Shown here piece after piece: positions 1 to 64,000 of a stretch of 64,000 nt of DNA. Positions within the stretch are counted from its first letter, which is position 1, and every line of letters starts with the position of its first letter. This DNA comes from Patescibacteria group bacterium (GTDB lineage: Bacteria > Patescibacteriota > Minisyncoccia > Phycocordibacterales > EsbW-18). The stretch spans positions 24,985 to 88,984 of the forward strand of contig JBBTTA010000003.1 in NCBI GenBank assembly GCA_038064475.1, given 5' to 3'. The position numbers were made by a program, and so were the translations under genes. The notes under the pieces were generated by a model. The model was given only the letters and a program-made list of their open reading frames with translations, was not told the DNA's origin and ran no database searches.

Positions 1-1201
1 TTTCTTTTTCTTCTTCGCCAATACAGATAATGTATGGAATTCCCTGCTTCTCTGCTGTCTTTATCTGTGCAGGAACCTTGCGCCCTGTGTAATCAACGGC
101 AACATTCACATCACTTGTGCGCAAATGATCTGCAACATCGTCAGCAAATGTGACAACATCTGCTTCGAGCACACATATATAGACATCAGTCGTTGAGGTA
201 AATGCGGGAAGTATTTTGTGAGTTTCTAGATAATCACGAATCGTCACATCTCCCATACCAAATCCAACACCTGATACTTTTTCAACATCAAAAATCGAGA
301 CGAGGTCGTCATAGCGTCCCCCACCGAAGAGTGCGCGGTTATTTTCATCACTCACATCAAACACTTCAAACACCATGCCGGTGTAGTAATCAAAACCACG
401 AACGATTGTTGGATCAAATGAGACGTTTGAAATACCTTTGCTTTTTAACATTTCCAAAAGTGCAACGAGCTCGCGCGCGCCGTCAGTGTTCAAAAGCGCT
501 TCCGGAAGTTTCGCGACGGCGCGCGCTTCCAAAATTGAAACTAACTCCCCTGTTCTATCTCCCACAATTTCTTCTGCGGCCTTTTCAAACGCATCTGCAT
601 CCATCTTCGCTCGCTTATCCATCAACTTCATGAGTTTTTGTGATGCATCGTCATCGAGAGCAAAAAATGTTCGCGCAATATCGTTGATGAGCTTGCGGTG
701 ATTCACATGAATTGTGAAATCAGAATTTTTTGCACCAAATGCATGCATAACAGCGTGTGCAACAGCGACAACTTCTGTATCTGCTTCAATTGTGTCACTT
801 CCAAACATGTCGACATTCAATTGCCAGTGTTCACGCAAACGTCCGCGCTGTGGTCGTTCATAACGGAAAAGGTTTGGAATCGAGTACCAACGAAGCGGTA
901 ATGGGAGATCGCGGCGTTTTGCAGCAACCATACGAGCAACGGTTGGCGTCATCTCTGGACGCATCGTCACATTACGCTCACCACGATCAATAAAGGAGTA
1001 TGTTTGTTCGTTAACGATTTCAGAACCCGTCTTTGCTTCGTAGAGAGCTGTTTCTTCGAGAATTGAAGCCCCATATTCAACGTAGCCATATCGCTCAACC
1101 GCCTTTCGCATTGTTGAGAATATGTAGTTCTGCACCGCCATGTCTTCTGGATAGAAGTCTCGCGTTCCTTTATAGGCTTCTGTCGATAGCCCCTTTTTCA
1201 T
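1..1201 (-). CDS. hisS: Histidyl-tRNA synthetase, C-terminal part cut by window edge
   Basis: Minus-strand ATG at 1201..1199 (RBS-like GGGG upstream) translates MKKGLSTEAYKGTRDFYPEDM... with class II HisRS-type motifs; frame open to position 1. Plus-strand ORFs 202..993 in the track are antisense artefacts. Confidence 0.8.
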   Translation of the reverse strand, partial: MKKGLSTEAYKGTRDFYPEDMAVQNYIFSTMRKAVERYGYVEYGASILEETALYEAKTGSEIVNEQTYSFIDRGERNVTMRPEMTPTVARMVAAKRRDLPLPLRWYSIPNLFRYERPQRGRLREHWQLNVDMFGSDTIEADTEVVAVAHAVMHAFGAKNSDFTIHVNHRKLINDIARTFFALDDDASQKLMKLMDKRAKMDADAFEKAAEEIVGDRTGELVSILEARAVAKLPEALLNTDGARELVALLEMLKSKGISNVSFDPTIVRGFDYYTGMVFEVFDVSDENNRALFGGGRYDDLVSIFDVEKVSGVGFGMGDVTIRDYLETHKILPAFTSTTDVYICVLEADVVTFADDVADHLRTSDVNVAVDYTGRKVPAQIKTAEKQGIPYIICIGEEEKE

Positions 1202-1272
1202 GGAAATACTATAGCATGACCAAAAACAAAACCGCCCATTTCGGGGCGGTTTTGTTAAACACGAGGGTTTGA

Positions 1273-1662
1273 TTACTTGAGAGTAACCTTACCACCTGCG
1301 TCTTCAATCTTCTTCTTGATTTCTTCTGCTTCTTCCTTCTTAACACCTTGCTTCACCATAGATGGTGCGCCGTCAACGATGTCCTTTGCCTCCTTGAGAC
1401 CGAGGGCCGCTACGTCCTTCACCACCTTGATAACAGCAATCTTGTTTTCACCTGCTGCGGTAAGTTCGATGTTGAATTCAGACTTTTCTTCTGCTGCTGG
1501 GCCTGCTGCTGGAGCTGCGGCTGCTGCAACTGCTGAAACGCCGAACTTTTCTTCGAATACCTTTACGAGTTCGTTCAAATCAAGAACGCTCATTTCTTCA
1601 ATCTTTGAAACGATGTCCTTGAACTTTGCAGGAACTGCTGCTGATTTTGTTTCTCCTTCCAT
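1273..1662 (-). CDS. rplL: 50S ribosomal protein L7/L12
   Basis: 129 aa, Ala-rich hinge [16 protein letters not shown]-terminal [22 protein letters not shown]...[24 protein letters not shown] typical of L7/L12. Confidence 0.95.
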
Positions 1663-1681
1663 AATATTTTCTAGAGTTTAA

Positions 1682-2185
1682 TTAATTTGACTTCTTATCT
1701 GCAACTGCCTGGAGCGCTATTGCGAAACGCTGCACAGGAGAGTTGATGATGTTCACAAACATTCCGAGAAGCACGTGTTGTGATGGGATTGTTGCGATCT
1801 CAAGCATCTTGGAACCCGTGAGGTATGCACCTTCAAAGATTCCGCCGACAATTGAAACGCGACCATCAAACTTCTTCTGGAATGCGTACACACCACGCGC
1901 TGGTGCTGTGATATCTGTTGTGTCTTTCTCAACTGGATATACAACAGCAATTTCGCCAGGCAATTCTGGTAACTCGCCCGCAACCTTCTTGTCTCCAAGA
2001 ACTTTACGAATGAGTGTCTTCTTGGCAACCATATACTTCACACCGTCATGACGAAGTGTTTTTCGCATCTCTGATGTGTTAGACACGGTAAGACCGTGGA
2101 AGTTTACGAATACCGCTCCCGGTTTGTCGAAGACCTCTTGAAGTTCTTTCAAGATGCCTCCTTTGATATCTCGTGTAATTGGCAT
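1682..2185 (-). CDS. rplJ: 50S ribosomal protein L10
   Basis: 167 aa directly upstream of rplL in the conserved rplJ-rplL order; L10-like sequence. Confidence 0.9.
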   Translation of the reverse strand: MPITRDIKGGILKELQEVFDKPGAVFVNFHGLTVSNTSEMRKTLRHDGVKYMVAKKTLIRKVLGDKKVAGELPELPGEIAVVYPVEKDTTDITAPARGVYAFQKKFDGRVSIVGGIFEGAYLTGSKMLEIATIPSQHVLLGMFVNIINSPVQRFAIALQAVADKKSN

Positions 2186-2345
2186 GTTTGTTAAATAAAA
2201 AAACGGCTAACAAAACCGTTTGGCCCTTTGACGGGACAGAGTAGATCGACCCCTCGGCCGGCTTGTGAATTAAGACCTTTCGATCGCCAGCTGTCTACGG
2301 TTCTGTAACGACTATACTACCCGAAAACCCGCCTAGGTCAAGGCA
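2186..2345 (-). promoter_or_regulatory. Possible rplJ 5' leader (L10-leader-like autoregulatory region), not structurally verified
   Basis: About 160 nt untranslated region upstream of rplJ containing hairpin-forming segments; only its position supports this. Confidence 0.2.
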
Positions 2346-2349
2346 TTTT

Positions 2350-2392
2350 GACTAGACGCTCAGCGTCTAGTCATTTTGGAGGCTTAGCCTCC
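2350..2392. repeat. Two adjacent perfect palindromes: gactagacgc-tca-gcgtctagtc and ggaggct-t-agcctcc
   Basis: Read directly; near-identical copy of the first at 39038..39060, and the second recurs twice inside the CDS at 27826..27868. Confidence 0.8.
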
Positions 2393-3385
2393 AAAAGTTG
2401 AGAGGAGTCCGCGTGAGTCAAGAAACGCTTGGCTTGTTGTAGCAGACATTGGGAACGGCTGACTTTGTTCGCTTGAAAGCGGAATGAGTTCGTAGGTGAC
2501 GTCTTCATCGATAGTTATTTTGATAGCAAGACCCGTCTGTACGTCGTCGTTCCAGTACTGATCGAAGATAAAATTACCTAATGAGTAGAAAATGGGTTTG
2601 TTGTTGTAGAGGCCGATGTCTTGCACAACGTGCGGATGTGCTCCGAAGATGACATCGACTCCGTTATCAATTAAGAAATGTGCAAATACCATTTGATCGT
2701 CGTTATGTGTCATCTCATACTCGTTGCCCCAGTGAATGACAACAGCGAGCGTAATTTCGGGAGGTACACTTTGCAACTCTTTTCTTAGTTCTTCTCTATC
2801 ATGTGACTGAATGGTTGTATCAAGTCCGATGAATGCAAGATTTGCGCGCGGCACAACATACACAGATCCCGTTTCTGTTGTGCCGCGCTTGCCGAACATC
2901 TCTACACCAGCGTCGGTAAGATATTTTTCTGTGTCTTTATATCCTTCTTTACCCTGATCAAACGCGTGATTGTTTGCAACACTTACGGTTTCAATGTTGT
3001 GTTGCGCAAGTGTTTCTGCAACTGACGGATCAAAACTAAATTGCATTGTGTTTGTGGCATCTCCATCACGTGTTGTGATAGGGCCTTCAAGATTTCCGAT
3101 GACCATATCAACAGAATTGAGAAGTTCCGTGATGTGTTCGAATGGGTGGTCATTGCCGTTTTTTCGCATGAGTGTGCGCACGTGACGACCAAGCATGATA
3201 TCGCCGACAACAAGAATCGTTGTCGGCTCTGGGTGAGGTGTGAGCGCTTCTCGAACAACTGTAATAGGAGCAGCCACAGCGGCAGGGATTTCAATTTCTT
3301 CCACATAAAATGAAAGAACCCTTGCGGCAATGCCAATAGCAACGAGAAATACCAACAGTATTTCAAACAATCGCCCAACCTTCAT
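2384..3385 (-). CDS. CapA/PgsA-like metallophosphatase (poly-gamma-glutamate synthesis family), membrane anchored
   Basis: Start chosen at MKVGRLFEILLVFLVAIGIAARV (TM anchor) at 3385; longer ORF to 3472 is possible. GDIMLGR, HWGNEY and FGAHPH calcineurin-like motifs. Confidence 0.7.
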   Translation of the reverse strand: MKVGRLFEILLVFLVAIGIAARVLSFYVEEIEIPAAVAAPITVVREALTPHPEPTTILVVGDIMLGRHVRTLMRKNGNDHPFEHITELLNSVDMVIGNLEGPITTRDGDATNTMQFSFDPSVAETLAQHNIETVSVANNHAFDQGKEGYKDTEKYLTDAGVEMFGKRGTTETGSVYVVPRANLAFIGLDTTIQSHDREELRKELQSVPPEITLAVVIHWGNEYEMTHNDDQMVFAHFLIDNGVDVIFGAHPHVVQDIGLYNNKPIFYSLGNFIFDQYWNDDVQTGLAIKITIDEDVTYELIPLSSEQSQPFPMSATTSQAFLDSRGLLSTFGG

Positions 3386-3484
3386 GAATGCATGATGACA
3401 TACTTTCAGAAAACAAAAACAGCTGCCGACGGCAACTGTTTTTGTTTGTGTTAAACACTCGGTGTTTAACATCTGGTATTGTCC

Positions 3485-3512
3485 TCTGTTCTCTGTTCTC
3501 TGTTCTCTGTTC
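3485..3512. repeat. Heptanucleotide tandem repeat (tctgttc)x4 between the surface-protein stop and capA start
   Basis: Four perfect units read directly, flanked by partial units. Confidence 0.9.
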
Positions 3513-6346
3513 TAGATTTCCCTGATGTCCGGTGATCCCTTCTCCGAATCATCGAGAACACTTGTGCAGTGAATATCCCCGCCGGCGCCTGGGGCATAGT
3601 CGATACCACCGTCACCGTCATTATCGAACCCGTCTGAACATTCAGTGACATCGCCCCCTGTGTCGTCATCCCCTTGTTCGTTATCGTCCAGCGCATCATC
3701 ACAGTGTGGATCATCGTCATTGTCTCCATCAATACCGTTTACACCATCCCAATCAACAAAGGTATCTGCATCATTGTCAGTACCGTCATTACACTGTGGT
3801 GCATTTACAAGAATCGTTACACTGTCACTCACATCGCCACTTTTATCTCCAGCTTCACACGTAATAGTGAATGTTGTATCACTTGAAAGCACTCCGGAAT
3901 CTTCTCCTTTCCCGCTATCATCACGACTTCCTGACCATGGAGGAATACCTTCGCTTGCTACACACGTTCCAGATGTAATTTCATTTGATTCCCATGTAAG
4001 TTCAACAACCGAATCAGTCCCTACAGGAGTTGGGTTGTCTGATCCATTGATCTTAAGATCAACTTCTGGTCCTCCAGGTGGAGGTGGTGGTGGCTCGGCA
4101 GTATAGGTAATCGTGTAGGAGATTGTTCCTCCACAATCAAGTGCTTGCGACGATGCTGGTGCAATTGATGGAGGAAGGTAGCCCTCGAGCGTTGGCACAT
4201 TTGAAAGAGTATAGTTACCTGCAAGTTGATCTGTGTATGTCTCTGAACTTTGGTTTATGTTTTCAGTAATCGTTCCACTTGGTCCAGACAATGACCATGT
4301 TGTTGGCACGTTTGATGACACAACAACTGTTCCCGCAGAACATGCTGGTTCTTCTTCTTCCACAGTAACGTAACAATTTGATGAGACGAGTGCATCACTA
4401 CCGACGTTCACTGTCTTCGTTCCTGTAGCAGAATATGAAACGGTAAATGAGGCCCCTGATCCGCTTGCAGGTGTTCCTCCAATTGCTGACCATGCATATG
4501 TGCTGTTTCCTCCTCGCGCCGTAAGCGTAACTGGTTGATTAACACCTACGGGTGGCTGACCGGCAGGCAAACATTCTGGACGAACACGTACCAGCACATT
4601 ATCGTTTACCCCCTGTACTGGTGGACCATTGCGTATGGCGTCACCAAAATAGTTGCGTCGAACAGTTGCTGCTGACACGTTTTGTGTTCCACTGTCTGCA
4701 ATTACTGCTACCCCCCAAAGTGTGTCGTTAGGGCTTGCTCCTTTACTTCGTGTTGTATCTGCACCCGAAGATGTCCACGATAGTGTTGGCACAACACCGT
4801 AGTTCACGAGAATTGATGTGCCATTGTACGCAACACCCGGAGCACTTGCACCAAGTTGGAATGTAAGAGGTGGTGGACCCGATGTAATGTTTATCGTACA
4901 TGCACCCGTCGCACCTGTGTCCGTGCGCGTAAAGGTGACCGTACGTGATCCTGTTGTTGTAAATGTTTTAGTGACAGATGATGCAGAACCGCTTGAGCCT
5001 GATGGTAAAATACCTGTCGTCGGAGAAATTGCCCATGTATGTGCCGCACCGCCGCTTGCTGTGAATGTCACACTATCTACATCTTCTTGTGCCGCTGTCG
5101 GGCCAGAGCATGTTACGTCTGTTGCGGGACAGGTGAGTGATTGTGGATTGTTCGAAAAAGCAACCCATTCATTCGTGTCTCCTTGTACTTCACCTGTAAT
5201 GCTATGAGCTACTCCTGTTGAAACAAGGCCAGCAAGGCTCGATGAGAATGTACATGATGCACCAACACAACCCGTTGCACCAGCTGTTGTTGATTTTACA
5301 AGTGTTCCATCAGAATAAATTCGAATCGGACGTGGTGCTGTTGTATCAACATCATCACCCCAACCAGTTACGGTACAATTTGCAAATGGTGGTGTGAATG
5401 CGCCTGTTGGCAAATCCCCCCCTCCAACCTCCACATTACACGTACTTGATTGTCCGTTCCGTGTCACTGTAACAACTTTTGTTCCTATTGTTGAATACGA
5501 AGTTGTACATGTTCCTCCTGTTGCACATGAACCTCCCCCCCCTGTATTCCATGTGTAGTACGGAGACGTTCCTCCGCTTCCTCCTGATGCTGTCACAACT
5601 GTATTTTGATCAGGGTTAACCAGAGAAGGGTTTGCTGAACATGATAGTGCTGATGGAGCCGTCACATTCACCGTAACGCTTTTATTCACCGTACCCCCAG
5701 GGCCTGTACATGACATTGAAAATGTCGTTGCGGTAGTGAGATCACTTGATGCATCGTTTCCTCCTGTTGCACTTCCTGTTGAAAACCCCGCACCCCCCGT
5801 TGCTGTACATGATGTTGTGTTTGTTGATGTCCACGTTAACGTTGTTGGTGTGTCTGATGTTACAGGGTTTGGAGACGCTGTAAGTGTTGCTGTTGGTGCG
5901 GGAGGGGCTGTAACAGTAACATTCACGGTCACTGAACCCCCTCCTTCAGGTGATGGATCTTCGACACAGTCACGATCAACACCGATAGCAAAGAGTGTGT
6001 CGGTTGTTAACACATCCGTTGTATACGAAAGCGTTCCAGGGTTTGTTGTGTACGTCAGTGTATGCCCAACAGGGTATGTGCGAGAGATATTGTATGGCGT
6101 AGCACCCGTACTCGAGTTGGTGAACGTGACAGGAAGTGTTGATCCTGATGATACGGCGATTGAATACACCGCATCGCGATTTCCTGCGCTGTTGGCATAC
6201 GTCGTCCCATTGATTGTCATACTCATGATAGGGACCGCCATTCCTGAACATACCTCTAGGGCACGTGCCGTGTTTGGGACCGCCATCCACACAAGTGCCA
6301 AAAGCGTACCGATACCAAGTAACGAATTTCGTACAATAGATTTCAT
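3512..6346 (-). CDS. Large secreted repetitive surface protein (944 aa), Thr/Ser/Gly-rich Ig-like repeats, C-terminal Asp-rich Cys-containing Ca-binding-like tail
   Basis: N-terminal signal peptide MKSIVRNSLLGIGTLLALVWMAVPNTARA; long low-complexity body; C-terminus CNDGTDNDADTFVDWDGVNGIDGDNDDD...CSDGFDNDGDGGIDY. Confidence 0.75.
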   Translation of the reverse strand: MKSIVRNSLLGIGTLLALVWMAVPNTARALEVCSGMAVPIMSMTINGTTYANSAGNRDAVYSIAVSSGSTLPVTFTNSSTGATPYNISRTYPVGHTLTYTTNPGTLSYTTDVLTTDTLFAIGVDRDCVEDPSPEGGGSVTVNVTVTAPPAPTATLTASPNPVTSDTPTTLTWTSTNTTSCTATGGAGFSTGSATGGNDASSDLTTATTFSMSCTGPGGTVNKSVTVNVTAPSALSCSANPSLVNPDQNTVVTASGGSGGTSPYYTWNTGGGGSCATGGTCTTSYSTIGTKVVTVTRNGQSSTCNVEVGGGDLPTGAFTPPFANCTVTGWGDDVDTTAPRPIRIYSDGTLVKSTTAGATGCVGASCTFSSSLAGLVSTGVAHSITGEVQGDTNEWVAFSNNPQSLTCPATDVTCSGPTAAQEDVDSVTFTASGGAAHTWAISPTTGILPSGSSGSASSVTKTFTTTGSRTVTFTRTDTGATGACTINITSGPPPLTFQLGASAPGVAYNGTSILVNYGVVPTLSWTSSGADTTRSKGASPNDTLWGVAVIADSGTQNVSAATVRRNYFGDAIRNGPPVQGVNDNVLVRVRPECLPAGQPPVGVNQPVTLTARGGNSTYAWSAIGGTPASGSGASFTVSYSATGTKTVNVGSDALVSSNCYVTVEEEEPACSAGTVVVSSNVPTTWSLSGPSGTITENINQSSETYTDQLAGNYTLSNVPTLEGYLPPSIAPASSQALDCGGTISYTITYTAEPPPPPPGGPEVDLKINGSDNPTPVGTDSVVELTWESNEITSGTCVASEGIPPWSGSRDDSGKGEDSGVLSSDTTFTITCEAGDKSGDVSDSVTILVNAPQCNDGTDNDADTFVDWDGVNGIDGDNDDDPHCDDALDDNEQGDDDTGGDVTECSDGFDNDGDGGIDYAPGAGGDIHCTSVLDDSEKGSPDIREI

Positions 6347-6536
6347 GGGACGTATAAATAGTTATAAACTCCTTTCAGTATAGTGCTAGACGAACCAAAA
6401 AATAAGAAGGTTATGCACATCCCATTGGAGGTGCAAAAAATTGCCCTACATTTTCGATGTCCTCTAACGGGACAGGGCAAAAAGAAAAGGCGCCCCGTGA
6501 AGAGACGCCTTGTATTGAAAAAAGAAGAGCTAGAGG

Positions 6537-7712
6537 TTAGTTGCAAGGAAATGCGGTGATGTCGCCGATCTGACCGAAGTTCAGGTCGAAGTTGGTGTAC
6601 CCCGTAACTTCCTGAGTCAGTGTATCGCGAATCGTAAGTGTGAAGCCAACGTTCGTGGTTGTTCCGTAGAACACCCAGAAGTAGCTGTTGAGTTCACACC
6701 CATTGATGATCTTCACCAACATCTCCTTATTGCTTTCCGTGAAGAAAGAGAAGAGACCGGATTCGGTCGAACCAGGAATAGCGCTCGGCGTTCCGAAGCC
6801 CGAACGACCGCCCCCCAACACTGTGTTGTACTCGACCTGGAGCTCAAAACGCTTGTCTAGAGAATTGTTGGAACTGTCGAGGCACATCACCGTATTGCTT
6901 GGAACGCAGGGCCCCAGAGGTGCGTCCATCTCGGCCGCAGCCAGAGGCGCTGCAACCTGAAGGACGAGCGTTGCCTGCTGGTTCGGACCAACGAGCTCAA
7001 TGTCGTTGTAGAAGACACCGGGCCCCGTAACTCGCTCCGCACTGTACCAACCGCACGGAGACGACTGCGTCATGTAGGCGGCAAAACCATCGCCACCACC
7101 GTCAGGGCACACATACATCGCGCGGTTGTTTTCGAGTCCTTCCGGCGGCGTCAGTGCTGTCTCTTCCTCGTGGTCGAGACAAACCGTGTGGAACAGTTCG
7201 TGAGCGTAAAGCCCTCCCAGAACAGCCCGACGAACTGTTGCATAAGGTCCACAGAGCATTGCACCACCACCGGTTGGGTATTCATCAACGACGAGTACTA
7301 CACGGTCAGCACCGTATTGGGCTCGAAGCGGATCCAGAATACTATAATCCATCGGAAACACGGGATCTTGCGACCAACGCACGACACCAACCTTCGGAAA
7401 GGTCAGCCAATTGTTGTTCGAGTTGTGGAGAATCTGATGCAGTCGCGCATCAGCGAGCTCAAGCTCGCCCATGAACGACGCCGTCGATTCAGCCGACCAC
7501 GAGTTCGGATACACCACGAGGGTGTCCACCCGAGTCGCTGTCGGAACCGTCATCTCGAAAACGCTGTTGTTCTCCTGGAGTCGCCGAAGCTCGACCAAGA
7601 GAGGAACGTTCTCGTCACGAATCACCTGATCCGTGAACTGGATGTTGGACGCCGCCAAAGGAGCGGCGAACAGGATGAGAGCCACGAGCGCAAAACGCTT
7701 GCTGATGTTCAT
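6537..7712 (-). CDS. Secreted zinc metalloprotease, metzincin-like (HELFHTVCLDH)
   Basis: Signal peptide MNISKRFALVALILFAAPLAAS; HExxHxxxxxH motif; GC content clearly higher than flanking genes. Confidence 0.7.
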   Translation of the reverse strand: MNISKRFALVALILFAAPLAASNIQFTDQVIRDENVPLLVELRRLQENNSVFEMTVPTATRVDTLVVYPNSWSAESTASFMGELELADARLHQILHNSNNNWLTFPKVGVVRWSQDPVFPMDYSILDPLRAQYGADRVVLVVDEYPTGGGAMLCGPYATVRRAVLGGLYAHELFHTVCLDHEEETALTPPEGLENNRAMYVCPDGGGDGFAAYMTQSSPCGWYSAERVTGPGVFYNDIELVGPNQQATLVLQVAAPLAAAEMDAPLGPCVPSNTVMCLDSSNNSLDKRFELQVEYNTVLGGGRSGFGTPSAIPGSTESGLFSFFTESNKEMLVKIINGCELNSYFWVFYGTTTNVGFTLTIRDTLTQEVTGYTNFDLNFGQIGDITAFPCN

Positions 7713-8090
7713 CGCTTTTCCTTTCTGCCGTCAATGTGGCGGCGCTTGTCCTCCGTAGCTTTACGCGTAGGAGGAATAGGTATTTCGGTTGAACAACTAT
7801 AATTGCATTTCAAGGTTTTGACCTTGAAAACTAAGCTCTTCTTGTAAAAGAACTACCCATACCTAGTATAGTCACTGGGCAGAAGAAAAGTACCTCCTGT
7901 CAAGGTTTTCTGTACTAACCTGTGGACAATTTCTACGGGTTAAAACAAGGCCTAGTAAAGAGCCAAAATGAGGCTCGAGGAGGAGAATCCCCTTCTATTC
8001 CCCAACGTACCACGTCTTCCCAACCCCGTCAATGAAAACCAGTCTCTTGGGGGGTCTCTTACCTATCTCCCATCTTCCATACTCTATCTT

Positions 8091-8669
8091 CTATTGAGTC
8101 ACCGGCATTGTGTATGCAACCTCAACAACTGCTTTACCGCTCTGTTGCAATGTAAGTGTTATGTTTACTGTCTCTCCATTACGCTGTGCAGAGAAGTTTG
8201 TGACAGGAAGTTCATCAATTGATCCGTCTTTCAATACAACCCATCCCCCGTCAACCAAAAGTCGGCGGTAGCCATCAACAACCTCATGAAATTCAAGTGT
8301 CGACATGTAGCGCGCGACGGGCATCTGTTCACCGCGACCTGTGTATGCGATTGAGTAGCTTGTTTCTATTGCTGCACTTGGTTCAAGGAGTAATTCTTGT
8401 GGAAATCCCGCAACAAGTGAGCCTGCAGGTGCATGCGTAATCGCATTCCCCTCCTCGTCATACGTTACCCCATCGTCTTTCCCTTTACCTAAAAACCAAA
8501 GGGCTCCGACAATGAGAAGAATAATGACAATAATACTCACTAATACAGATGAGCTTTTTCGATGAGACTCTGGAGCCATTCCCCCGCCCATTGGTGTCGT
8601 GGTATTCATGCCTCCGTCTGTAAGAGGTGTCGTCATTGGACTTGTGTGGCGCATGTCTTGCATTCCCAT
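8091..8669 (-). CDS. Hypothetical membrane-anchored protein
   Basis: 192 aa, TM segment VLVSIIVIILLIVGALWFL, no recognisable domain. Confidence 0.55.
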   Translation of the reverse strand: MGMQDMRHTSPMTTPLTDGGMNTTTPMGGGMAPESHRKSSSVLVSIIVIILLIVGALWFLGKGKDDGVTYDEEGNAITHAPAGSLVAGFPQELLLEPSAAIETSYSIAYTGRGEQMPVARYMSTLEFHEVVDGYRRLLVDGGWVVLKDGSIDELPVTNFSAQRNGETVNITLTLQQSGKAVVEVAYTMPVTQ

Positions 8670-8902
8670 ATATAAAAAGTGTTAGTAGTAGCTAGTATGA
8701 ATGGTAGCGGAATGTATCCCCCCAAACAACGCATTTTGTTGATAACTATTAGTACCGCAGTGTGACTTAAGTGGTTCATTGACAAAAAACTCTAGGGAAG
8801 TACTGTGGTTCTAGAAATGGTTCTCTGTCAGAAATCCTCATATTCGCGGGACATACTGTTTCGCGAAAAAGCGCCAACGGCGCAGAAGGAAGGAGTCCCA
8901 AA

Positions 8903-9124
8903 ATGAAGTTCGCACGACTGGAGTTCCGTGTCACCGACGAGCAGTTCAAGATCTCGTCCTACTCCGACCCGGGCGGCATCATCAAGACCTGTGTCGCGCT
9001 GGCCCGCACCCCCGAGGGCGTGGCGGTGCGTCACAGCACCGACCCCGACAAGAAGACGCTGTTCTTCAGCAACGACGAATGGACCGCCTTCACCCAGGGT
9101 GTCCGCGCCGGCGAGTTCGGCTGA
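8903..9124 (+). CDS. DUF397 domain protein (actinobacterial type)
   Basis: 73 aa; SSYSDPGG...CVALA...VRHSTDPDKKTLFFSNDEWTAFTQGVRAGEFG matches the DUF397 pattern; very GC-rich with a GGAAGGAG RBS 7 nt upstream. Confidence 0.75.
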   Translation: MKFARLEFRVTDEQFKISSYSDPGGIIKTCVALARTPEGVAVRHSTDPDKKTLFFSNDEWTAFTQGVRAGEFG

Positions 9125-9140
9125 TTTCGGCCCGAAGGCC

Positions 9141-9172
9141 CAGGGGGAAGCGCCCACACGCTCCCCCTTTTT
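9141..9172 (+). terminator. Rho-independent terminator after the DUF397 gene
   Basis: agggggaagcgcccacacgctccccc followed by ttttta. Confidence 0.6.
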
Positions 9173-9178
9173 ATTTTC

Positions 9179-9679
9179 ATGAAAAACATTGCATACATTA
9201 TTCCTGGATACGGAGAAAACTGTAACCTAAAACGCTACCAGGCTCTTTCGTCTATGCTCAAAACAAAAGGGTACACTGTAAAACCAGTAAATCCTGACTG
9301 GAAAAAACCACTTTCAAAACAATCTTTTCGAGTTCCAAAAAATGCCCTCGTAATCGGTTTTTCATTTGGTGCCATAATTGCATATCTTATTGCAGAAAAA
9401 TACACTTTCACAAAAGCAATCTTAGCTTCTCTATCCCCTCTCAATACCTACCCAAAGAAAACTATCATCAAGTATTTTTCAAAAGAGATTGGCCAAAAGA
9501 AAGCAATTGTATATGCCACAGACCTAAAAAAAATAAAAATCTCGCTAAAAAACCTATCCACCCCAACCATTACTCTTGCTGGAGAGTTAGAAAAAGGAAT
9601 GTCGGCCGACTTTCTCGTTCCAAAAACAAACCATATGATGACAAAGACGTATATCAACGCAATTGCAAAGCTAGTCTAA
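9179..9679 (+). CDS. Alpha/beta-hydrolase-like protein (GFSFG nucleophile elbow)
   Basis: 166 aa, GxSxG motif VIGFSFGAIIAY. Confidence 0.5.
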   Translation: MKNIAYIIPGYGENCNLKRYQALSSMLKTKGYTVKPVNPDWKKPLSKQSFRVPKNALVIGFSFGAIIAYLIAEKYTFTKAILASLSPLNTYPKKTIIKYFSKEIGQKKAIVYATDLKKIKISLKNLSTPTITLAGELEKGMSADFLVPKTNHMMTKTYINAIAKLV

Positions 9680-9807
9680 TCCTCAACTTGACATCTTCTC
9701 GTGCTTCGGTATACTTATAGTCACGAATACGGTTGATGAGAGGACTGCTCCGAAAGAGCGGTCCTCTTTCTTAAAAGCCCCAGCCGGTATCGATAACACA
9801 TACACCT

Positions 9808-11163
9808 ATGCCCTTCGATTTGAAAGCACTGAACGTTGTCTTGGAAGAACTCGAGAATGAACGCGGTATCTCAAAAGAAAAAACAATTGAAGCGATTGAA
9901 CACGCGCTTGCAACTGCATACAAAAAAGAATTTGGAAAACGCGATCAAGTTATTCGCGCGCATTTTGATATGAATGTCGGCACAACAGAATTCGAACAAG
10001 TAAAAACAGTTGTTGATGAAACAACAGTTCGCTTCAAAGAAGAAGGTGAGGAAGAAATCGAAACGAACGAAGGGCACATGCGACACAACGACACGATGTC
10101 AGAAGACGTTAGTGAAGATGGTGAAGTTCGTCTTCCACTCTTCTCTCCTGAAAAACACATGTTGCTTGCCGACGCACAAAAAATTAAGAAGGGTGCTGTT
10201 GTTGGAGATGAACTCATCTTCCCTCTCGACACAAAAGAAGATTTCGGACGCATTGCTGCGCAAACTGCAAAGCAGATGGTGATTCAAAAAATTCGCGAAG
10301 CAGAAAAAGAACACTTGTCGAAAGAATTCGGTGAGCGCGAAGGAGAAATTGTGTCAGGTACCGTGCAACGCATCGAGCGCGGAAATATTTTCGTTGACCT
10401 CGGACGTGCAGTTGGTGTGCTCGCATACGACGAACAAATCCCCGGCGAACGGTACCGTGCAGGTGAACGCATTCGCGCATACCTCTACCGCGTCGAAGAA
10501 TCTGCACGTGGCGTGTTCTTGCGTCTCTCACGATCACATCCAAACTTCCTCGTTCGTCTCTTTGAAAACGAATCCCCTGAAGTTGCACAAGGCACCGTTG
10601 AATTGAAAGCGATCGCACGTGAACCAGGTTCACGATCAAAAGTTGCGGTCTTCTCAAACGACTCACACGTTGATCCTGTTGGCGCACTCGTTGGTCAGCG
10701 TGGCGTACGCGTTTCAACCGTAATGTCAGAGTTGGGTGGAGAAAAAATTGACGTCATCGAATGGTCAGAAAATCCTGAACACTTTATTGAAGACGCACTC
10801 TCACCTGCAAAGATTATTTCTGTCGATATCACCGACGAAGAAGCACATCAAGCAGTCGTGCGCGTAACCGATGATCAGCAATCACTCGCAATCGGCCGCG
10901 GCGGACAAAACGTCCGCCTTGCCGCAAAACTCACCGGCTGGCGCATCGATATTCAGTCGACCAGCACAGCTGAAGGTGCTGAAAGTACACCCGTTGAGGC
11001 CTCTTCACCTGAAACAGAAATAGTGACAGAACCCGCCGAAGAAACTCCAACGGTATCAGCAGATCCAGAAACAGCTCCAGTGGCTGATGAAACACCAAAA
11101 GAAGAATCAACTCCTAGTGAAACAGGCAAACCAGCAACTTCAGAGGAGATAAAATTTAAATAA
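9808..11163 (+). CDS. nusA: Transcription termination/antitermination factor NusA
   Basis: 451 aa; N-terminal NusA domain, S1 domain (GEIVSGTVQRIERGNIFVDLG), KH domains (LVGQRGVRVS...IDVIEW), acidic C-terminal extension. Confidence 0.95.
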   Translation: MPFDLKALNVVLEELENERGISKEKTIEAIEHALATAYKKEFGKRDQVIRAHFDMNVGTTEFEQVKTVVDETTVRFKEEGEEEIETNEGHMRHNDTMSEDVSEDGEVRLPLFSPEKHMLLADAQKIKKGAVVGDELIFPLDTKEDFGRIAAQTAKQMVIQKIREAEKEHLSKEFGEREGEIVSGTVQRIERGNIFVDLGRAVGVLAYDEQIPGERYRAGERIRAYLYRVEESARGVFLRLSRSHPNFLVRLFENESPEVAQGTVELKAIAREPGSRSKVAVFSNDSHVDPVGALVGQRGVRVSTVMSELGGEKIDVIEWSENPEHFIEDALSPAKIISVDITDEEAHQAVVRVTDDQQSLAIGRGGQNVRLAAKLTGWRIDIQSTSTAEGAESTPVEASSPETEIVTEPAEETPTVSADPETAPVADETPKEESTPSETGKPATSEEIKFK

Positions 11164-11196
11164 AATCTTTCCTTGACTTACTAACTTCTACTTTAC

Positions 11197-11730
11197 ATGA
11201 ATTTGTGGCATGACGTCTCAACAGGAGACAATACACCGGACGAGGTGAACATTGTTGTTGAAATCAACAAAGGTTCAAAGAACAAATACGAAATCGACAA
11301 AACAACGGGACTCATCGCGCTTGATCGCGTGATGCACACGTCACAAGACTATCCTTTCGATTACGGTTTTGTTCCTCGCTCATACTGGCACGACAAAGAC
11401 CCTCTCGATGTGGTGGTGTTGACGACGCATCCATTGATGCCCGGTATCCTCGCTACGGTCCGTCCTGTCGCCATCATGAACATGCTCGACAACAATCAAG
11501 GCGACGACAAACTCATCTGCGTTCCTGTTGATGATCCTCGCTTTGAACACGTGCACGATCTCAAGGACATCCACAAACACACACTCAAAGAAATAGAGCA
11601 TTTCTTTTCAACGTATAAGAAAATTCAGAATAAGCCAGTTGAGGTGACTGGTTTCAAGGGTGTTATTGAGGCGAAGACCGCTCTCAACGAAGCGCTTGCG
11701 CTCTACAAAAAAGAATTTCCAAAAGCATAG
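11197..11730 (+). CDS. ppa: Inorganic pyrophosphatase (family I)
   Basis: 177 aa; VVEINKGSKNKYEID...DYGFVP...DPLDVVVL signature. Confidence 0.9.
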   Translation: MNLWHDVSTGDNTPDEVNIVVEINKGSKNKYEIDKTTGLIALDRVMHTSQDYPFDYGFVPRSYWHDKDPLDVVVLTTHPLMPGILATVRPVAIMNMLDNNQGDDKLICVPVDDPRFEHVHDLKDIHKHTLKEIEHFFSTYKKIQNKPVEVTGFKGVIEAKTALNEALALYKKEFPKA

Positions 11731-11866
11731 CTACAGAGCCACCGTGCACAAAAACACCCTGCATGAAGCGGGGTGTTTTTGTACTCCAGAGACATGCCTC
11801 ACGTAACCTTCACTTTTGCTACGTTCATATATACAATGTTTCCATACCAATATAATCATTACGTCT

Positions 11867-12469
11867 ATGAAAAAAGTATTACTTCTTATTGTCGGACTCG
11901 CACTTGTTACACCATTGGTGTTTGCTCGCGCGGAGGATGATGCAACAAGTTCATCAGTGTGGTCATCTGTTCGCAAAGCAAAAGATGTGAGCGCAGAAAT
12001 GCAAAAGCGTCAGGACCTCATGAAAGAAAACATAGAGGAACGCCGCGCAGAGTGGACAGAAAAGAAAGATGCAATACGAGAAGCCGCAGGTGTATTTATT
12101 TTCCGTATCAAAGCACACTTCGGTTGGGCAATTGAGTGGTTGCAAAACATTCACGACCGCATGCTTGCACAAGTTGAAAAGATTGAAGACGAAACAGATG
12201 CAGATCTCTCTATTGCAAAAGAACACCTCGATGATGCACAGACGCACATCAATGACGCCGCTGACGCCCTTGAAGATATTATCGTAATTGCTGATGAGGA
12301 CGATGAAGCAACAACAACCGTGAAAGACAAGGTTGCTGGCGTTCGTGCCCAATTTGCAACGGTAAAAGAGCACATCCAAGCTGCGCGCGAATCACTCCGC
12401 CTCGCAATGCAGGAGATTAAGGCAAACTGGCCAAAGAAAGATAGCGAAAGTGACGAAGATAGTGAATAA
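11867..12469 (+). CDS. Secreted coiled-coil hypothetical protein
   Basis: Start at MKKVLLLIVGLALVTPLVFARA signal peptide (ATG 11867); rest charged/helical. Confidence 0.55.
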   Translation: MKKVLLLIVGLALVTPLVFARAEDDATSSSVWSSVRKAKDVSAEMQKRQDLMKENIEERRAEWTEKKDAIREAAGVFIFRIKAHFGWAIEWLQNIHDRMLAQVEKIEDETDADLSIAKEHLDDAQTHINDAADALEDIIVIADEDDEATTTVKDKVAGVRAQFATVKEHIQAARESLRLAMQEIKANWPKKDSESDEDSE

Positions 12470-12503
12470 TACTAGTACCTTTACCCACTAATTAACTAGC
12501 AGT

Positions 12504-12743
12504 ATGGAAATGGAAACAAACATAATACAGCAACCAGCATCAAACAACGGTCCAGTTGTTGGAATCATTGTTGTGATTATCGTGCTTTTGGTTGGTGCAT
12601 TCTACTACTTCGGCGCACTCCGCCAGCCAATGTTGCCTGTTGAAGAAACAGCGACGACAACCGATGATTCTCTCGAGACAATCGAAGCTGATCTCGAATC
12701 AGGAGATCTCGACAATATCGACGCAGAGTTGAACGCGTACTAA
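12504..12743 (+). CDS. Small single-TM membrane protein
   Basis: 79 aa, TM VVGIIVVIIVLLVGAFYYFGAL, acidic tail. Confidence 0.5.
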   Translation: MEMETNIIQQPASNNGPVVGIIVVIIVLLVGAFYYFGALRQPMLPVEETATTTDDSLETIEADLESGDLDNIDAELNAY

Positions 12744-12762
12744 ACAAAAACGGTTCGCATCA

Positions 12763-12790
12763 AAAAATCCCGCCTCATGCGGGATTTTTT
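12763..12790 (+). terminator. Rho-independent (bidirectional) terminator
   Basis: aaaaaatcccgc-ctcat-gcgggatttttt. Confidence 0.75.
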
Positions 12791-12817
12791 GATGCTTATT
12801 TTCCAAACGCTTGTCGC

Positions 12818-13912
12818 ATGCTACACTCTCCGCACATGACAAAAGCAAACATCACCACAAACAACAATGCAACGGTAACTATTGAAGGCGAGCTCCCACA
12901 CGAAGCCCTCAAAAAGCACCGTGCCGCATCCCTAAAACACTTGGGAAGTAAGGTTAAAATCGATGGTTTTCGTGAAGGTCACATCCCTGAAAACATCCTT
13001 ATTGACCGCATTGGCGAATACACCCTCCTCCAAGAAATGGCCGAGCGAGCACTTTCTGAGCACTATCCCCTTCTTCTTGTTGAACATAAGATTGATGCAA
13101 TCGGCCGCCCTGATATTTCAGTAACAAAACTCGCAGCAGGAAATCCTCTTGGTTTCAAAATTACAACAGCAGTCATGCCTGTCGTTGAACTTCCCGACTA
13201 CGCAACGCTTGCAAAAGATGCAGCAAAGAAAATTGGAAATGAACCTGATCTCGTGACTGAAGAAGATATCGATAAAGTTGTCGGACAACTTCTAGCAGAG
13301 AAACAAAAAGCAGAATCAGAAAAAACAAATCCGCCAGCTGGCGGACAGAAAACAGAAAACAAAGAAGAACTTACAAAAATGACTGATGATGTCGCAAAAA
13401 CATTTGGTCCTTTTGAAAACGTTCAACAGCTTCGTGCAAAAATCCGCGAAGGAATGGAGGCCGACAAAAAACGTCAACACATTGAGAAAAAGCGCGTGGA
13501 AATCATGGAGGTAATCATGAATGAGACAAAAGTTGTCATTCCTGACGTTCTTATTGATGCGGAGTTAAACAAACTCATGGCACAAATCTCACACGACGTT
13601 GAACACATGGGTATGAAACATGAAGACTACCTCAAAGCGATCGGAAAAACTGATGAGGATTTGCGCAAAGAATTTCGTCCCGACGCAGAGAAGCGCGCGA
13701 AAAGTCAGCTTGTCTTGAATGCGATTGCGTCAAAAGAAAATATTAAACCAGATCAAAAAGAGTTGGACCACGAAGTTGAACACCTTTTGTCACACCACAT
13801 GCCAAAGGGCGCTTCCGTTGGTGAACGTGAACGACAATCAGCAACCATTTACGTTGAAACACTCATGACAAATCAGAAAGTCTTGGAATTTTTAGAAAAA
13901 CAAGGAATGTAA
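12818..13912 (+). CDS. tig: Trigger factor
   Basis: 364 aa, N-terminal ribosome-binding domain with GFREGHIPENIL; directly upstream of clpP (conserved tig-clpP synteny). True start may be the internal Met at 12836. Confidence 0.8.
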   Translation: MLHSPHMTKANITTNNNATVTIEGELPHEALKKHRAASLKHLGSKVKIDGFREGHIPENILIDRIGEYTLLQEMAERALSEHYPLLLVEHKIDAIGRPDISVTKLAAGNPLGFKITTAVMPVVELPDYATLAKDAAKKIGNEPDLVTEEDIDKVVGQLLAEKQKAESEKTNPPAGGQKTENKEELTKMTDDVAKTFGPFENVQQLRAKIREGMEADKKRQHIEKKRVEIMEVIMNETKVVIPDVLIDAELNKLMAQISHDVEHMGMKHEDYLKAIGKTDEDLRKEFRPDAEKRAKSQLVLNAIASKENIKPDQKELDHEVEHLLSHHMPKGASVGERERQSATIYVETLMTNQKVLEFLEKQGM

Positions 13913-13919
13913 GTCTCTC

Positions 13920-13980
13920 GTGTTAAACACTCAGTGTTTAACACGGTTGTTATTCTCTAATTCGTGCGAATTAGAGAATA
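13920..13980. repeat. Two adjacent perfect palindromes (gtgttaaacac-tca-gtgtttaacac; tattctctaattcg-tg-cgaattagagaata)
   Basis: Read directly; the first is a family member of the palindromes at 3450..3470 and 39065..39089 (shared core acactcNgtgt). Confidence 0.8.
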
Positions 13981-13989
13981 GTTGAGAAG

Positions 13990-14018
13990 TTGAAACTAAA
14001 GAAAATCTGGCGTACAAT
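13990..14018 (+). promoter_or_regulatory. Candidate sigma70-type promoter for clpP (TTGAAA-17nt-TACAAT)
   Basis: -35 ttgaaa at 13990..13995 and -10 tacaat at 14013..14018 with 17-nt spacing, about 50 nt before the clpP start. Confidence 0.4.
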
Positions 14019-14068
14019 GGTCTAAATTACAAGCTTGATTCGTGATTCTTAATTCTTGCTTCTATTCT

Positions 14069-14665
14069 ATGCTTATCCCAACAGTTATTGAGAAGTCCAC
14101 GTACGGAGAGCGCGCATATGACATTTACTCGCGCCTTTTGAAGGACCGCATTGTTTTCCTTGGCGGCTCAATTGATGACCACTCGGCAAATATCATCATT
14201 GCCCAGCTCCTTCACCTTGAATCACAAGACCCTGATAAAGATATTTCTCTCTACGTTAACTCTCCAGGTGGCTCTATTTCAGCAGGACTTGCCATTATTG
14301 ATGCAATGAACCACATCAAACCAGCTGTTTCTACGGTCTGTGTTGGTATTGCCGCTTCAATGGGTGCATGGATTTTGGCCGCAGGTGAGAAAGGAAAGCG
14401 TTTTGCCCTTCCCAATGCCGAGGTCATGATTCACCAACCTCTCGCATTCGGTGTTGAAGGTCAGGCAACAGATATTGCCATCAGCGCAGAGCACATCATC
14501 AAACTTAAGAAACAAATGGTTAAAATCTTGGCGGAGACAACAGGTCAGAGTGAAGAAAAGATCCAAAAAGACGTTGATCGAGACTTCTATCTCTCGGCTG
14601 AAGAAGCCAAGAAATACGGTGTCATTGACGAAGTAATGACGAAAAAGGGTCAAAAGAAGAAATAG
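14069..14665 (+). CDS. clpP: ATP-dependent Clp protease proteolytic subunit
   Basis: Start at [24 protein letters not shown] (canonical ClpP N-terminus); catalytic Ser (GIAASMGA) and His (IHQPL) motifs. Confidence 0.95.
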
Positions 14666-14668
14666 CAC

Positions 14669-14698
14669 AAAAAACCTCGCCGAAAGCGAGGTTTTTTG
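14669..14698 (+). terminator. Rho-independent terminator after clpP
   Basis: aaaaaacctcgc-cgaaa-gcgaggtttttt. Confidence 0.75.
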
Positions 14699-14898
14699 TG
14701 CGTTCCCTTGCCCTATTCTTCTCGAAAGCGTATGATGAGAACATTAGTACTTAGAGAACGCCGAACACTTGAACGAAACGAAAGGACACACCGTACTATG
14801 ATTTCCTCATCAACAATTGCTAAAACGCTTTTACACTCGCACGATTTTTGTCGTTTGGAACCATAGACATTTCAAGTGACGGCGGTTAATGAAACCGT

Positions 14899-16428
14899 AT
14901 GTCATTACAACTAGCATTCTTCCTCCTCGCAGTCACAGGAGTCGTTGGTGTTGGTTTGGGTTACTTCATCCGTTACCTCGTCGGACTTGGTAAGCGTGGA
15001 TCTGTCGAACTCGAAATCAAACGAAAACTTCTTGAGACACAGGAACAAGCAAATAAAATAATTCAGCAGGCAGAAGAAGAGGCGGCACAGACGATAGAGA
15101 TAGGTCGCGAAGAGTTGCGCGAACGCGAAGAGAAGGCCCTTAAGACAGAAGAACGCCTCATTAAAAAGGAGGAGCTTTTGGATAATCGTCAGCAAGACAT
15201 CGACGCGTCTGCAGAAGAACTGAAAGAAAAGGCTGAAGATATTGAAACACTTCGCGAAGATACCGAACACGTGAAGGCACAACACGAAGAGGCACTCGTG
15301 CGTGTTGCTCGTCTCACTGAAAACGAAGCACGTGAGATGTTGTTGCGTGAAATTGAAAAGAAACACGGAGAAGATCTCGTCATGCGCATGCGCAAACTTG
15401 AAGTTGGTGGCCGTGAACAACTTGAAAAGAAAGCGCAGGATATTCTGGTGACTTCAATTCACCGACTCGGCAACAATGTGTCATCAGACATCATGTCGTC
15501 GACAATCGAACTCCCTTCTGAAGACGTCAAAGGAAAGATCATCGGAAAGGAAGGACGCAACATCAAAGCGTTCGAGCGCGCATCAGGTGTTGAAGTGGTT
15601 ATCGACGATACACCAGGCTCAATTATTCTTTCCTCATTTGATCCTGTGCGTCGTGCAGTTGCCAAAATGGCCTTGGAGCGCCTCATAAAAGACGGGCGCA
15701 TCCAACCAGCGCGTATTGAAGAAGAAGTTGAAAAGTCACGTCAGGAAATCAATAACATCATTAAAGAAAAGGGTGAGCAAGCAGCGTACGAAGCTGGTGT
15801 GTTCAATCTTGATCCACGCATCATTTCAATTCTTGGACGACTTCACTTCCGTACAAGCTACGGACAAAACGTTCTCGCCCATTCGGTTGAGATGGCGCAT
15901 CTTGCCGGCATGCTTGCAGAAGAACTCGGAGGTGATGTTGCTATTGCGAAAGCAGGAGCACTCGTGCACGACATCGGAAAAGCAGTTGATCACGAAATTC
16001 AAGGCACACATGTTGAAATCGGACGTCGCATCTTGCAAAAGTTTGGTGCTGACGAGAGCATAGTGAAAGCGATGCAAGCGCATCACGAAGAATATCCGTA
16101 CGAAACAATTGAATCGATTATCGTGCAGGTTGCTGATGCTGTGTCAGGTTCTCGCCCCGGTGCACGACGTGACACCGTTGAAAACTACTTGAAACGCTTG
16201 GCTGACCTTGAAAATATTGCGAACTCATTTGAAGGCGTTGATAAGTCATACGCCATTCAAGCAGGACGTGAAATTCGTATCTTTGTTCGCCCAGAACAAG
16301 TGACTGACATCGAGGCACAAAAACTTGCGCGCGATATTGCAGGAAAGATTGAAGCGGAATTAAAATATCCGGGAGAAATAAAAGTAAACGTCATCAGAGA
16401 AAACAGAGTGATAGAGTACGCGCGATAA
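14899..16428 (+). CDS. rny: Ribonuclease Y
   Basis: 509 aa; N-terminal TM helix, coiled-coil, KH domain (GKIIGKEGRNIKAFE), HD domain (HSVEMAHLAG...LVHDIGKA). Confidence 0.9.
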   Translation: MSLQLAFFLLAVTGVVGVGLGYFIRYLVGLGKRGSVELEIKRKLLETQEQANKIIQQAEEEAAQTIEIGREELREREEKALKTEERLIKKEELLDNRQQDIDASAEELKEKAEDIETLREDTEHVKAQHEEALVRVARLTENEAREMLLREIEKKHGEDLVMRMRKLEVGGREQLEKKAQDILVTSIHRLGNNVSSDIMSSTIELPSEDVKGKIIGKEGRNIKAFERASGVEVVIDDTPGSIILSSFDPVRRAVAKMALERLIKDGRIQPARIEEEVEKSRQEINNIIKEKGEQAAYEAGVFNLDPRIISILGRLHFRTSYGQNVLAHSVEMAHLAGMLAEELGGDVAIAKAGALVHDIGKAVDHEIQGTHVEIGRRILQKFGADESIVKAMQAHHEEYPYETIESIIVQVADAVSGSRPGARRDTVENYLKRLADLENIANSFEGVDKSYAIQAGREIRIFVRPEQVTDIEAQKLARDIAGKIEAELKYPGEIKVNVIRENRVIEYAR

Positions 16429-16439
16429 AAAGAAAACCG

Positions 16440-16475
16440 CCCAGCTCCAGTTCAAAAACTAGGGCTGGACAGTTT
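16440..16475. terminator. Hairpin terminator; inverted copy of the dispersed element at 27541..27580
   Basis: cgcccagctccagttcaaaaactagggctggaca is approximately the reverse complement of the 27541 hairpin. Confidence 0.5.
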
Positions 16476-16488
16476 CGTTTTGAAAAGC

Positions 16489-16797
16489 TCAGAGACGATG
16501 TCGCTCTTTGTGGTACTTGAGCCACGCATCCGCCTGATGTTCGACACTCCCTGCGTCCTTGCACCGAACATTCATCTCCTCTGTCTTCGTATTGTCGAGA
16601 AGAAATGTATGGTCAGGAAGTGGGAAAATTCGAATATACTCGGTGGACATGTTCCCCAACTGCAATCGCCACTGCCCCGCAAGCCGTCTGTCCAAAAAGT
16701 CCTCGAAGGGCTGTACCCAGGTGAGCGCATGCTTGGTGATTGGCGGTGATGGCACAAGAGAAATCAAGTCTTCATTCCGTCTTGATGCTGGGCTCAT
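16489..16797 (-). CDS. Hypothetical protein
   Basis: 102 aa ORF, no recognisable domain. Confidence 0.4.
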   Translation of the reverse strand: MSPASRRNEDLISLVPSPPITKHALTWVQPFEDFLDRRLAGQWRLQLGNMSTEYIRIFPLPDHTFLLDNTKTEEMNVRCKDAGSVEHQADAWLKYHKERHRL

Positions 16798-16955
16798 ATA
16801 GCTCCTCTCTCGAAAAAGACCGTCTATCTAGGAACGTTGTACCTTATCCGCAGGTATTTTTCAATAGAGGGGCCAAAAATCACATTATTGAGCACACACA
16901 CTATATAAAAGAATTAAGCCGTTGGTCGCAGTGCGACCAACGGCTTTTCTTATTC

Positions 16956-17270
16956 TTATGCGCACGCATCCGCATGACTCTCAGCCTCAAATTCGGCATC
17001 GTTGTTTCTCTCGGATTCCCAACTCCGAATGATGCGCTCCACACCCTGAATTCCTCCAGTACAGAGCCAGACACTTCCCACATCACCTTCTCGTGTGCAA
17101 TCGTGGACTTCATGCATTCCACGGTTATCGACCTTCACGACTTGATAGATTTCTCTGCCGTAGTAGCTGTACGTCCATCCTCCATACCGACTCTGAGGAT
17201 TCCAAAGAAACAGCCTCCTTCCGTTCAGGGTTTCAACATAGAAGGCTTTTCCTTCTCTAATACTGGTCAT
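16956..17270 (-). CDS. Hypothetical protein
   Basis: 104 aa ORF followed (minus sense) by hairpin gccgttggtcgc-agt-gcgaccaacggc at 16921..16950. Confidence 0.45.
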   Translation of the reverse strand: MTSIREGKAFYVETLNGRRLFLWNPQSRYGGWTYSYYGREIYQVVKVDNRGMHEVHDCTREGDVGSVWLCTGGIQGVERIIRSWESERNNDAEFEAESHADACA

Positions 17271-17302
17271 TTAATCTCCCTCAATTGAAGATCACCTACT
17301 AA

Positions 17303-17482
17303 AAGTATACCCAGCACTAAAGCATTAACGAAATTGATGTTGGTAGTACACAACAGTTTAGTGCTGGGTATACATTGTACCCATATTTTAAGCCACAAAA
17401 TATGTGTTTTGGCGAAAAAACGGCCCTGTTAACGTATCCACACCTCCCTTGCGGCTCTATTTCAGGGTGGGTATACTTTTAC
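17303..17482. repeat. Three copies of an approximately 20-bp motif TTTAGTGCNGGGTATACTTT upstream of hup (one inverted, two direct), forming a 17-bp perfect inverted repeat
   Basis: aaagtatacccagcactaaa (17303..17322) versus tttagtgctgggtatac (17346..17362); partial copy agggtgggtatacttttac at 17462..17482. Confidence 0.7.
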
Positions 17483-17526
17483 TAGTCGAAAAAACAAGTA
17501 ATTTAAAGGTGTAATTCAATCATCGT

Positions 17527-17799
17527 ATGAACAAAGCAGCACTTGTAGAGAAGATTGCAGAATTCTGCAACACAAAAGCTGATGCAGAACGCGCAGTTGA
17601 AGCGCTCATCAGTGAAATTACTCGATCACTCAAGAGTGGTGAGGATGTTTCAATTGCAGGACTCGGTATTTTCAAAGTGAAGGATCGTGCAGCTCGCACA
17701 GCCCGCAACCCTCGCACAGGCGAAATGGTGAAGGTTCCTGCAACACGCGTTCCAAAGTTCAGCGCCGCAAAGGCATTGAAAGACGCAGTGAAGGGATAG
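17527..17799 (+). CDS. hup: DNA-binding protein HU
   Basis: 90 aa; MNKAALVEKIA...GLGIFKVKDRAARTARNPRTGEMVKVPATRVPKFSAAKALKDAV. Confidence 0.92.
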   Translation: MNKAALVEKIAEFCNTKADAERAVEALISEITRSLKSGEDVSIAGLGIFKVKDRAARTARNPRTGEMVKVPATRVPKFSAAKALKDAVKG

Positions 17800-17826
17800 G
17801 TTTAAGTTTTGTTTTTCTCACGCACA

Positions 17827-17862
17827 AAATCGCCCAAAGAAAATATTCGGGCGATTTTTTGT
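17827..17862 (+). terminator. Rho-independent terminator after hup
   Basis: aaaatcgccc-aaagaaaatattc-gggcgatttttt. Confidence 0.7.
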
Positions 17863-17917
17863 TTGAGAAAAATGCGCGCTTCCAGGGGCACGATTTCACT
17901 GCTATAATCACCAAATC

Positions 17918-17988
17918 GCGGGCATGGTTTAGTGGTAGAATGACTGCCTTCCAAGCAGTAGACGGGAGTTCGATTCTCCCTGCCCGCA
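17918..17988 (+). tRNA. tRNA-Gly (anticodon TCC), no encoded CCA
   Basis: Cloverleaf read by hand: acceptor gcgggca/tgcccgc, anticodon arm actgc-cttccaa-gcagt, T-loop gagttcgattctc. Confidence 0.85.
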
Positions 17989-18167
17989 CAAACAAAGAAA
18001 AGGCCGGCTACATGCCGGTCTTTTCTTATGTTTTGCGAGGCAGAGCAAGCAAACTACTTTGCTTGCGTGGAGAATCGAACGACGGAGCATGTTGCGAAGC
18101 AACAGCGAGTCGCGTCCAGCAGTACTTAGGAGCGAAGCGACTTAGTAACTGCGGGACATTCTCCCCC

Positions 18168-18563
18168 TTACCTAAACCATTCCCGCCCACCATGTGGCCA
18201 ACCGCGCATCAAGAGAAGCGCAAGCGGTGCACCCCAGTTTGCCCAGCGTTCAACGAAGTCCCATATAGGCTCGCCAACAATTGGTCGCATAAGCGCTGTC
18301 CAGAAGCCCCACAACACTGCCCACAAAAGAGCGATGCGAATCGGCTTCACAAGAACGAGAAGTGCAATCAATATATCCATGACACCAACAAGCGTCAAAA
18401 TAGTGAGTGCAGATTCACCTGTTGCACCAGTGAGTTGTGTGACCCATGGTATCCAAGACGCCTTGCCTTGGAGTGCAAACACACCGTGACCAAGAAATTC
18501 TCCAGCAACTGCGATACGAAGAACCCATTCAATTGCTTTTGTGTTCATTTTACGTCTATTCAA
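18168..18563 (-). CDS. Multi-pass membrane protein (DoxX/MauE-like, tentative)
   Basis: 131 aa, four hydrophobic helices. Confidence 0.45.
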   Translation of the reverse strand: MNRRKMNTKAIEWVLRIAVAGEFLGHGVFALQGKASWIPWVTQLTGATGESALTILTLVGVMDILIALLVLVKPIRIALLWAVLWGFWTALMRPIVGEPIWDFVERWANWGAPLALLLMRGWPHGGREWFR

Positions 18564-18598
18564 AATAATAAAAGACCACTTTTAGTGTACGCCGAATA

Positions 18599-18919
18599 TT
18601 ATTTTGAACGAGCGCTGATGTGTATAGCTTCTTCTGCCCATTTTTTAATTTCTTCTGTACTCTCTAAAACATCAGACGGCACTTCGTAATAATTTTTTAA
18701 TACTTGTTTTTCGTTTGGACGAAAACAATCCATATCCTTCGCAATATATTTCTCTCGTGTTTCTTCGTTTGTTTTAAAATACAAAACGCCATCAGCAATC
18801 ACCGCAAAAAAGATGCCTTCCGAATATATGCCATATCCCCCAAACATTTTACGCACGTGAATATCAGGAAGTCCTTCAAGTTGGTCAACAACAAAATCTT
18901 TAAATGAGTCGTCCGTCAT
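18599..18919 (-). CDS. TfoX N-terminal domain protein
   Basis: 106 aa, HVRKMFGGYGIYSEGIFFAVIADGVLYFK matches the TfoX_N pattern. Confidence 0.7.
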   Translation of the reverse strand: MTDDSFKDFVVDQLEGLPDIHVRKMFGGYGIYSEGIFFAVIADGVLYFKTNEETREKYIAKDMDCFRPNEKQVLKNYYEVPSDVLESTEEIKKWAEEAIHISARSK

Positions 18920-18955
18920 ATTTGGATATTAACTTAGTATTTTCCTCTCCATGTG

Positions 18956-19062
18956 AGTGAGCTTATCCTGTTGAAACGACTTGCGAGCGCGACGGCGCGA
19001 GCACGAGGAAAAATTCAGTAGAATTTTATCCGTGCGTTTCAAAAGGACTAAGCGAACAATTG
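18956..19062 (-). repeat. 107-nt structured element immediately 3' of tRNA-Pro; inverted copy of 20167..20274
   Basis: About 90 percent identical to the reverse complement of 20167..20274; 12-bp terminal inverted arms cctgttgaaacg/cgtttcaa(a/c)agg; internal hairpin with compensatory changes. Confidence 0.8.
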
Positions 19063-19133
19063 TCGGGGCGCCGAGAATCGAACTCGGGCTATTTGGTCCC
19101 AAACCAAACGTACTACCGCTATACTACGCCCCG
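19063..19133 (-). tRNA. tRNA-Pro (anticodon TGG), no encoded CCA
   Basis: Minus strand cggggcgtagtatagcggtagtacgtttggtttgggaccaaatagcccgagttcgattctcggcgccccga; anticodon loop tttggga. Confidence 0.85.
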
Positions 19134-19233
19134 AAAAACAACTACCGCACAAACGCGCATTGCCCTACCACTGGTCTCGACAACTATATCACCTGTGTTC
19201 CCATTTCTCCAGTTTTTAAAGCTATTTTCTACT

Positions 19234-19638
19234 TCAACTAAAATCCCCCACATTCTCCAATAGCTCAACCCGAGCTTTTTTTGAACTCTCATCAATCCAA
19301 ACAGCTATCACATCTATCTGATACGGTGTTTCAGGTGAAACGTTATGATCTAATAGGTATGTCTGAATGGCGCGCGCGAGTCTTTTAAGTTTTTCTTTGT
19401 GGACGTTCTCTTCTGGCCTAAATTCATCCATTTTCGTTTCACGTGAAACGAAGTCCTCTACCATTTCACATGAAACAGCTTTAACTTCAACAAATCTAAG
19501 TGTTTTTCCTTTCTTTGCAACAATATCTATTTCTCCCCATTTCCTTAGATAATTCCTATCCAAGATCTTAAAGCCTTGTTTCATGAGAAACGTTTTTGCT
19601 ATATTTTCCCCTAAAATACCTGTTTTTGACGATATCAT
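19234..19638 (-). CDS. YraN/UPF0102 family endonuclease-like protein
   Basis: 134 aa; GEIDIVAKKGKTLRFVEVKAV matches the YraN core (restriction-endonuclease-like fold). Confidence 0.7.
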   Translation of the reverse strand: MISSKTGILGENIAKTFLMKQGFKILDRNYLRKWGEIDIVAKKGKTLRFVEVKAVSCEMVEDFVSRETKMDEFRPEENVHKEKLKRLARAIQTYLLDHNVSPETPYQIDVIAVWIDESSKKARVELLENVGDFS

Positions 19639-20095
19639 TGTGTAAATAGGCTAGTTTCAACCCGTTAGAAGCTACTTCTATGGCGTTGAATGTTTAAATT
19701 TCATAAAAATAGGCATATTTTGGTGCTTCTAACGGGTTTCATGTGTAACGGTTTCACGTGAAACGTTTTTTATAAAAACCCTTATTTCCCAACGTATTAT
19801 TAAATATAAAGTTTTCATAAAGACATGTCTTTTACACATATCCCCGTACTTGTCCCCATTATACCCTTACAAAATAAAGTTTTTTTAAAGGACATGTCTT
19901 GACTAAGTCTTAATGTCCTTTTAGAGATTACAAAAACCTCTTCGAATATATTAAGGACATTCCTAACTCTACCCCCCAACACTTCAGACTCCTGCCATTG
20001 AATCAAAAATAGGGGACGCTACCTTTTTATATAAATGATTTTCTTCTCTTATATTAAATTTGTTGTATACTGGCCTTCGTGCAAAGAGTACTTTT

Positions 20096-20166
20096 GCGGG
20101 CATGGTTTAGTGGTAGAACACGTCCTTGCCAAGGACGAGACGGGAGTTCGATTCTCCCTGCCCGCA
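20096..20166 (+). tRNA. tRNA-Gly (anticodon GCC), no encoded CCA
   Basis: gcgggcatggtttagtggtagaacacgtccttgccaaggacgagacgggagttcgattctccctgcccgca; anticodon arm cgtcc-ttgccaa-ggacg. Confidence 0.88.
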
Positions 20167-20274
20167 CAAGACGTTCGCATGTTCCTGTTGAAACGCACGG
20201 ATAAAATGAAGCTTCATTTTTCCTCGTACTCGCGCCGTCGCGCTCGCAAGTCGTTTCAACAGGACAAGCTCACT
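20167..20274 (+). repeat. 108-nt structured element immediately 3' of tRNA-Gly(GCC); inverted copy of 18956..19062
   Basis: See 18956..19062. Confidence 0.8.
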
Positions 20275-20396
20275 CTACCGTTTAATACAAAAGGCAAAAC
20301 GGTAGATCCCCAGAACATTCGACTCTGTCTGTATAAGTTCTCCCTGCCCATGTACCTCGTGACCAGCTTCCTTGCGTAGTACACTTAGAATAGATT

Positions 20397-20471
20397 GCTC
20401 CCGTAGTGAAATGGATATCACGACAGGCTTCGAACCTGTTATTGGGGGTTCGAATCCCTCCGGGAGCACCA
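20397..20471 (+). tRNA. tRNA-Arg (anticodon TCG), CCA encoded
   Basis: gctcccgtagtgaaatggatatcacgacaggcttcgaacctgttattgggggttcgaatccctccgggagcacca; anticodon arm acagg-cttcgaa-cctgt. Track ORF 20275..20499 (minus) overlaps it and is rejected. Confidence 0.85.
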
Positions 20472-20511
20472 AAACAATTCTTGGCAGTTTACTCACCAAA
20501 CGCCAGTATCA

Positions 20512-21972
20512 ATGAAAGCAATCCCCAAAGAGGTTCGTGCAGTCGTCGCCCTTCTTCAACACAAGGGCTTTGAAGCATACCTCGTTGGAGGTTGTGTGCG
20601 TGACATCATTATGGATCGCACGCCAAAAGATTGGGATGTGACGACAAATGCAACACCTAAAGAAATTCAAGCAACGTTTCCACATACGTTTTATGAAAAT
20701 GAATTCGGTACTGTTGGTGTGGTGAATGATGACACAACAGACGAGACACTTAAAGTCGTTGAAGTAACGCCATATCGCAAAGAGGGGACATACACCGACA
20801 AACGTCATCCTGATTCTGTTGAGTTTGGAAAAGATCTTTCTGAAGACCTCAAGCGTCGTGACTTCACGATCAATGCAATTGCATACGATCCAATCGCTGA
20901 ACAACTCATTGATCCATTCAAAGGACACGCTGACATTGAACAGAAACTTATTCGCGCAGTGGGAAATGCAACAGAGCGTTTTGATGAAGACGCCTTGCGT
21001 ATGCTTCGCGCTGTACGCATCGCAACTGATCTTGATTTTGATTTGGAAAAGGAAACAGCGGCCGCTATCCAAAAAATGGCTAAAAATATAGCTCAAATCT
21101 CTGGTGAGCGTATTCGTGACGAGATAACAAAAATACTTCTTTCAAAACATCCTCGTCGTGGTTTCATCATGTTGCACGAGTTGGAACTCCTCACACATAT
21201 CATTCCTGAACTTGAAGCGGGTGTTGGTATCGAACAAAACCAAGCGCACTCGTTCCGTGTGTTCGAACACATCTTGGGAACGGTTGAAGCCTCGGCGACA
21301 AAAAATCTTTCACTTGAAGTGCGTCTCGCTGCGCTTTTTCATGACATTGCAAAACCACATACGCGCGCATTTGATGACAAGAAACAAGATTGGTCATTTC
21401 ACGGACACGAAGTTGAGGGATCAAAACTTGCAAAGAAACGCCTGCAAGAACTTCGCTATCCAAACACTGTCGTAGAAAAGGTGGTGAAGCTTGTGCGCTG
21501 GCACATGTTTTTCTCTGACACAGAATTGATTACGCATTCTGCAGTGCGTCGACTCATTCGAAATGTGGGAACAGAAAACGTTGAAGATCTTTTGATGCTT
21601 CGCGTCTGTGATCGTATCGGGACAGGTCGTCCAAAAGAACGACCATATCGACTTCGCAAATATCAGGCAATGATTGAAGAGGTGATGCGCGATCCAGTTT
21701 CTGTCGGCATGCTTAAAATAAATGGCACAACGTTGATGGGTATGGGAGAGAAGGCAGGACCACGTGTTGGGTGGATTTTGCACGCACTCCTTGAAGAAGT
21801 TCTTGAAGACCCGCAACTCAATACAGAAACGTGGCTTATGGAGAAGGCGGAAGAGTTCAGGAAGCTACCTCTAAGCGAATTAAAGCGTCTGGGTGAGGCG
21901 GGAAAGGACGCACGCGAACATGCAGAGGAAGGGGAGGTAAAGAAGGTTCGTTCGCGATATCACGTGGAATAA
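20512..21972 (+). CDS. cca: CCA-adding tRNA nucleotidyltransferase with HD domain
   Basis: 486 aa; N-terminal pol-beta NTase (GGCVRDIIMDRTPKDWDVTT), central HD motif (LFHDIAKP). Confidence 0.85.
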   Translation: MKAIPKEVRAVVALLQHKGFEAYLVGGCVRDIIMDRTPKDWDVTTNATPKEIQATFPHTFYENEFGTVGVVNDDTTDETLKVVEVTPYRKEGTYTDKRHPDSVEFGKDLSEDLKRRDFTINAIAYDPIAEQLIDPFKGHADIEQKLIRAVGNATERFDEDALRMLRAVRIATDLDFDLEKETAAAIQKMAKNIAQISGERIRDEITKILLSKHPRRGFIMLHELELLTHIIPELEAGVGIEQNQAHSFRVFEHILGTVEASATKNLSLEVRLAALFHDIAKPHTRAFDDKKQDWSFHGHEVEGSKLAKKRLQELRYPNTVVEKVVKLVRWHMFFSDTELITHSAVRRLIRNVGTENVEDLLMLRVCDRIGTGRPKERPYRLRKYQAMIEEVMRDPVSVGMLKINGTTLMGMGEKAGPRVGWILHALLEEVLEDPQLNTETWLMEKAEEFRKLPLSELKRLGEAGKDAREHAEEGEVKKVRSRYHVE

Positions 21973-22302
21973 CAAAACGCCCCAGACAAGCGTCCAGAGC
22001 GTGAGGTTTTTAGATGATTCCGTATGAGAAGCGAAAGCTCTCACAAAGCGCGTGAAATTAAATTCGAAACCGCGCCGGTTTCATCATATATGGCAAGGCG
22101 TTGCCTTGCCTAGTGAGCCGAAGCTCGGAAGTAAAGAACTATAGCGTTCTAAGGACATTGAGACCTGAGGTCCCAAGTAGGAGAAAAAGTAGTGGGGTAC
22201 TATATTTTGTTGTGCGAACATGTCCTTGAGAACTTCTGGTATCTATTCTAAAGGACACCCATACTCTGTGTAAAGGACATCTGTGGACATCCGAAAATAC
22301 CT

Positions 22303-23073
22303 TTATATACCAACCTCAATTTCTAAGGGACAATGGTCAGACCCAAAGACCAAGGGGAGTATTTCTGCCTTCTTCAGTTTTGGAACAAGATCTGGAGAAA
22401 CAAAAAAGTAGTCTATGCGCCATCCAACATTCCTATCTCGTGCGCGACTCTTCTGATCCCAATATGTGTACACTCCCGTTTTGTTCGGATAGAAGTGTCT
22501 GAAAGTATCTACGAAACCAGCGGCAATAACTTCATCAAGCCATGCTCGTTCTTCGGGCAAGAACCCCGTATTCTTTTCATTCTCTTTTGGACGAGCAAGA
22601 TCGATCTCTTCGTGGGCAGTATTGATGTCACCGCAGAAAATGACTGATTTTCCTTGTTTTACAAGGCTATTTACGTGTTTAAGGAAAGCATCATAGAAAC
22701 GAAGCTTATATTCGAGTCGTTCTGGGCCTTGGCCCCCGTTCGGGAAATAGCCATTGATAAGCACAAAATCCTCAAAAACGGCTTCAATAAGCCTTCCTTC
22801 TTCATCCAACCCATTCTCCAAGATGTCGTAGTGCACTTCGAGAGGCTTCTTCTTCGTGTACATTGCGACACCGCTGTAGCCCTTACGTCCTCGTGAGGAG
22901 TTAAAAAAGGGGAAATAACCTAGAGGCATTGCAACTTCGGGAGCAAGTTGCGCACTTTCGGCCTTTATCTCCTGTAAGCAGAGGATGTCTGGTTTTTCTG
23001 TTTCAAACCATTTCCAATAGCCTTGTTTATGGAGTGAGCGCAACCCGTTGATGTTCCACGAAACGATTCTCAT
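22303..23073 (-). CDS. xth: Exodeoxyribonuclease III
   Basis: 256 aa; MRIVSWNINGLRS...ILCLQEIK...GSDHCP ExoIII/AP endonuclease signature. Confidence 0.9.
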   Translation of the reverse strand: MRIVSWNINGLRSLHKQGYWKWFETEKPDILCLQEIKAESAQLAPEVAMPLGYFPFFNSSRGRKGYSGVAMYTKKKPLEVHYDILENGLDEEGRLIEAVFEDFVLINGYFPNGGQGPERLEYKLRFYDAFLKHVNSLVKQGKSVIFCGDINTAHEEIDLARPKENEKNTGFLPEERAWLDEVIAAGFVDTFRHFYPNKTGVYTYWDQKSRARDRNVGWRIDYFFVSPDLVPKLKKAEILPLVFGSDHCPLEIEVGI

Positions 23074-23228
23074 ACAGTAATTCTAACAGCATTCAGAGAC
23101 CGAGTCTCTAAATACACAGAGACTCGGTCTCTGGGTCTATCCCCAAACGTATTCGGTGTGGAAGTTGTTGAGGACTACAATGAATAGGTAGCTGAATTTG
23201 TAGTTTATTATCATTTTAGTGCACGGCT

Positions 23229-23501
23229 ATGAATATGCATATGTCAGGGAAGTGTTCGCACTCAAGAATTGCCGGAACTCTCGTTCTCATCGGTGCAATA
23301 AACTGGGGCCTTATCGGTCTCGGATATTTCTTCGGTGGCAATTGGAATGTGGTGAATCTTCTTTTGGGTAATTGGATGTGGCTTGAAGCAGTTGTCTACA
23401 TTCTCGTGGGTGTTGCAGGTGTCATCCGGCTTTTCGGATGTGTTTGCAAAGACCACAAGATGGCAGAAGGTGGTGCTCCAATGGGTGGAGGCCAGATGTA
23501 G
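23229..23501 (+). CDS. DUF378 family small membrane protein
   Basis: LVLIGAINWGLIGLGYFFGGNW...VVYILVGVAGVIRLF matches DUF378. Confidence 0.65.
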   Translation: MNMHMSGKCSHSRIAGTLVLIGAINWGLIGLGYFFGGNWNVVNLLLGNWMWLEAVVYILVGVAGVIRLFGCVCKDHKMAEGGAPMGGGQM

Positions 23502-23518
23502 AAAGTTTCAGCTCAAAG

Positions 23519-23554
23519 AAAAAATCCCGACGTCACGCCGTCGGGATTTTTTCG
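23519..23554. terminator. Bidirectional hairpin terminator
   Basis: aaaaaatcccgacg-tcacgc-cgtcgggatttttt, lying between convergent genes. Confidence 0.7.
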
Positions 23555-23562
23555 TATCTTTT

Positions 23563-24192
23563 TTAGTAGTAGATTCCGCGCAAAGCATTAATCCATGCAC
23601 TAATGAGCGATTGAAACGGCTCTGAAGGACCGTCATAAATGTCTCGAATCGGATCTCCAGTTCCTTGTATTCCTATTCCTCCACCACCTCCACCACCTCC
23701 ACCACCTCCACCACCTCCTTCTCCAGGGTCGGGGCCACCGTCTGCTGGTGGTTCCTCCGGTATCTCTTCACGCCATTCTTCTGTACATGTCCGATTCAAA
23801 AACCGGCTATTTGCACCAAAAAGATCGTGGGTTGGTCGAAGCTGTCCCCCTGTGCCATCTACTTCTGTACAAATACCTGTGTCTGCTTCACAAAGGTATG
23901 CATCCTCAAGAACGCCATTATCATTGCGTTTCAATGGACATACGGTTCCTCTCTGCCACACATACTCTCCTGACCGGTTCTTTGAACAGATGAAAGATGC
24001 CTCGAAACGCCCCGGGCCAACTGTCGTTGTTCCACACTGCACATCACAAAACTGTGCAGGCTCACACGAGTCTCCCACAAATGGGTTGGGGTATGGATAC
24101 CTACTGAAATCACCTGATGACTGAACTTCAATGGGCGCGGACGCAGCGAGAAACACGATAAGTGCAGAAATGGCGAGTAAGATTTGTTTCAT
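23563..24192 (-). CDS. Secreted Cys-rich protein with poly-Gly tract
   Basis: Signal peptide MKQILLAISALIVFLAASAP; 12 Cys; PGEGGGGGGGGGGGGGG run. Confidence 0.6.
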   Translation of the reverse strand: MKQILLAISALIVFLAASAPIEVQSSGDFSRYPYPNPFVGDSCEPAQFCDVQCGTTTVGPGRFEASFICSKNRSGEYVWQRGTVCPLKRNDNGVLEDAYLCEADTGICTEVDGTGGQLRPTHDLFGANSRFLNRTCTEEWREEIPEEPPADGGPDPGEGGGGGGGGGGGGGGIGIQGTGDPIRDIYDGPSEPFQSLISAWINALRGIYY

Positions 24193-24270
24193 AATGATGC
24201 GTTAGTGTTACCTCCTTATTCTACTTCCTATTTTCACCTGTGTGAAATGAGTTATGCCAATACACAAAGC

Positions 24271-25185
24271 TTAATTCGAACGCTTCCCGTGGAAATTCTT
24301 GTGTACTTCTTTCAAGTGCCTATCAGTCACGTGCGTATATATCTGTGTCGTGGCGATATTGGCATGTCCCAAAAGCGCCTGAACGCTTCTGATATCTGCA
24401 CCGTTGCCCAAAAGGTCGGTTGCGAACGAATGACGAATGATATGCGGTGTCACTTTTTTGCTGATACCTGCTTTAATCGCGTACTGCTTCACCAAGCGTT
24501 CAACCGAGCGGGGAGTGAGGCGCAAATCTGAGGAATTTTTCGCATTTTTGCCAAGTTGTGCGAATAACGCATCATCGGTATCCGCTCGTTTGTCCAGATA
24601 TTTCTTTACCGAAGTTTTAGCCACATCTGATACGAACACAACACGCACTTTGTCGCCCTTTCCGCGCACCGAAAACTCCCCGCGTGAGAAATCGATGTCG
24701 CGCGACAGAGACACAATCTCTGATACACGCATGCCTGTTGAGAAAAGAAGTTCGAGAAGCGCTTTGTCGCGAAGGGATTGAACATCTTCACCTGACGGCT
24801 GTGCGAGTAGTCGATCAAGGTCTGTGTGTGAGATAAGATCGAGATCTCGATCACCGGTTTTCGCGAGTTCAATAACTTCAGGTTGTACAGTCTTGATATT
24901 TTTTTTACGAAGATATTTGAGAAATGCTCGAAGCGCAATCAAATAATAGTTTTGTGTTTTCTTTTTGAGCGTATTGTCTGTTGTCTGTTGTCTGTTATTT
25001 GTTGTCTGTCTATTAAGCCACAAACGGTAGTCGCGAATAATTGATTCTGTAATGTCCGTTGGGGAAGAGATTTTCGCGTATTCAAAAAAGCGCGTAAGGT
25101 AGCGGTCGTAATTTTCGATCGTCTTAATCGAGCGTCCGCGTTCGATTTCGAGATATTCTAGAAACTCTCTTTTGTACTTTTCCAT
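24271..25185 (-). CDS. Tyrosine site-specific recombinase, XerC/XerD type
   Basis: Start at MEKYKREFLEYLEIERGRSIKTIENYDRYL; catalytic region RHSFATDLL...LLGHANIATTQIYTHV. Contains an in-frame heptamer repeat (see 24974..25008). Confidence 0.8.
   Translation of the reverse strand: MEKYKREFLEYLEIERGRSIKTIENYDRYLTRFFEYAKISSPTDITESIIRDYRLWLNRQTTNNRQQTTDNTLKKKTQNYYLIALRAFLKYLRKKNIKTVQPEVIELAKTGDRDLDLISHTDLDRLLAQPSGEDVQSLRDKALLELLFSTGMRVSEIVSLSRDIDFSRGEFSVRGKGDKVRVVFVSDVAKTSVKKYLDKRADTDDALFAQLGKNAKNSSDLRLTPRSVERLVKQYAIKAGISKKVTPHIIRHSFATDLLGNGADIRSVQALLGHANIATTQIYTHVTDRHLKEVHKNFHGKRSN
24974..25008. repeat. Heptanucleotide tandem repeat (ttgtctg x4 plus variant ttatttg) inside the recombinase CDS
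   Basis: Read directly; encodes QTTNNRQQTTDN linker on the minus strand. Confidence 0.9.
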
Positions 25186-25355
25186 GTTTGTTTGCCCGAG
25201 TGGCACTTGGAAGCTTCGCTTCCAAGTGTGTGCCGACACTACTTGCTTCGCAAGATCTGTCCGCACTATATATTGTGCGACGCTTCCTTTACTTTCACAA
25301 ACAATTCCTGTATAAAACCTACAGAAGGTCTACTCAGCCCGAAAAGGAGAAACGT

Positions 25356-25673
25356 ATGCCTATCTTGTCTTGGGTTCTCTTGGGAACCATTTACCTAGTC
25401 CTATACTTGCTCGTCGGAGGGGGTTTCGTTCACTTTGGCAGGTTTATACACCAGTCAGAGCCTGATAAAGATCCCTCTCTGCCGTGGCAAGACAAGTTGT
25501 TCTATGGACTGCTGAGGCCCGGACAATGCCTCGCGTGGACATGGCCTTTTTCAGTTGTAGGGCTGCTACTCATGCTGATTCTTTTCGTTTTCTATCGCCT
25601 GGCGCTAAGTATCGTGAGAGGGACTGTTGCTTCCTATCGATTCGTTGTCAACGGCTACGAGAAGCCGGCCTAA
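25356..25673 (+). CDS. Small 3-TM membrane protein (GC-elevated cassette)
   Basis: 106 aa from ATG 25356 with AAGGAG RBS; followed by terminator ccccgc-tatccat-gcgggg-cttcttttt at 25690..25716. Confidence 0.55.
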   Translation: MPILSWVLLGTIYLVLYLLVGGGFVHFGRFIHQSEPDKDPSLPWQDKLFYGLLRPGQCLAWTWPFSVVGLLLMLILFVFYRLALSIVRGTVASYRFVVNGYEKPA

Positions 25674-25841
25674 TCAACACCTACACCTACCCCCGCTATC
25701 CATGCGGGGCTTCTTTTTGTGCTACTTGCGTCCTGCATAAAAGTGTGCTAGTGTACTTACATGAGGCGTCGAGCCTCTATTTATACGAAAGGGTGGTATA
25801 CTCACCCGACGCAAGAGAGAAACGTTTTCAATACCAGCCAT

Positions 25842-26105
25842 ATGGCACTTACAAAGAAAAAGAAAGACGGCATCATAAAAGTCACACGACGCCACGACAC
25901 CGATACCGGTTCTCCGGAAGTTCAGGTGTCCCTTTTGTCACGTCGTATTGACGAGCTTTCAAAGCATTTGAAGAAGAATCGCAAAGACAAGCACTCACGT
26001 CGCGGCCTTTTGGGTCTTGTTGCAGACCGCCGTACACATCTTGAATATCTCAAGAAGAAGAATCCTGCCGTCTACGCAGATTTGGTAAAGAAAATTAAGG
26101 AATAA
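25842..26105 (+). CDS. rpsO: 30S ribosomal protein S15
   Basis: 88 aa MALTKKKKDGIIKV...DTGSPEVQVSLLSRRIDELSKHLKKNRKDKHSRRGLLGLVADRRTHLEYLKKK. Confidence 0.92.
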   Translation: MALTKKKKDGIIKVTRRHDTDTGSPEVQVSLLSRRIDELSKHLKKNRKDKHSRRGLLGLVADRRTHLEYLKKKNPAVYADLVKKIKE

Positions 26106-26172
26106 TCTCTCCTGTGCGTTTTTCATAATTATTTAGAATTCGAGTTGTATACTCGAGTTCGCCTCTATTTAT

Positions 26173-26736
26173 ATGAGTATCATTAAACACAAAGCACAGC
26201 GTGTCGCTGTCTATATCGACACACAAAACTTGTATCACAGTGCGCGCAATCTCTACGGAGCACGCGCAAACTTTGATGCAATCGTTAAAAATGCAATCGG
26301 AGATCGAAGTCTCGTGCGCGCAGTTGCGTACGTGATTTCAACAGAATCCGGTGAAGAAAAAACATTCTTTGAAGCACTTGAAAAAATGGGAATTGAAGCA
26401 AAGACAAAAGACCTTCAAATTTTTGCTGGTGGTGCAAAGAAAGCAGACTGGGATGTGGGGCTCGCAATCGATGCGGTGCAATTGGCACCAAAGCTTGATG
26501 CAGTCGTTCTTATTTCAGGCGACGGTGATTTTATCCCGCTTGTAAGGTATTTGCAGATTAATGAAGGTTGTCAGGTTGAAGTTGTCGCTTTCGGGCGCTC
26601 AACATCATCGAACCTTATTGAAGCAGCAGATCACTTTACTGACTTGGATGAAAATCCTCGCGAATACCTTATCGGTAATCGTTCACAACGTGGACGTGGT
26701 CGCGGCGGAAAACCAAAACAAAATCCGACCGAATAA
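26173..26736 (+). CDS. NYN-domain (LabA-like) predicted nuclease
   Basis: RVAVYIDTQNLYHSARNLYG...DWDVGLAIDAV...VLISGDGDFIPLV pattern. Confidence 0.7.
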   Translation: MSIIKHKAQRVAVYIDTQNLYHSARNLYGARANFDAIVKNAIGDRSLVRAVAYVISTESGEEKTFFEALEKMGIEAKTKDLQIFAGGAKKADWDVGLAIDAVQLAPKLDAVVLISGDGDFIPLVRYLQINEGCQVEVVAFGRSTSSNLIEAADHFTDLDENPREYLIGNRSQRGRGRGGKPKQNPTE

Positions 26737-26745
26737 TGTCGCATC

Positions 26746-26775
26746 AAAACCCCCTGTTACAAACAGGGGGTTTTG
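26746..26775 (+). terminator. Rho-independent terminator after the NYN gene
   Basis: aaaaccccctgtt-acaa-acagggggtttt. Confidence 0.7.
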
Positions 26776-26818
26776 ATGTATGGTAGATACGGAAGGTCTC
26801 TTACAGAAAGGGGAAGTG

Positions 26819-27205
26819 ATGGACAGCCCACAGCCCTTGGTACGACAGAGGGTGCGGAGGGTTATCGTATACATCCTTTGTTTTCTGGTGTTTCTGATTC
26901 TTGTGAAGATGCTTATCGCAAAACCAAAGGAGTCAAAGAAAGCCTTCAAGGCTCCAGCACCCATCGTGGAACCAGTGCTCCTCGAGAACGAAGCCGTCGC
27001 ATTCACATGTGGTGTCTACAGCAGAAAGCTTGGTAGCGGAAAGAAGTATGTCCAGTTCGGAATCCTCGAACGGCTCACTTCGATGCCCGTTATCCGAGAG
27101 ACTTCTCGCCGACCTCTCGTGGGAGAGCAGGTGAAGGTCGAGTGGCATTCAAACCCCACCAAGGTCTGGGTTTCCATCGACTTCGACGAGTGCCCGCCAT
27201 TATGA
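26819..27205 (+). CDS. Hypothetical N-terminally anchored membrane protein (GC-elevated)
   Basis: 128 aa from ATG 26819 (RBS AGGGGAAG); TM VIVYILCFLVFLILVKMLIA. Confidence 0.5.
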   Translation: MDSPQPLVRQRVRRVIVYILCFLVFLILVKMLIAKPKESKKAFKAPAPIVEPVLLENEAVAFTCGVYSRKLGSGKKYVQFGILERLTSMPVIRETSRRPLVGEQVKVEWHSNPTKVWVSIDFDECPPL

Positions 27206-27534
27206 TTTCCGTCTACGGAGATAACGGCAGCTTCACAAGAGAAGTCCCCTTCGGACGACACGGTTTCAAAAAAGTTGTGTACCGAAAGCGCTTGCTGCGC
27301 ATCATCGCTCCGGACGGGACAAAGTTCAAGATGGGGAGTGTCGTGCGACTTGTCATTAAGGAAAAACGCCGAAGCCATGGACTTGGAGAAATTCGCCTTG
27401 AGGCCCTTGGGCGAGTCGTCGACTTCGATGTACTGACCAAATCAACGATGGTTCTCCGTGTCTGTTTTTGGGAAAGCCGAAGGAAAAACATCCTTTCGGT
27501 AAGTCCTGCTGAGATTGTTCTTGTTTCGTATTGA
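27202..27534 (+). CDS. Hypothetical protein, ATGA-overlapped with preceding gene
   Basis: 110 aa; start ATG 27202 overlaps the TGA stop of the previous gene. Confidence 0.5.
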   Translation: MISVYGDNGSFTREVPFGRHGFKKVVYRKRLLRIIAPDGTKFKMGSVVRLVIKEKRRSHGLGEIRLEALGRVVDFDVLTKSTMVLRVCFWESRRKNILSVSPAEIVLVSY

Positions 27535-27540
27535 AGCGTC

Positions 27541-27580
27541 CAGCCCCAGTTCAAAAAACTGGAGCTGGACGCTTTTTTGT
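27541..27580 (+). terminator. Rho-independent terminator (dispersed hairpin family)
   Basis: cgtccagc-cccagtt-caaaaaa-ctgg-a-gctggacg-cttttttg. Confidence 0.7.
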
Positions 27581-27631
27581 TTTACATAGAAAAAGAACTG
27601 TAATTTGCTAAACTCAAAGGAGCACACCACC

Positions 27632-29155
27632 ATGGCTGATCAATCTTTTACACCACCATCATCAGGAGGAGCACAGGGAATGCCAACCGATCTTCCTTTC
27701 ACACCCACTCCATCTGCAGGTATCAAAACTATGCCGATGAGTCCATCTGAAGTACCTCAAAAACAAATTGAGGAAAAGCCAATTTTGCAAGAAATTACCT
27801 CTGCTCCACCTAACACAGCGCCCCTGGAGGCTAAGCCTCCAAGTCTTGGAGGCTTAGCCTCCAAGACTGAATTTGCTCCACTTCCACAAACACCTCAACC
27901 ACTTCAAACTCCTCCTCAACCACCAAACCGCATGACACACATCGTCATGCCACAGCCAATGCCGCCCATCCCAGCGCCTGTTCCTCAAGAACCTCAACAC
28001 CCCTCACAAATAGAGTCGTTCATTCCTGAACAAAGAAAACCTCAAATAGTTTCCCAACCAACACCTGTTCCACAAACACAACCTCGTGAAACAACAATTC
28101 CGATTCAAAAAATTCCTGACGTTCCTCGCACACCTGTGTCATACAGAGAACCAATTCTTGAAATAGACAAGGTACCGTTCGTTCCCGTGACACCACCGCC
28201 TCCACCTCCAAAACCCGCGCCACTTCCACCAAAAAACACAGCGATTCGCACACTGCAAAGCGACATTGCGGAAACAGTGCAAGGACGTGGTATATCTGTT
28301 GCCGATATTGCGCTTGCTGAACAAAAAAGATCAGCGGCGAGTGGCGAGCACACACACGAACCAAAACAACCAACCAACTGGTGGGCCGTTGGTGCGATGT
28401 TGTTTGTATTGTTGGGTGTCGGTGTCACTGCTTCTATTTTTCTCTTTGCACCAAAAACTCCTGTCGACATACTCGACACAGGATCTGGATCAAATTTTCC
28501 TGCAGACAAACAAACATCACTTGATGTGACCGAAATGACCTTTGATGGATTCACAAATACAGTGCGCGACACATTGTTTGCAGAATTTCGTTTGGGCACA
28601 TTGATGAGTGTCAGTCTTTTCGAACAGACAAACCTTGGAGAAAATATTTCAGTAAACACCGAACGGTTCTTTTCGATTACGAAAAGCCGTGCACCTGATC
28701 GGTTGATTCGCTCGCTTGAAAAAGAATTCGTGTTTGGTGTCGCAACCGTTGATACGCCGACAGGATTTCTTGTCTTCACCACACAAAACTTTGAGAATAC
28801 GTTCGCCGGAATGCTCGAATGGGAACCATTCATGGTTGATGACCTTCCTTTTATTGCACGCACGATTTTGCCTCCACCTATCATCACGCCTGAAGTCATC
28901 GTTGCAACAACAAGCACCTCGACACTCTCCGCTTCAACAACGCCGCCTATGGCGCCCGAGCCATTTGTCATACCTACTGCGGTCTTCAAAGATATTATTG
29001 TACAAAACGAAGATACACGTGCGGCTGTCTTGCCTGATGGCACCATTCGTTTGTTGTATTCATTCCCTGATAGAAACACACTCATCATTGCGCAAAGCAA
29101 AGAAACACTGACCCTTATTCTCGAGCGCATCAATACGGCACGCTTCACACGATAA
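27632..29155 (+). CDS. Pro-rich membrane-anchored hypothetical protein
   Basis: Start MADQSF at 27632 (RBS AAAGGA); long Pro/Gln-rich N-terminal region, one TM (WWAVGAMLFVLLGVGVTASIFLF), about 250 aa C-terminal domain. Antisense ORF 28105..29274 rejected. Confidence 0.6.
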   Translation: MADQSFTPPSSGGAQGMPTDLPFTPTPSAGIKTMPMSPSEVPQKQIEEKPILQEITSAPPNTAPLEAKPPSLGGLASKTEFAPLPQTPQPLQTPPQPPNRMTHIVMPQPMPPIPAPVPQEPQHPSQIESFIPEQRKPQIVSQPTPVPQTQPRETTIPIQKIPDVPRTPVSYREPILEIDKVPFVPVTPPPPPPKPAPLPPKNTAIRTLQSDIAETVQGRGISVADIALAEQKRSAASGEHTHEPKQPTNWWAVGAMLFVLLGVGVTASIFLFAPKTPVDILDTGSGSNFPADKQTSLDVTEMTFDGFTNTVRDTLFAEFRLGTLMSVSLFEQTNLGENISVNTERFFSITKSRAPDRLIRSLEKEFVFGVATVDTPTGFLVFTTQNFENTFAGMLEWEPFMVDDLPFIARTILPPPIITPEVIVATTSTSTLSASTTPPMAPEPFVIPTAVFKDIIVQNEDTRAAVLPDGTIRLLYSFPDRNTLIIAQSKETLTLILERINTARFTR

Positions 29156-29175
29156 GGTGTGCAAATATTACACCT

Positions 29176-29523
29176 ATGAATACCCCAATTACATTCGGCA
29201 ATATGGGCGAGGTAGCACCCCTGCATCGAGGCTGGGTTGTCGGACGCTTTATTGAAATGGAAAATCCATTGCACTCAACCGATGTTGAAATTAAATACCA
29301 CGTCGCAAAAAAGGGAGAGCACAATGAAGTTGTTGCTTCAAGTAAAGCACAAAGTCTCACTATTCTTATTCGCGGGGAGTTTAAAATTAGCTTTCCCGAA
29401 CAAAGCAAGGAGTTTATCCTCAAAAAAGAAGGTGATTTTATTTTTTGGAATCCCGGCATAGGACACGATTGGGAGGTGCGTGAGGATTCTTTGCTTATTA
29501 CCGTTCGCTGGCCTTCACTCTAA
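29176..29523 (+). CDS. Cupin-fold small protein
   Basis: 115 aa; GDFIFWNPGIGHDWEV cupin-like strand motif. Confidence 0.45.
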   Translation: MNTPITFGNMGEVAPLHRGWVVGRFIEMENPLHSTDVEIKYHVAKKGEHNEVVASSKAQSLTILIRGEFKISFPEQSKEFILKKEGDFIFWNPGIGHDWEVREDSLLITVRWPSL

Positions 29524-29715
29524 CTATAGGATGTACGTCCTACACTAAACGAGCCTTGCGCGAGAGGCGGTAATCATCTATCCTTGCTTGGTATGGATCC
29601 CGTTAGAGATATTCTTTTGAATGTTTCTCGGGCATACGAAATATAAGCATGGTAAGATAAACTGCTGTTACCAAATAATCAACGGAAACGCTCGGCGTTT
29701 CCTATCTCTAACGGG

Positions 29716-30060
29716 ATGGATACATCACATTTTAAACAAAAATTACTCGACGAAAAGATACGTCTCGAAAGCGAGTTGGGCTCAATTGCCAAAAAGGATC
29801 CCAATAACCCATCTGATTGGAGTGCGGTTACCGACGAGATTGATTCTGAACCATCTGCAGACAAAAACGATCGCGCAGATGCAATTGAGGATTTAGAGGA
29901 GAACACTGGCATCACGAACGAGCTTGAAGCACGCCTCAAAGATGTGAATGATGCGCTTGATCGTATTGAAAAGGGGACATTCGGCAAAGATGAGACTACA
30001 GGAGAAGACATTGCTCCAGACCGACTCGAGGCAAATCCCGCAGCACGAACGAATATCTAA
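29716..30060 (+). CDS. DksA/TraR-like protein lacking the Cys4 zinc finger
   Basis: Coiled-coil N-terminal part and C-terminal GKDETTGEDIAPDRLEANPAARTNI (DksA/TraR finger consensus with Cys replaced). Confidence 0.5.
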   Translation: MDTSHFKQKLLDEKIRLESELGSIAKKDPNNPSDWSAVTDEIDSEPSADKNDRADAIEDLEENTGITNELEARLKDVNDALDRIEKGTFGKDETTGEDIAPDRLEANPAARTNI

Positions 30061-30264
30061 ATACCAATATATAAAAGGCTTCCCCCGCGTCGCTAATCGC
30101 GAGTGCAGGTGTTTTTTGTTACTTCGAGGAAAGAAGCTCCATGAGAATCTGAGGAGCAAGCTTCTTTCCGAGATCGTCTTCCGTTCGTCTTAAAAACTAT
30201 CGGATGCTCGGCGTCCAATAGTTTTCTTTAATTTATTTTTATCTCGTGTGTGTATACTCCGCGC

Positions 30265-31809
30265 ATGTCATTCGCAAAAGTATACGGTGCGCAGGTGCAG
30301 ATGCTTTCTGCACACATTATTTCTGTTGAAATAGATCTTTCCCGCGGTTTGTATGCATTCACGGTTGTCGGACTACCCGACAAAGCGGTTGAGGAATCGA
30401 GAGATCGCGTAAGCGCAGCGATAAAAAACTCTGGATTCGATCCACCAAAGTCACGTAATCAAAAAATTGTGATTTCACTCGCACCTGCTGACATGAAAAA
30501 AGAAGGGCCGAACTTTGATGTTGCAATCGCGCTTGCATATCTTTTGGCGGAGGATGATATTCGTTTTAATCCTGAGAAAAAGTTATTCATAGGCGAGTTA
30601 TCACTCGACGGTGATGTGCGCGGTGTACCTGGAATCTTGCCTCTTGTGTTGAAAGCGCGAGAAAAAGGTTTTACCGAGGTGTTTGTACCGCACACAAACG
30701 CAGACGAAGCCGCTTTGGTTGAAAACGTTTCTGTCTACGCAATCACAACACTTAAAGAAGTCGTAGAACATCTGAATGAAAAAGAAAATGAAAAGATACA
30801 AAAGAAACTACTCCTACCCGTCACACCAAAACGGTACGAGCCACGTCACACAGAAACGCAGACCGATTTTCGAGATATCCGCGGACAAGAGTCCGCGAAG
30901 CGCGGTCTTATGATTGCCGCATCGGGCGGGCACAACATTGCATTGTGGGGCCCGCCTGGTACAGGAAAAACGTTATTGGCAAAAGCATTCGCTGGTATTT
31001 TGCCGCCACTAACATTCGAAGAAATGCTTGAGGTGACGAGTATTCACTCCGTCGCGGGGACGTTGCGCGAAGCGCTTGTTGCGTCCCCGCCATTTCGAAG
31101 TCCACACCACACGAGCTCATATGTCTCTCTTATCGGCGGCGGTTCAACACCAAAACCGGGTGAGATAACACTCGCACATCGTGGCGTATTATTTTTAGAC
31201 GAGTTTCCTGAGTTCGATAAACGAGTTATTGAAAGTTTGCGCCAACCACTTGAAGACCGTGTCATATCTGTGTCGCGCGCAAAAGGTTCGGCGCATTTTC
31301 CTGCAGACATTATTGTTGTTGCCGCACTCAACCCATGTCCGTGCGGTAATTGGGGAAGTAGTAGTCACACATGTATCTGCACACCACACTCACTCGCACG
31401 CTATGCGCGAAAATTGTCAAGCCCGATTATCGATCGCATCGATATGTGGATTGAAGTTGCATCTCTTGATCACGAGGTGTTGTCACGCAAAGCAGAAGGG
31501 GATACGACTGAAACAATTCGCGCACATGTTCTGTCTTCGCGAGAAAAAGCACAGAAACGTTTTTCAAAAACGCGGCTACGAAAAAATAGCGACATGTCGG
31601 TCAAAGATCTTGATTCCTTTGTTCCTCTTTCTCCTGAAACGAGAAGTGTGTTGAACGCGTCTGCAGCAAAACTTAATCTCTCTGCACGCGCATATCACCG
31701 CATCATCAAACTCGCACGTACGATTGCTGATATGGAAGATGCCGAGCATGTTGAGACACCTCACATTCTTGAGGCATTGCAGTACCGACCAAAAGCCTTC
31801 GGTGTATGA
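30265..31809 (+). CDS. comM: YifB/ComM family Mg-chelatase-like AAA+ ATPase
   Basis: N-terminal Lon-protease-like domain, Walker A GPPGTGKT, ChlI-type core, C-terminal helical domain; start taken at MSFAKVYGAQ. Confidence 0.85.
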   Translation: MSFAKVYGAQVQMLSAHIISVEIDLSRGLYAFTVVGLPDKAVEESRDRVSAAIKNSGFDPPKSRNQKIVISLAPADMKKEGPNFDVAIALAYLLAEDDIRFNPEKKLFIGELSLDGDVRGVPGILPLVLKAREKGFTEVFVPHTNADEAALVENVSVYAITTLKEVVEHLNEKENEKIQKKLLLPVTPKRYEPRHTETQTDFRDIRGQESAKRGLMIAASGGHNIALWGPPGTGKTLLAKAFAGILPPLTFEEMLEVTSIHSVAGTLREALVASPPFRSPHHTSSYVSLIGGGSTPKPGEITLAHRGVLFLDEFPEFDKRVIESLRQPLEDRVISVSRAKGSAHFPADIIVVAALNPCPCGNWGSSSHTCICTPHSLARYARKLSSPIIDRIDMWIEVASLDHEVLSRKAEGDTTETIRAHVLSSREKAQKRFSKTRLRKNSDMSVKDLDSFVPLSPETRSVLNASAAKLNLSARAYHRIIKLARTIADMEDAEHVETPHILEALQYRPKAFGV

Positions 31810-31867
31810 AAGCAATCACATTACAAACAGTATCCCAGCAAATTTACCTGATTCGCGGAAAACGTTC

Positions 31868-32374
31868 ATGATTGATAGTGATTTAGCAGAGTTGTATGGA
31901 ATATCAACTGGCCGTCTCAATGAGCAGGTTCGGCGCAATCATGAACGTTTTCCTTCCGATTTTATGTTTGAACTTACACCAGAAGAAACCCGCTGTTTGA
32001 AGTCACAATTTGTGACTTCAAAACCTTCCGTCTCTTTGATATTCCAAAGTGGAATATCAAAAGAGGAGGGTTTGATATCGCAATTTGCGATATCAAAGGG
32101 ACGTGGGGGCCGTCGAAAACCTCTATTTGCCTTTACCCAGGAAGGCGTTGCTATGCTTTCGAGTGTTTTGCGAAGTCCTCGTGCGGTTCAAGTAAACATT
32201 GCTATCATGCGAGCTTTTGTACGTCTCCACGAAATACTTTCAACACACAAAGAGCTTTCAAAACGGCTTAATGAACTTGAAAAGAAATACGATGATCGTT
32301 TCCGCATTGTCTTTGAAGCAATACGAAATATGATGCAACACCCCGAACCACCACAAAATAAAATTGGCTTTTGA
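31868..32374 (+). CDS. ORF6N-domain protein; the N-terminal 21 codons lie in another frame (31806..31871)
   Basis: MIDSDLAELYGISTGRLNEQVRRNHERFPSDFMFELT is the ORF6N core; upstream short ORF MKAITLQTVSQQIYLIRGKRS matches the ORF6N N-terminus and joins via a TCATGA overlap, implying a 1-nt frameshift or split gene. Confidence 0.6.
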   Translation: MIDSDLAELYGISTGRLNEQVRRNHERFPSDFMFELTPEETRCLKSQFVTSKPSVSLIFQSGISKEEGLISQFAISKGRGGRRKPLFAFTQEGVAMLSSVLRSPRAVQVNIAIMRAFVRLHEILSTHKELSKRLNELEKKYDDRFRIVFEAIRNMMQHPEPPQNKIGF

Positions 32375-32480
32375 TGTAACGCAAAACCCCGTCTACCGTA
32401 GGCAGACGGGGTTCCGGTCGTTTTGGATATTCTAGATCAAAACCTGTAGCACATGTACCCCACATGCTACTGGCTCCACC

Positions 32481-33506
32481 CTAGAATGGGTTTGTTGCAC
32501 CACGAACCTCAAAGTGCAGGTGCGTTCCTGTCGCTTTTCCTGTTGCACCCATGTACCCAACCACTTGTCCTTGTGTCACCGCATCACCAACTGAAACAGC
32601 GTTTGAGCTGTTGTGCGCATACAATGTTTGCGTACCGTTGCCGTGGCGAACTACCACATAGTTTCCATAGCCACCGTTCCAGCTTCCATCAGAACGACTG
32701 ATGATAACTTCACCAGCTGCAGCAGCGTAAATCGGTGCACCGTAGGCTGATGCAAGGTCAACACCGTTGTAGCCGTGAATACCCTGTGTACGCACACCTC
32801 CTGCAACTGGTCGCATGAAGTACCCCACATACGTTGGACCACTGTAGGTAAGTTTTGTTCCTGATGTTGGTGATATCTTTGGAGCAGCGACTTCACCGTT
32901 TGGAATGATAAGTTCCGTGCCAACAGCAAGCGCGTCGTCTGAGTGCAAACCGTTAAATTGTGCAATTTCGTCTATGTCACCACTATATTTCTTTGCAAGA
33001 GATGCCAATGTTTCACCTTTAACAACTACGTGTCGAACGCCCGTGATAGGAAGGATTACCAACTTATCACCTGGTTGAATAGCTTCTTTTGGACCAATGT
33101 CGTTTGCCCAGCGAATCGTATTCATCGTCACATCAAACATTGATGCAATCTGTGACAAGGTGTCCCCCTCGTGCACGACGTAGACTGAAATCTCACCTGG
33201 GTTCTCCGCAGAAATACCTTCGCCCTCTGGAATTGGGCTACCGTCAGCAGAAAGAGCTTCGCCGTCAACGATCGTAATATCACCACCACCGACAGCTACC
33301 TTTGGGTCTGGATTCTTTACGCCTTCCAGAAGAACTATTGTTTGAGAGTTGTATGTAGCACCAGCACCTTCGTCTGCGTCTGCGCGATGACCCAAAAAGT
33401 CAAAAAGGGCTGCGGTTGTTAAGCCTGGAGTAGCAATAAGGAGAATAGCGCCTATAGCCGTAAGATGCCGGGACGCATTCCAAACCGCATATTTTGTCCG
33501 ATCCAA
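32481..33506 (-). CDS. LysM-domain M23 family peptidase (secreted)
   Basis: TM/signal anchor, two LysM repeats (VVHEGDTLSQIASMF...; HVVVKGETLASLAKKY...), M23 motifs GVDLASAYGAPIYAAAAG...HLHFEV. Confidence 0.8.
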   Translation of the reverse strand: MDRTKYAVWNASRHLTAIGAILLIATPGLTTAALFDFLGHRADADEGAGATYNSQTIVLLEGVKNPDPKVAVGGGDITIVDGEALSADGSPIPEGEGISAENPGEISVYVVHEGDTLSQIASMFDVTMNTIRWANDIGPKEAIQPGDKLVILPITGVRHVVVKGETLASLAKKYSGDIDEIAQFNGLHSDDALAVGTELIIPNGEVAAPKISPTSGTKLTYSGPTYVGYFMRPVAGGVRTQGIHGYNGVDLASAYGAPIYAAAAGEVIISRSDGSWNGGYGNYVVVRHGNGTQTLYAHNSSNAVSVGDAVTQGQVVGYMGATGKATGTHLHFEVRGATNPF

Positions 33507-33901
33507 GAGCTTTTTCGCGGGATCGGAGTCTGGAGAAGAAAATCTTATATAGTATATCTAGATACTAAAGCCGCCGTTTCAATCATGCCCCCCGTGAAGG
33601 GCTACGCGTACAGTCATTCGGAATAGTATCCATTTTATAATTCATCTGCCATTCAGACAATGGACGTGGGAATTATCTGTGGGATAGTGGGGTACCCAGA
33701 AATGGCTCCGTTAAGCCACGTTTTTCAAAAATAAAGGTGGATTTTCTATTGACATAAATATTAAGAAATGGTGAAAAACGGGTTGGTTAGGCAAAAAGTA
33801 ACCTGAGGGAGGATTGACAGATGTGTATTTTGTGATATTATGGATACGAATGTTCCCAACCAAAGCGCTTTTGCTTTTGGTTCATCGAAACGGAGGATGG
33901 A

Positions 33902-34018
33902 ATGAGCAGATTCATCTTGTACTTCGCAATCGGATCCGCGCTGGCCTCGTTTTTCCTCATCAGCTACCGGCTCAGAGAGATTGGCGCCCACCTCAAGACA
34001 ATCGCCGAGAAGAAGTAG
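33902..34018 (+). CDS. Possible 38-aa single-TM peptide (GC-rich mini-cassette)
   Basis: MSRFILYFAIGSALASFFLISYRLREIGAHLKTIAEKK; GGAGGA 9 nt upstream; hairpin terminator cccacagaaagt-tccgcg-actttctgtggg at 34024..34060. Not in the ORF track (short). Confidence 0.35.
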   Translation: MSRFILYFAIGSALASFFLISYRLREIGAHLKTIAEKK

Positions 34019-34087
34019 CCTCGCCCACAGAAAGTTCCGCGACTTTCTGTGGGCTTTCTGTTTCTGAAGGTTTAACCTTCATTTTTT

Positions 34088-34122
34088 GTTTTCTGTTTTC
34101 TGTTCTTTGTTTTCTGTTCTTT
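34088..34122. repeat. Heptamer tandem repeat (gttttct/gttcttt, 5 units) upstream of the UvrD/PcrA gene
   Basis: Read directly. Confidence 0.85.
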
Positions 34123-34153
34123 GTTACATGCTACATGTTTCGCGTTTTCTGCT

Positions 34154-36109
34154 ATGATGCGCGAAACGATGTCGCCCAAACTCAATCCCGCACAACAAGA
34201 AGCTGTCGAACACAAAGATGGTCCGCTTATGATCATTGCTGGTGCTGGTACAGGAAAAACACGTGTCCTCACACACCGCATCGCACGTTTGATTGAAAAA
34301 GGTGTACTGCCAGAAAAAATTCTTGCAGTGACATTCACCAACAAAGCGGCGCGCGAAATGCGCGAACGTTTGCAAACATTGCTTGGCTATCCTCTTGAGA
34401 GATTTTCTTCACGCAATCCATCTCCATTCATCGGTACATTCCACTCACTTGGTATTTTGATTTTGCGCGAGAATGCAAAGTTGCTCGGCATGCCGGTTCA
34501 TTTTTCAATACTTGATCGTGATGATTCACTTTCAATTATCAAACGTGCGGCAAAAGGACTCTCACTTGACCCAAAACGATTTCCTCCTGCGGCAATTCTC
34601 AATACAATTTCAAAATACAAAGGAGAAACGGTGTCGTTTGAAGAGTTTAGAAATGAATATGCGCATGACACATTCACAAAAGCAGTTGCATCTGTGTGGG
34701 AGAGGTATGCATCCGAAGTGCACAAAGAAAAGGTATATGATTTTGATGATTTGTTGTCAGAAACTGTTTCACTTTTGAAAAAATATCCTGATGTGCTTTC
34801 GCAATACCATGAACGTTGGAATTATTTGCATGTTGATGAATACCAAGACACGAACACCGTGCAGTACGAACTCATTCGGCTCTTATCTGGGGCCGTAAAA
34901 AACGTTTGTATTGTCGGTGACCACGATCAGTGTATTTACACGTGGCGCTCAGCAGACATCAGAAATTTGGAGAAATTTGAGAAAGAATTTACGGGGACAA
35001 AAGTGGTAACGCTCGAAGAAAACTATCGATCAACACAAACCATTCTCACCGCAGCAAACGATGCAATTCGAGAAAACACCGTGCGCAAAGAAAAGAATTT
35101 GTTTACAAATGGACGCGATGGAGAAAAAATTGAAGTGTACATGGGAGCAAACGAAGTTGATGAGTCTGGTTGGATTGCATCTCGTGCACAGGAATTAATT
35201 GATAGTGGTGTGTCTGCACACGAAATTGCAGTATTGTTCCGTGCAAACTTTCTTTCACGCGCGCTCGAAGAAGGTTTTTTGAAAGCGCGCGTTGCATATC
35301 AGGTGCTGGGCGTACGATTTTTTGAGAGAAAAGAAGTGAAGGATGTGCTCTCATACATCGGCGCAGCGTTGAATCCTGAAAGCGCGACACATATTGCACG
35401 CATTATTAACACACCGGCACGTGGTATCGGAAAAGTAACGTTGTTAAAAATACTTTCACACGACACAAGTAGTATCCCTGCAAAAACACAAGAAAAAATC
35501 GCACACTTTAGATCTCTTCTCTTACGCATCGCGGAGTACGCACTCTCACACAAACCGTCAGAGACAATTGCATACACCATTAAAGAAAGCGGACTTGAAC
35601 ATGAACTCAAAGGAGAGGGGGACGATGGTGCAGAACGACTCGCAAACATTCGTGAACTTGTGTCTCTCGCAACACGGTACGACACCCTACCAAACGAAGA
35701 AGGTATTCGTGTATTTCTTGAAGAGGCAATGCTTGCGAGCGATCAAGATGCACTCAAAGAAAAGGAAGATACAGTCAAACTGATGACAATCCATGCCGCA
35801 AAAGGTCTTGAATTTGAACATGTGTTTGTTTCTGGGCTTGAAGAAGGCCTCTTTCCTAATGAACGAAGTGAAATGCGGGACAAACCCGAAGAACGTGAGG
35901 AAGAGCGCCGTCTTTTTTACGTTGCCCTTACACGCGCAAAGAAGCGTCTCCACCTTTCGTATGCGATGATACGTACGATATTCGGAAGTCCAACCGTAAA
36001 TACCCCTTCACGATTTTTGACAGAAATTTCTGAAGATTTGGTTGAAAATGCAACGCCTGATGATAGCGGATGGGGGCTCGGTGGACGCGAACTTCTCTCA
36101 AACTGGTAG
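34154..36109 (+). CDS. UvrD/PcrA-type ATP-dependent DNA helicase
   Basis: Walker A IIAGAGTGKTRVL, VTFTNKAAREM, DEYQDTN, helicase motifs through VALTRAKKRL; exact start uncertain (Met at 34121, 34154 or 34169). Confidence 0.9.
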   Translation: MMRETMSPKLNPAQQEAVEHKDGPLMIIAGAGTGKTRVLTHRIARLIEKGVLPEKILAVTFTNKAAREMRERLQTLLGYPLERFSSRNPSPFIGTFHSLGILILRENAKLLGMPVHFSILDRDDSLSIIKRAAKGLSLDPKRFPPAAILNTISKYKGETVSFEEFRNEYAHDTFTKAVASVWERYASEVHKEKVYDFDDLLSETVSLLKKYPDVLSQYHERWNYLHVDEYQDTNTVQYELIRLLSGAVKNVCIVGDHDQCIYTWRSADIRNLEKFEKEFTGTKVVTLEENYRSTQTILTAANDAIRENTVRKEKNLFTNGRDGEKIEVYMGANEVDESGWIASRAQELIDSGVSAHEIAVLFRANFLSRALEEGFLKARVAYQVLGVRFFERKEVKDVLSYIGAALNPESATHIARIINTPARGIGKVTLLKILSHDTSSIPAKTQEKIAHFRSLLLRIAEYALSHKPSETIAYTIKESGLEHELKGEGDDGAERLANIRELVSLATRYDTLPNEEGIRVFLEEAMLASDQDALKEKEDTVKLMTIHAAKGLEFEHVFVSGLEEGLFPNERSEMRDKPEEREEERRLFYVALTRAKKRLHLSYAMIRTIFGSPTVNTPSRFLTEISEDLVENATPDDSGWGLGGRELLSNW

Positions 36110-36233
36110 TTTCTTGCTTAAAGTGTGGCAGATTGGTAGTTTTTTGCTTGAAGTATGTTTAGTGTACCCACCCTTGCGATGTCGAGTGTCGAGCTACCTA
36201 TTGTAATCGATAGAACCCAGATATGGTGACTTC

Positions 36234-36269
36234 AACTTTCAATTTTGACGATCGTCAAAATTGAAAGTT
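36234..36269. repeat. 36-bp perfect palindrome aactttcaattttgacgatcgtcaaaattgaaagtt overlapping the stop of the PaaX-like gene
   Basis: Read directly; shares the ttcaat...gacgatcgtc...attgaa core with 36849..36878. Confidence 0.9.
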
Positions 36270-36828
36270 ACAGGGAAAACCTTTTCCTCAGGACTTCATC
36301 TGTGTCAATTTTTTCAATAACGATATAGGCAATTTGGTTTTCAATATTTAAGATCTCTCTGAGCGAAGCAATCACTTCGTCGCATGGAAAGGGCGTGATC
36401 CAAACGCTCCGTTGAAAATACACAAAACCACACCTTTTCAAAACATCTCGAACAAGCGTTCTCTTGCTCCTTTCTCCTTCTGATATATCAAATGCAACAG
36501 CCCGCCACTTGCCGTCCCAAGGAACTTTTTGACTTACTCGGATATCTTTTGTTTTGTACTTGCCCAACAAATCCCTGCCCGATTCGCTTAAAATCACCAT
36601 TGGTTTTCGGCCTTTCCGTGAAATAACAAGATGTCCTTTCTTTTCAAGACGTTGTATTGCTGTGGCAATTTGAATTTCTTGTTGTTTTGCTTTTCTTGCG
36701 TTCATTTTTCGAAGAGTTTTCAGAATCAATACAGCATTTGGAGCTAAGATGGCGAGGGCAACAATTCCCCCAAGAGCCACAAGGGAAAGGACTGTCTTTA
36801 CAACAACGCCTTTTTTAAATTTTTTCAT
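36268..36828 (-). CDS. PaaX-like regulator (N-terminal TM helix, winged-helix, C-terminal Cas2-like fold)
   Basis: 186 aa; AIQRLEKKGHLVISRKGRKPMVILSESGRDLL wHTH; WDGKWRAVAFDISEGERSKRTLVRDVLKRCGFVYFQRSVWITPFP resembles PaaX_C/Cas2-like. Confidence 0.5.
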   Translation of the reverse strand: MKKFKKGVVVKTVLSLVALGGIVALAILAPNAVLILKTLRKMNARKAKQQEIQIATAIQRLEKKGHLVISRKGRKPMVILSESGRDLLGKYKTKDIRVSQKVPWDGKWRAVAFDISEGERSKRTLVRDVLKRCGFVYFQRSVWITPFPCDEVIASLREILNIENQIAYIVIEKIDTDEVLRKRFSL

Positions 36829-36848
36829 GAACGGTATTAGATTTTTAA

Positions 36849-36878
36849 TTTCAATCTAGACGATCGTCTAGATTGAAA
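36849..36878. promoter_or_regulatory. 30-bp perfect palindrome tttcaatctagacgatcgtctagattgaaa, 21 bp upstream of the PaaX-like gene start (candidate operator)
   Basis: Read directly. Confidence 0.6.
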
Positions 36879-36969
36879 GTGTAGAGGAAAGAGATAAAAA
36901 AAATTTAAAGTTTTATTGGGGAAGAAAAATCAAAAAATTGAAATATAAAAGAGCGGTATACTATCTGAC

Positions 36970-37761
36970 ATGCAGCACCATCACGCAAAAAAACGACTCG
37001 GTCAGCACTTTTTGAAATCAACCAAAGCGCTCCATGCGATGTGTAACGCTGCGCACCTCTCACAGAATGATGTCGTACTTGAGATTGGTCCTGGGAAAGG
37101 AATTTTAACGCGCGAATTATTACAGAGCGGCGCACGTGTTGTTGCTGTTGAGAAAGATAGCGATCTTTTGCCGATCCTTACTGAAACATTTGTTGAAGAA
37201 ATAAAAAACAATCAGCTCACACTCATACATGGCGATGTGCGTTCGTTCGATCCAAACACACATGGGCTTGTTGAGGGAGAATACAAACTTGTCGCAAACA
37301 TTCCGTACTACATCACCGGAGAAATCATCTCCACATTTCTTGAACATGTTGCAGCTCCATCAACAATGATCTTGTTGGTACAAAAAGAAGTTGCTAATCG
37401 CATTGTTGCGCGAGATAAAAAAGAAAGTGTGCTTTCAATTGCAGTAAAAGCGTTCGGTACACCACGAAGTGTTGAGCGTGTTTCAAGAAAATATTTTTCT
37501 CCACCACCAAAAGTTGATTCTGCGATCATCGCAATCGAGAATATTTCACAAAAAAACTTCGCCTCTGTTTCGAAAAAAGAATTTTTCTCACTTCTTAAAC
37601 TTGGTTTTGCACAAAAACGAAAGAAGCTTGCGGGAAATATTTCGTCACGCATTTCAAAAGAAAAATTCGCAGCGTGGTGCGATGCGAATTCTGTTTCTCC
37701 CGATGTTCGTCCTGAAAATCTTTCAGTTAATCACTGGTTTTCTCTTGCGCAAATTCTCTAA
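36970..37761 (+). CDS. rsmA: 16S rRNA (adenine1518/1519-N6)-dimethyltransferase RsmA/KsgA
   Basis: GQHFL, VLEIGPGKGILTREL, NIPYYIT motifs. Confidence 0.9.
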   Translation: MQHHHAKKRLGQHFLKSTKALHAMCNAAHLSQNDVVLEIGPGKGILTRELLQSGARVVAVEKDSDLLPILTETFVEEIKNNQLTLIHGDVRSFDPNTHGLVEGEYKLVANIPYYITGEIISTFLEHVAAPSTMILLVQKEVANRIVARDKKESVLSIAVKAFGTPRSVERVSRKYFSPPPKVDSAIIAIENISQKNFASVSKKEFFSLLKLGFAQKRKKLAGNISSRISKEKFAAWCDANSVSPDVRPENLSVNHWFSLAQIL

Positions 37762-37773
37762 AACACGTTGATA

Positions 37774-38229
37774 TTACTGCATTCTTTGAAGAAGAGATGT
37801 TCCCATCCCGACGAGATATCCGTTCGCTCCCGGCGTCACTACTGAACATCCAGTTGAGCTAATTTCTGCACACACCGCATTTTGATACGGGAAGAAATTT
37901 CCGAGCACATTTACTTCATATCCCGGAATAATCATTCCGTATTCATACAAACGAGAAATAAATCCTGTGAGAAATCCAAAATCTACACCAAGACTTTCAA
38001 GCGCTTGCGCAAGATATGGCCAAATAATTGTGTACTGAACATTTTTACTAATGTCATGTACGGTAAAGATAATAAAACCACAACTACATGTGATGTAATC
38101 AACATCAACAAGATACCCGCCGAAGTTTGTAAGCAACTGTGCTTCACTCTTATGCACAGGAATCAAAAATGTCACAATAAAAAGAAAAGTGAGTGCAAGT
38201 GATTTGAAAATATGTTGTGTGCTGTGCAT
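37774..38229 (-). CDS. Secreted hypothetical protein
   Basis: Start taken at MHSTQHIFKSLALTFLFIVTFLIPVHKSEA signal peptide (38229); alternative upstream start at 38283. Confidence 0.5.
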   Translation of the reverse strand: MHSTQHIFKSLALTFLFIVTFLIPVHKSEAQLLTNFGGYLVDVDYITCSCGFIIFTVHDISKNVQYTIIWPYLAQALESLGVDFGFLTGFISRLYEYGMIIPGYEVNVLGNFFPYQNAVCAEISSTGCSVVTPGANGYLVGMGTSLLQRMQ

Positions 38230-38230
38230 A

Positions 38231-38968
38231 TTAATAAAATGTAAAAATAAATGGCATAAAGTTGCTTCGTCCCCCGACGGCATTCGTCACACCAATCTGA
38301 TATTCCATTTCAAACTGTTCTTCTTCATAAAAATCTGCGTTCTCTTCCAAAAATTCTTTTGGAAATGGTCCCTTGATCGTGACACGCATCGTCATGCCGT
38401 CAGCTGATGATACATTATTGAACTCCTCAAAGGCAGAGCCGACTTTGTTTCCTGTCGGAGAAAATCCGTACCCCTTGATTGTGACAACGGTGCCAACACC
38501 ACCTTTGCTCGGCGTAATCGACTGTATGGTTGGTGTGGTGCCCGTCGATCCCGTACTTCCACCACCAAATTTTGTACCTGTTGTGTTTGTGTACACCGTT
38601 ACACCTCCTGATGCCGAAGGTAGTGTTTCGCCTGACATGTGTGCTCGTGTGCGCTCTCCAAACACACCAGTACCAACCGTGAGTCCAATGGGGAAGAGAA
38701 TTTCTGTTGCGTGAAGTTCTTGATACTTCGAAACAGCCGCTGCAGTCAGAGGACCAAAATACGTACTTTCATATCCTGGAGAACCAATTCCTGATACAGA
38801 AACTTGTGTAAGTACGTTTGTATTCAGCACTTTTTGGAGTTCACGAACGTCTTCGCCCGTCGAACCAATCGTTAGTGTGCGCGAAAATACGGCCGCATGT
38901 GTGACTGAAATAGAAAAAAGAAGGATGAGTGCGAGAGAAAGAAGAGTTGTTGTACAAAATTTCTTCAT
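38231..38968 (-). CDS. Secreted protein with peptidoglycan-binding (PG_binding_1-like) and IPT/TIG-like domains
   Basis: Signal peptide MKKFCTTTLLSLALILLFSISVTHA; GSTGEDVRELQKVLN...GPLTAAAVSKYQ motif. Confidence 0.6.
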   Translation of the reverse strand: MKKFCTTTLLSLALILLFSISVTHAAVFSRTLTIGSTGEDVRELQKVLNTNVLTQVSVSGIGSPGYESTYFGPLTAAAVSKYQELHATEILFPIGLTVGTGVFGERTRAHMSGETLPSASGGVTVYTNTTGTKFGGGSTGSTGTTPTIQSITPSKGGVGTVVTIKGYGFSPTGNKVGSAFEEFNNVSSADGMTMRVTIKGPFPKEFLEENADFYEEEQFEMEYQIGVTNAVGGRSNFMPFIFTFY

Positions 38969-38977
38969 GTGGGGCTT

Positions 38978-39150
38978 ATTGTACTATACCCCGCACTAAA
39001 ATGGCTTATTTACTCGTCAAGGCGTTGCCTTGACGATGACTAGACGCCCAGCGTCTAGTCAAAATTGATAGACACTCGGTGTCTATCAAAAGAAGTCTTG
39101 TATTATCAACGCTTGCTCGTTGGAGATAGGTTTAGTGCGGGGTATACTTT
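38978..39150. repeat. Palindrome block: three consecutive 9-10 bp-arm palindromes with 3-nt spacers framed by an inverted pair of the 18-bp motif actataccccgcactaaa / tttagtgcggggtatact
   Basis: tcgtcaaggc-gtt-gccttgacga (39014..39036), gactagacgc-cca-gcgtctagtc (39038..39060), gatagacac-tcg-gtgtctatc (39065..39089), flanked by 38980..38998 and 39131..39150. Confidence 0.85.
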
Positions 39151-39155
39151 ACAGC

Positions 39156-40148
39156 ATGAATGGGGGTTCTCCGTCTTATTTTTTGCGAAGACACAGCAAA
39201 CCAATTGCACTTCTAATTTGTGTCGTTGCTCTTATCACCGCAACGGTTATTGCGCGCCAAACAGAGTCTTCAGGAGCTGGCTTTATTCTTAAAGCAGGCC
39301 CTCAGGCAACACGTGTTTCTGTCACTGAAGTAGATACTGACAAGGACGGCCTCAAAGATTGGGAAGAATCACTTTTAAAAACCAATCCAACCCTTATAGA
39401 CACCGATGGTGATGGCTTACATGACAAAGAAGATGTTGAAAAAGAAGAGGAGGAACGTCGTGAGGAAGAAGAAAGACGAATTTCTGAAAATGTGGCCGCG
39501 GTCCAAGAACCAGAAAATTGGAATGATTTAAGTTACTCTCAGCAAACATCCCGCCTCTTTCTTGCGCAGTATCTTTCGTACAAAGATCCGGGCGAACCTT
39601 TGGGGGATGATGAAATTACCTCGATTGTAGAAAATCTTCCTGAATACGAAGCGCCCGAACGAGTGTTTGTTCCATTTTCAGATGATGACATTGTCGTAAC
39701 AGAAGATAATTCAGAGAGTGCGCTTCGCGCATATGGAAATGCACTCGCACTTATTTTAGAAAAACCAGCAGATGGAGATACCCCGAACGAATTACTTGTG
39801 CTGCAATCATTTGCATCAAGTGAAAATGGAGACACATTCGTAGAACAAGTCGATGCTGTTGTAGCACAATATACGTATGTACTTGATCGTATGAAAGTAT
39901 TGCCAGTTCCTGACATGCTTGCTGATGAACATCTCTTGATCATGAATAGAATGGGAGTTGTTCGAAATGACTTTGAAGTGATGTTGAAACTTCAGAAAGA
40001 ACCTTTCGTCGCAATTGCTGCAATAAGCGCATACAGTCGAGACTCAAGCGACATGGCAAACGCCTTTGATGCACTGCGCGCTGCGTTTGATGAGAGCGGT
40101 GTCGAGTTTGAAGATTCAGAGCCAGGAATCTTGTTTGCACAAGAATAA
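39156..40148 (+). CDS. Membrane-anchored protein with Asp-rich Ca-binding-like repeats (first gene of the T4SS-like cluster)
   Basis: Start MNGGSPSYF at 39156; TM IALLICVVALITATVIA; DTDKDGLKDWEE / DTDGDGLHDKED repeats. Confidence 0.55.
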   Translation: MNGGSPSYFLRRHSKPIALLICVVALITATVIARQTESSGAGFILKAGPQATRVSVTEVDTDKDGLKDWEESLLKTNPTLIDTDGDGLHDKEDVEKEEEERREEEERRISENVAAVQEPENWNDLSYSQQTSRLFLAQYLSYKDPGEPLGDDEITSIVENLPEYEAPERVFVPFSDDDIVVTEDNSESALRAYGNALALILEKPADGDTPNELLVLQSFASSENGDTFVEQVDAVVAQYTYVLDRMKVLPVPDMLADEHLLIMNRMGVVRNDFEVMLKLQKEPFVAIAAISAYSRDSSDMANAFDALRAAFDESGVEFEDSEPGILFAQE

Positions 40149-40149
40149 T

Positions 40150-41922
40150 ATGTTGCGTTTCTCATCACAAAAAAGCCGCTCAACCCTCCTCACTATCATT
40201 GCGGGCTTTGCTATTTCGGTCTTTCTGCTTATACCGTTTGTACAAGTGTCAACGGTGAAGGCAGATTTTCAAGACAACCTCGAGGAGTGTGGTGAAGCCG
40301 CTCTCATTTCGCTTATCGGCATGCTCATTTCTGCCGCAGCAACACGTGTACCAATTGATGATTGGCCAAGTTGGATCAAAGAACAGGTGATGGACTGTGT
40401 CGCATGGGCAGCAAAGGCTTGGATCATCGAAGACATGACCGGACAAACCGTGGCGTATGTTCAAACTGGTATCAACGGAAATCCTGCATTCGTTCAAAAT
40501 CTTCGACAGCATCTCACACGACAAGCGGATGTCATTGCAGGATCATTCATCGAACAAACAGTTCCGTTTCTCTGTTCTCCATTCCAAGCTGACATCCAGT
40601 TAGCACTCATGAATTTGTATCGAAATGCAAAAGGTGTTGGATATTACCAATATGCAAGTTGTACACTCACCGAAGCAGTTGAAAATGTTGATGACTTTAT
40701 TGGCGGAGATTTTTCTGCGGGAGGATGGGAAGGATGGTTTGCGTTTGTTGGTGATCCGTACAACAACCCGATCGGCTCCTACATCGAAACATCAAACGAA
40801 CTTGCATCACGTTTGAATGCAGCAGCTGAGGAAGAAAGAACGGAGCTCGCATTTGCTAGTGGATTTTTGCGCAAAAAAACACAGACGTGTTATGCGTACC
40901 CTCCAGAAGGTCAGACTGGAGCTCCGCAACAATTTACAATACGAGATGGGCAATCTTTGGAAGAAGCTTTAGCAGAAGCTGGTATTGATAGTGCAGCTGA
41001 ATACGAGTGTGATCCTGCACAAACAATCACGCCAGGAGAGACGGTAAAATCTGGGCTTGAAAGTGTGTTCAAAACAAACCTTGACCAAGTTGTTGCTGCA
41101 GATGAGTTGAATGAAATTATTGCACTCTGGCTTGGGTATCTTCTCTCTGATGTATTGACTGGTGACGAAGGTCTTGCGGGATATACAAACGAAGACTTTC
41201 CTGAACACGAAGGTGTGACAGAAGACGGAGATCCGTACGAAGATGATTTGCCACCAATTCAAACAACATGTGGAACAGGAGGTTGGCTTGAAGCGGCTCC
41301 GGGCGTCACACAAGAGTTCGAACCATATCACTTCGAACGAAATGGTTTGGTACTTGATGCACAACCAGGCAATGCAAATATTGCATTTGAACTTGATACA
41401 CCAGCTGAAGCGGGTGAGTACTACACAAAAGTACAGGTAAGTATTGATGTAGAGATCGGACCTTGGTACGAACCAATGCCAACCGATTTTCACCAAATCA
41501 TGTATATCCAACGCGAAAGTAACCCAAACAATTACGACTGGCGTGAAAACAACCTTGGTATTTTGAACCTCCGTGGTCCTGGTCAAAATAAGTTTATTGC
41601 AGGACACAATTTGAATCTTACGATCGGTGATTGTACAAAATCAAAGAGCTCAAGCTTCTCGCCACAACAAGGTCAGCGTTACACATTCGTGTATGGATAC
41701 GACACAACACAAAGACTTGCGTGGGCAGAAGTAAAGCAAGGAAATCAGATTGTGACATCTGTTGGATTTAGCCCGACGGCAGAATTCATTGAAGCGATCC
41801 ACCCGTTGCATCGTGGCAATGAAGGGTTCTTCATCTCAATCGGTGGTCCAGACGGATACCACGCTCCTGAAGTGCCGATGTACGGATGGAAGTTCTACGA
41901 CCTCGTCGTCGACTTTGAATAG
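40150..41922 (+). CDS. Large secreted hypothetical protein (590 aa)
   Basis: Start MLRFSSQ at 40150 immediately after the previous stop; signal anchor LLTIIAGFAISVFLLIPFVQVSTVKA. Confidence 0.55.
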   Translation: MLRFSSQKSRSTLLTIIAGFAISVFLLIPFVQVSTVKADFQDNLEECGEAALISLIGMLISAAATRVPIDDWPSWIKEQVMDCVAWAAKAWIIEDMTGQTVAYVQTGINGNPAFVQNLRQHLTRQADVIAGSFIEQTVPFLCSPFQADIQLALMNLYRNAKGVGYYQYASCTLTEAVENVDDFIGGDFSAGGWEGWFAFVGDPYNNPIGSYIETSNELASRLNAAAEEERTELAFASGFLRKKTQTCYAYPPEGQTGAPQQFTIRDGQSLEEALAEAGIDSAAEYECDPAQTITPGETVKSGLESVFKTNLDQVVAADELNEIIALWLGYLLSDVLTGDEGLAGYTNEDFPEHEGVTEDGDPYEDDLPPIQTTCGTGGWLEAAPGVTQEFEPYHFERNGLVLDAQPGNANIAFELDTPAEAGEYYTKVQVSIDVEIGPWYEPMPTDFHQIMYIQRESNPNNYDWRENNLGILNLRGPGQNKFIAGHNLNLTIGDCTKSKSSSFSPQQGQRYTFVYGYDTTQRLAWAEVKQGNQIVTSVGFSPTAEFIEAIHPLHRGNEGFFISIGGPDGYHAPEVPMYGWKFYDLVVDFE

Positions 41923-41923
41923 T

Positions 41924-44107
41924 ATGAGTACAAACATTACAAAAATCCTTGGGGTGGTGATCGGAACATTCGCGATCTTTGTAATGTTTTTTGTTGTGGC
42001 TCCAGAGAAAGCAGAGGCCATTGAATGTCCTATTGGGCAAGTTGATGTTGGTGGAAGTTGCGTGGACTACGAAGAAAACCCCGAGGACGTCTCTTCTGCA
42101 AACTTAGACAACACAGAACAACCCCCAGAGTTTGGTTGTTCATTTAGTGCTTTTGATTTTTGGGGAGGTGTAAAAGGTTGTATGGCAGCCGTGTCTTACA
42201 CCATCATGTCCTTCTTTGCCATATTTCTTGGTGTTGCAGGACTCCTTCTTAACGGTGCGGTTGAGTTAACAGTTAGAAACATTGGTCCGTTTGTGAATGG
42301 TGTAGGGGATAGTGTTACTGGAATTGAACTTGCGTGGAAGTTGTTTAGAGATCTGGGCAATATCGTTATTCTTTTTGTGCTTTTGTTCTCTGCAATTGGA
42401 ATCATCTTCCGCACTGACAACATTGTTCCGCGCAAGACACTCGGAAAAGTAATTATTGCTGCGTTTCTTATTAATTTCAGCCTCTTCTTCACCAAAGCAA
42501 TTATCGATGTGTCGAACGTGTTTACGTTCACTATTCACAATGAAATTCAAAAAATCAGTGAAACAAATGACGATAATCTTGTCATTGGTGTTGCGGGCGC
42601 ATTCATGAATGGTCTAGATCCAATAACGATATACCGTAGTTTTCAAAAAGAGGCCGCTTTAGGAAAACCTGTTGAGAGCCATATTTTCCAACAAATGATT
42701 TTTGGGACCATCGTTCTGTTGGTAGCAACGTTTGTCTTTTTGGTCATGGCAGCGATGCTTTTGATTCGTTTTGTGATTCTTTTGTTCCTTTTGGTAACTT
42801 CTCCAATTGGTTTTGTGGGTGGTTTAATTCCTAAACTTCAAAAATATTCTACTGATTGGTGGAATGCTCTTCTTGGGCAAGCAATGTTCGCTCCAGTGTT
42901 GATGCTTTTTATACTTATTTCAATCTTGCTTATCAATAGCCCTGGTTTCAAAGACGCATTAAACTACAGTCCCGACTTAAAACTTGTTGATAGCAATGTT
43001 GGAAGTTTTCTTGGATTTGCTGGGAGTGGGGTAACAGGCATCATTCAATATGTTGTGGTGATTGGCCTTCTCATCACAGGACTCGTTGTTGCAAAGAAAA
43101 CAGCGGGAGATCTTGGAAAAGGCGCTGTCAGTTGGGTATCGAAGAAAGCAGGTTCATTGGCATTCGGTGCAACAGCAGCGGCAGGCTCGTATAGTATTGG
43201 AAGGTTTGGAGGAAAGCTCGCCGACTCACAATTTGCAAACACACTTCAGGGAAGCTCTAATTTTGCTGCGCGCCTAGTTGGTCGTGGTCTCATTAATACT
43301 GGAAAATGGACTGGGAAAAGAAGTTTCGATATTCGAGGAACATCTGCTGGAAAACAGTTGGATGCCGAAAAGGGTGCTTCTGGATTTATTGAGCGTGAAA
43401 AAGCAGAAAAGAAACGAATTGAGGAAGCGCGCAAAAAAATTAAACCTGATGACACAAGTGCAGCTGAACGTTTGGCTCTTAAGGCTGACCTTGAGTCGGG
43501 CAGCGTTGAGCGTGAAAAACTCAAGGCTGAGATCAAAAAACTTGAGGGTGTGGAAAAAAGCACTCTTACTACAGATGCTCAAAAAGCAGATGCTCGAGAA
43601 AAACGAGAGCGTCTTGAGAAAGAAAATGCAGTATGGCTTGCTCGCGAAGAGCGTTTGGACAAACTCGAAAAACAAAGTCCTGCTGTGCAAGAAGAGCGCC
43701 AGAAACAGGCACGAAAAGAAATTGCCGATTTGGCAAAAACACTTCAAAGCCATCAAATCCGTTTCGTTCAAGACATCATGAACGAAAAGAACGATGATAA
43801 ACGAAAGAAAATGCAGGATAGTCTAACTGGAAATGGGGCAAGGCTCGCAAAAGCAATTGAAAACCTTAGCGCTGCAAGTAAGAACATGGGTGATATCCAA
43901 AAAGCAGGTCAACTTGAATGGGCAAATCGTATGGCTAACGAAGGTGGTCCAATAAAGGCTGCTGCAGATAACATTAGAAAGGAGCTTAATAAATCAAAGG
44001 GTAAGAAAGCACTTGAGGATGCTATTGAGGGGATGGATAAAGAGGGCGGTGGAAAAGATAAGGGAGAAAAACCTGAAAGCGAAACACCTGCTCCAGATAA
44101 AAAATAA
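41924..44107 (+). CDS. VirB6/TrbL-like polytopic membrane protein with long charged coiled-coil C-terminal tail
   Basis: Start MSTNITK at 41924; at least 6 hydrophobic helices; about 330 aa Lys/Glu-rich C-terminal region. Confidence 0.55.
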   Translation: MSTNITKILGVVIGTFAIFVMFFVVAPEKAEAIECPIGQVDVGGSCVDYEENPEDVSSANLDNTEQPPEFGCSFSAFDFWGGVKGCMAAVSYTIMSFFAIFLGVAGLLLNGAVELTVRNIGPFVNGVGDSVTGIELAWKLFRDLGNIVILFVLLFSAIGIIFRTDNIVPRKTLGKVIIAAFLINFSLFFTKAIIDVSNVFTFTIHNEIQKISETNDDNLVIGVAGAFMNGLDPITIYRSFQKEAALGKPVESHIFQQMIFGTIVLLVATFVFLVMAAMLLIRFVILLFLLVTSPIGFVGGLIPKLQKYSTDWWNALLGQAMFAPVLMLFILISILLINSPGFKDALNYSPDLKLVDSNVGSFLGFAGSGVTGIIQYVVVIGLLITGLVVAKKTAGDLGKGAVSWVSKKAGSLAFGATAAAGSYSIGRFGGKLADSQFANTLQGSSNFAARLVGRGLINTGKWTGKRSFDIRGTSAGKQLDAEKGASGFIEREKAEKKRIEEARKKIKPDDTSAAERLALKADLESGSVEREKLKAEIKKLEGVEKSTLTTDAQKADAREKRERLEKENAVWLAREERLDKLEKQSPAVQEERQKQARKEIADLAKTLQSHQIRFVQDIMNEKNDDKRKKMQDSLTGNGARLAKAIENLSAASKNMGDIQKAGQLEWANRMANEGGPIKAAADNIRKELNKSKGKKALEDAIEGMDKEGGGKDKGEKPESETPAPDKK

Positions 44108-44115
44108 ATTTACGT

Positions 44116-44733
44116 ATGGATGAACAAGATTTTAATAAAGTAATACAAAACCGTTTAGCTGAACTACCAGAAAGTGTTCGGTCGGCAATTGCACATATAA
44201 ATTACCCTCAACAAGTTCAAAACCTGATGCAGCGCTTTCAGCTACGGCTCGATCAGGCGGGAATCGTTGATAGAGAAATTATGCTTGTTCTTCTAGGCAT
44301 GGAGCACCCCGACATACTCCTCAATAATCTTGTGCGTGAAGGCGGAATTGCGCGTGATGTTGCAACACAAATAGTTAATGATCTGAATGAAAATATTTTT
44401 AAAGCAATCAAACAAGATCTTGTGGAGACGTACACAAAAGATCAACTGGTTGAAGAAATTTTGGACCCAAATAAATCGAGAACGGTTTTGCCCGATAGAT
44501 CTGCCACACAAAGTACACCAAGCCAATCTCCTCAAGTGACGCTCGCACAACCAACCCCAACTCAACCAACCGGTATTGATCGTACGATGCCAAATGACAT
44601 TGCAAAAACAAAGCTTGAACAAAGCTTTCGTATTCCTCCTCAAACAACAACAGTTCCTCTGCATGGCGATATCCCAAAAATGACACCCCCCGCACGCCGC
44701 ACACTAGATCCCTATCGAGAACCCACGCAGTAG
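44116..44733 (+). CDS. Hypothetical protein
   Basis: 205 aa, Pro/Thr/Gln-rich C-terminus. Confidence 0.45.
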   Translation: MDEQDFNKVIQNRLAELPESVRSAIAHINYPQQVQNLMQRFQLRLDQAGIVDREIMLVLLGMEHPDILLNNLVREGGIARDVATQIVNDLNENIFKAIKQDLVETYTKDQLVEEILDPNKSRTVLPDRSATQSTPSQSPQVTLAQPTPTQPTGIDRTMPNDIAKTKLEQSFRIPPQTTTVPLHGDIPKMTPPARRTLDPYREPTQ

Positions 44734-44804
44734 GAGATGGAAGATAGAATATAGAAGATAGGAAAACTAAAATATATTTGATGTGTGTCGTGTAGAGTTT
44801 TTAG

Positions 44805-45182
44805 ATGGAAACTCCACTTAAGGATTTTACAAGCTTACGAGTGTGGCAACACTCTCGTCATTTTGCTGTAAAGATTTATAAAATTACCAGCGCATTTCCT
44901 CGAGATGAGATTTTTGGTTTAACGAGTCAACTTAGGCGTGCTTCCGTATCAATTGCTTCAAATATTGCGGAAGGTTTTGGCAGATTTTCGTTTAAAGAAA
45001 AAGTTCAATTCTACAATATTGCTCAATCCTCACTAATTGAAACGCAAAATCAGCTTATAATTTCAAAAGATGTCGACTATCTCCCTGAAAAAGAGTTTCA
45101 TATGGTATACAATGAGTCTGTGCTTATAGCGAAGATGTTATCTGCCCTCGTTAGGTCGTCTCGATCAAAATTTGGCTCTTAA
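44805..45182 (+). CDS. Four-helix-bundle protein (TIGR02436-like, the family often found in 23S rRNA intervening sequences)
   Basis: 125 aa; LRVWQHSRHFAVKIYKITSAFPRDEIFGLTSQLRRASVSIASNIAEGFGR pattern; flanked by inverted heptamer-repeat blocks 44735..44770 and 45186..45214. Confidence 0.7.
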   Translation: METPLKDFTSLRVWQHSRHFAVKIYKITSAFPRDEIFGLTSQLRRASVSIASNIAEGFGRFSFKEKVQFYNIAQSSLIETQNQLIISKDVDYLPEKEFHMVYNESVLIAKMLSALVRSSRSKFGS

Positions 45183-45217
45183 CCCATCTTCCATATTCCA
45201 TCTCCTATATCCAACTC

Positions 45218-45652
45218 ATGCGATTCGAAGTGCCACAATTTATTGAAGTCGAGGACAAAATATTTGGTCCTTTAACGTTCAAACAATTCGTCTACCTCGC
45301 CGGAGGTGGTGGTTTGTGTGTGATTATCTGGATTTTCGTTCCAAAAATCATCGGTATCTTTCTTATTCTCGCTGTTGCTGGTTTTGCGCTCGCACTTGCG
45401 TTCTACCAACCCAACAATAAGCCGTTTGTGGCTCTTCTTGAGGCCGCACTTCGCTATGGAACGGGAGGAAAGCTCTATATTTGGAAAAAAGAAGAGAAAA
45501 AGGCAGTGTCATCAGCAACTGCAGGTCAAAAGGCTCAAGATGCGGCCGCAAATCTCTCTGTCCCTCGTCTTTCAGACAGCCGTTTGCGCGATCTTGCATG
45601 GAGTCTCGATGTACATGACTCACTCTATAGCGATCAAGCAGAAAACAAATAA
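45218..45652 (+). CDS. PrgI/VirB3-like small membrane protein
   Basis: FIEVEDKIFGPLTFKQFVYLAGGGGLCVIIWIF matches the PrgI-family N-terminus; position before VirB4. Confidence 0.55.
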   Translation: MRFEVPQFIEVEDKIFGPLTFKQFVYLAGGGGLCVIIWIFVPKIIGIFLILAVAGFALALAFYQPNNKPFVALLEAALRYGTGGKLYIWKKEEKKAVSSATAGQKAQDAAANLSVPRLSDSRLRDLAWSLDVHDSLYSDQAENK

Positions 45653-45715
45653 TAGAAAGGTATTTCATACACAGAACGTGTTGTGGATGCTCATTCGTAG
45701 GTTAGAATAGAACTA

Positions 45716-46372
45716 ATGGCTCAAACAAAAGCCCAGTCGGCGCAGGCCTTTGTACCTGTGAAAGAAATTCGTAATGGTATTGTCGTTCTCAAAGACGGCT
45801 CTCTTCGCGCAATTTTGCTCGCTTCGTCATTGAATTTTGCCCTCAAGTCTGAAGACGAGCAATCGGCTATCATTTTGCAATTCCAAAATCTCCTCAACTC
45901 AGTTGAATTTCCAATACAAATCTTTATTCAGTCACGCGAACTCGATATTCGTCCGTACCTAGCACTCCTTGAAGCACAATTAAAAGAGCAGACCATCGAC
46001 CTCATTAAGGTACAGACACATGAGTACATCGACTTCATCAAAGGTTTCACTGAAAACGTTAATATTATGTCAAAGAGTTTCTTTATCGTGATTCCATACA
46101 GCTCCGCAATGATTAAAACTGCGGGTGGTATCAGTGGTGTCGTGGGCGGACTTGTTGGCACAAAAAAGAGTCGTGATCCAAAAGCAGCACTTGATCTCTT
46201 TGAGGAGGGGAGAAGTCAATTGGAGCAACGCGTCAGTGTTGTCTCACAAGGTCTCTCGCGCACAGGTATTCGCGTTGCACAACTTGGTACTGAAGAGTTG
46301 GTCGAGCTCTACTACAAATTATTTAATCCGGGTGATTCAGAAAAACCAATTAAACTTGGACCAACTTCATAA
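45716..46372 (+). CDS. VirB4-type ATPase, N-terminal segment (ends at in-frame TAA)
   Basis: VPVKEIRNGIVVLKDGSLRAILLASSLNFALKSEDEQ typical VirB4/TraC N-domain; same frame as the next ORF. Confidence 0.6.
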   Translation: MAQTKAQSAQAFVPVKEIRNGIVVLKDGSLRAILLASSLNFALKSEDEQSAIILQFQNLLNSVEFPIQIFIQSRELDIRPYLALLEAQLKEQTIDLIKVQTHEYIDFIKGFTENVNIMSKSFFIVIPYSSAMIKTAGGISGVVGGLVGTKKSRDPKAALDLFEEGRSQLEQRVSVVSQGLSRTGIRVAQLGTEELVELYYKLFNPGDSEKPIKLGPTS

Positions 46373-46375
46373 TCT

Positions 46376-48310
46376 ATGGCATTCCTCGATATTTTTAAAA
46401 AGAAAAAGAATGATGCGCTCGATATTGTTCCGGTGTTGCCGAAAGATATCTACGAAGCGGGTGTGCTGGAATTGCAAGATATAATTGCACCGTCAGCGTT
46501 GCGTATCACACCACGTGAACTATCACTCGGAGATAAAATAGTTCGCACGTTCTTTGTTATTTCATATCCGCGATTTCTTCCTGACAACTGGATTTCTCCA
46601 ATTATCAACCTCGACAAGGTGTTCGATATTTCTATTTCAATTATTCCTGTTGAAACATCGTCAGCGCTCAAAGATTTCCGAAAACGCGTTGCCGAAGTAC
46701 AAAGTCAGATTCACACACGTGAAGAAAAAGGTCTTGTGCGCGATCCGATTTTGGATGCTGCGTACCAAAACCTTGAGAACCTCCGTGATCAATTGCAGCA
46801 GGCAACAGAGAAACTTTTTGATGTTGGTCTCTACATCTCGATGTATGCAGATAGTGAGACAGAGCTTGATAAAATCGAGTCTGAAATCCGCTCAATTCTT
46901 GAATCTCGACTCGTGTATGTGAAGCCAGCACTCTTTCAACAGGAGCAGGGATTTAAGAGTGTGATGCCAATTGGAACGGATGAATTGGGTGTGCACTCAA
47001 AACTGAACACGTCTCCGTTGTCGAGTTTTTTTCCATTCGTCTCATTCGACCTCACGTCGGACAAAGGAATCCTGTATGGTGTCAATCGTCACAACTCAAG
47101 TTTGATTCTCTTCGATCGTTTTTCAATGCCGAACTACAACTCAGTGACATTCGCCACATCTGGTGCCGGAAAATCATACGCAACAAAATTGGAAATTCTT
47201 CGTACACTCATGTTCGACACTGAAGTGATTGTTCTCGACCCTGAACGTGAATACGAATACATGGCAGAAGCGATGGGTGGGCGTTACTTCAATATTTCTT
47301 TGACATCAGAACATCACATCAATCCATTTGATCTTCCTCCTGCACGTGAAGATGAAACTCCATCAAACGTATTGCGTTCACACATTGTGACGTTGGTTGG
47401 TCTTTTCCGCATCATGTTCGGCGGTCTCACACCTGAAGAAGATGCAATCATCGATCGCGCAATCACCGAAACGTACGCACTCAAAGACATCACCGGTGAA
47501 GCAGACTTCACCGGAACCGAACCACCACTTCTTTCTGACTTTGAATTGGTGCTTGCGGGTATGCAAGGAGCAGAATCACTCGTACAACGATTGTCGAAGT
47601 ACACGAAAGGAACGTGGGCAGGTTTCATCAACAAACCAAGTAACGTCGACATCAATAAAAAGTTCGTAGTGTTCTCGGTGCGTGACATGGAAGACGAATT
47701 GAAACCAGTTGCTATGTACCTCGTTGCAAACTACATCTGGAGCGCGGTGCGAAAGAATTTGAAAAAACGATTGCTCGTTATTGATGAGGCGTGGTGGATG
47801 ATGAAAGATGAAGATACTGCATCACTTCTCTTTGGTCTCGCAAAACGTGGACGAAAATATTACCTCGGTATTGCAACAATCACACAAGACGTCGGTGACT
47901 TCTTGCGCTCACCATATGGTTTGCCAATCATCACCAACTCTTCAATTCAGTTGCTCTTGAAGCAATCTCCATCATCTATTGATGTTGTGCAGCGCACCTT
48001 TAATCTCACTGACGAAGAGAAGTATTTGTTACTTGAGTCAGAGGTAGGAGAGGGAATCTTCTTTGCTGGTCTTAAACATGTGGCAATTAAGAGTATTGCC
48101 TCATATACCGAGGATCAAATCATTACATCCGATCCATCCCAAGTTTTGGCCCTCAAACAGGCTCGTACGGAATGGAAAAACACTAAGCGGGGTGCTGAAG
48201 CAGCAGGTGAAGTGGCTCCATTGCCTCCAATTCTTCCTCCAGCTCCAGCGGAACCCACAATTCCGCAAGCCCCAGGAACACCAAACACCGATCTTAAGGG
48301 TATTGTCTAA
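46376..48310 (+). CDS. VirB4-type ATPase, main segment with Walker A/B
   Basis: Walker A TSGAGKSYAT, Walker B RLLVIDEAWW, CagE/TrbE/VirB4 family architecture. Confidence 0.75.
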   Translation: MAFLDIFKKKKNDALDIVPVLPKDIYEAGVLELQDIIAPSALRITPRELSLGDKIVRTFFVISYPRFLPDNWISPIINLDKVFDISISIIPVETSSALKDFRKRVAEVQSQIHTREEKGLVRDPILDAAYQNLENLRDQLQQATEKLFDVGLYISMYADSETELDKIESEIRSILESRLVYVKPALFQQEQGFKSVMPIGTDELGVHSKLNTSPLSSFFPFVSFDLTSDKGILYGVNRHNSSLILFDRFSMPNYNSVTFATSGAGKSYATKLEILRTLMFDTEVIVLDPEREYEYMAEAMGGRYFNISLTSEHHINPFDLPPAREDETPSNVLRSHIVTLVGLFRIMFGGLTPEEDAIIDRAITETYALKDITGEADFTGTEPPLLSDFELVLAGMQGAESLVQRLSKYTKGTWAGFINKPSNVDINKKFVVFSVRDMEDELKPVAMYLVANYIWSAVRKNLKKRLLVIDEAWWMMKDEDTASLLFGLAKRGRKYYLGIATITQDVGDFLRSPYGLPIITNSSIQLLLKQSPSSIDVVQRTFNLTDEEKYLLLESEVGEGIFFAGLKHVAIKSIASYTEDQIITSDPSQVLALKQARTEWKNTKRGAEAAGEVAPLPPILPPAPAEPTIPQAPGTPNTDLKGIV

Positions 48311-48315
48311 ATACT

Positions 48316-48828
48316 ATGGACGAGGAACAGAAATCCCAAAGGCGAATATCGAACGTAACCGCCGTATTGATGGTTATTGTTGCGGTGGTTCTTGATCTTA
48401 TAAACCTCATTCCCGTTGTTGGTGTTTTGGTTGGTAATATCCTCGCTCTTTTAATATTCGGCTTGTGGTATCTCATGCTTGGAATCCCAATTATGGGGGC
48501 ACGGCAATTTGCACGGTGGGGAACAAGTTGGCTTATCGATACCATATCTGTTGGTTATCTCCCCGGCATTACGCTCGGTGCTATACTTATTATTGTAGTA
48601 ACACGTACCGAGGATAAGACCGGAATAAGCCTTATTGATAAGGTAAAGCCAACTTCGGCAGGAACGCTCAAAAACGCTCGGCGTGCGGCAAACCCAGAGA
48701 GAACATTACAAGCACGAGATCGATTGGAACGCCGATTGGCGCGCCGAGCACAAGAAAGTGAGGGTGCGGCAACAAAACCAAAAGAGCACCCCCAAATCAA
48801 AGACATTAATTACCCCAAGGCGGCATGA
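48316..48828 (+). CDS. Membrane protein, hypothetical (T4SS cluster)
   Basis: 170 aa, 3-4 TM helices, basic C-terminal tail. Confidence 0.5.
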   Translation: MDEEQKSQRRISNVTAVLMVIVAVVLDLINLIPVVGVLVGNILALLIFGLWYLMLGIPIMGARQFARWGTSWLIDTISVGYLPGITLGAILIIVVTRTEDKTGISLIDKVKPTSAGTLKNARRAANPERTLQARDRLERRLARRAQESEGAATKPKEHPQIKDINYPKAA

Positions 48829-49562
48829 CGTACGAATCAAGAATCAAGAATCAAGAATCAAGAATTTGCGTTTTGTTTTTAGCGTGCTTCTTGTTTCTTG
48901 CTTCTTGCTTCGTTTTCGCGCGGAGCGCGATAGCACAGAATACTGCAACAGTTGATTTGGTATGGGAAGCAAACTCCTACGTGCCACCGTTCTATAAAGG
49001 TAAAGCCTTAACAACAACCGATGGAGATGTTGATGTATATGCATTTGTTCCAAGTACGTTTGGCAATCCGCTACGCGCAACATATACATGGGAATTAAAC
49101 AGCCAAGTACTTGGCAGTCTCTCGGGTGTAGGTAGATCATCATTGCGTGTTTCAGGTTCTCCTTTTATTGATGATCGTGCAATTAGAGTGCGTGTTGTTG
49201 GAGAGAATGGTCGTGAGGGTTTTGGATATGTACGCATTCCGGCGGTAAAACCAACTATCATGGTCTATGTTGATTCACCACTTGCTGGTGTGCAATTTGG
49301 AAACGCTGTGGTTACTCGTTTAGAAGCACAAACAGAGACCGATCTTACACTAACCGCATACCCATACTTCTTTTCAACATCAGATCGCAATGAAAATCTT
49401 TCATATACATGGAATGTAAACGGTGTTGCGTCAGAAACACGAGGACCAACACTTGTTGCGCGCTCTGAAACAACAGGGACGTCAACGGTAAGTGTTGAGA
49501 TAAACAATGTTTCTAAGATTCTTGAGCGTGCTTCGAAGATATTCTCTGTCGTTCTACAATAG
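48825..49562 (+). CDS. Secreted hypothetical protein with heptamer repeat in its 5' coding end
   Basis: ATGA overlap with the previous gene; n-region MTYESRIKNQESRI followed by h-region CVLFLACFLFLASCFVFA. Confidence 0.55.
   Translation: MTYESRIKNQESRICVLFLACFLFLASCFVFARSAIAQNTATVDLVWEANSYVPPFYKGKALTTTDGDVDVYAFVPSTFGNPLRATYTWELNSQVLGSLSGVGRSSLRVSGSPFIDDRAIRVRVVGENGREGFGYVRIPAVKPTIMVYVDSPLAGVQFGNAVVTRLEAQTETDLTLTAYPYFFSTSDRNENLSYTWNVNGVASETRGPTLVARSETTGTSTVSVEINNVSKILERASKIFSVVLQ
48834..48868. repeat. Heptanucleotide tandem repeat (gaatcaa)x4 plus variant, inside CDS codons 4-14
   Basis: Read directly; the ATG is at 48825. Confidence 0.9.
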
Positions 49563-49601
49563 AGTTATAAGAATAGAAAACAGAGAACAGTATATACTCA
49601 A

Positions 49602-50486
49602 ATGATAAATTTCAAATTTCAAATTTCAAAAAAAGCTCCTTCTTTCTTTTTGTTATTTGTTATTTGTTATTTGTTATTTGTGATTACGCTCCCTGTGTTT
49701 GCACAACAAAACCCACCAACGGTAGATCTCCTTGTTAAGGATTTACCGGGAATTGGCCCTGCTACAGATCTTAAGGGCTTTCTTCAGGGAATATTTAAAC
49801 TCACACTTGGTATTGCGGTCACCGCCGCTATAGCAATCATTGTGTGGAATGGTATTCGCTACATGGTGAGCGATGCGGTTGGTGGAAAAGAGGATGCAAG
49901 GAAATGGATTGGAGAAGCGTTGTGGGGATTGGTACTCGCATTTTCTGCTGTGCTTATTCTTTCAACAATAAACCCACAGCTTACACAATTTGATTTTCTT
50001 ACAACACTGCAAGAAGTGCGTGAAGCTGCTGGTGGTCCGCCGGGGGGTCCTCCCCCTCCTCCACCTCCACCAGGAGATACTCCTCCGGACGGACAATTTA
50101 CCTATCAACCTAGAGTAGCTCCACAACGACTACATGCGTCTTCTCAACTAGAAACATTATTAAGTTGTATTGCAAACAGGGTTCCGGGAAATGTTGGAGA
50201 GATTTCGTCAATATCAGACGAAATGATTACGTCGGGTCAAAGAACCTTTGAGGAATGTGCCGCCGGTGGACAATCTGTTGGATGTGCCCACAGAGCGGGT
50301 TCGCTTCACTATGGTGGATTATTTTGTGTTGGACAGTCATATGCTGTCGACTTTGGAGACGAACAAAATATGAATGTTCTTGGTGATGCGGCCGTATTGT
50401 GTAACCCAAACGTTGCAGTAATAAACGAAGGAAATCATGTGCACATAAGTTTAGGAGATAGTGCGGGTTGTGGACCAGGAAACTAG
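49602..50486 (+). CDS. VirB2/TrbC-like pilin-type membrane domain fused to a C-terminal LAS/M15-like zinc-peptidase-like domain
   Basis: Signal peptide, two hydrophobic helices (LTLGIAVTAAIAIIVW; ALWGLVLAFSAVLILS), Pro-rich linker, C-terminal CAHRAGSLHYGG...AVDFGD...NEGNHVHISLGD (SxHxxG / AxD / HxH pattern). Confidence 0.45.
   Translation: MINFKFQISKKAPSFFLLFVICYLLFVITLPVFAQQNPPTVDLLVKDLPGIGPATDLKGFLQGIFKLTLGIAVTAAIAIIVWNGIRYMVSDAVGGKEDARKWIGEALWGLVLAFSAVLILSTINPQLTQFDFLTTLQEVREAAGGPPGGPPPPPPPPGDTPPDGQFTYQPRVAPQRLHASSQLETLLSCIANRVPGNVGEISSISDEMITSGQRTFEECAAGGQSVGCAHRAGSLHYGGLFCVGQSYAVDFGDEQNMNVLGDAAVLCNPNVAVINEGNHVHISLGDSAGCGPGN
49641..49675. repeat. Heptanucleotide tandem repeat (ttgttat)x4 plus variant ttgtgat inside the signal-peptide coding region
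   Basis: Read directly; encodes LLFVICYLLFVI. Confidence 0.9.
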
Positions 50487-50488
50487 CC

Positions 50489-51778
50489 ATGAAAAAAGCA
50501 CTCATCATCACGGGTATATTGTGTGTCATCATCGCAGGGGTGCTTGCGTTTTTGTGGTATTCATCAATCAAACCTTCTGCAACAACATCATCTGACGCCG
50601 GTTCGTCTGATAGAACCTTTTCACCATTCAGTTCATTTGTAGATTTTCTTACGGGAGACGACAGTGAAACAGAAAACACGGAACAGATAACAGATAACGG
50701 AGGGGAGTCGACAGCTCGTTCTGTGTATGATTTGTTGTCTATTACACCTGCGTACGAAGTAACTGACGCACTTGTTGCAAACGCAGTTATTGTATTCACA
50801 GGAACAACAACAGGAAATATACTTCGCTATGTGGAGCGCGAAACAGGACATATTTATGAACTATCACTTCTTTCTGGTGTCCTGCGACGCCTTTCAAATA
50901 CAACCGTGCCTCGTATTCAGGAAGCATATTTTGGAAATAACGGTTCTTTAATTGCACTGCAGTACTTGGGCGAGGATGGAGAAACAATAGAAACATTTGT
51001 GGGAAGCGTCACAACAACTTCTATTGAATCGTCGAGTGAGTTCACGGGAGATTTTCTTGCACAAAATATTCAAACCATAACACTCCATCCAACACAACCT
51101 GGTGTTTTCTACACTCTAAAAGCAGGTGGTGGTACTGCGGGGCGGTTGTTTGATCCCGTATCAAAACAGATTGCTTCTTTATTCTCGTCTCCGTTGTCTG
51201 AATGGACGGCTTTGTGGAATAGCGGCACAAACATTTATCTCCATACAAAACCCTCTTCGTCAGCTCAAGGTTTTGCATATGCAATCGCGCCTGGAAGCGC
51301 TACACCAGCGCGTGTTTTTACAAACACGTTCGGCATAACCCTTCTTCCAAACCCTTTTAATAAAAACATCCTAGTTGGATCCTCAAAAGACACACCAAAA
51401 ATGTCTCTTTTTAATAACACCGATGGTTCCACGGTGTCACTTGTGGGCACAACGTTCCCTGAAAAGTGTGTGTGGAAAACGGCAACGGTCCTTGTGTGTG
51501 CAATTCCAGAGTCGGCTTCTTCAATTGATTCATGGTACAACGGCAGTGTTTCATTTTCTGATAGTGTTTGGAAAATAAATGTTGAAACGGGGCTTACTGA
51601 TTTCTTGTTCGATAGCGAACAAACCCAAAAAGAATTTGATGCAACACATCTCTCAGTAAGTTCTGATGGGACAATACTTTCTTTTATAAACAAAAAAAAC
51701 TCACACCTTTGGGTTGCAAGTCTTTTACCTCGAACCGATACAATTGATGTTAATGCTGAATTTGAAGAAAATTACTAA
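50489..51778 (+). CDS. Membrane-anchored/secreted hypothetical protein (430 aa)
   Basis: Start MKKALIITGILCVIIAGVLAFLWY at 50489. Confidence 0.5.
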   Translation: MKKALIITGILCVIIAGVLAFLWYSSIKPSATTSSDAGSSDRTFSPFSSFVDFLTGDDSETENTEQITDNGGESTARSVYDLLSITPAYEVTDALVANAVIVFTGTTTGNILRYVERETGHIYELSLLSGVLRRLSNTTVPRIQEAYFGNNGSLIALQYLGEDGETIETFVGSVTTTSIESSSEFTGDFLAQNIQTITLHPTQPGVFYTLKAGGGTAGRLFDPVSKQIASLFSSPLSEWTALWNSGTNIYLHTKPSSSAQGFAYAIAPGSATPARVFTNTFGITLLPNPFNKNILVGSSKDTPKMSLFNNTDGSTVSLVGTTFPEKCVWKTATVLVCAIPESASSIDSWYNGSVSFSDSVWKINVETGLTDFLFDSEQTQKEFDATHLSVSSDGTILSFINKKNSHLWVASLLPRTDTIDVNAEFEENY

Positions 51779-51779
51779 A

Positions 51780-52505
51780 CTACTTTTTTTCCTCGAGTCG
51801 TTTACGAATTACATACTCTTGTCCAATAGAGAAGATGTTGCTTGTTGTCCAGTAGAGCGCGATCGATGCGGGAAGTGATGCGGAAATAAAAACAATAATG
51901 AGAGGAAAAATATATTTCATTTGGAAATGCATTCCTTTCATAAAATCTGCACCGAATGTTCCTTTCGCACCCGCTTGCGGTTGCACCGACTTCATCAAGA
52001 GTGCTTGAATAAATTGTGTAACACCAGCAAGGATTGCAATCGGAATACTTTTTATTGTCACATCAACAATTCCAAGAAAGAGTGTGCTTGCATGTGTTGG
52101 ACCTGACACAAATGAGTAAAGAAAATCAGGATTCACTACAGGTAGCCCTGATTTCAAGAACATAAAATAAAGGCCAAAAATAATAGGAATTTGGATACCA
52201 AGGAAGAAGATACTTGCAAAAGGATTAATCTTTTCGCGGCGATATACCTCCATTATTTTCATCGCCTGCTGTTGTGAATCGTTTTTGTATTGTGCACGAA
52301 GTGCATCAATTTCTGGTTGCACTTTCTGTGCGACCATCTGCGTTCGGAGTGATTTTTGAGCGAGTGGAAAAAGAACACAACGAATAAGAATCGTAAAGAA
52401 AATAACTGCAATACCAAGATCAGCCCAAGGAAACAGCTGCATTAAAAAGACGAGTCCGTTGTAGAGAGGTGTGGTGACAAGTGTTCCAAAAATTCCTGTA
52501 GACAT
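51780..52505 (-). CDS. yidC: Membrane protein insertase YidC (short form)
   Basis: 241 aa; FFTILIRCVLFPL...conserved YidC/Oxa1 core; rnpA-yidC synteny. Confidence 0.85.
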   Translation of the reverse strand: MSTGIFGTLVTTPLYNGLVFLMQLFPWADLGIAVIFFTILIRCVLFPLAQKSLRTQMVAQKVQPEIDALRAQYKNDSQQQAMKIMEVYRREKINPFASIFFLGIQIPIIFGLYFMFLKSGLPVVNPDFLYSFVSGPTHASTLFLGIVDVTIKSIPIAILAGVTQFIQALLMKSVQPQAGAKGTFGADFMKGMHFQMKYIFPLIIVFISASLPASIALYWTTSNIFSIGQEYVIRKRLEEKK

Positions 52506-52524
52506 ATGTATGATTTTACACCAA

Positions 52525-52845
52525 TTATGAGAGAAGGGAAGTTAGTTCTTTTTGAAGTGTTGTGTGTGTTTGTTCGTCTGTTTTTTTCTTCGCAAAGACC
52601 ACATATGTGTGTCCGGTGTCTTTTTTGAGAAGCGTGTGGAGTATGTGATACACACGACGACGAATAAGATTTCGTGTAACTGCTTTTGCTGCAACTTTTT
52701 TTAAAACAACAACAGCAAAACGTGATGGTTCGTTTTGTTGTATGTTGTTTTTTGTTACGGTGAGATACGTTCCTGTAACCCGTCGTCCGTTTTGTGTTGT
52801 TTTTGCAAACGTTCCCTTCGAAATTCGTTGTCGTTTGGGGAACAT
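52525..52845 (-). CDS. rnpA: Ribonuclease P protein component
   Basis: Basic protein between rpmH and yidC; start taken at MFPKRQRISKG (52845); longer ORF to 52884 would overlap rpmH. Confidence 0.75.
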   Translation of the reverse strand: MFPKRQRISKGTFAKTTQNGRRVTGTYLTVTKNNIQQNEPSRFAVVVLKKVAAKAVTRNLIRRRVYHILHTLLKKDTGHTYVVFAKKKTDEQTHTTLQKELTSLLS

Positions 52846-52852
52846 GAGGAGA

Positions 52853-52987
52853 TTACGCTGAAATTCGCTTGCGGCCTTTTGCACGACGACGCTTCAACAT
52901 ATTTTTTCCTGTCGAAGACTTCATGCGCTTACGAAATCCGTGTGTTTTTGCTCGTTTCTTCTTTTTTGGTTGATAGGTTCGTTTCAT
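52853..52987 (-). CDS. rpmH: 50S ribosomal protein L34
   Basis: Minus-strand [44 protein letters not shown]; not in the ORF track (short). Confidence 0.9.
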
Positions 52988-53106
52988 TGTGGTCTTATGT
53001 TGTTCTTTTTGAACGGTTACCCCCACATTATTAACATAGTTATCTCCCTTTCACAAGTTCCTGAAATGAATCTCACAGTTATAATAGTCTTCGTATTCTC
53101 ACCTAT

Positions 53107-54474
53107 ATGCATCAAGGACCAGAAACAATTGATATCCGTACCCTTTGGAAAGAAGTTCTTGATGGTATCGAACCTACCATCTCAAAAGCTATCTTCAAGA
53201 CATGGTTTAAAGACACCCATATCGTCAAAATAGAGGATGGTACGGTGTTTGTGGGTGTACCTCACATGATGAGTAAGGATTGGCTTTCTACGAAGCTGCA
53301 TAAGCCTATTTTGAAGGGTTTACGGGAACATTCTGATAGTATTCGGGCCGCAGAATACATTATTTCCACAAAAGCCCCTGATGCTTCCCAGTCATCGGTT
53401 ATTATTCCTTCATACTCAAATGGCGTAGGGGAACTACCTCTCAAAGATCTCTATATCAATAAACTTGATAACCTCAATCCTCGCTACACATTTGACTCTT
53501 TTATTGTTGGATCATTCAACGAACTCGCACACGCAGCGGCACAAGCAATCCTTGAGCGTCCCGGAGCTCGCTACAATCCATTTTTTGTCTACGGACAAAC
53601 AGGCCACGGAAAAACACACCTTATTCAAGCTCTGGGAAATGAAATAAAGAAGCGAAATCCTGAAAAAAGAGTGTACTACGTTTCGTCAGAGCGCTTTGCA
53701 CAGGATTTAGTGAATGCAATTCAACTCAACACGGTGGGTGCCTTCAAAGAAAAGTACCGAAAGTATGATGTCTTCATTATGGACGACGTACAATTCATTT
53801 CAAATAAAGAAAAAACACAAGAAGAGCTTTTTCATTTGTTTAATGAGATTTACGATAGGAACGGTCAGATTATTTTTTCTTCAGATAGACACCCAAACTA
53901 CATTCCAAGCATCGCAGATCGTCTTAAGTCGCGTTTTAACGCAGGTATGACAGTTGATATTCCTGCTCCTGACTCTGAATCTCGTGTTGCAATTATTCGT
54001 TCAAAAGCAGCGGAAAACAATGTAGTTCTTTCAGATGAGGTTATTCAACAAATTTCAACAACAATCGATGGCAATATTCGTGAGTTGGAAGGAATTGTGA
54101 ACTCGTTGATTGCTCATATGATTTTGAAGAAGAAAGATTTGACGGTGTCTGAAGTAAAAGAGGCAATAAAGAACAATATCAAACCAAAACGTCTTGTCTC
54201 TGTGAAGGATGTGGTAAAAATTGTGTCTGGTTTCTATAACCTCGATGAGGAAAGTATCTATAAAAAGAGCCGTAAAAAGGAGGTTGTGAAGCCTCGTCAA
54301 GTAATTATGTATCTCCTTCGTGAAGACTATAGTCTTCCGTATCCTGCAATTGGTGAGAAGCTTGGTGGTCGCGATCATACCACAGTGATTCACTCATACG
54401 AGAAGGTGTGTGAGGATTTAAAAACAGATCATCAGTTGGAACAAGAGATCACACAGCTCCGTGGAATGCTGTGA
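53107..54474 (+). CDS. dnaA: Chromosomal replication initiator DnaA
   Basis: 455 aa; Walker A GQTGHGKTHL, sensor/box VII motifs, C-terminal DNA-binding domain HTTVIHSYEKV. Confidence 0.95.
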   Translation: MHQGPETIDIRTLWKEVLDGIEPTISKAIFKTWFKDTHIVKIEDGTVFVGVPHMMSKDWLSTKLHKPILKGLREHSDSIRAAEYIISTKAPDASQSSVIIPSYSNGVGELPLKDLYINKLDNLNPRYTFDSFIVGSFNELAHAAAQAILERPGARYNPFFVYGQTGHGKTHLIQALGNEIKKRNPEKRVYYVSSERFAQDLVNAIQLNTVGAFKEKYRKYDVFIMDDVQFISNKEKTQEELFHLFNEIYDRNGQIIFSSDRHPNYIPSIADRLKSRFNAGMTVDIPAPDSESRVAIIRSKAAENNVVLSDEVIQQISTTIDGNIRELEGIVNSLIAHMILKKKDLTVSEVKEAIKNNIKPKRLVSVKDVVKIVSGFYNLDEESIYKKSRKKEVVKPRQVIMYLLREDYSLPYPAIGEKLGGRDHTTVIHSYEKVCEDLKTDHQLEQEITQLRGML

Positions 54475-54697
54475 GTTCACAGTGGAGATTATAATGAAAA
54501 ACCTGTGTATATGAATGGAGAAAAAATAACAAAACAATCCTATATGAAAAGTTATCCAAGTTTCTCTCACATACAAACAGATGTTGTTCTTTTTGTCAGT
54601 AGAGAAAAAAGTATTATGGTGTCACATATAAAAGACTTGTACACATATCCGACACCTTAATAGTAATAATAATTTTCTTATATATAAAATAATACGT
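54475..54697. other. Candidate oriC (dnaA-dnaN intergenic) with DnaA-box-like sites and AT-rich unwinding element
   Basis: ttatccaag (54553..54561, 7/9 to TTATCCACA), tgtgtatat; AT-rich tagtaataataattttcttatatataaaataata at 54661..54694; rpmH-rnpA-yidC / dnaA-dnaN synteny. Confidence 0.45.
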
Positions 54698-55798
54698 ATG
54701 AAATTCAGTGTGAATAAAGACAGTTTTCAAACAGCAGTACTTAAAGCAGAGCGAATGACAGGAAAAAACCTTTCGCTCCCAGTACTTCGTTGTGTACTCT
54801 TGAGTGCAGAAAAAGATTCTGTTGTTATTCGCGCTACAAACCTTGATTTGGGAATTGAAGTAACTGTACCTGCACAAGTACAGCAGACCGGTGTTGTTGC
54901 TGTGCCTGCAGATATTCTCGGAAGTCTTCTGTCGTCATCAGGAAACGGCGGTACACTCACTGTTGAGCAAGAAGGTAGTCATATTACAGTTACCACAACA
55001 CACAGCACCACAAACATAAGTACCTATCCTAGAGAAGATTTTCCACTTCTTCCGAAAGTAAACGATACAGAGATGTTTATTGTTGTAGGAAAAGAGTTTG
55101 CAACAGCTCTCAGATCGGTTGTGTGGGCCGCATCAATGGCAAGTATTAAACCAGAACTTTCGAGTGTGTATGTGTATGGAAACGGGGATGAGCTTGTATG
55201 TGTTGCTACAGACTCCTTTAGACTTGCTGAGAAGCGTGTGCGAGCAAAGACAGGAAAAGAATTTGAATCTGTTCTTATACCACTTAAAAACAGTATAGAA
55301 CTTATTCGTTATACTGAAGGACTCTCTGGAGATATAGCGTTTTTTGGAGATACACATCAAATTGCTTCAAAAACAGAAGACACATACATTACATCACGTG
55401 TTATTGATGGGGTGTTTCCTGATTACAAACAAATTATTCCAAAAGAACACAGTACAGAAGCTGTTGTATTAAAACAAGATCTCTCTGACACACTTAAACA
55501 ACTTCGTATTTTTTCTGATCAATTTAATAAACTCACTCTCACTATTAATCCAAAACTAAAAGAGTGTGTTTTAAAAACAACAAATAATGATGTTGGAGAC
55601 AGTACCGTAACACTTGATGCCGCGCTTACAGGAGAATCAGCAGAAATGCACTTTAACCACGCATATATTCTCGACGCACTCCAAGCAATTCATACAGACA
55701 GTGCAGCACTAAATTTAAGTGGTGTTGGAAAACCACTTACAATTCGTTCAGTAGGAGATACGTCGTTTTTGTACATTGTGATGCCAATGAATCGCTAA
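54698..55798 (+). CDS. dnaN: DNA polymerase III beta sliding clamp
   Basis: 366 aa, three-domain clamp. Confidence 0.9.
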   Translation: MKFSVNKDSFQTAVLKAERMTGKNLSLPVLRCVLLSAEKDSVVIRATNLDLGIEVTVPAQVQQTGVVAVPADILGSLLSSSGNGGTLTVEQEGSHITVTTTHSTTNISTYPREDFPLLPKVNDTEMFIVVGKEFATALRSVVWAASMASIKPELSSVYVYGNGDELVCVATDSFRLAEKRVRAKTGKEFESVLIPLKNSIELIRYTEGLSGDIAFFGDTHQIASKTEDTYITSRVIDGVFPDYKQIIPKEHSTEAVVLKQDLSDTLKQLRIFSDQFNKLTLTINPKLKECVLKTTNNDVGDSTVTLDAALTGESAEMHFNHAYILDALQAIHTDSAALNLSGVGKPLTIRSVGDTSFLYIVMPMNR

Positions 55799-55799
55799 T

Positions 55800-56057
55800 A
55801 TGTTTCACATCAAAGAACTTTTTGATCGGTACAAACATATAACCCCTCCAGATGCCTCTATACGCTCCGCTGTTGTGAAGGCACTAGCACCTTGGAACAT
55901 CCATACACAAGAGCGTTCTGTGCGCGTTATACACACTGTGGTGTACCTCGATATAGATTCAGTATCAAAGAATGTTGTTTTTTTAAATAAAAACAAAATA
56001 CTCTCTGTAATTGCAGAGAGTATTGGAAAAGAAGGTGTTGTTAAAGATATTCGTTAG
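55800..56057 (+). CDS. Small DUF721-like protein downstream of dnaN
   Basis: 85 aa; position and size typical of DUF721 proteins after dnaN. Confidence 0.4.
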   Translation: MFHIKELFDRYKHITPPDASIRSAVVKALAPWNIHTQERSVRVIHTVVYLDIDSVSKNVVFLNKNKILSVIAESIGKEGVVKDIR

Positions 56058-58219
56058 TTGTTTTTCTCCTCGTCATAAGAATCATTAGATGTTTGGATAG
56101 GAATAAGAGCATCTCCACCGAAACCTTGCGAGATGGCCCATGTGCGCACAGGAGCTTCCCAATACTTAAATTGAGGATCTGAAGAGGGGGTTGATGGTAC
56201 TGGTCCATCAGGATTATCTTTATCTACCCAATACAAAATTGAGTGTACATCTTGCTCGACATACCACTTTCCGTTTTTACGAGTTGTGTCTCCTCCCTGC
56301 CAAATACCTTGCAGTATTAGTTTTGAAGCATCTGATGGTTCAGGTGGAATAAACACACCACCAGGATATTTTTCAATCGCCAACTCCATCACACGATGCC
56401 ACATCGGTGCAATGATAAAACCAGCAACTTTCTTCTCCATTGGTGTGTTGTCATTATTTCCCGCCCACGCACCAACAGAAACACCTTTGGTGTATCCAAT
56501 AACCCACGCATCACGATAGTCGTTTGTTGTACCTGTTTTTACGGCGACACCATACCCAGGGAAGTTAAGTGCTGATGTTCCACCGAACGCAGGCGCACGC
56601 GCCACGTTATCAGAAAGAATATCAGAGATAGTACGCGCGATGTTTGGAGTTAACACCGTTGCACCAACTTCTTTAAACTCTTCAAGTACAGCACCTGTAG
56701 TATCTTCAACTTTTAAAATTCCTGTTATTGGAAAACGTACACCGTCGTTTGCAAATACACCATACGCCGCAGTCATTTCGAGAAGTGTTACTTCACCACC
56801 ACCAAGCACAAGAGTAAGACCGTAGCGAGATGCGTCGGTGAGGGTGGTGATACCCATATTGCGAGCAGTCTTGATTGATTCATTAATTCCAGCAAGGTAT
56901 AAGGCTTTTACCGCAGGAATGTTTACTGATTGTGCGAGCGCGTTGCGGATAGTCATAGGTCCTCGATACACACTGTCGTAGTTTCCGGGGCTGTAACATT
57001 CTCCGTCGCTTGTGAGATCGGATACAGGACACGCTGTTGAAAATTGTGTAGGAAGATCAAAGAGGATTGTGTCTGGTGTAAAACCTTTTTTAAATGCTGT
57101 TGCATATACAAACGGTTTGAACGAAGAACCTGGTTGTCGGTGGGCTAACGTTATATTTACATTTCCATCGATAGTTTTATCAAAATAATCACGTGAACCA
57201 ACCATGGCGAGAATCTGACCTGTTTTTGGGTCAGTTGCCACAAGACCGGCGTTTGATGCATTAAAATTCTTTTCATTCTCTAATGCACCTTCTAAAAATA
57301 TTTTTTGTGCTTCTGTTTGAAGTTCAAAATCAAGTGTGGTAATTACACGCAATCCCTGTTCTTCAATGACACGCTGACCGTATTTGCGTTCAAGATATTC
57401 ACGAATATAAAATACGAAGTGGGGTGCTTGGAGACGTGTATCTGGACGAGCTAAAAATTCAACTTCTTCAGCGACTGCCACATCATGTTCTTCTTCGTTG
57501 ATAAAACCGTACTCAAGCATTTTTGCAAGCACGAGGTTTTTTCGATCAGATAAAGCGTCCACATGATTACCATACGGAGAGTAGTACGTAGGCGACTGTG
57601 GAAGTGCGGCAAGGTATGCAGACTCGGCGAGGGTTAACTCACCTGCGTTTTTATTGAAAAAAGTTCGACTGGCCTCCTCGATACCGTACATGGTGCCACC
57701 ATAGGGTGCTTCGTTAAGATAGAGTGCCAAAATTTCTTCTTTTGAAAGTACTTGTTCGAGTTTGAGCGACAACACCCACTCTTTTATTTTTCGAGAAATT
57801 GTTTTTTCTTGAGTAAGGAGTGCGTTCTTTACCACTTGTTGTGTGATGGTTGAACCACCTTGGCTGTAGCCGATTGACGTGAGGTTTACTAAAACTGCAC
57901 GAATGATTGAAGAAATTTTAAGACCGTTGTGTTCGTAAAAATCAGCATCCTCAATTGCTACCGCGGCGTTTTTTGCATGGCGTGAAATGTCTTCAAAGGG
58001 AACAACAGTTCGTTGAATGTTTTCGTGAAGGTCGTAGAGAAGGTGTTCACCGGTTCGATCATAAATCTTTGTTGACTGTTCGATTTTTCGTTCTTCAAAC
58101 ACATCAAAGTCGGGGAGGCGGAGTGATGCGGCCCATAACAATAAACCACCAACAAAAAAGACTGCTACTGAGCCAACAAGCCAGAGCAAGGTTATATGTT
58201 TTTTGGTGAGTCGCGGCAT
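56054..58219 (-). CDS. Class A penicillin-binding protein (transglycosylase + transpeptidase)
   Basis: N-terminal TM, GT51 motifs EDADFYEHNG, GGSTITQQ; transpeptidase SxxK/SxN/KTG (KTGTTND). Confidence 0.9.
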   Translation of the reverse strand: MPRLTKKHITLLWLVGSVAVFFVGGLLLWAASLRLPDFDVFEERKIEQSTKIYDRTGEHLLYDLHENIQRTVVPFEDISRHAKNAAVAIEDADFYEHNGLKISSIIRAVLVNLTSIGYSQGGSTITQQVVKNALLTQEKTISRKIKEWVLSLKLEQVLSKEEILALYLNEAPYGGTMYGIEEASRTFFNKNAGELTLAESAYLAALPQSPTYYSPYGNHVDALSDRKNLVLAKMLEYGFINEEEHDVAVAEEVEFLARPDTRLQAPHFVFYIREYLERKYGQRVIEEQGLRVITTLDFELQTEAQKIFLEGALENEKNFNASNAGLVATDPKTGQILAMVGSRDYFDKTIDGNVNITLAHRQPGSSFKPFVYATAFKKGFTPDTILFDLPTQFSTACPVSDLTSDGECYSPGNYDSVYRGPMTIRNALAQSVNIPAVKALYLAGINESIKTARNMGITTLTDASRYGLTLVLGGGEVTLLEMTAAYGVFANDGVRFPITGILKVEDTTGAVLEEFKEVGATVLTPNIARTISDILSDNVARAPAFGGTSALNFPGYGVAVKTGTTNDYRDAWVIGYTKGVSVGAWAGNNDNTPMEKKVAGFIIAPMWHRVMELAIEKYPGGVFIPPEPSDASKLILQGIWQGGDTTRKNGKWYVEQDVHSILYWVDKDNPDGPVPSTPSSDPQFKYWEAPVRTWAISQGFGGDALIPIQTSNDSYDEEKNN

Positions 58220-58268
58220 CTAGATTTCGAGTATACCCCGTTGAGAGACCTTTTTCTATAGAAAAACA

Positions 58269-58303
58269 CCCCGCAGCACTTTGTGCTGCAAAGTGCTGCG
58301 GGG
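58269..58303. terminator. Strong hairpin (15-bp arms) between the acidic-protein gene and the PBP gene
   Basis: ccccgcagcactttg-tgctg-caaagtgctgcgggg. Confidence 0.6.
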
Positions 58304-58321
58304 TGAAACCCTTAGGTTTTA

Positions 58322-58531
58322 CTACTCATCAAGACCTCCCTCATCCATTTCGTCGGGGTCGTCCATTTCTGGATCTTCAACATCTTCGCTGGGCTCAACA
58401 GGGCGAGCCTTGTGAGGGGGTTCTTCAACCTCGTCCTCTACAGGAAGTGTATATGTGGCTGTGTCGTCATCGTCTCCAACTACCACGTCGTCATCAAGTG
58501 TAATACCTTGATTCAAAATATCATCAGGCAT
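58322..58531 (-). CDS. Small highly acidic protein
   Basis: Asp/Glu-rich; start ambiguous (58531 or 58576). Confidence 0.4.
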   Translation of the reverse strand: MPDDILNQGITLDDDVVVGDDDDTATYTLPVEDEVEEPPHKARPVEPSEDVEDPEMDDPDEMDEGGLDE

Positions 58532-58651
58532 GGTACAAAAATTCGTATTAGATAAGTAACAATTTTGTTTCCCCACAAGGGAACGTCATCTTTTTACCAA
58601 AACTACAGGGTGAGTCAATACCCTAAACAACACGAAGTGGATAAGTCAACT

Positions 58652-59128
58652 TTAGCGAGAATGAGAAACAAGTGCGGTAAGTGCCACTGCAATCGCATCA
58701 TATTCATCATCGCGCATTTTTTTATCGGGAATTTCAATAAGATGATGGAGCATTGCTGCGACATCTTCTTTTGATCCACGACCACTTCCTGCGACAGCAC
58801 TTTTTACTTGTTGTGGAGCAAATTCTTGTATCTGACAGTTTGCATTTTGTGCAACATACAAAAGAGCACCACGAACTTCAGCAACATGCATTGCTGTTTT
58901 TTGATTGTTACTGAAAAAAAGTGTTTCGAGTGCAATCACGTCGGGTGAAAATTGATCAATAACAGACACAATACGTTCAATGCCGGCATGAAGACGTTCT
59001 GCAAACGGAAGGTTCTTACCCGTTTCAAAACATTCTGAATGGAGGAGGGCATGTGTTTCTCGAGTACCTTCAAGAATTGCGATACCAAGTCTGTCGTATC
59101 CGGGATCTATACCAAGGACTCGAATCAT
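58652..59128 (-). CDS. ruvC: Crossover junction endodeoxyribonuclease RuvC
   Basis: Start MIRVLGIDPGYDRLGIAILE; catalytic Asp/Glu pattern. Confidence 0.9.
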   Translation of the reverse strand: MIRVLGIDPGYDRLGIAILEGTRETHALLHSECFETGKNLPFAERLHAGIERIVSVIDQFSPDVIALETLFFSNNQKTAMHVAEVRGALLYVAQNANCQIQEFAPQQVKSAVAGSGRGSKEDVAAMLHHLIEIPDKKMRDDEYDAIAVALTALVSHSR

Positions 59129-59144
59129 AAAGAAATAACAGATA

Positions 59145-59225
59145 ACAAAGAACAGATAACAAAAAACAAGGAACAAGACAGATTTTTCTGTTCTTTATTC
59201 TCTATTCTCTGTTTTTTGTTTTCTG
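59145..59225. repeat. Imperfect inverted block of heptamer-like repeats (aacagat/aacaaag ... tctgttc/tctattc) between yebC and ruvC
   Basis: Read directly; the two halves are approximate reverse complements. Confidence 0.7.
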
Positions 59226-59227
59226 TT

Positions 59228-59755
59228 TTAGGCTGCATTGGTGTAGATGTCTTGAATATCGTCGTGGTCGTGAAGGTCTTCCATAAGTGCACCAAGCTTT
59301 TCTTCGTCATCTTCCGAAAGTGTAACGGTGTTGTTTGGTGTGTACCCACCCTCGGCGTTTTTAGTGAAGGCCCACATGACAGATCCTTGTGTACCAAGTG
59401 ATGTGTTGTGTTCTGACAAGAGATGTTTTATTTCTTGCACCGTACGATTGTTGTTGTCGGTGAGTCCGGTGATGATGAGGGCACAGCCTCCGGGTCCGTA
59501 TGCTTCATACAGTACTTTTTCATCTGCCTGTGCACCCATGGCGGACGCAACAGCACGTTCAATATTTTCTTTTGGCATGTATGCCGCTTTTGCGTTTTCA
59601 ATTGCAGCACGAAGCATGGGGGAGTTTATGTCGCCTTTTGCAAGACGAGCCTCAACACGAATAAGTTTTGCGTATTTGGTGAAAAGCTTACTACGTTTTG
59701 CATCAGTCGCACCCTTCTTTTCTTTAATTTGTTTCCACTTATTGTGACCTGCCAT
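59228..59755 (-). CDS. YebC/PmpR family DNA-binding regulator
   Basis: MAGHNKWKQIKEKKGATDAKRSKLFTKYAKLI canonical N-terminus. Confidence 0.85.
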   Translation of the reverse strand: MAGHNKWKQIKEKKGATDAKRSKLFTKYAKLIRVEARLAKGDINSPMLRAAIENAKAAYMPKENIERAVASAMGAQADEKVLYEAYGPGGCALIITGLTDNNNRTVQEIKHLLSEHNTSLGTQGSVMWAFTKNAEGGYTPNNTVTLSEDDEEKLGALMEDLHDHDDIQDIYTNAA

Positions 59756-59941
59756 AAAAATGAGAATTAGGAATTAAGAATCATGAATCAAGGAAAATCC
59801 CATACCGTCATTCCGCCCTCTAGGCAGGTAAAGTATATCAAAATACACAAAAGGCGGAGAGGGCGGGGTTGCAAAAATATAGTCGTTTCACTCCTTATTT
59901 TTGGTAAGACGAAGGCCCGCTTGAGGCGGGCCCACTGAACA

Positions 59942-60295
59942 CTAGGAAGGTTTTAAAATTTTTCCTCGCATGTATCGCACGTGTTTGTGCAGGAAGCGTG
60001 CAACGACAACTCCCATGACGTTGCCACACACATAACCACCAAAAACTCCGAGAAGATAAACAAGCCAGTTTGTGTCCCGAATCGGACCAGGGTGGAACGC
60101 TGTTGCTGGGAAGATCGGAGCGATGAGGACAATCAGTGTGAAAAACATGCCAGAAATCTTTCTGATCCTGAGTTCGTCGATACAGACGGCGACGCTCGTT
60201 GCCAACACAGGCAACCAGAGATACTTGAGGGCAAGAAACAATCCCCACAAGATCCACTCTACGATGAACCAGCACGTCCCAGGCACGTCCTGCAT
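59942..60295 (-). CDS. Small membrane protein, hypothetical
   Basis: 117 aa, 3-4 TM helices; hairpin ggcccgc-ttgag-gcgggcc at 59913..59933 downstream. Confidence 0.5.
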   Translation of the reverse strand: MQDVPGTCWFIVEWILWGLFLALKYLWLPVLATSVAVCIDELRIRKISGMFFTLIVLIAPIFPATAFHPGPIRDTNWLVYLLGVFGGYVCGNVMGVVVARFLHKHVRYMRGKILKPS

Positions 60296-60343
60296 ACTTA
60301 CCCCCTTAGGTGTGAAGAGAACACGTCCTACAGTATTGTACCA

Positions 60344-61363
60344 CTACAGAAGTGTTCCTTGATTCTTTCCACGTACATGTAACTTTCCTTTTTCAGTGAT
60401 TGCACGACCACGGGGTGTGCGCTCAAGAAAACCTAATTGCATCAAATAGGGTTCCAATACTTCCTCAATTGTTGCGATGTCTTCAGAAAGGGAAGCAGAG
60501 AGTGTTGAAAGTCCGGCAGGACCACCATTAAAGTTTTCAATCAACACCGACAAGAGTTTTCGATCTGCTGTTGTGAGACCAACATGATCCACTCCAAGCA
60601 AATCAAACGCTTTTAAGGCAACATCAAGCGACAAAGGCTCTTTCGTGACCTGTGCAAAATCACGCGCACGCTTCAACAGATGATTTGCGGTGCGCGGGGT
60701 GAAGCGACTGCGTCGTGCAATTTCCCTGAATGCATCTTCCGACGCCTCAATACCCAACAAATGTGCAGAACGTCGTACGATGTCAAGAATTTCATCTTCA
60801 GTATAAAAAGCCAAACGGAATGTGCCTCCAGAAAATCGTGAACGAAGCGGTGACGACAACATTGCAACGCGTGTTGTCGCTGCAACAAGTGTGAATGGAG
60901 GAAGTTCAAGTTGCACGGTGCGCGCTGACGGACCCTTACCGATGATGATGTCGAGTCGCCCCGACTCCATGGCAGGGTAGAGCACTTCTTCAATCGCGCG
61001 ATTCAAGCGATGAACCTCATCGATGAATAAAATATCACCAGGAGAAAGATTAGTGAGGAGTGCGGCGAGATCACCCACTTTTTCAATTGCAGGGCCTGAG
61101 GTCACCTTCATGGTGCCACCTAATTCTGTTGCAATAAGATGTGCGAGGGTTGTTTTTCCGAGTCCGGCAGGGCCGTAGAGAAGCACGTGCTCAGGTGATT
61201 GGCCGCGTTCTTTGGCAGCTGCAAGTAAAATACGGAGGTTTTCTTTTATGTGAGGCTGGCCAATATATTCTTCCCAAACATTGGGACGCAATGCGGCGTC
61301 TAACGATGTGTCAGATGATGAAAAAGGGGGAGTCTTGGGGGTGCGTGGCGAGGGTCTTGACAT
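60344..61363 (-). CDS. ruvB: Holliday junction branch-migration helicase RuvB
   Basis: Walker A LLYGPAGLGKTTLA, Walker B ILFIDEVHRL, sensor motifs. Confidence 0.95.
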   Translation of the reverse strand: MSRPSPRTPKTPPFSSSDTSLDAALRPNVWEEYIGQPHIKENLRILLAAAKERGQSPEHVLLYGPAGLGKTTLAHLIATELGGTMKVTSGPAIEKVGDLAALLTNLSPGDILFIDEVHRLNRAIEEVLYPAMESGRLDIIIGKGPSARTVQLELPPFTLVAATTRVAMLSSPLRSRFSGGTFRLAFYTEDEILDIVRRSAHLLGIEASEDAFREIARRSRFTPRTANHLLKRARDFAQVTKEPLSLDVALKAFDLLGVDHVGLTTADRKLLSVLIENFNGGPAGLSTLSASLSEDIATIEEVLEPYLMQLGFLERTPRGRAITEKGKLHVRGKNQGTLL

Positions 61364-61429
61364 ATAAACTGGAACATGCTAAGATGCTCCATAGCGTTTC
61401 CCAAGGATTGGAAGAGACAAGCGACGCAA

Positions 61430-61600
61430 AAAGCGCGCAGTGTCGTAGGTTCCAGGTGAGAAATCTCTAAGTGAACATCATGCCTTCCCGCATGCGTGTG
61501 GTCCGTGAGGATCTGTTGGTTTTCCCGATTTATCGAGAAAGCGAACAGTCTCCTTAACAGACGGCGCGGCTTTGCTTAGAGATTTCTACTCTGCGAACAA
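61430..61600. ncRNA. Possible structured ncRNA in the 330-bp ruvB-pilB spacer (long closing stem); identity unknown
   Basis: gagaaatctctaag (61453..61466) pairs with cttagagatttct-c (61578..61592), enclosing about 110 nt containing further short stems; no ORF. Confidence 0.2.
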
Positions 61601-61693
61601 CTCACACTCCTCACTATACACCTTTCGAAATGTTTGCAAAGGGCTCCGCGCAATGCGGAGCCCTTTGTGTATCCTGTCAAACCTTCAAAATTT

Positions 61694-63373
61694 TTAATCA
61701 GTGATATCAATCACACGAATTACTTCTTCGAGAGATGTCTGTCCTTCCAAAATTTTTATGATGCCGTCTTGAGCCATCGTGAAGAATCCTTGCTCGGCGG
61801 AAACCTTCTTAATTTCGCGCTCACTTGGACTCATTTCAATCACGTCTTCGATTTTTGCATCCATAAATACGGCCTCAAATAAGCCCATACGGCCTTTGTA
61901 ACCCATACCACCACATGCAGGACACCCACCGCCAGACACCCACATATGATCGCGCTGAAGTCCTGTAATTTTTTCTTGTTTTGTTACTGTTTGAAGCACC
62001 GTATCAATTTGAATTTTTGTTTCTGCATCAATCGAAACTTCTTTTTTACATTTTTCACACAACTTACGCACAAGACGTTGTGCGAGTGCAACACTCACTG
62101 CAGAACCGAGCACGCGTGGATTAATTCCAAGATCAATCAATCGTGTGAATGCGCCCGCAGCAGAGTTGGTGTGCAATGTTGAGAACACCAAGTGTCCCGT
62201 AAGTGCGGCGTGAATTGCAATCTCTGCAGTTTCGTTATCACGAATTTCACCAACCATGATGACGTCAGGGTCTTGTCGAAGTGCCGCGCGAAGTCCTGAA
62301 GAAAATGTATATTCTTTTTCTGCATCAACTTGTGTTTGTACAACACCAGGAAGGTGGTACTCGATTGGGTCTTCAATTGTCAAAATTTTAATTTCTGGCG
62401 TGTGCACTTTGCGCAAAAAGGCGTAGAGGGTTGTCGTCTTACCAGATCCAGTCGGACCAGTGTTCAAAATAAGTCCATTTGGCTTTGCTATTTCTCGTAT
62501 AAGAACATCAAGGAGTTCTTTACGCATACCCAACACTTCAATAGATGCACTGATAGTGTCGGGGTTCAACACACGCATCACGATTGATTCGCCGTACTGT
62601 CCCGGAAGGATAGAGGTACGAATTTCAATATCTGCCTTACCCATGCGAATACTGAAACGACCATCCTGTGCTTCTTGTTGTACGTTCAACTTCAAACCGG
62701 AAAGCAATTTGATACGAGAAAGGAGAAGGCGATACGTTTCATGATCGAAGAAAATAACATCAGTCAAAATACCATCGAGACGCATACGCAAACGAACACT
62801 CGCTTCCTCTGGTTCGATATGGATGTCTGATGAATGTGTTGCAAGTGCACCTGCAACCAACACTTCAGCGATACGTGAGGTACGAAAGGCTTTTTTCAGT
62901 GTGAGTGTTTCTTCAATATGTTTTTTTACAGTCTCGATGTCATGTACATCAGCGACAAACTTTTCAATTTCGTCACTTGAAATATCGAGCATGCCGCGGC
63001 GGCTTGCTGTGGTTGATGCAAAGTCTTTGTATCGTTCCCATGCAAAGACAAGACTCTTTGTAGAGGTGAGAAAAACAGAAGGGGTAAAACCCTTATTTGT
63101 AAGGGCATCGAGCGCTTTTTGTGTTTCTGGATCGTTCGGAGAGTGAACGGCTACATCGAGTGCTTTTTCAGCAACATTAAACGCTGCAATGTGTGCTGCG
63201 CGCGCAACATCTTCATGAATGAGCACAAGGGCGTCGGGGCTAATTGAAATACTTGTCAGATCAACGTACGGAATACCGTACTTTTCCGACAACGTTTTCA
63301 TGACATCCTCTTCTTCTTGTTCGCGGAGTTGTTTATATTTTCGCTCCTGTTTTGATTCATTGAACTCGGGCAT
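61694..63373 (-). CDS. pilB: Type IV pilus assembly / T2SS-family ATPase (PilB/GspE-like)
   Basis: N-terminal GSPII-like domain, Walker A GPTGSGKTTT, Asp box, Walker B DPDVIMVGEIRD, His box, tetracysteine CEKCKK...CPACGG. Confidence 0.85.
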   Translation of the reverse strand: MPEFNESKQERKYKQLREQEEEDVMKTLSEKYGIPYVDLTSISISPDALVLIHEDVARAAHIAAFNVAEKALDVAVHSPNDPETQKALDALTNKGFTPSVFLTSTKSLVFAWERYKDFASTTASRRGMLDISSDEIEKFVADVHDIETVKKHIEETLTLKKAFRTSRIAEVLVAGALATHSSDIHIEPEEASVRLRMRLDGILTDVIFFDHETYRLLLSRIKLLSGLKLNVQQEAQDGRFSIRMGKADIEIRTSILPGQYGESIVMRVLNPDTISASIEVLGMRKELLDVLIREIAKPNGLILNTGPTGSGKTTTLYAFLRKVHTPEIKILTIEDPIEYHLPGVVQTQVDAEKEYTFSSGLRAALRQDPDVIMVGEIRDNETAEIAIHAALTGHLVFSTLHTNSAAGAFTRLIDLGINPRVLGSAVSVALAQRLVRKLCEKCKKEVSIDAETKIQIDTVLQTVTKQEKITGLQRDHMWVSGGGCPACGGMGYKGRMGLFEAVFMDAKIEDVIEMSPSEREIKKVSAEQGFFTMAQDGIIKILEGQTSLEEVIRVIDITD

Positions 63374-63451
63374 ACTCGTTCTAGTGTACCACTTTGTGTA
63401 TGAAAAAGATGAAGCCGCAGGCGCGTGGCGCGCCTGCGGCGGTGAAGGGAA

Positions 63452-63688
63452 TCAGATGTTGTACTCGTGACAGATCGTCTCGAGTTTCCTCGCGAGTGCG
63501 GGGAGATTAGAGCGACCCATGGCACTGGCGAACTCCACATCATTCCGAGCGTTGAGGATGTTGGCGTATGCCCTGTGATTCCTAGCTCTTGCGATCTTTT
63601 GTAGGACACCCGTCGCGAGATCCAGAACCAGCTTGACGTGAAGGCCAGCGACATCGAGCCCCGGCGCCTGTCGTACCAGCGCTTCCAT
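63452..63688 (-). CDS. Hypothetical small protein encoded by a GC-rich patch
   Basis: 78-aa ORF with AGGGGG 5 nt upstream; local GC clearly above flanks; no recognisable domain. Confidence 0.3.
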   Translation of the reverse strand: MEALVRQAPGLDVAGLHVKLVLDLATGVLQKIARARNHRAYANILNARNDVEFASAMGRSNLPALARKLETICHEYNI

Positions 63689-63793
63689 GAGACCCCCTTT
63701 CGGTTAGAACTGCGTTGTATGTAAAACAAGACCACCTACCGAAATTTGTACCATGTGCCGAAAGAGCGGTCAACATAATACGAGGTGTACAAT

Positions 63794-64000
63794 ATGTGGA
63801 TGACGACGGTTTCTATTACATCGCTTCCCGTGATGGATCAGTTTGCAAAAGATTTTTTGCTACGCATTTCTCCAACTGATACTGCGCGCGTCATTTGTTT
63901 ACAAGGGGACTTAGGTGCGGGTAAAACGGCATTTGTAAAAAGTATTGCGAAGGCATTTGGCATATCTGAGCACATCACAAGTCCGACGTTTGTTATTCAA
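63794..64000 (+). CDS. tsaE: tRNA threonylcarbamoyladenosine biosynthesis ATPase TsaE (N-terminal part, continues past the window)
   Basis: GDLGAGKTAFVKSIAKAFGI...TSPTFV matches the TsaE/YjeE P-loop region; RBS GAGGTG. Confidence 0.7.
   Translation, partial: MWMTTVSITSLPVMDQFAKDFLLRISPTDTARVICLQGDLGAGKTAFVKSIAKAFGISEHITSPTFVIQ

Follow-up and report, generated by a model that had tools for sequence, protein, structure and literature searches.

What would a single small gene gain from a copy of the same long palindrome at each of its ends? The question is raised by a locus of an uncultured groundwater bacterium (Patescibacteria), where a gene for a 186-aa protein lies between two perfect palindromes. 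The window, by which we mean the whole 64-kb stretch of DNA that was analysed, had been given a sequence-only reading, which saw here a PaaX-like regulator flanked by operator-like sites and described the arrangement as a self-contained module, possibly autoregulated with DNA looping, or as a selfish cassette. We lean, with slightly better than even confidence, towards regarding the locus as an autorepressed, insulated and horizontally acquired cassette, whose protein would bind the palindromes and repress its own gene.

Two palindromes at the ends of one gene

The gene is encoded on the minus strand (36268–36828, stop codon included). Its upstream site, O-up (36849–36878, assigned to neither strand), is a 30-bp perfect palindrome, tttcaatctagacgatcgtctagattgaaa, with the layout TTTCAAT-cta-GACGATCGTC-tag-ATTGAAA. 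It is separated by 20 nt from the ATG (36828–36826, minus strand), its centre lying 35 nt ahead of that codon, and its position and anatomy recur in homologous loci. The downstream site, O-down (36234–36269, likewise without a strand), is a 36-bp perfect palindrome, aactttcaattttgacgatcgtcaaaattgaaagtt, which is arranged as AAC-TTTCAAT-ttt-GACGATCGTC-aaa-ATTGAAA-GTT and overlaps the TAA stop codon (36268–36270) by 2 nt. The two share the pattern TTTCAAT-N3-GACGATCGTC-N3-ATTGAAA, lie 612 bp apart from centre to centre, and are the two longest gap-free palindromes of the 64-kb window. The sequence-only reading was thus right about both palindromes and about their common core.

Within the 64 kb, GACGATCGTC is found only in O-up and O-down (0.04 occurrences expected). 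A search with the 22-base pattern of both sites returned no third match in the window with three mismatches allowed, nor any in the 10 kb of the contig outside it, and in these 74 kb in all there is no further copy of the shared pattern. Scanned for the exact dyad of the window, the genome and metagenome collections gave no match elsewhere, so no orthologous site or regulon can be traced in this way.

A minimal PaaX-type protein

The most clearly assignable part of the protein is a Cas2-like PaaX_M domain at residues 103–176 (36301–36522, minus strand), which matches PF20803 with an E-value of 1.6e-18 and 67 bits against a cut-off of 24. In an AlphaFold model of the protein (pLDDT 86.8) it shows a beta-alpha-beta-beta-alpha-beta order, with strands at residues 108–113, 136–139, 142–145 and 166–171 and helices at 117–132 and 150–160. 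It is presumed to be the dimerisation domain. The motifs F113-D114-I and Q139-x-S141 are retained, D114 being invariant in the family. By hhalign, residues 51–186 align with a PaaX-family protein at 98.3% probability, and the top Foldseek match is E. coli PaaX (8a39, E 2.6e-6), followed by Cas2 and VapD structures at probabilities of 0.8–0.96. The fold that had been read from the sequence as PaaX/Cas2-like therefore stands; its assignment to PaaX_C does not, since the domain is PaaX_M. No match to the PaaX_C effector domain (PF08223) was obtained, and the protein stops at residue 186, directly after PaaX_M; PaaX_C is present in the canonical relative P0002. Neither the PaaX equivalog model TIGR02277 (49.2 bits, cut-off 264.55) nor the Cas2 model TIGR01573 (18.9 bits, cut-off 24.5) is reached, and the PADLOC Cas2 model is matched at E 3e-4 across just 37 residues. 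The PADLOC and PHROGs libraries gave weak Cas2 matches and nothing else, and public pipelines label the family alternately ‘Cas2’ and ‘PaaX’.

A winged-helix region precedes this domain at residues ~44–100 (36529–36699, minus strand), comprising a recognition helix, a beta-hairpin wing and a linker helix according to profile searches, hhalign and the AlphaFold model. The N-terminal PaaX winged-helix family, PF07848, is matched below its cut-off (16.6 against 24.8 bits) and at profile positions 37–69 only, and the recognition helix and wing align with the PaaX-family protein in hhalign. No other part of the protein evolves as fast as this region, the Cas2-like domain diverging more slowly. In the model and by hydropathy, PaaX helices 1–2 are replaced by a hydrophobic segment at residues 12–36 (36721–36795, minus strand), which was delimited by hydropathy, flank charges, conservation and low pLDDT (residues 21–40 of the model) and contains a conserved G21 and an A-P-N motif. 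The transmembrane helix of the sequence-only reading has hydropathy as its one line of support, with a Kyte-Doolittle 19-residue mean of 2.34 and a family median of 2.2. We infer that the N-terminus would anchor the protein in the membrane; its predicted topology is ambiguous because both flanks are positively charged. If the segment acted as an ordinary N-in signal anchor, it would place the DNA-binding part on the outside of the cell, which would count against the explanation that we prefer.

Because there are palindromes at the gene ends, a single-sequence match of the C-terminal domain to Hjc, an archaeal Holliday-junction resolvase, drew attention. It was rejected as non-significant (E 0.45–0.7); it is also missing from the profile search, and the aligned Hjc strand is a helix in the model. 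Domain searches detected no recombinase, transposase or known nuclease motif in the single gene of the cassette.

The mini-PaaX protein shares with E. coli PaaX, the repressor of phenylacetate catabolism (PDB 8a39), the succession of a winged helix and a Cas2-like central domain. The E. coli protein recognises TGATTC(N27)GAATCA, a 39-bp operator of 6-N27-6 geometry, and autorepresses its Px promoter through steric hindrance (PMC9493321). A widely spaced dyad of ~39 bp also lies over the putative promoter of the mini-PaaX gene, a likeness of geometry and position in which binding is predicted. Unlike E. coli PaaX, mini-PaaX lacks the phenylacetyl-CoA effector domain PaaX_C, has the hydrophobic segment in place of helices 1–2, and retains the Cas2-type FDI and Q-x-S motifs that PaaX has lost; no paa genes lie nearby, and its gene is bracketed by two putative operators with no sign of a regulon. 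The resemblance to CRISPR Cas2 and VapD covers a ferredoxin-like fold, an Asp that ends strand 1 and a Q-x-S-V-aromatic motif. In contrast to those proteins, mini-PaaX scores below the Cas2 cut-off, has no accompanying cas1 or CRISPR array, and carries its Cas2-like domain joined to a winged helix and a hydrophobic segment.

Conservation of the bracket in a large family

An exhaustive protein search placed the protein in a family of 3314 representative clusters (E ≤ 0.001), often with several members per genome. A word-indexed single-sequence search returned only the protein itself and one PaaX, and the wider family emerged only from the exhaustive search. Matching upstream and downstream sites were found in 52 of 81 genome loci by a strict test and in about 60 of 81 (~74%) after refinement, and paired sites were present in 47 of 72 loci (65%) of an independent metagenome set. 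In 399 kb of homologous loci, palindromes whose arms reach 12 nt or more occur within 150 bp of a gene end at 24 times the density seen elsewhere, and 47/78 loci, versus 3/312 cross-locus controls, have an identical stretch of 14 nt or more in the upstream and downstream flanks. The site–gene–site layout is the rule of a large Patescibacteria family: the bracket recurs in most of ~150 loci, with a different palindrome in each. About a quarter of the loci have no detectable pair, and some (e.g., L011 and L070) have the upstream site only, so the downstream copy is dispensable. The spacing between sites ranges from 598 to 814 bp; no helical phasing was found over this range, nor would it be expected to matter at such a distance.

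The genes that flank the cassette are unconserved housekeeping genes, uvrD and rsmA at the window locus. The 129 neighbouring proteins compared fell into 81 and 89 different Pfam families, none of them common to more than four loci. Neighbours of the 129 related loci included no paa enzyme families and no cas families; there is no cas1, and the window holds no CRISPR or other repeat array. One extra full site copy was found in 261 kb of related loci. With neighbours unconserved, no further sites nearby and the bracket kept in most loci, the earlier description of a self-contained module holds.

Site anatomy and private sequences

Each site is a dyad of ~38–40 bp built around a C-N-R-Y-N-G core, from which a relaxed 5-bp spacer leads on either side to an outer box of 8–10 bp. 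Counted outwards from the centre, arm positions 1–4 (core) and 10–19 (outer box) are symmetric and identical between both copies, positions 5–9 are relaxed, and background level is reached from position 20. Symmetry is strictest at positions 2–4 beside the centre, and the most conserved part of the site is the outer box, far from it. In an ortholog trio (L008, L013 and L010), boxes and core are conserved and the spacer drifts. An asymmetric centre (GACC/GGTC) was considered as a direction signal and rejected, the two copies being in direct orientation in ~13 cases versus inverted in 10.

Where the two copies of a locus differ at positions 10–17, the differences are compensated inside each palindrome in 15 cases, against ~1 expected. 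Such an excess is not predicted by dimer binding alone, and suggests either that the arms base-pair or that the two arms of a palindrome are homogenised.

The sequences are private to each gene. Even paralogs in the same genome carry different boxes, as in L012 and L056, whose proteins are 82% identical and whose homology is limited to the coding sequence. Site sequences and the winged helices encoded between them diversify in step: site similarity shows a partial rho of 0.105 with winged-helix identity and of −0.01 with Cas2-like identity, and box identity rises to 0.70 at a winged-helix identity of at least 0.6, over a background of 0.35. Tripartite dyad, PaaX-like 39-bp span, promoter position and co-diversification together bear out the operator-like character that had been suggested for the sites.

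Promoter position

Across the family, -10-like hexamers peak 6 nt ahead of the ATG, where 17 loci have one exactly. A hexamer that ends 5–9 nt ahead of the ATG is present in 33/81 loci versus 7/81 at a control position, Shine-Dalgarno-like motifs occur in 4/81 loci only, and judging from these sequences the genes appear to be leaderless. The upstream site would therefore be promoter DNA and not RNA; it overlaps or abuts the -10 of the apparently leaderless gene. At the window locus, the putative -10 element TCTAAT (36836–36841, minus strand), read from the sequence 7 nt ahead of the ATG, would yield a leaderless or nearly leaderless mRNA; it is a weak call, with C at position 2, and fails a strict filter.

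Insertion footprints

In ~15% of loci, the 3′ end of the upstream gene is found a second time past the downstream palindrome. These direct duplications of a C-terminal coding end are 24–302 bp long and were found in at least 9/79 genome and at least 10/68 metagenome loci, above every cross-locus control. The duplicated tails include those of FtsW (NEFLGGV and its stop codon), SecA (KYKKCHGK and its stop codon) and an epimerase-like protein. Differences between the copies favour codon position 3 (39/79, p = 0.004) and the stop codon is kept in register in 5/7 duplicated copies, both of which would be expected had one copy been derived from the genome of a related donor. Judged by its sequence, the duplication is an insertion footprint, and comparison of the loci shows that what was inserted is the whole site–gene–site unit.

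Family proteins that are 74–87% identical are located in unrelated contexts. Mobility had also been deduced from an absence of shared neighbours at 75–82% identity, an argument that was weakened when ORF calling turned out to have missed short remnants, among them the SecA tail that lies downstream of L016, L029 and L064. No recent mobility was seen: identical copies of P0211, and likewise of P0252, occur in one context only across many samples, orthologous cassette positions are stable in several lineages, and paralogs are diverged and not identical copies. No empty site was found in the population of the window, where contigs with an identical rsmA or family protein all carry the cassette in the same place, and the window locus has no flanking 3′-end duplication. 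The ‘selfish cassette’ alternative is unexpectedly supported by the footprint in related loci, set against the lack of recent movement and of a footprint at the window locus itself.

Phage 21 and e14 at icd are integrative elements that insert at a gene's 3′ end and bring a substitute for it. The mini-PaaX loci with footprints resemble them: the upstream gene's C-terminal coding end stands on both sides of the cassette, in two diverged copies whose differences favour synonymous positions. Unlike those elements, the insert is only ~0.75 kb and has no integrase, and the duplication varies in length (24–302 bp) and is absent at the window locus.

A model of the cassette

In the explanation that we prefer, the cassette of ~0.65–0.75 kb would consist of a minimal PaaX-type repressor and two private dyad operators of ~38–40 bp, one at each end. 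The repressor would combine a hydrophobic N-terminal anchor, a winged helix and a Cas2-like dimerisation domain, and have no effector domain. The upstream operator would lie on or beside the promoter of the apparently leaderless gene, where a bound dimer would exclude RNA polymerase, and the downstream operator at the stop codon would be bound by the same protein. The two copies would probably cooperate, either through a loop of ~600–700 bp or as a roadblock. The outcome would be a tightly self-limited gene, transcriptionally insulated from the surrounding housekeeping genes. Binding to O-up and O-down, repression by that binding and cooperation of the sites are what we infer from position, anatomy and co-diversification; looping between the sites, like any role of the protein in mobility, is proposed in the same conditional sense. 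Against the model stand the quarter of loci without a pair, the compensation between palindrome arms and the weak -10 call in the window.

In the immunity region of phage lambda, cI lies between OR and OL, which loop together and sharpen autoregulation; each operator has three short sites, and they control outward lytic promoters. The mini-PaaX locus is analogous in that a repressor gene sits between two operator regions for its own product, binding being predicted here. It differs from lambda in having a single ~40-bp dyad per end and no conserved outward genes.

Alternative explanations

The footprints invite a reading in which a minimal mobile or integrative element uses the palindromes as its working ends and has the wHTH-Cas2-like protein as its recombination, nuclease or architectural factor. 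In the integrated state the palindromes would bracket the gene; in an excised circle they would flank the attachment region, that is, the copy of the host-gene 3′ end, like arm sites around a crossover core. Apart from the duplications, with their codon-3 bias and in-register stops, and the similar proteins in unrelated contexts, the aligned counterparts of the conserved Cas2 Asp and Q-x-S motif speak for it, being kept here and lost in E. coli PaaX. We nevertheless consider it unlikely in view of the missing recombinase or nuclease motifs, the single contexts of identical proteins, the stable positions, the diverged paralogs, and a window locus with neither an empty counterpart nor a duplication. 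The duplicated segments also vary in length and sequence, so homologous or illegitimate recombination by the host fits better than a site-specific enzyme. The stronger proposal, a new kind of minimal integrative element whose Cas2-like protein would assemble on the palindromes and drive insertion and excision at the 3′ ends of housekeeping genes, is a little less likely still. Alternatively, another host factor, such as a different regulator or a Xer-like recombinase, may bind the sites, with the encoded protein as a passenger. A dyad with a 6–8-bp centre is superficially like the core sites of tyrosine recombinases, and genes bracketed by Xer sites are known as the pdif modules of Acinetobacter plasmids, whose 28-bp sites (11-6-11) are common to all modules in a cell. 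Those gene units, too, are small, have palindromic sites on either side and contain no recombinase gene. The mini-PaaX sites differ from them in length and in being private to every gene, same-genome paralogs included, so that one host factor would be unable to read them all. Site similarity moreover tracks the winged helix of the encoded protein, and conservation peaks in the outer box, not beside the centre as in Xer sites. We regard a host factor as improbable.

Somewhat more improbable again is an ordinary regulon of two promoters, in which autoregulation falls to the upstream site and the downstream one serves the next gene as its operator. Some downstream sites do lie 40–90 bp ahead of a co-directional gene with its own -10-like element, for example a gene in L012 and L025 that starts MEKYNHK/MGKYNHK and, from its sequence, possibly encodes LeuRS. 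Yet the site is kept in 24/28 loci with a convergent next gene, the window included, versus 33/48 with a co-directional one, and the next genes are unrelated housekeeping genes. As RNA hairpins, the palindromes might act as a stabiliser at the 5′ end and as a terminator or stabiliser at the 3′ end. Both are predicted to fold strongly (−17 and −22 kcal/mol, z about −5.8), and transcription would run through the downstream copy, where a 3′ hairpin may well arise incidentally. The apparently leaderless genes, however, put the upstream copy ahead of the transcription start; no T-tract follows O-down on either strand, no terminator was called at either palindrome, and an Rfam search gave only a chance microRNA match under the threshold. 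Symmetry that is strictest at positions 2–4 and relaxed at 5–9 would also be senseless for a hairpin, and we see very little chance that this is the function. A generic dispersed (REP-like) repeat, or restriction-site-related palindromes unlinked to the gene, can be regarded as effectively refuted: site centres do resemble 6-bp restriction sites (CGATCG, CGGCCG, CTATAG and CCATGG), but both copies in 74 kb are at the gene ends, exact scans of the collections found none elsewhere, and the positional association holds over ~150 loci. With the PaaX/Cas2-like fold supported as well, the two findings named beforehand as fatal to the sequence-only reading, an unlinked repeat and an unsupported fold, are clearly not what was found.

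Implications

The locus is probably a self-contained, self-silencing gene cassette, which has not previously been described; our literature search found no paper linking PaaX to Patescibacteria. One gene with one private ~39-bp dyad, copied at each end, offers dozens of predicted natural protein–operator pairs, which could yield a recognition code for winged helices and ready-made orthogonal repressor–operator parts. Should the reading as an integrative element be true, it would provide a Cas2-like protein that acts on palindromic repeats outside CRISPR. The insertion footprints reveal a route by which accessory genes enter tightly packed housekeeping regions. Patescibacteria account for a large part of bacterial diversity and their gene regulation is almost unstudied, and the family raises the question of why such streamlined genomes retain regulators that apparently regulate only themselves.

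Palindromes flanking the window gene

The sole ORF of the region, a 186-aa mini-PaaX family gene on the minus strand (36268–36828 by ORF call), lies between a convergent UvrD/PcrA-type helicase gene (34121–36109), whose 3′-end faces it, and a divergent rsmA/ksgA gene starting at 36970. The source genome, from a member of the Patescibacteria, was assembled from Hainich groundwater metagenomes. A sequence-only reading had described a PaaX-like gene bracketed by two long palindromes with a common frame, and both were confirmed at the gene ends: the upstream site is a 30-bp perfect palindrome (36849–36878) located 20 nt from the ATG, and the downstream site is a 36-bp perfect palindrome (36234–36269) overlapping the TAA stop by 2 nt. 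The two share TTTCAAT-N3-GACGATCGTC-N3-ATTGAAA, in which the N3 differs between sites (cta/tag versus ttt/aaa) yet remains symmetric within each copy. GACGATCGTC occurs twice in the 64 kb, both times in the palindromes, against an expected 0.04. The 22-base shared pattern had no third match at three or fewer mismatches in the 64-kb window, nor in 10 kb of the contig outside it, and looser half-site and box-only scans for this dyad found nothing convincing. Chance falls far short of explaining the pair, and the observation is real.

Several other repeats were observed in the window. The uvrD end carries a tandem repeat with a 30-nt period (36104–36127 and 36134–36157; TGGTAGTTTCTTGCTTAAAGTGTG and TGGTAGTTTTTTGCTTGAAGTATG), with the downstream palindrome ~77 nt away; the repeat unit is TGGTAG, the final codon and stop of uvrD, with the 18 nt that follow, and the repeat recalls the 3′-end duplications found around the cassette elsewhere, with both copies here on one side. 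Two related 25-bp palindromes 75 bp apart (31997–32021 and 32072–32097; TTGAAGTCACAATTTGTGACTTCAA and TTGATATCGCAAATTGCGATATCAA) form another operator-like pair with a common frame and unlike inner bases. The third-longest inverted repeat of the window is a nested perfect palindrome at 27825–27868 on GGAGGCTAAGCCTCC / CTTGGAGGCT, with 19-nt arms and a 1-nt gap. Units of 7 nt (TTTTCTG, TGTTCTC, TTGTCTG, GAATCAA, TTTGTTA, AAATAAC) are repeated in short tandem arrays at 3480–3513, 24974–25009, 34082–34125, 48834–48865, 49649–49685 and 59133–59229, one of them just upstream of uvrD. With dnaA (455 aa) and dnaN (366 aa) inside it (53107–55798), the window probably lies close to the chromosomal origin region.

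Recurrence and anatomy of the paired sites

Flanks were scanned at 80 related loci retrieved from one-genome-per-species assemblies (counts are given on 81, 79 or 78). Long palindromes (arms of at least 12 nt) were concentrated at the gene ends: 40 cases fell within 150 bp of them and 26, mostly GC-stem terminators, in the ~375 kb left over, a 24-fold difference in density. The longest exact word common to the 220-bp upstream and downstream flanks reached at least 14 nt at 47 of 78 loci, as against 3 of 312 controls in which flanks were paired across loci. A strict pairing test, requiring at least 18 of 24 inner bases to be identical between the two sites, was passed by 52 of 81 loci, and about 60 of 81 were paired once start codons were corrected and less perfect dyads allowed. 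An independent metagenome set gave 47 paired loci among 72 usable ones. The layout proposed from the window thus recurs, and bracketing by two sites is the rule of this family. The site sequence itself varies from gene to gene, and the only recurrent part is its centre, C-N-R-Y-N-G (CGATCG, CGACCG/CGGTCG, CGGCCG, CTATAG or CCATGG).

Paired sites from the 52 loci were aligned on their centres and each arm position was scored. Positions 2–4 are symmetric and identical in both copies at 46–52 of the 52 loci; positions 5–9 are relaxed, with a symmetry-breaking difference in just one copy at 11–18 of 52 loci per position; positions 10–17 are again symmetric and identical (35–45 of 52); positions 18–19 decay, and from position 20 onwards only background is left. 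One site is therefore a dyad of ~38–40 bp made of core, spacer and outer box, the same span as TGATTC(N27)GAATCA, the operator of E. coli PaaX (PMC9493321). The three orthologous loci L008, L013 and L010 keep the boxes TCTTAC...GTAAGA and the core ACGRTCG, with drift in the spacer. Such conservation argues for a protein footprint and not a hairpin, because the two loop-adjacent pairs would not be the most constrained part of a hairpin. Box differences between the copies of one locus were compensated within the palindrome 15 times, against ~1 expected; the cta/tag and ttt/aaa of the window are a spacer example of such a change. Dimer binding does not explain these compensated box changes: either base pairing, as cruciform or hairpin, also matters, or repair homogenises the arms of long palindromes.

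Encoded protein

The window protein matches the Pfam domain PaaX_M, which is the Cas2-like central domain of PaaX (E = 1.6e-18, residues 103–176), and, weakly, the Pfam PaaX winged-helix model (E = 0.009, residues 51–83), and aligns with a canonical PaaX-family protein over residues 51–186 at 98.3% probability in a profile comparison. Its AlphaFold model (50 homologs, mean pLDDT 86.8) runs from a helix-turn-helix through a beta-hairpin wing and a linker helix to a beta-alpha-beta-beta-alpha-beta domain. The closest structure is E. coli PaaX (8a39, E = 2.6e-6), followed by Rv0674 and then a Cas2/VapD series, and a PDB sequence-profile search agrees with these matches. The Cas2-like fold anticipated from sequence held up, and the model shows a winged helix; the assignment to PaaX_C did not hold, the Cas2-like domain being PaaX_M, and no PaaX_C match was found in the Pfam search. 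The family-invariant residues F113-D114 and Q139-x-S141 align, respectively, with the start of strand 1 of Cas2 and with its Q-x-S-V-aromatic motif; the Asp and Gln of these motifs are lost in E. coli PaaX and a Brevibacterium relative. The Cas2-like domain corresponds to the "dimerisation motif" of the PaaX literature (PMC9493321). Mini-PaaX is the most fitting description of the protein, which consists of the DNA-binding part and the dimerisation-motif domain without the effector domain.

Residues 12–36 are strongly hydrophobic (Kyte-Doolittle 19-residue mean of 2.34; family median 2.2) and stand where PaaX has winged-helix helices 1–2; the AlphaFold model is uncertain here. This segment is likely a membrane anchor. 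Both its flanks are positive (+5 and +6; family means +3.0 and +2.4), charges that a re-entrant hairpin with both ends cytoplasmic would match.

Site specificity and neighbourhood

Paralogs within one genome (L012/L056, L013/L036, L014/L047 and L025/L040) have unrelated boxes. The proteins of L012 and L056 are 82% identical, their DNA homology begins and ends with the coding sequence, and their differences cluster in the winged helix (16 of 55 positions). Over all pairs, winged-helix identity is mostly below 30% and that of the Cas2-like domain ~49%. Box similarity gave a partial rho of 0.105 with winged-helix identity versus −0.01 with Cas2-like identity, and pairs with a winged-helix identity of 0.6 or more had a box identity of 0.70 (background 0.35), a correlation that is supportive rather than decisive because the pairs are phylogenetically non-independent. 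No single host factor could recognise sites this different; the encoded protein is the obvious candidate binder of its own sites. At L012 (~2510–2525), the I-L-T-T-V codons of the hydrophobic segment, in the 5′ coding region, read TTTTAACGACCGT, a 13-mer equal to the left half and core of its own palindrome (chance ~1e-4 per locus).

Each locus holds one family gene. Neighbouring proteins (65 upstream and 64 downstream) match 81 and 89 different Pfam families, including SecA, FtsW, gyrase, aminoacyl-tRNA synthetases and ribosomal protein S7, and no Pfam family was common to more than four loci among these 129, so that no conserved neighbour was found. Together with the rarity of extra site copies near the loci, both in the window with its additional 10 kb and in 261 kb of related loci, this supports the suggestion of a self-contained module, although a regulon farther off in the genome may exist. 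The sole extra full copy in the 261 kb is a third, imperfect one at L022 (~1826–1860), 620 bp upstream of the gene. An orphan family-type dyad, AATTTGGTTTTTATTTACGATCGTAAATAAAAACCAAAAT with core ACGATCGT, lies between two unrelated genes at L040 (4117–4157) with no family gene within 5 kb, and may be a lost-cassette scar or a remote operator. The downstream site is unlikely to be a mere operator of the next gene: it is present at 24 of 28 loci with a convergent next gene, as in the window, versus 33 of 48 with a co-directional one (p = 0.17).

Promoter position and spacing

A −10-like hexamer ends 5–9 nt before the ATG at 33 of 81 loci (7 of 81 at a control position), in 17 of them exactly 6 nt before it, and a Shine-Dalgarno-like motif is found at 4 of 81 loci only. 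The family genes therefore appear to be leaderless. The hexamer starts within the site, on the outer box or just past the site, and one subgroup reads TTTTATAG-TATAAT-N6/7-ATG. The window gene has TCTAAT (36841–36836) 7 nt before its ATG, a weak −10 call, and its upstream site spans −50 to −21. The upstream site thus appears to be untranscribed promoter DNA, and a 5′ RNA hairpin was rejected on this ground. The position fits repression by occlusion, as PaaX represses its own promoter Px (PMC9493321). The downstream site is centred 16–115 nt past the stop, and the two centres lie 598–814 bp apart (median 665); no helical periodicity of this spacing was found across paired loci.

Insertion footprints

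When palindromes were masked and the outside flanks aligned, a second direct repeat was found to enclose the whole unit at at least 9 of 79 genome loci, with scores of 38–564 (cross-locus controls: 99th percentile 29, maximum 49). The upstream copy is the part of the co-directional upstream gene that encodes the C-terminus, and the second copy lies 22–62 nt beyond the downstream palindrome. At L008 and L013 the FtsW end ...RDDIHNEFLGGV-stop is followed downstream by the same peptide, as is the SecA end ...KYKKCHGK-stop at L016; L010 has ...SQLQNEFLGAV-stop upstream and ...SQLQNEFLGGG-stop downstream. The repeat extends over 98 bp at L071 and over 302 nearly identical bp, containing a whole small gene, at L073. 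The same was seen in the metagenome set, where at least 10 of 68 loci exceeded the null maximum, among them a 76-bp epimerase-like tail and, again, the FtsW tail. Differences between copies favour codon position 3 (39 of 79, p = 0.004); counted by codon over all pairs, 31 are synonymous and 28 non-synonymous, and in short, well-kept pairs almost all are synonymous; the stop codon is in register in 5 of 7 downstream copies. This would be expected if one copy originated in a related donor genome. An element inserting in a gene 3′-end and supplying a replacement end, as phage 21 and e14 do at icd, would produce such repeats, and so would homology-facilitated illegitimate recombination during transformation. 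Under either origin, what was inserted is the gene with its two sites and short spacers, ~0.75 kb.

In one population (L098–L105), an 86-aa GIY-YIG gene, likely a homing endonuclease, is present upstream of a Lactamase_B gene in some contigs and absent from others; this polymorphism adjoins the same family cassette.

Proposed function

The chief rival model makes the protein and palindromes themselves the insertion and excision machinery of the cassette. We consider it unlikely: the protein has no recombinase domain, identical family proteins from many samples always share one context, cassette positions are stable in several ortholog groups, no empty site was seen in the window's population, and no flanking duplication was found at the window locus. 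Slightly less probable still is that a Cas2-like protein runs a minimal integrative element by acting on palindromic repeats. The window protein is no CRISPR Cas2: it scores below the NCBIfam Cas2 cut-off (18.9 versus 24.5 bits), with neither cas1 nor a CRISPR array.

On balance, we lean towards a model in which both sites are bound by the cassette's own protein and autorepression is exerted from the upstream one, in a manner like that of PaaX at Px. The protein would dimerise through its Cas2-like domain, with the winged helices reading the outer boxes and the core on the dyad axis. Bound at the upstream site, it would keep RNA polymerase off the promoter that drives its own leaderless gene, and the same protein would occupy the downstream site. 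Any particular role of the downstream copy is proposed with less confidence; most plausibly, it would raise local occupancy through a 600–700-bp loop, or act as a block to polymerases that run into or out of the cassette. In that case, a foreign gene inserted among housekeeping genes would neither be driven by its neighbours nor disturb them. The hydrophobic N-terminus might, speculatively, hold the protein and bound locus at the membrane, or supply the missing input. The layout resembles that of lambda cI, a repressor gene between its own operators. The window protein falls outside the PaaX equivalog family: it lacks PaaX_C and a paa context and scores far under the NCBIfam cut-off (49 versus 264.55 bits). 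What is new is the architecture, comprising a hydrophobic segment, a winged helix and a Cas2-like domain only; the bracketing of each gene by a private 39-bp dyad present in two copies; and the absence of conserved neighbour genes as possible targets, together with the insertion footprints.

Distribution and annotation of the family

An exhaustive HMMER search over 1.84 billion representative proteins returned 3314 relatives at E ≤ 0.001, of which 1488 reached E ≤ 1e-10; the top 150 are nearly all full-length matches of 170–220 aa. All titled genome matches are Patescibacteria or mislabelled as other groups, and several genomes have at least two paralogs. Full-text literature searches found no paper joining PaaX with these organisms or with "Cas2-like". 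Public labels for the family are "hypothetical", "CRISPR-associated endonuclease Cas2" and "DNA-binding transcriptional regulator PaaX". The Cas2 label on this Patescibacteria family looks like a systematic misannotation, through which CRISPR components could be overcounted in these genomes.

Follow-up and report, generated by a model that had tools for sequence, protein, structure and literature searches.

Twelve tightly packed genes, all on the forward strand, were identified by ORF analysis at 39156..51778 of the window, the whole 64-kb stretch of DNA analyzed here (Table 1). The intergenic spacing ranges from -4 to 71 nt, which bears out the co-directional run with short gaps described in the first-pass annotation. 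That annotation, however, had counted 13 genes and several ATGA overlaps, whereas we count 12 and find a single ATGA overlap, at 48825-48828, between the gene for the 170-aa protein and the next gene. Only 1 nt separates the end of the cluster from yidC, and Pfam matches to the neighboring markers, dnaN included, confirm the position claimed directly before yidC-rnpA-rpmH / dnaA. The remaining scanned window encodes mostly housekeeping proteins (NusA, trigger factor, RNase Y, UvrD, KsgA, PBP1, RuvB, and RuvC). The proposed location beside the replication origin is supported by the marker genes and by a cumulative GC-skew minimum at ~36-38 kb of the window, which indicate proximity to the origin rather than a mapped oriC, but not by E. 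coli-type DnaA boxes, which are not enriched (17 observed versus 15.9 expected with the E. coli consensus).

Table 1 Genes of the cluster and of the adjoining marker region
Feature	Position	Strand	Basis
Accessory protein of 330 aa, membrane-anchored, bearing Ca-binding thrombospondin type-3 repeats	39156..40148	+	TSP3_bac
Membrane-anchored 590-aa protein	40150..41922	+	lectin fold at C terminus
Polytopic VirB6/TrbL-like membrane protein; cytoplasmic tail of 332 aa, charged and coiled-coil-like	41924..44107	+	hydropathy, orthologue TrbL matches
Soluble hypothetical protein of 205 aa, an accessory that is variably present	44116..44733	+	no hydrophobic segment
23S rRNA-intervening-sequence-protein family four-helix bundle	44805..45182	+	Pfam 23S_rRNA_IVP E 3.8e-38
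PrgI/VirB3-like small membrane protein	45218..45652	+	Pfam PrgI E 6.5e-11
TrsD-like free-standing VirB4 N-terminal domain homologue, 218 aa	45716..46372	+	NCBIfam profile matches
VirB4 ATPase core, 644 aa	46376..48310	+	NF045971, TraG P-loop / AAA_10, PDB 4ag5
170-aa membrane protein, variable accessory	48316..48828	+	two strong hydrophobic segments
Secreted or anchored 245-aa protein, conserved core component	48825..49562	+	N-terminal hydrophobic segment
VirB2/TrbC-type T4SS pilin with C-terminal LAS-fold Zn metallopeptidase domain	49602..50486	+	Pfam pilin profiles
Membrane-anchored extracytoplasmic 429-aa protein, conserved core component	50489..51778	+	N-terminal hydrophobic segment
yidC	51780-52505	-	Pfam 60KD_IMP
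rnpA	52525-52884	-	Pfam Ribonuclease_P
rpmH	52853-52987	-	L34 sequence read
dnaA	53107-54474	+	Pfam Bac_DnaA
dnaN	54698-55798	+	Pfam DNA_pol3_beta

The secretion engine and its membrane partners

Synteny was counted in 46 fully flanked loci from Paceibacteria, one set at species level, and the comparison set comprised 80 loci picked by VirB4 similarity. The PrgI/VirB3-like protein named in the first-pass annotation is recognized by the Pfam PrgI profile (43.1 bits, cut-off 27) and has a median identity of 50% across the loci. The VirB4 ATPase that had been assigned to 45716..48310 also holds as to its identity, but not as a single gene, because an in-frame TAA at 46370-46372 splits this stretch into the TrsD-like gene and the gene for the VirB4 core. 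The TrsD-like protein matches positions 99-233 of NCBIfam VirB4_plasma (E 1.8e-12), positions 3-128 of the CD1110 model (E 1.7e-4) and, weakly, the TrsD model (E 0.002), and its median identity is 60%. The VirB4 core matches Pfam TraG P-loop / AAA_10 in profile searches, and its best curated model is that of the MPF-FATA CD1110 family, NCBIfam NF045971 ("VirB4-like conjugal transfer ATPase, CD1110 family"; 373.6 bits, cut-off 325), with an alignment spanning profile positions 185-734 of 752. In addition, the core resembles the VirB4 C-terminal domain in PDB 4ag5 (E 1.6e-40) and, in a PDB search, TrwK (E 7e-8). A Walker B motif, LLVIDE, lies at residue 466; a strict G..G.GK[ST] pattern scan of VirB4 returned no Walker A, and the candidate ATSGAGKS was read by eye from the translation.

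VirB4 has at least 8000 homologues. The 120 matches listed show 76-93% identity, most of them are 600-700 aa long, and the named organisms are Patescibacteria MAGs or carry generic "bacterium" labels. The TrsD-like protein and VirB4 are encoded by adjacent but separate ORFs in 78/78 related loci, in different frames in 63 of the 78, and all three stop codons occur. This consistent separation, together with the lengths of the 120 listed homologues, indicates that the split arrangement is ancestral.

For the proposed VirB6/TrbL-like protein with a charged tail of about 330 aa, the polytopic character (~7 strong hydrophobic segments by hydropathy) and the tail (332 aa, 37% charged) were confirmed, whereas the TrbL match itself is weak (E 0.0032; 17.7 bits, cut-off 25.9). 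As the window protein is sub-threshold, the VirB6 assignment rests on its orthologues, 9/40 of which match TrbL (best E 1.9e-7). The protein is found in 45/46 loci, and a PDB profile search with it gave coiled-coil noise only. No VirB8-like component was recognized. Likewise, and as claimed at first, no relaxase, VirD4/coupling protein, or VirB11 gave a family match among the window ORFs of at least 256 aa and several shorter ones, a set that leaves out ~16 ORFs of 130-220 aa. The gene for a relaxase or coupling protein could lie elsewhere, beyond the 64-kb window; VirD4 homologues lie far from virB4 in many genomes, according to a study of the Patescibacteria T4SS (Quiñonero-Coronel et al. 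2025, Microb Genom, PMC12102498).

The pilin fusion and the surface proteins

The only pilin-like ORF within the window encodes a VirB2-like pilin (residues ~1-127), a Pro/Gly linker, and a C-terminal domain (residues ~161-294), in line with the fusion to a peptidase-like domain noted earlier. Both pilin profiles score above cut-off, TrbC/VirB2 with 30.8 bits (cut-off 27.9) and T4SS_pilin with 28.9 bits (cut-off 26.6), and hydrophobic segments at 15-33, 63-81, and 103-121 show the pattern of a signal peptide plus a two-helix pilin. The C-terminal domain, for which no significant Pfam match was found, has the Hedgehog/DD-peptidase (LAS) fold. In 35 family members, H76, D90, and H121 show no variation, conservation of H119 is at least 90%, and these residues align with the Hedgehog Zn motifs in a His/Asp/His zinc-ligand pattern (H-x-n-D ... 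H-x-H). Distant members of the family add SLT or glucosaminidase domains, and the syntenic pilins of relatives bear VanY, NlpC/P60, SLT_3, 3D, or subtilase domains. The co-occurrence with SLT and glucosaminidase, together with the VanY, NlpC/P60, SLT_3, and 3D domains of syntenic pilins, suggests that the C-terminal domain is a putative peptidoglycan peptidase. This domain (130 aa) may be cleaved off or may decorate the filament; alternatively, the whole protein may be a membrane-anchored hydrolase only.

The Ca-binding-repeat protein reported in the cluster was recovered as a protein with a single N-terminal hydrophobic segment and TSP3 repeats, at 24.7 bits just below the TSP3_bac cut-off of 25, and is present in 27/46 loci. 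The 590-aa protein combines a helical, conserved, Cys-containing N-terminal half with a variable concanavalin-A-like lectin β-sandwich at its C terminus and is a candidate host-surface binding module. The 245-aa protein probably carries Ig-like/PKD-like β-domains, judging from weak matches to PKD (E 0.0065) and, in a profile comparison, to the phage Hoc Ig-like domain (E 0.003). The 429-aa protein is possibly a β-propeller, with faint, non-significant TolB, prolyl-endopeptidase, DPPIV_N, and PD40 hints.

The 205-aa protein gave no family match in profile searches and is found in 22/46 loci; the 170-aa protein, likewise without a family match, is BLAST-detectable in 7/46. The gene at 44805..45182 is an unrelated passenger of the 23S_rRNA_IVP family rather than part of the T4SS. 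It occurs in just 6/46 full loci at an operon position that varies by species, including between TrsD and VirB4 in loci L005, L019, L029, and L035.

Conservation and proposed function

Profile searches and a neighborhood comparison, two of the checks suggested in the first-pass annotation, were both positive, the latter strongly so: PrgI, VirB4, and the pilin match above cut-offs, and 40-46 of the 46 species genomes from Paceibacteria keep the order ksgA, T4SS genes, yidC-dnaA-dnaN. PrgI, TrsD, VirB4, and the 245-aa and ~429-436-aa proteins are each present in 46/46 loci, and the flanking markers appear in the same order and orientation (yidC 45/46, dnaA 45/46, dnaN 43/46, ksgA 40/46), with rnpA detected in 20/46. 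The median identity of VirB4 is 77.5% versus 56.6% for DnaA, and VirB4 is the higher of the two in 52/52 genomes, values somewhat inflated for VirB4 by the VirB4-based selection of loci. The extracellular parts are only 28-36% identical. This combination is consistent with an essential engine whose surface parts diversify.

Very probably, the cluster represents a vertically inherited chromosomal T4SS of a Paceibacteria-class Patescibacterium (CPR), belonging to the MPF-FATA-derived "Patescibacteria clade". The earlier idea of a domesticated, relaxase-less chromosomal T4SS-like apparatus of the CPR kind is accordingly supported by profile matches and synteny. In this model, the VirB6-like protein would form a channel in the single cell membrane, and VirB4, attached to it through TrsD and PrgI, would power the building of a pilin-based tube or stalk. 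The extracytoplasmic LAS Zn-peptidase of the pilin would take the VirB1 role by cleaving peptidoglycan peptide stems, letting the structure cross the wall of the bacterium itself, of its host, or of both. A fast-evolving surface part in contact with the host cell would consist of the 590-aa protein with its lectin-like end and of two conserved secreted proteins, of 245 and 429 aa. The apparatus would serve the epibiotic lifestyle by moving macromolecules between bacterium and host rather than conjugate. In Southlakia epibionticum, which belongs to the class Saccharimonadia and not Paceibacteria, the T4SS (SEML1_0006-0019) is essential for epibiotic growth, according to Wang et al. (2023, Cell, PMC10633639). 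Tubular structures leading from parasite to host, possibly T4SS pili, have been described in a cultured relative (preprint 10.64898/2026.06.21.733656).

It is possible, though on the unlikely side, that the apparatus is a nucleic-acid importer, like H. pylori ComB or archaeal Ced, drawing host DNA or RNA into a bacterium unable to make nucleotides. The scanned window ORFs include no relaxase or T4CP, which export requires, a cultured relative is reported to show host-RNA acquisition along with tubular connections (same preprint), and import of DNA or other macromolecules is proposed in PMC12102498. The CedB DNA-import model also gives a weak match over part of its length (E 3.3e-7, far under cut-off), but this is confined to the shared ATPase core. 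However, neither direction nor substrate is indicated by the sequence, and no component of the cluster was identified as nucleic-acid-binding. Moreover, Wang et al. prefer protein export or another role.

We also find it unlikely that the pilin-peptidase is no pilus subunit at all, its VirB2-like hairpin anchoring or docking a VirB1-type hydrolase for the cell's own wall without any extended pilus. Gram-positive T4SSs are described as normally lacking pili and requiring a VirB1-type hydrolase (PMC12102498), a single pilin-like ORF lies in the window, and 46/58 syntenic pilins are extended at the C terminus by 80 aa or more, which might impede polymerization. However, the 51 extensions that reach 60 aa or more fall into 41 sequence clusters and include LAS, NlpC/P60, SLT, and subtilase domains, a diversity between close species that an own-wall target hardly explains; tubular structures were observed in the cultured relative, and further pilin genes may sit outside the window.

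That the cluster is a mobile conjugative element, an ICE or a remnant of one, integrated by chance at the origin and still or recently serving intercellular DNA transfer is highly improbable: although VirB4 exceeds the cut-off of a conjugation family, and PrgI, TrsD, a VirB6-like protein, and a wall hydrolase make up the Gram-positive conjugation core (PMC12102498), the scanned ORFs include no relaxase, coupling protein, or nearby integrase, the sole tyrosine recombinase is Xer-like and 14 kb away, the GC content (42-45%) equals that of the flanks, VirB4 is better conserved than DnaA, the published phylogeny places the Patescibacteria in a single monophyletic clade in which transfer between classes is rare, and the identical position and gene order argue for vertical inheritance. 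Synteny already largely refutes this reading.

Relation to known systems

The vertically inherited T4SS proposed here shares several traits with Gram-positive MPF-FATA systems. VirB4 resembles the CTn2/CD1110 subclass, the PrgI family match links the locus to the Prg system of pCF10, and the free-standing VirB4 N-domain protein corresponds to TrsD of the pGO1 Trs system; the monoderm architecture without VirB7, VirB9, and VirB10 and the requirement for a peptidoglycan hydrolase are also alike. However, conjugative MPF-FATA systems differ in that no relaxase, coupling protein (VirD4/TcpA), or oriT was found here in the scanned window, no PrgB-type adhesin of the Prg type is present, and the locus is chromosomally fixed and vertically inherited. 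Moreover, a VirB2-type pilin, which Gram-positive systems lack, is present here.

The C-terminal domain of the pilin was compared with LAS zinc metallopeptidases, namely the Hedgehog N-domain, the Streptomyces albus Zn DD-peptidase, the Ply500 and T5 L-Ala-D-Glu peptidases, VanX/VanY, and MepA. Unlike the known LAS peptidases, it has a His-Asp ligand loop of 13 residues instead of ~6, contains several conserved cysteines, and is nearly always fused behind a T4SS pilin (124/128).

The closest likeness is to the T4SS of the Patescibacteria clade, and the locus is a conserved origin-adjacent CPR T4SS, real but already known. The first-pass annotation overstated the gene set as unusual, since PMC12102498 and PMC10633639 describe the same set and origin-proximal position; in Paceibacteria, the former reports TrsD, pilins, no relaxase, and proximity to dnaA/dnaN/rnpA/rpmH/ksgA. 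The shared features are VirB4 with a separate TrsD, PrgI/VirB3, a probable VirB6, a VirB2-like pilin near virB4, a chromosomal location by these markers, and no nearby relaxase/T4CP (here, in the scanned window). In addition, the closest VirB4 homologues named among the 120 listed come from Patescibacteria or generic MAGs. Southlakia differs in having a 6-gene pilin array and separately encoded hydrolases (peptidase and lysozyme homologues) downstream of virB4, whereas here one pilin gene carries the LAS domain. The parts of both papers that were consulted contain no mention of a pilin-hydrolase fusion or of the lectin-ended 590-aa protein, and the pilin fused to a predicted wall-cutting zinc peptidase is possibly the sole unreported detail. 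To these published systems, the present comparison adds syntenic pilins with other wall hydrolases, a lectin-like β-sandwich on the 590-aa protein, and a VirB4 conserved above DnaA.

Gene content and boundaries of the T4SS cluster

The T4SS cluster at 39156-51778 consists of 12 ORFs on the forward strand, all of which start with ATG. The intervals between them range from -4 to 71 nt and include two spacers of 1 nt. While the co-directional run described in the first-pass annotation was retained, its count of thirteen genes was revised to 12, and its several ATGA overlaps were reduced to a single case (48825-48828). The GC content of the cluster (42-45%) is the same as that of the remainder of the window.

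Features of the window, their presence among the 46 related loci with full flanks, and median identity to the window proteins in the 52 genomes holding every marker
Feature	Position	Strand	Basis or remark	Loci (of 46)	Median identity (%)
Ribosomal protein L10 leader	2189-2318	-	Rfam RF00557, 46.9 bits (gathering score 44)		
ORF, 944 aa	3512-6346	-	no Pfam match at E 1e-4		
ORF, 391 aa	6537-7712	-	no Pfam match at E 1e-4		
Xer-like tyrosine recombinase	24271-25266	-	not adjoining T4SS		
ORF, 516 aa	27605-29155	+	no Pfam match at E 1e-4		
ORF6N-domain protein	31724-32374	+	amid housekeeping genes, not adjoining T4SS		
LysM + Peptidase_M23 secreted, cell-wall-related protein	32481-33506	-	upstream of cluster		
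PaaX-middle (Cas2-like) domain protein	36268-36828	-	not adjoining T4SS		
ksgA	36970-37761		upstream of cluster	40	
PG_binding_1 secreted, cell-wall-related protein	38231-38968	-	upstream, divergent from first T4SS gene	14 (equivalent position)	
TSP3 Ca-binding-repeat protein	39156-40148	+	Pfam TSP3, slightly below cut-off	27	
590-aa protein	40150-41922	+	sequence-level annotation absent	42	28.2
VirB6/TrbL-like polytopic protein	41924-44107	+	hydropathy; sub-threshold TrbL	45	28.2
205-aa protein	44116-44733	+	variable among loci	22	
23S_rRNA_IVP four-helix-bundle protein	44805-45182	+	Pfam E 3.8e-38; not a T4SS part	6	
PrgI/VirB3-like protein	45218-45652	+	Pfam PrgI E 6.5e-11, over cut-off	46	50.5
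TrsD-like protein, 218 aa	45716-46372	+	N-terminal parts of VirB4 models	46	60.1
VirB4 ATPase, 644 aa	46376-48310	+	Pfam, NCBIfam NF045971, PDB	46	77.5 (biased upward)
170-aa membrane protein	48316-48828	+	variable among loci	7	
245-aa protein	48825-49562	+		46	30.9
T4SS pilin + C-terminal LAS domain	49602-50486	+	TrbC/VirB2 and T4SS_pilin, over cut-offs	39	35.9
429-aa protein	50489-51778	+		46	29.2
yidC	51780-52505	-	downstream of cluster	45	42.6
rnpA	52525-52884	-	downstream of cluster		
rpmH	52853-52987	-	L34 sequence seen directly		
dnaA	53107-54474	+	downstream of cluster	45	56.6
dnaN	54698-55798	+	downstream of cluster	43	44.0
PilB-like T4P/T2SS ATPase	61694-63373	-	T2SSE + MshEN, E 2.9e-112		
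PBP1				34	56.1

The proposed PrgI/VirB3-like protein was confirmed by its Pfam match, and the Ca-binding-repeat protein corresponds to TSP3 repeats in the first gene, which score slightly under the cut-off. The proposed VirB6/TrbL-like protein is polytopic and carries a 332-aa tail with 37% charged residues, as judged by hydropathy and composition, but its TrbL match is sub-threshold (E 0.0032). Among 40 syntenic orthologues, nine match TrbL (best E 1.9e-7), while no other family drew matches from more than two orthologues, and a search of the VirB6-like profile against PDB sequences returned coiled-coil noise and nothing useful. Fold and domain searches gave weak Ig-like matches for the 245-aa protein and faint β-propeller hints for the 429-aa protein, with nothing stronger for either.

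The site of the IVP gene, which encodes a four-helix bundle distantly similar to bAvd, varies by species of Paceibacteria. It occupies the gap between TrsD and VirB4 in loci L005, L019, L029, and L035 and lies upstream of PrgI in L004, L026, and L072. A shifting position within the operon is expected of a passenger. The genes resemble small mobile or passenger elements with a preference for this highly conserved T4SS locus.

VirB4 and a free-standing homologue of its N-terminal domain

The identification of a VirB4 ATPase was upheld, but the single gene originally drawn across 45716-48310 is two genes, as an in-frame TAA at 46370-46372 parts the 218-aa ORF from the 644-aa ATPase. The larger protein matches TraG P-loop/AAA_10 in Pfam, the NCBIfam model NF045971 ("VirB4-like conjugal transfer ATPase, CD1110 family"; 373.6 bits, cut-off 325), the C-terminal domain of Thermoanaerobacter VirB4 (PDB 4ag5; E 1.6e-40), and R388 TrwK in the PDB (E 7e-8). 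Its Walker A motif, ATSGAGKS, was identified by eye in the translation, and its Walker B motif, LLVIDE, by motif scan. Since its alignment runs from position 185 to 734 of a CD1110 model that is 752 positions long, the 644-aa protein is without the N-terminal domain. For the 218-aa protein, alignments cover N-terminal parts of VirB4 models, namely positions 99-233 of VirB4_plasma (E 1.8e-12) and 3-128 of the CD1110 model (E 1.7e-4), with a weak alignment to TrsD (E 0.002). Its profile gave 0 matches against PDB sequences.

Recoding or a pseudogene as the source of the in-frame TAA is excluded because the two ORFs are separate in all 78 related loci, lie in differing frames in 63 of them, and are joined by junctions that feature all three stop codons and spacers of up to 590 nt. 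Their in-frame placement in the window is a coincidence. The split is ancestral, given the separate ORFs in 78/78 loci and the lengths of mostly 600-700 aa among the 120 VirB4 homologues listed. It matches the pairing of TrsD with VirB4 described for Patescibacteria (PMC12102498).

Neighbourhood, inheritance, and rates of change

As the first-pass annotation claimed, the cluster lies immediately before yidC-rnpA-rpmH and dnaA: 1 nt separates the end of its final gene (51778) from the convergent yidC, which is followed by rnpA, rpmH, dnaA, and dnaN. A UvrD helicase gene lies upstream together with ksgA, and the cumulative GC skew reaches its minimum at approximately 36-38 kb. As DnaA boxes of the E. 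coli type show no enrichment in the window and do not locate oriC, the position beside the origin is deduced from marker genes and skew rather than from a mapped oriC. The PilB-like ATPase lies approximately 10 kb downstream of the T4SS, so that the origin region holds parts of two envelope machines, both reported to be essential in Saccharibacteria.

One genome per GTDB species was scanned for relatives, and of the 529 confirmed relatives the best 80 loci were compared, in which VirB4 is 74-85% identical to that of the window. The named loci among these 80 are mostly from Paceibacteria/Parcubacteria MAGs (Wolfe-, Campbell-, Taylor-, Nomura-, and Zambryskibacteria). Many automated (TPA_asm) assemblies, e.g., L003, L007, L012, L019, and L025, are titled "uncultured Candidatus Saccharibacteria bacterium"; with VirB4 identities of 75-80% and full synteny with Paceibacteria, Parcubacteria, or Wolfebacteria loci, these loci seem to have been titled generically or in error.

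The anticipated conservation of a yidC-adjacent VirB4/VirB6 cluster was borne out in the loci with full flanks, where the conserved genes keep identical relative offsets and, wherever detected, the same orientation in 97-100% of loci. The TSP3, 205-aa, 170-aa, and IVP genes are variable. The reported lack of a relaxase, coupling protein (VirD4), and VirB11 also held among the window ORFs scanned (all of at least 256 aa plus several shorter ones, about 16 of 130-220 aa excepted), and the sole tyrosine recombinase in the scanned window is Xer-like and 14 kb from the cluster. These findings on the neighbourhood and on the scanned ORFs rule out a recently integrated mobile element, and the ICE reading is rejected on synteny and base composition.

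In all 52 genomes, VirB4 shows higher identity than DnaA, and although the selection of loci by VirB4 similarity biases its identity upward, the gap to DnaA is nonetheless large. These identities indicate that the cytoplasmic engine is tightly constrained, while the extracytoplasmic parts of the T4SS, at only 28-36% identity, evolve fast.

A pilin with exchangeable predicted hydrolase domains, its 590-aa partner, and known systems

The description of a VirB2-like pilin fused to a peptidase-like domain was correct. One pilin-like ORF is present in the window, as in 61 related loci, while seven others have two. Among syntenic orthologues, conservation is confined to the pilin part (residues ~5-150); 46 of the 58 extend at the C terminus by 80 aa or more, and clustering by sequence splits the 51 extensions of 60 aa or longer into 41 groups. 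The domains that Pfam assigns among these extensions in sister species are VanY (two cases), NlpC/P60, SLT_3, 3D, and subtilase. The pilins of the closest relatives share a VanY-like domain in which the motifs H-x6-D and H-W-H are invariant.

The C-terminal domain of the window pilin (residues 161-294) has no Pfam match, and searching PDB sequences with the full-length pilin yielded nothing useful. A word-indexed homologue search with this domain found 2 proteins and no more, whereas an exhaustive HMMER search found 301 cluster representatives, with the domain C-terminal in every one and preceded by a pilin domain in 124 of the 128 full-length representatives; some also carry SLT or glucosaminidase domains. 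The family has invariant S74, H76, Y77, G78, A88, D90, and H121 and a nearly invariant H119. Its profile matches only Hedgehog N-domains in the PDB, at E 0.04 with the zinc motifs aligned, and AlphaFold models the domain with very high confidence (pLDDT 96.5, pTM 0.90). Model and profile together identify a LAS zinc-peptidase fold with its zinc ligands intact. Across the 80 related loci, an HMM of this domain gave no match. Direct homology with the VanY-like domain of the relatives is not claimed, as profile-profile comparison was not significant (probability 7%), and the two are treated as distinct LAS subfamilies.

VirB2 topology places the C terminus outside the cytoplasm, and the conserved cysteines and Pro/Gly linker of the pilin fit this arrangement. 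The LAS domain would then be the VirB1-type wall hydrolase of the T4SS, carried on the pilin. Because enzyme types change between close species, their turnover appears to favour the host wall over the own wall as the target.

The 590-aa protein has no sequence-level annotation, and its PDB sequence search gave coiled-coil noise. Its N-terminal half is conserved, membrane-proximal, and helical with invariant Cys, Trp, and Gly positions, whereas the C-terminal half is variable between relatives. In an AF2 model built on 39 database homologues (mean pLDDT 71), the N-terminal half is of low confidence, while the last 200 residues are mostly at 85-98. The protein ends in a lectin-like domain with a concanavalin-A-like β-sandwich and is read as a candidate host-surface binding component.

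Taken together, the pilin-LAS fusion with its hydrolase swapping, the lectin-like end of a conserved partner, and a VirB4 more constrained than DnaA while surface parts diversify suggest that the part of the T4SS which adapts to the host is the one that recognises and breaches its envelope. It is conceivable, although we consider it rather unlikely, that the single Paceibacteria pilin is a modular "armed" subunit, in which the conserved VirB2 hairpin builds the tube or docks to it, the rapidly swapped lytic C terminus, exposed on the cell exterior, breaches the host wall, and the similarly variable lectin-ended 590-aa partner picks the host surface. If so, the swapped domains would set the host range of the epibiont, and the T4SS itself would be the device that pierces the envelope for feeding. 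No mention of the fusion, the lectin-ended partner, or the VirB4-DnaA contrast was found in the parts of PMC12102498 and PMC10633639 compared.

According to Quiñonero-Coronel et al. 2025 (PMC12102498), Patescibacteria VirB4 forms a monophyletic clade inside MPF-FATA; TrsD, PrgI/VirB3, VirB6, and VirB2-like pilins occur near virB4, with relaxases almost absent; virB4 lies near dnaA, dnaN, rnpA, rpmH, and ksgA in Paceibacteria and Microgenomatia; and VirB1 homologues are linked to virB4 in Paceibacteria specifically. That last association may represent the same fused pilin-hydrolase proteins. Wang et al. 2023 (PMC10633639) show that the Southlakia T4SS (locus tags 0006-0019) is required, with its pilins, for epibiotic growth and has no recognisable coupling or relaxase proteins. 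A 2025 review treats the Patescibacteria systems as established newcomers in the T4SS superfamily (PMC12857230), and a 2026 preprint on a cultured relative describes parasite-to-host tubes, possibly T4SS pili, and acquisition of host RNA (10.64898/2026.06.21.733656). The Patescibacteria T4SS is among the few machines shown to be required by these very abundant, mostly uncultured bacteria for living as epibionts.

The earlier reading of a domesticated T4SS-like apparatus of CPR type is supported. Since the gene set, the near-absence of relaxases, and the origin proximity are already in print, the cluster is a correct rediscovery of a known system and adds no new one. With the Paceibacteria pattern in PMC12102498, it shares the TrsD + VirB4 pair, PrgI, a weakly matching VirB6-like protein, the pilin, and the origin-marker neighbours, and it provides a clean, complete Paceibacteria example with corrected gene boundaries.

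Follow-up and report, generated by a model that had tools for sequence, protein, structure and literature searches.

The opa genes of Neisseria carry a (CTCTT)n repeat inside the hydrophobic core of the signal peptide. The Rickettsia palindromic elements are in-frame selfish palindromes, and the STRR heptamers of cyanobacteria belong among the long SSRs. In E. coli K1, the neuO gene of prophage CUS-3 has a 5′-coding (AAGACTC)n tract of 3 to 53 repeats, commonly about 20; its length is clearly polymorphic, and 65.6% of genomes are in the OFF state (PMC13001214). Among prokaryotic long SSRs with units of 5–11 nt, heptanucleotides are the most abundant and are distributed sporadically across the phylogeny (Mrazek et al. 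2007, as cited in PMC4679880), and polymerase slippage has been proposed as the origin of the long SSRs (Mrazek, Guo and Shah 2007, as cited in PMC4679880). TAACTGA direct repeats are found in marine Beggiatoaceae, cyanobacteria and Bacteroidetes (MacGregor 2015, PMC4679880), with rare coding occurrences at protein termini (PMC4679880). For the Candidate Phyla Radiation (CPR), our literature search for SSR-based phase variation returned only a hypervariable gene with in-frame 9-mers, in a Gracilibacterium (PMC6851277), and the literature searched contained no prior description of heptamer long SSRs in Patescibacteria.

The window analysed here is a 64-kb stretch of DNA from a Patescibacteria/Paceibacteria MAG recovered from groundwater of the Hainich well H41. 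An initial annotation had reported one perfect heptanucleotide tract in the 5′ coding end of each of two adjacent T4SS-cluster genes and had proposed both as phase-variation switches. The tracts are present as described, (GAATCAA)x4.6 in the first gene and (TTTGTTA)x4.7 in the second (TTTGTTA being the TTGTTAT of the initial annotation in another register), and the T4SS setting holds, with PrgI, a TraC-like protein, a VirB4-like ATPase and a TrbC/VirB2 pilin among the neighbours. The claim of one array per gene is incomplete, as each gene has a second array, listed with the other features in Table 1. The downstream gene had been called pilin-like, and its 294-aa product indeed matches the TrbC/VirB2 and T4SS_pilin families above the Pfam gathering scores (PF04956, 30.8 bits, cut-off 27.9; PF18895, 28.9 bits, cut-off 26.6), has a signal peptide and two hydrophobic helices, and is named a “TrbC/VirB2 family protein” by NCBI. 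The upstream gene encodes a 245-aa protein with 151 homologues and a constant position in the cluster in all relatives examined. Its AlphaFold model (pLDDT 90.8) has a signal helix followed by two Ig-like β-sandwich domains, and the PDB matches of the model are Ig-, FN3- and PKD-like.

The arrays are translated. The ATG of the 245-aa gene overlaps the stop codon of the gene upstream as ATGA, the same 4-nt overlap is found at the orthologues in the related loci L018 and L101 (ATGA) and L093 (GTGA), and the alignment of the pilin with the Pfam TrbC profile begins at residue 8. Start codons 3′ of the repeats were considered and ruled out: the only in-frame alternatives are TTG codons within the hydrophobic core, and a pilin start past the arrays would cost the protein its signal peptide, which is lost without the array-encoded segment. 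The products of both genes are secreted. In each, the polar or charged n-region of the signal peptide comes from an A-rich array. A T-rich array follows after 14–24 nt, matches the reverse complement of the first imperfectly, and supplies the hydrophobic core. Any heptamer array yields the same cyclic heptapeptide from all three frames, so that an A-rich array is always polar and a T-rich array always hydrophobic. It follows from the genetic code that an inverted A-rich/T-rich pair specifies a polar and then a hydrophobic segment in whichever frame it is read, and such pairs are a possible route to new signal peptides. Six other signal peptides in the window contain no heptamer array.

Because the second array of each gene is an imperfect reverse complement of the first, the signal-peptide coding segment of about 80 nt folds as a long periodic hairpin. 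In the 245-aa gene, the inverted repeat (48832–48860 and 48885–48913) is 29 nt long and 86% complementary; the predicted RNA MFE is −33.9 kcal/mol (z = −2.6, with 3 of 200 shuffles equally stable), and the arms form a duplex of −26.5 in cis against a mean of −12.4 in trans. In the pilin gene, arms of 34 nt, 76% complementary and 14 nt apart, give an MFE of −29.6 kcal/mol (z = −4.8), a stability equalled by 0 of 200 shuffles. Across 13 hairpins in seven genomes, arms pair far better in cis than with the arms of other loci, except where a unit family is shared.

Table 1. Heptamer arrays, hairpins and associated genes in the 64-kb window (window coordinates).
Position	Strand	Feature	Remarks
3480..3513	-	Intergenic (AGAACAG)x4.9	Ends 7 nt before PGA_cap-family gene ATG; identical in 4/4 contigs
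14034..14063	+	Degenerate (CTTGATT)x4.3	Ends 5 nt upstream of clpP ATG
24974..25009	-	In-frame array, CAGACAA-type, 36 nt	Inside xerC/D-like tyrosine recombinase gene; encodes NRQTTNNRQQTTDN in the N-terminal SAM-like domain
34082..34125	+	(TTTTCTG/TTCTTTG)x5-6	Upstream of UvrD/PcrA helicase gene
44729..45216	+	PF05635 (23S_rRNA_IVP, four-helix-bundle) gene, 44805–45182, with flanking arms	Pfam E = 3.8e-38
48825..49562	+	Gene for 245-aa secreted protein	Signal peptide and two Ig-like β-sandwich domains; ORF, ATGA overlap, homologues, AlphaFold
48832..48913	+	Periodic imperfect hairpin, arrays 1a and 1b	6-bp helices split by single mismatches; 24-nt loop region
48834..48865	+	Array 1a, (GAATCAA)x4.6, perfect	Starts at codon 4; encodes ESRIKNQESRI, polar n-region
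48885..48911	+	Array 1b, (CTTGCTT/CTTGTTT)x3.9	TRF; encodes CFLFLASCF, hydrophobic h-region; imperfect reverse complement of array 1a
49599..49680	+	Periodic imperfect hairpin, arrays 2a and 2b	Stem takes in the ATG at 49602
49602..50486	+	Gene for 294-aa TrbC/VirB2-type T4SS pilin	Pro-rich linker, Cys-rich C-terminal extension; Pfam
49607..49630	+	Array 2a, (AAATTTC)x3.4, perfect	Encodes NFKFQIS, n-region
49649..49685	+	Array 2b, (TTTGTTA)x4.7, perfect over 49649–49681, then variant TTGTGAT	From codon 16; encodes LFVICYLLFVI, h-region
59133..59229	-	Inverted arrays, AACAGAA-type and TTCTGTT-type	Fill the yebC–ruvC spacer; T-rich arm ends 4 nt before ruvC ATG
59763..59792	-	Degenerate (CTTGATT)x4.3	Ends 7 nt upstream of yebC ATG

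The two genes are one part of a larger population of arrays. TRF calls of period 7 and score ≥40 number 10 in the window and 0 in each of 100 composition-preserving block shuffles, and of the seven perfect tandem repeats with a unit of 4–12 nt and at least three copies, five are heptamers. The initial judgement that the shared architecture is unlikely by chance stands in so far as heptamers exceed the shuffles, but the two genes are not special, as arrays occur window-wide. Six of the ten strong arrays are intergenic; the others code for parts of signal peptides or for a protein loop. Five or more different units are found in the 64 kb, with two loose families, CTTGATT-like and TTNTYTG-like. 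Some arrays are unpaired; four inverted pairs of arms are 76–86% complementary. The same design recurs outside the T4SS cluster in the yebC–ruvC spacer, where the predicted hairpin has an MFE of −34.4 and z = −6.0. The linked genes include, besides the two surface-protein genes, clpP, yebC, ruvC and uvrD, which have arrays upstream, and the xerC/D-like gene, which has one in its coding sequence. The excess over chance, the mostly non-coding location and the sporadic, lineage-specific spread are those of the long-SSR class, in which heptamers likewise dominate and arrays are numerous. The window departs from that class in that many arrays are hairpin-forming inverted pairs and several are translated, and no one unit or few units dominate as TAACTGA or STRR1-3 do. 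TAACTGA repeats also lie, in 2–6 copies ending a few nucleotides upstream of starts, in SD-poor spacers of unrelated genes, including essential ones (PMC4679880). Here the array ends are 4–7 nt upstream of the start codons of clpP, yebC, ruvC and the capsule-synthesis (PGA_cap) gene, and an SD-like core precedes only 6 of 50 genes. The TAACTGA system has essentially one unit, nearly all in direct repeats with a single indirect pair (PMC4679880), whereas here the unit varies (GAATCAA, AAATTTC, TTNTYTG and others) and arrays commonly form inverted pairs.

A further inverted pair has a gene in its loop. The arms that flank the PF05635 gene (44729–44762 and 45183–45216) are 34 nt long, 79% complementary and of heptamer periodicity (TAGAAGA-type). 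A PF05635 gene between heptamer-periodic inverted arms is also present in at least seven relatives; in L018 and L101, both its junction and its strand differ from those in the window, and L067 has arms at the PrgI/TraC junction without the gene. The arrangement is like the Rickettsia palindromic elements and the intervening sequences (IVS) of 23S rRNA in that hairpins are tolerated in frame and the loop of a long stem contains a PF05635 gene. It is unlike them in that no family of near-identical copies is seen, the arms are tandem heptamer arrays, and the host is an mRNA operon rather than rRNA.

Among related Paceibacteria, the heptamer-array trait is patchy and lineage-specific. Arrays occur in at least four separate clades of the VirB4 tree and are absent from about 68 of 82 related loci. 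In several clades, they turn up again at matching cistron boundaries within the T4SS cluster, with different units between species, which points to rapid turnover; other clades also have them in the signal peptides of this gene pair. Most orthologues have an ordinary signal peptide and no 5′ structure. This recurrence could reflect a selected function rather than mere tolerance. In L018, the orthologue of the 245-aa protein lacks array 1a and its signal peptide is 14 aa shorter, the difference being an in-frame extension in the window’s protein. In the pilin orthologue of the sister species L098, the first 33 nt of signal-peptide coding sequence correspond to a stretch that is replaced in the window by the array-bearing segment, with no clean insertion. 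L098 has an AAATTTC array in the same reading frame, accompanied by (TTTGTTA)x3.6, at the head of the gene resembling that for the 245-aa protein. The presence of the same pair in the same frame on another gene means that simple growth in situ is insufficient and hints at module transfer or gene conversion. A scan of JGI metagenomes for the AAATTTC...TTTGTTA module returned one match, to the species of L098 with the same copy number, and the idea of a widespread cassette was dropped. Differences among the L098, L099 and L100 assemblies, considered as repeat variation, were found to be scaffolding N-gaps.

The initial annotation had predicted that a change of one unit would shift the frame, and had named unit-count variants among reads and orthologues as a check. 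The frame shift holds: simulated changes of ±1 or ±2 units remove the in-frame ATG from either gene, and only changes of three units keep it. No length heterogeneity appeared among the assemblies. All contigs that span either array, from four sequencing projects, agree in unit number, a comparison of low power in that the contigs are consensus assemblies of a nearly clonal population. Looking up the exact proteins of the two flanking genes revealed no length variant, nor did protein clusters at 90% identity, which have one or two members. A gapped pattern scan of JGI metagenomes, a collection without the Hainich data, likewise gave no hit. The intergenic arrays, which have no frame to keep, are equally invariant among contigs (the yebC–ruvC arrays are identical in 9 of 9). 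OFF alleles are likewise not seen: all 11 5′-coding arrays (in the window, L018, L028, L067, L076, L089, L093 and L098) keep the reading frame open, that is, ON. Several k=31 contigs, drawn from several samples, stop precisely where the pure-repeat k-mers of the arrays meet other sequence. Such breaks mean that these k-mers have extra neighbours somewhere in the sample, which would imply a longer array of the same unit in those samples, and this array could be a length variant of the locus. We set the breaks aside as proof of heterogeneity, as the k=31 graph shows only the extra k-mer neighbours in the sample.

We propose, with a probability of about 0.55, that the arrays are translated heptanucleotide microsatellites belonging to a lineage-specific, genome-wide population, often in inverted pairs, which are tolerated in, and have been co-opted as, signal peptides, with any switching latent. 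Slippage during replication, together with intrastrand template switching, would create and homogenise the arrays, an origin that would match the heptanucleotide-dominated long-SSR class of scattered bacterial lineages. Purifying selection would then spare them only where they are harmless, namely, in spacers, loops, cleaved signal peptides and the ends of proteins; spacer arrays may thereby often come to lie directly upstream of start codons in a Shine–Dalgarno-poor genome. Arrays that fall inside signal peptides may be co-opted as a working export signal, and the 5′ hairpin probably affects how translation of both genes starts or how stable their mRNA is. A slip of one unit would turn either gene off; we regard this as a latent liability and, if a switch at all, one of low rate. 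The module shared with L098, the recurrence of arrays at T4SS cistron boundaries and the contig breaks at pure-repeat k-mers run counter to the proposal. So does the perfection of both reported tracts, which is expected of recently active or selectively maintained repeats.

The perfection of the tracts is also what a true contingency locus would display. On that account, slipped-strand mispairing at an appreciable rate toggles the pilin and its secreted neighbour, and the resulting ON and OFF subpopulations are adaptive with respect to hosts or phages. The unit is not a multiple of three and lies in a translated 5′ region, its gain or loss abolishes the in-frame ATG, each of the two genes encodes an exported protein of the surface or pilus, other clades also have arrays in the signal peptides of this gene pair, and contigs of several samples break at the pure-repeat 31-mers. 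The architecture is that of proven switches. As in opa, a pyrimidine-rich repeat with a unit that is not a multiple of three occupies the hydrophobic core of a surface protein’s signal peptide; unlike here, the opa tracts are longer and demonstrably variable, and are not known to have a complementary upstream array or a genome-wide spread to housekeeping contexts. As in neuO, a heptanucleotide is repeated within the 5′ coding sequence and read as heptad peptides, and a full-length product is made only in the kept frame. Against neuO stand tracts of only 4.6–4.7 units, no polymorphism found, a second complementary array that forms a hairpin, and related arrays that are ON in 11 of 11 cases, compared with 65.6% of genomes OFF (PMC13001214). 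The absence of length variants from the spanning contigs and protein clusters, the equal invariance of unconstrained intergenic arrays, and equivalent arrays that flank or enter housekeeping genes likewise argue against switching, and another locus or organism with the same unit explains the contig breaks equally well. An evolved on/off switch at the two genes is possible but unproven, because such arrays occur across the genome, and we consider contingency at an appreciable rate unlikely.

More doubtful than switching is an origin of the hairpins as small mobile palindromic elements, ORF-less kin of the PF05635 hairpin that land at cistron boundaries and, where in frame, become part of the protein as a leader or signal peptide. 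The PF05635 gene with its heptamer-periodic arms on varied junctions and strands, the geneless arms of L067, the AAATTTC/TTTGTTA module, which L098 has on another gene than the window does, and the recurrence of one unit family at several loci within a genome are consistent with mobility. So are in-frame arrays that a gene has and its orthologues lack, and the perfect palindromes in two prepilin leaders described below. However, the 82 kb of contig examined hold no near-identical pair of hairpins, and units differ by locus; the hairpins showed neither terminal signatures nor target-site duplications, and a transposase was not seen; the pilin segment replaces 33 nt rather than being cleanly inserted; and tandem periodicity is a product of slippage, not of transposition. 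The least probable of the readings weighed here makes the 5′ hairpin itself the functional unit, a selected cis-regulatory RNA that might, for example, stabilise the 5′ terminus, gate translation at the AUG or fix subunit stoichiometry through RNase III processing, with the periodicity incidental. Its attractions are the folding z-scores of the pilin stem, with the AUG inside it, and of the yebC–ruvC spacer, the location at cistron boundaries, and arm complementarity that is kept although units differ among species. A −10-like TATACT/TATATA, read from the sequence 4–6 nt upstream of the pilin ATG, also suggests a leaderless, or nearly leaderless, transcript starting at the stem. The hairpin is not a conserved requirement, because about 60 of 62 pilin orthologues and most orthologues of the 245-aa protein are without 5′ structure; a 5′ RNA structure conserved across all orthologues was rejected, the z-scores being centred on 0. 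Several arrays are unpaired, template switching alone can yield complementary arms, and a search of Rfam for a known RNA family gave none at threshold, the matches below it being miRNA-precursor-like. It is tempting to combine these ideas, as follows: the inverted heptamer arrays of some Paceibacteria would form a distinct, expandable and possibly mobile class of IVS-like elements, with or without a PF05635 gene in the loop; those that settled at cistron boundaries would have been co-opted as signal peptides (A-rich arm as n-region, U-rich arm as h-region), with hairpin and slippery tracts giving graded or ON/OFF control of pilus subunits. We regard this as more speculative again than mobility on its own.

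The microsatellite reading extends the heptanucleotide long-SSR biology of cyanobacteria, Beggiatoaceae and Burkholderia to the CPR. A contingency repeat of textbook appearance can be one case of a genome-wide microsatellite habit, so phase variation predicted from SSRs in uncultivated bacteria has to be weighed against the genomic background and backed by read-level evidence. Should switching or hairpin control prove true, expression control by repeats would be known for the first time for the pili of these episymbionts, which presumably serve in attachment and DNA uptake. On the same contig, two type-IV-pilin-like genes carry palindromes of another kind, GC-rich, perfect and in frame, in their prepilin leaders.

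Both heptamer tracts that the initial annotation placed in neighbouring T4SS-cluster genes, one encoding a secreted protein of 245 aa and the other a pilin of 294 aa, are present, and the cluster context likewise stands. The sequence comes from a Patescibacteria MAG from Hainich groundwater well H41, and the VirB4 relatives of the window are Paceibacteria. PrgI, a TraC-like protein and a VirB4-like ATPase are encoded upstream of the two genes, and the 294-aa product exceeds the Pfam gathering scores for TrbC/VirB2 and T4SS_pilin. Since heptamers make up five of the seven perfect tandem repeats in the window (at least three copies, units of 4–12 nt), and ten period-7 arrays are found by TRF (score ≥40) compared with none in 100 block shuffles of the window, the tracts are real and beyond chance.

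TRF also identified a second heptamer array in each gene, overlooked in the initial annotation. The two arrays within a gene are imperfect reverse complements of one another, and folding of the RNA gives long periodic hairpins, with an MFE of -33.9 kcal/mol (z = -2.6) for the 245-aa gene and -29.6 kcal/mol (z = -4.8) for the pilin gene. Across the genomes compared, each arm pairs much more strongly with its own partner than with arms from elsewhere, unless the two loci share a unit family. The polar n-region of a signal peptide comes from the A-rich arm (ESRIKNQESRI in the 245-aa protein, NFKFQIS in the pilin), and the hydrophobic core from the T-rich arm (CFLFLASCF and LFVICYLLFVI, respectively). 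Since 7 shares no factor with 3, all three frames of a heptamer array give one and the same cyclic heptapeptide; therefore, an A-rich array always yields polar residues and its complement always hydrophobic ones, a direct consequence of the genetic code.

The repeats were said to lie within the 5′ coding ends, and four lines of sequence evidence argue that they are indeed translated. The ATG at 48825 overlaps the upstream stop as ATGA, a 4-nt overlap kept at this position in the related loci L018 and L101 (ATGA) and L093 (GTGA); the only in-frame candidate starts 3′ of the arrays are TTG codons inside the hydrophobic core; the TrbC profile alignment begins at pilin residue 8; and both N-termini, with cleavage motifs AIA|Q and VFA|Q, look like normal signal peptides, similar to those of ~80 orthologues. 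On the first two grounds, and because the pilin would lack a signal peptide if the array-encoded part were missing, true starts downstream of the repeats were rejected. The 245-aa protein is predicted, with high confidence (pLDDT 90.8), to have a signal helix followed by two Ig-like β-sandwich domains.

Heptamer arrays are a property of the genome and are not limited to these two genes; the pair is not exceptional in carrying them. Further arrays lie elsewhere in the window, including upstream of clpP, yebC and ruvC, and their units include two loose, recurring families, CTTGATT-like and TTNTYTG-like.

Repeat features of the window and of related or contiguous sequences (L104 and L105, further sequence of the window's contig; other L numbers, related loci)
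Sequence	Feature	Position	Strand	Remarks
Window	heptamer array	3480-3513		ends 7 nt before ATG of PGA_cap gene
Window	heptamer array	14034-14063		ends 5 nt before clpP ATG
Window	9-nt repeat (CCTCCACCA)x4.6	23678-23718	+	in frame, within - strand gene 23563-24192, secreted protein
Window	heptamer array, 36 nt	24974-25009	-	in frame, N-terminal SAM-like domain of xerC/D-like tyrosine recombinase; encodes NRQTTNNRQQTTDN
Window	heptamer array	34082-34125		upstream of UvrD/PcrA gene
Window	inverted pair	44729-44762 / 45183-45216		flanks PF05635 '23S rRNA IVP' gene; stem-loop 44729-45216
Window	245-aa gene	48825-49562
Window	array 1a, (GAATCAA)x4.6	48834-48865		245-aa gene, from codon 4; perfectly periodic
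Window	array 1b, (CTTGCTT/CTTGTTT)x3.9	48885-48911		245-aa gene
Window	inverted repeat, 29 nt	48832-48860 / 48885-48913		245-aa gene; 86% complementary
Window	pilin gene	49602-50486
Window	array 2a, (AAATTTC)x3.4	49607-49630		pilin gene
Window	array 2b, (TTTGTTA)x4.7	49649-49681		pilin gene; perfect, then variant unit TTGTGAT
Window	inverted repeat, 34 nt	49599-49632 / 49647-49680		pilin gene; 76% complementary, includes ATG
Window	9-nt repeat	50040-50072		in frame, proline-run linker (GGPPGGPPPPPPPPG) of pilin
Window	inverted pair	59133-59229		fills yebC-ruvC spacer; z = -6.0; T-rich arm ends 4 nt before ruvC ATG
Window	heptamer array	59763-59792		ends 7 nt before yebC ATG
L018	heptamer-tail sites	8061-8175, 8804-8829, 15309-15332
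L018	PF05635 stem-loop	8800-9302
L076	PF05635 stem-loop	5714-6276
L093	PF05635 stem-loop	4390-4820
L089	PF05635 stem-loop	8343-8899
L104	palindromes	13626-13665, 14643-14686		about 1.4 kb and 0.4 kb beyond left end of window
L105	palindrome	4854-4909

Arrays placed directly 5′ of starts find a close parallel in the TAACTGA repeats of Beggiatoaceae (PMC4679880), here in an SD-poor genome: of 50 genes considered on the contig (window, L104 and L105), no more than 6 are preceded by a Shine-Dalgarno-like core (GGAG/GAGG/AGGA). Many of these 50 genes have a TAnAnT -10-like box 4–12 nt before the ATG, and the pilin ATG is preceded by the -10-like TATATACT. The scarcity of SD-like cores together with the boxes near the ATGs suggests widespread leaderless or very short-leader mRNAs.

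Among 80 related loci, fetched via VirB4, those with heptamer arrays fall into at least four separate clades (L018 and the sister species L098 together with the window; L093, L089, L067 and L076; L021 and L028; and L077); about 68 other loci have none. The arrays recur at the same T4SS-cluster sites with differing units: the C-terminal tail of a 205-aa protein, the PrgI C-terminus, upstream of the TraC-like gene, and the signal-peptide segments of the 245-like and pilin genes. L098 carries (ATTTCAA)x3.0 and (TTTGTTA)x3.6 in the reading frame of the window's pilin, but on the 245-like gene, an arrangement suggestive of concerted evolution, or of a module that was transferred or spread by gene conversion. 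Relative to its L018 counterpart, the 245-aa protein of the window is extended in frame by 14 aa. In L018 (H41-bin157_1, from the same well), (GACCAAC)x14-16 is translated in the C-terminal tail of a 225-aa protein, and the heptamer-encoded tails …QRPTTDN and …QQPTTNN end PrgI and YidC.

The tracts had been proposed as phase-variation switches, and the arithmetic of that proposal is correct: the in-frame ATG is lost whenever any of the four arrays gains or loses one or two units, and is kept only with ±3 units. The expected variation in unit number did not appear. Every contig spanning either array, from four sequencing projects, has the identical sequence, and no length variant was found in the protein clusters (90% identity; one and two members). 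Since the contigs were retrieved via flanking genes, this sampling does not favour the reference allele. Intergenic arrays, free of frame constraint, are likewise invariant (yebC/ruvC, 9 of 9 contigs; array at 3480, 4 of 4), and across relatives all 11 5′-coding arrays keep the ORF open. This absence of variants refers to assemblies, which give the majority allele only, of a nearly clonal population (some 8 mismatches in about 80 kb of compared contig sequence, leaving out two contigs with an indel or chimeric end). In several k=31 Logan contigs, the start or the end coincides precisely with the edge of the pure-repeat 31-mers; therefore, a longer array of identical unit exists somewhere in those samples, which could be a length variant of the locus in question or belong to another locus or organism.

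We favour, with a probability of roughly 0.55, the reading that the tracts are lineage-specific heptanucleotide microsatellites arising from slippage and template switching and co-opted as signal peptides, with a 5′ hairpin effect. They would belong to the heptamer-dominated long-SSR class known in lineages scattered across the bacteria (Mrazek et al. 2007, summarised in PMC4679880). Slippage and template switching would generate and homogenise the arrays, which may be retained where harmless and, in the 245-aa and pilin genes, co-opted as functional signal peptides; inverted pairing would then form a 5′ hairpin, probably affecting translation or mRNA stability. A genuine contingency switch, not mutually exclusive with this origin, is rather unlikely, and phase variation at the two genes is unproven. 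In neuO, the established heptanucleotide coding switch, the tract varies from 3 to 53 repeats and is OFF in 65.6% of complete genomes (PMC13001214), whereas the arrays here are invariant in the contigs compared, and all 11 5′-coding ones are ON.

Two further readings are compatible with a microsatellite origin. In-frame insertion of RPE- or IVS-like mobile palindromic elements seems doubtful. Selection of the hairpin as a cis-regulatory RNA is improbable; most orthologues have an ordinary signal peptide and unremarkable 5′ folding. Switches based on heptanucleotides in coding regions, repeats in signal peptides and heptamer SSRs throughout a genome are already known. In the literature searched, heptamer arrays in Patescibacteria, the inverted-pair design whose two arms encode the two halves of a signal peptide, and the association of arrays with PF05635 cassettes appear to be new.

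The PF05635 gene (23S rRNA intervening-sequence protein/four-helix-bundle) sits in the loop of a long stem whose inverted arms are often heptamer-periodic, an arrangement found also in L022, L046 and L052; L067 has the arms without the gene. Its position and strand depend on the species: in the window and L098 it precedes PrgI on the + strand, and in L018 and L101 it lies on the - strand, separating PrgI from the TraC-like gene. The arrangement resembles a cassette of the IVS type within an mRNA operon. In a T2SSF/T4P cluster, the prepilin leaders of two type-IV-pilin-like genes contain in-frame palindromic duplications that are perfect and GC-rich (~20-bp stems); the encoded peptides, SQRLGLWPRDRVSG and TWRLSLQGFGGLASKG, come immediately before the G|FTL(V/P)EL motif. 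Hairpins in the cleaved leaders of pilus subunits therefore recur in the genome without heptamers. A similar palindrome pair is intergenic.

A one-unit slip in the array of the xerC/D-like gene would inactivate the recombinase. One contig, L111 (SRR32696686), has a 1-nt deletion in an A-run at the equivalent of window 53646, splitting dnaA into two ORFs, probably a low-coverage assembly error. The spacer between the pilin arrays (49626-49635) contains CAAAAAAAG, in which A_AAA_AAG, the classic -1 frameshift heptamer, does not match the phase of the ATG frame. Loss of one AAATTTC unit would bring it into phase, and a -1 ribosomal slip there would then restore the pilin frame; an X_XXY_YYZ motif is in phase in the first AAATTTC unit. 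Both 9-nt repeats, in contrast to the heptamers, are coding repeats of the ordinary in-frame kind.
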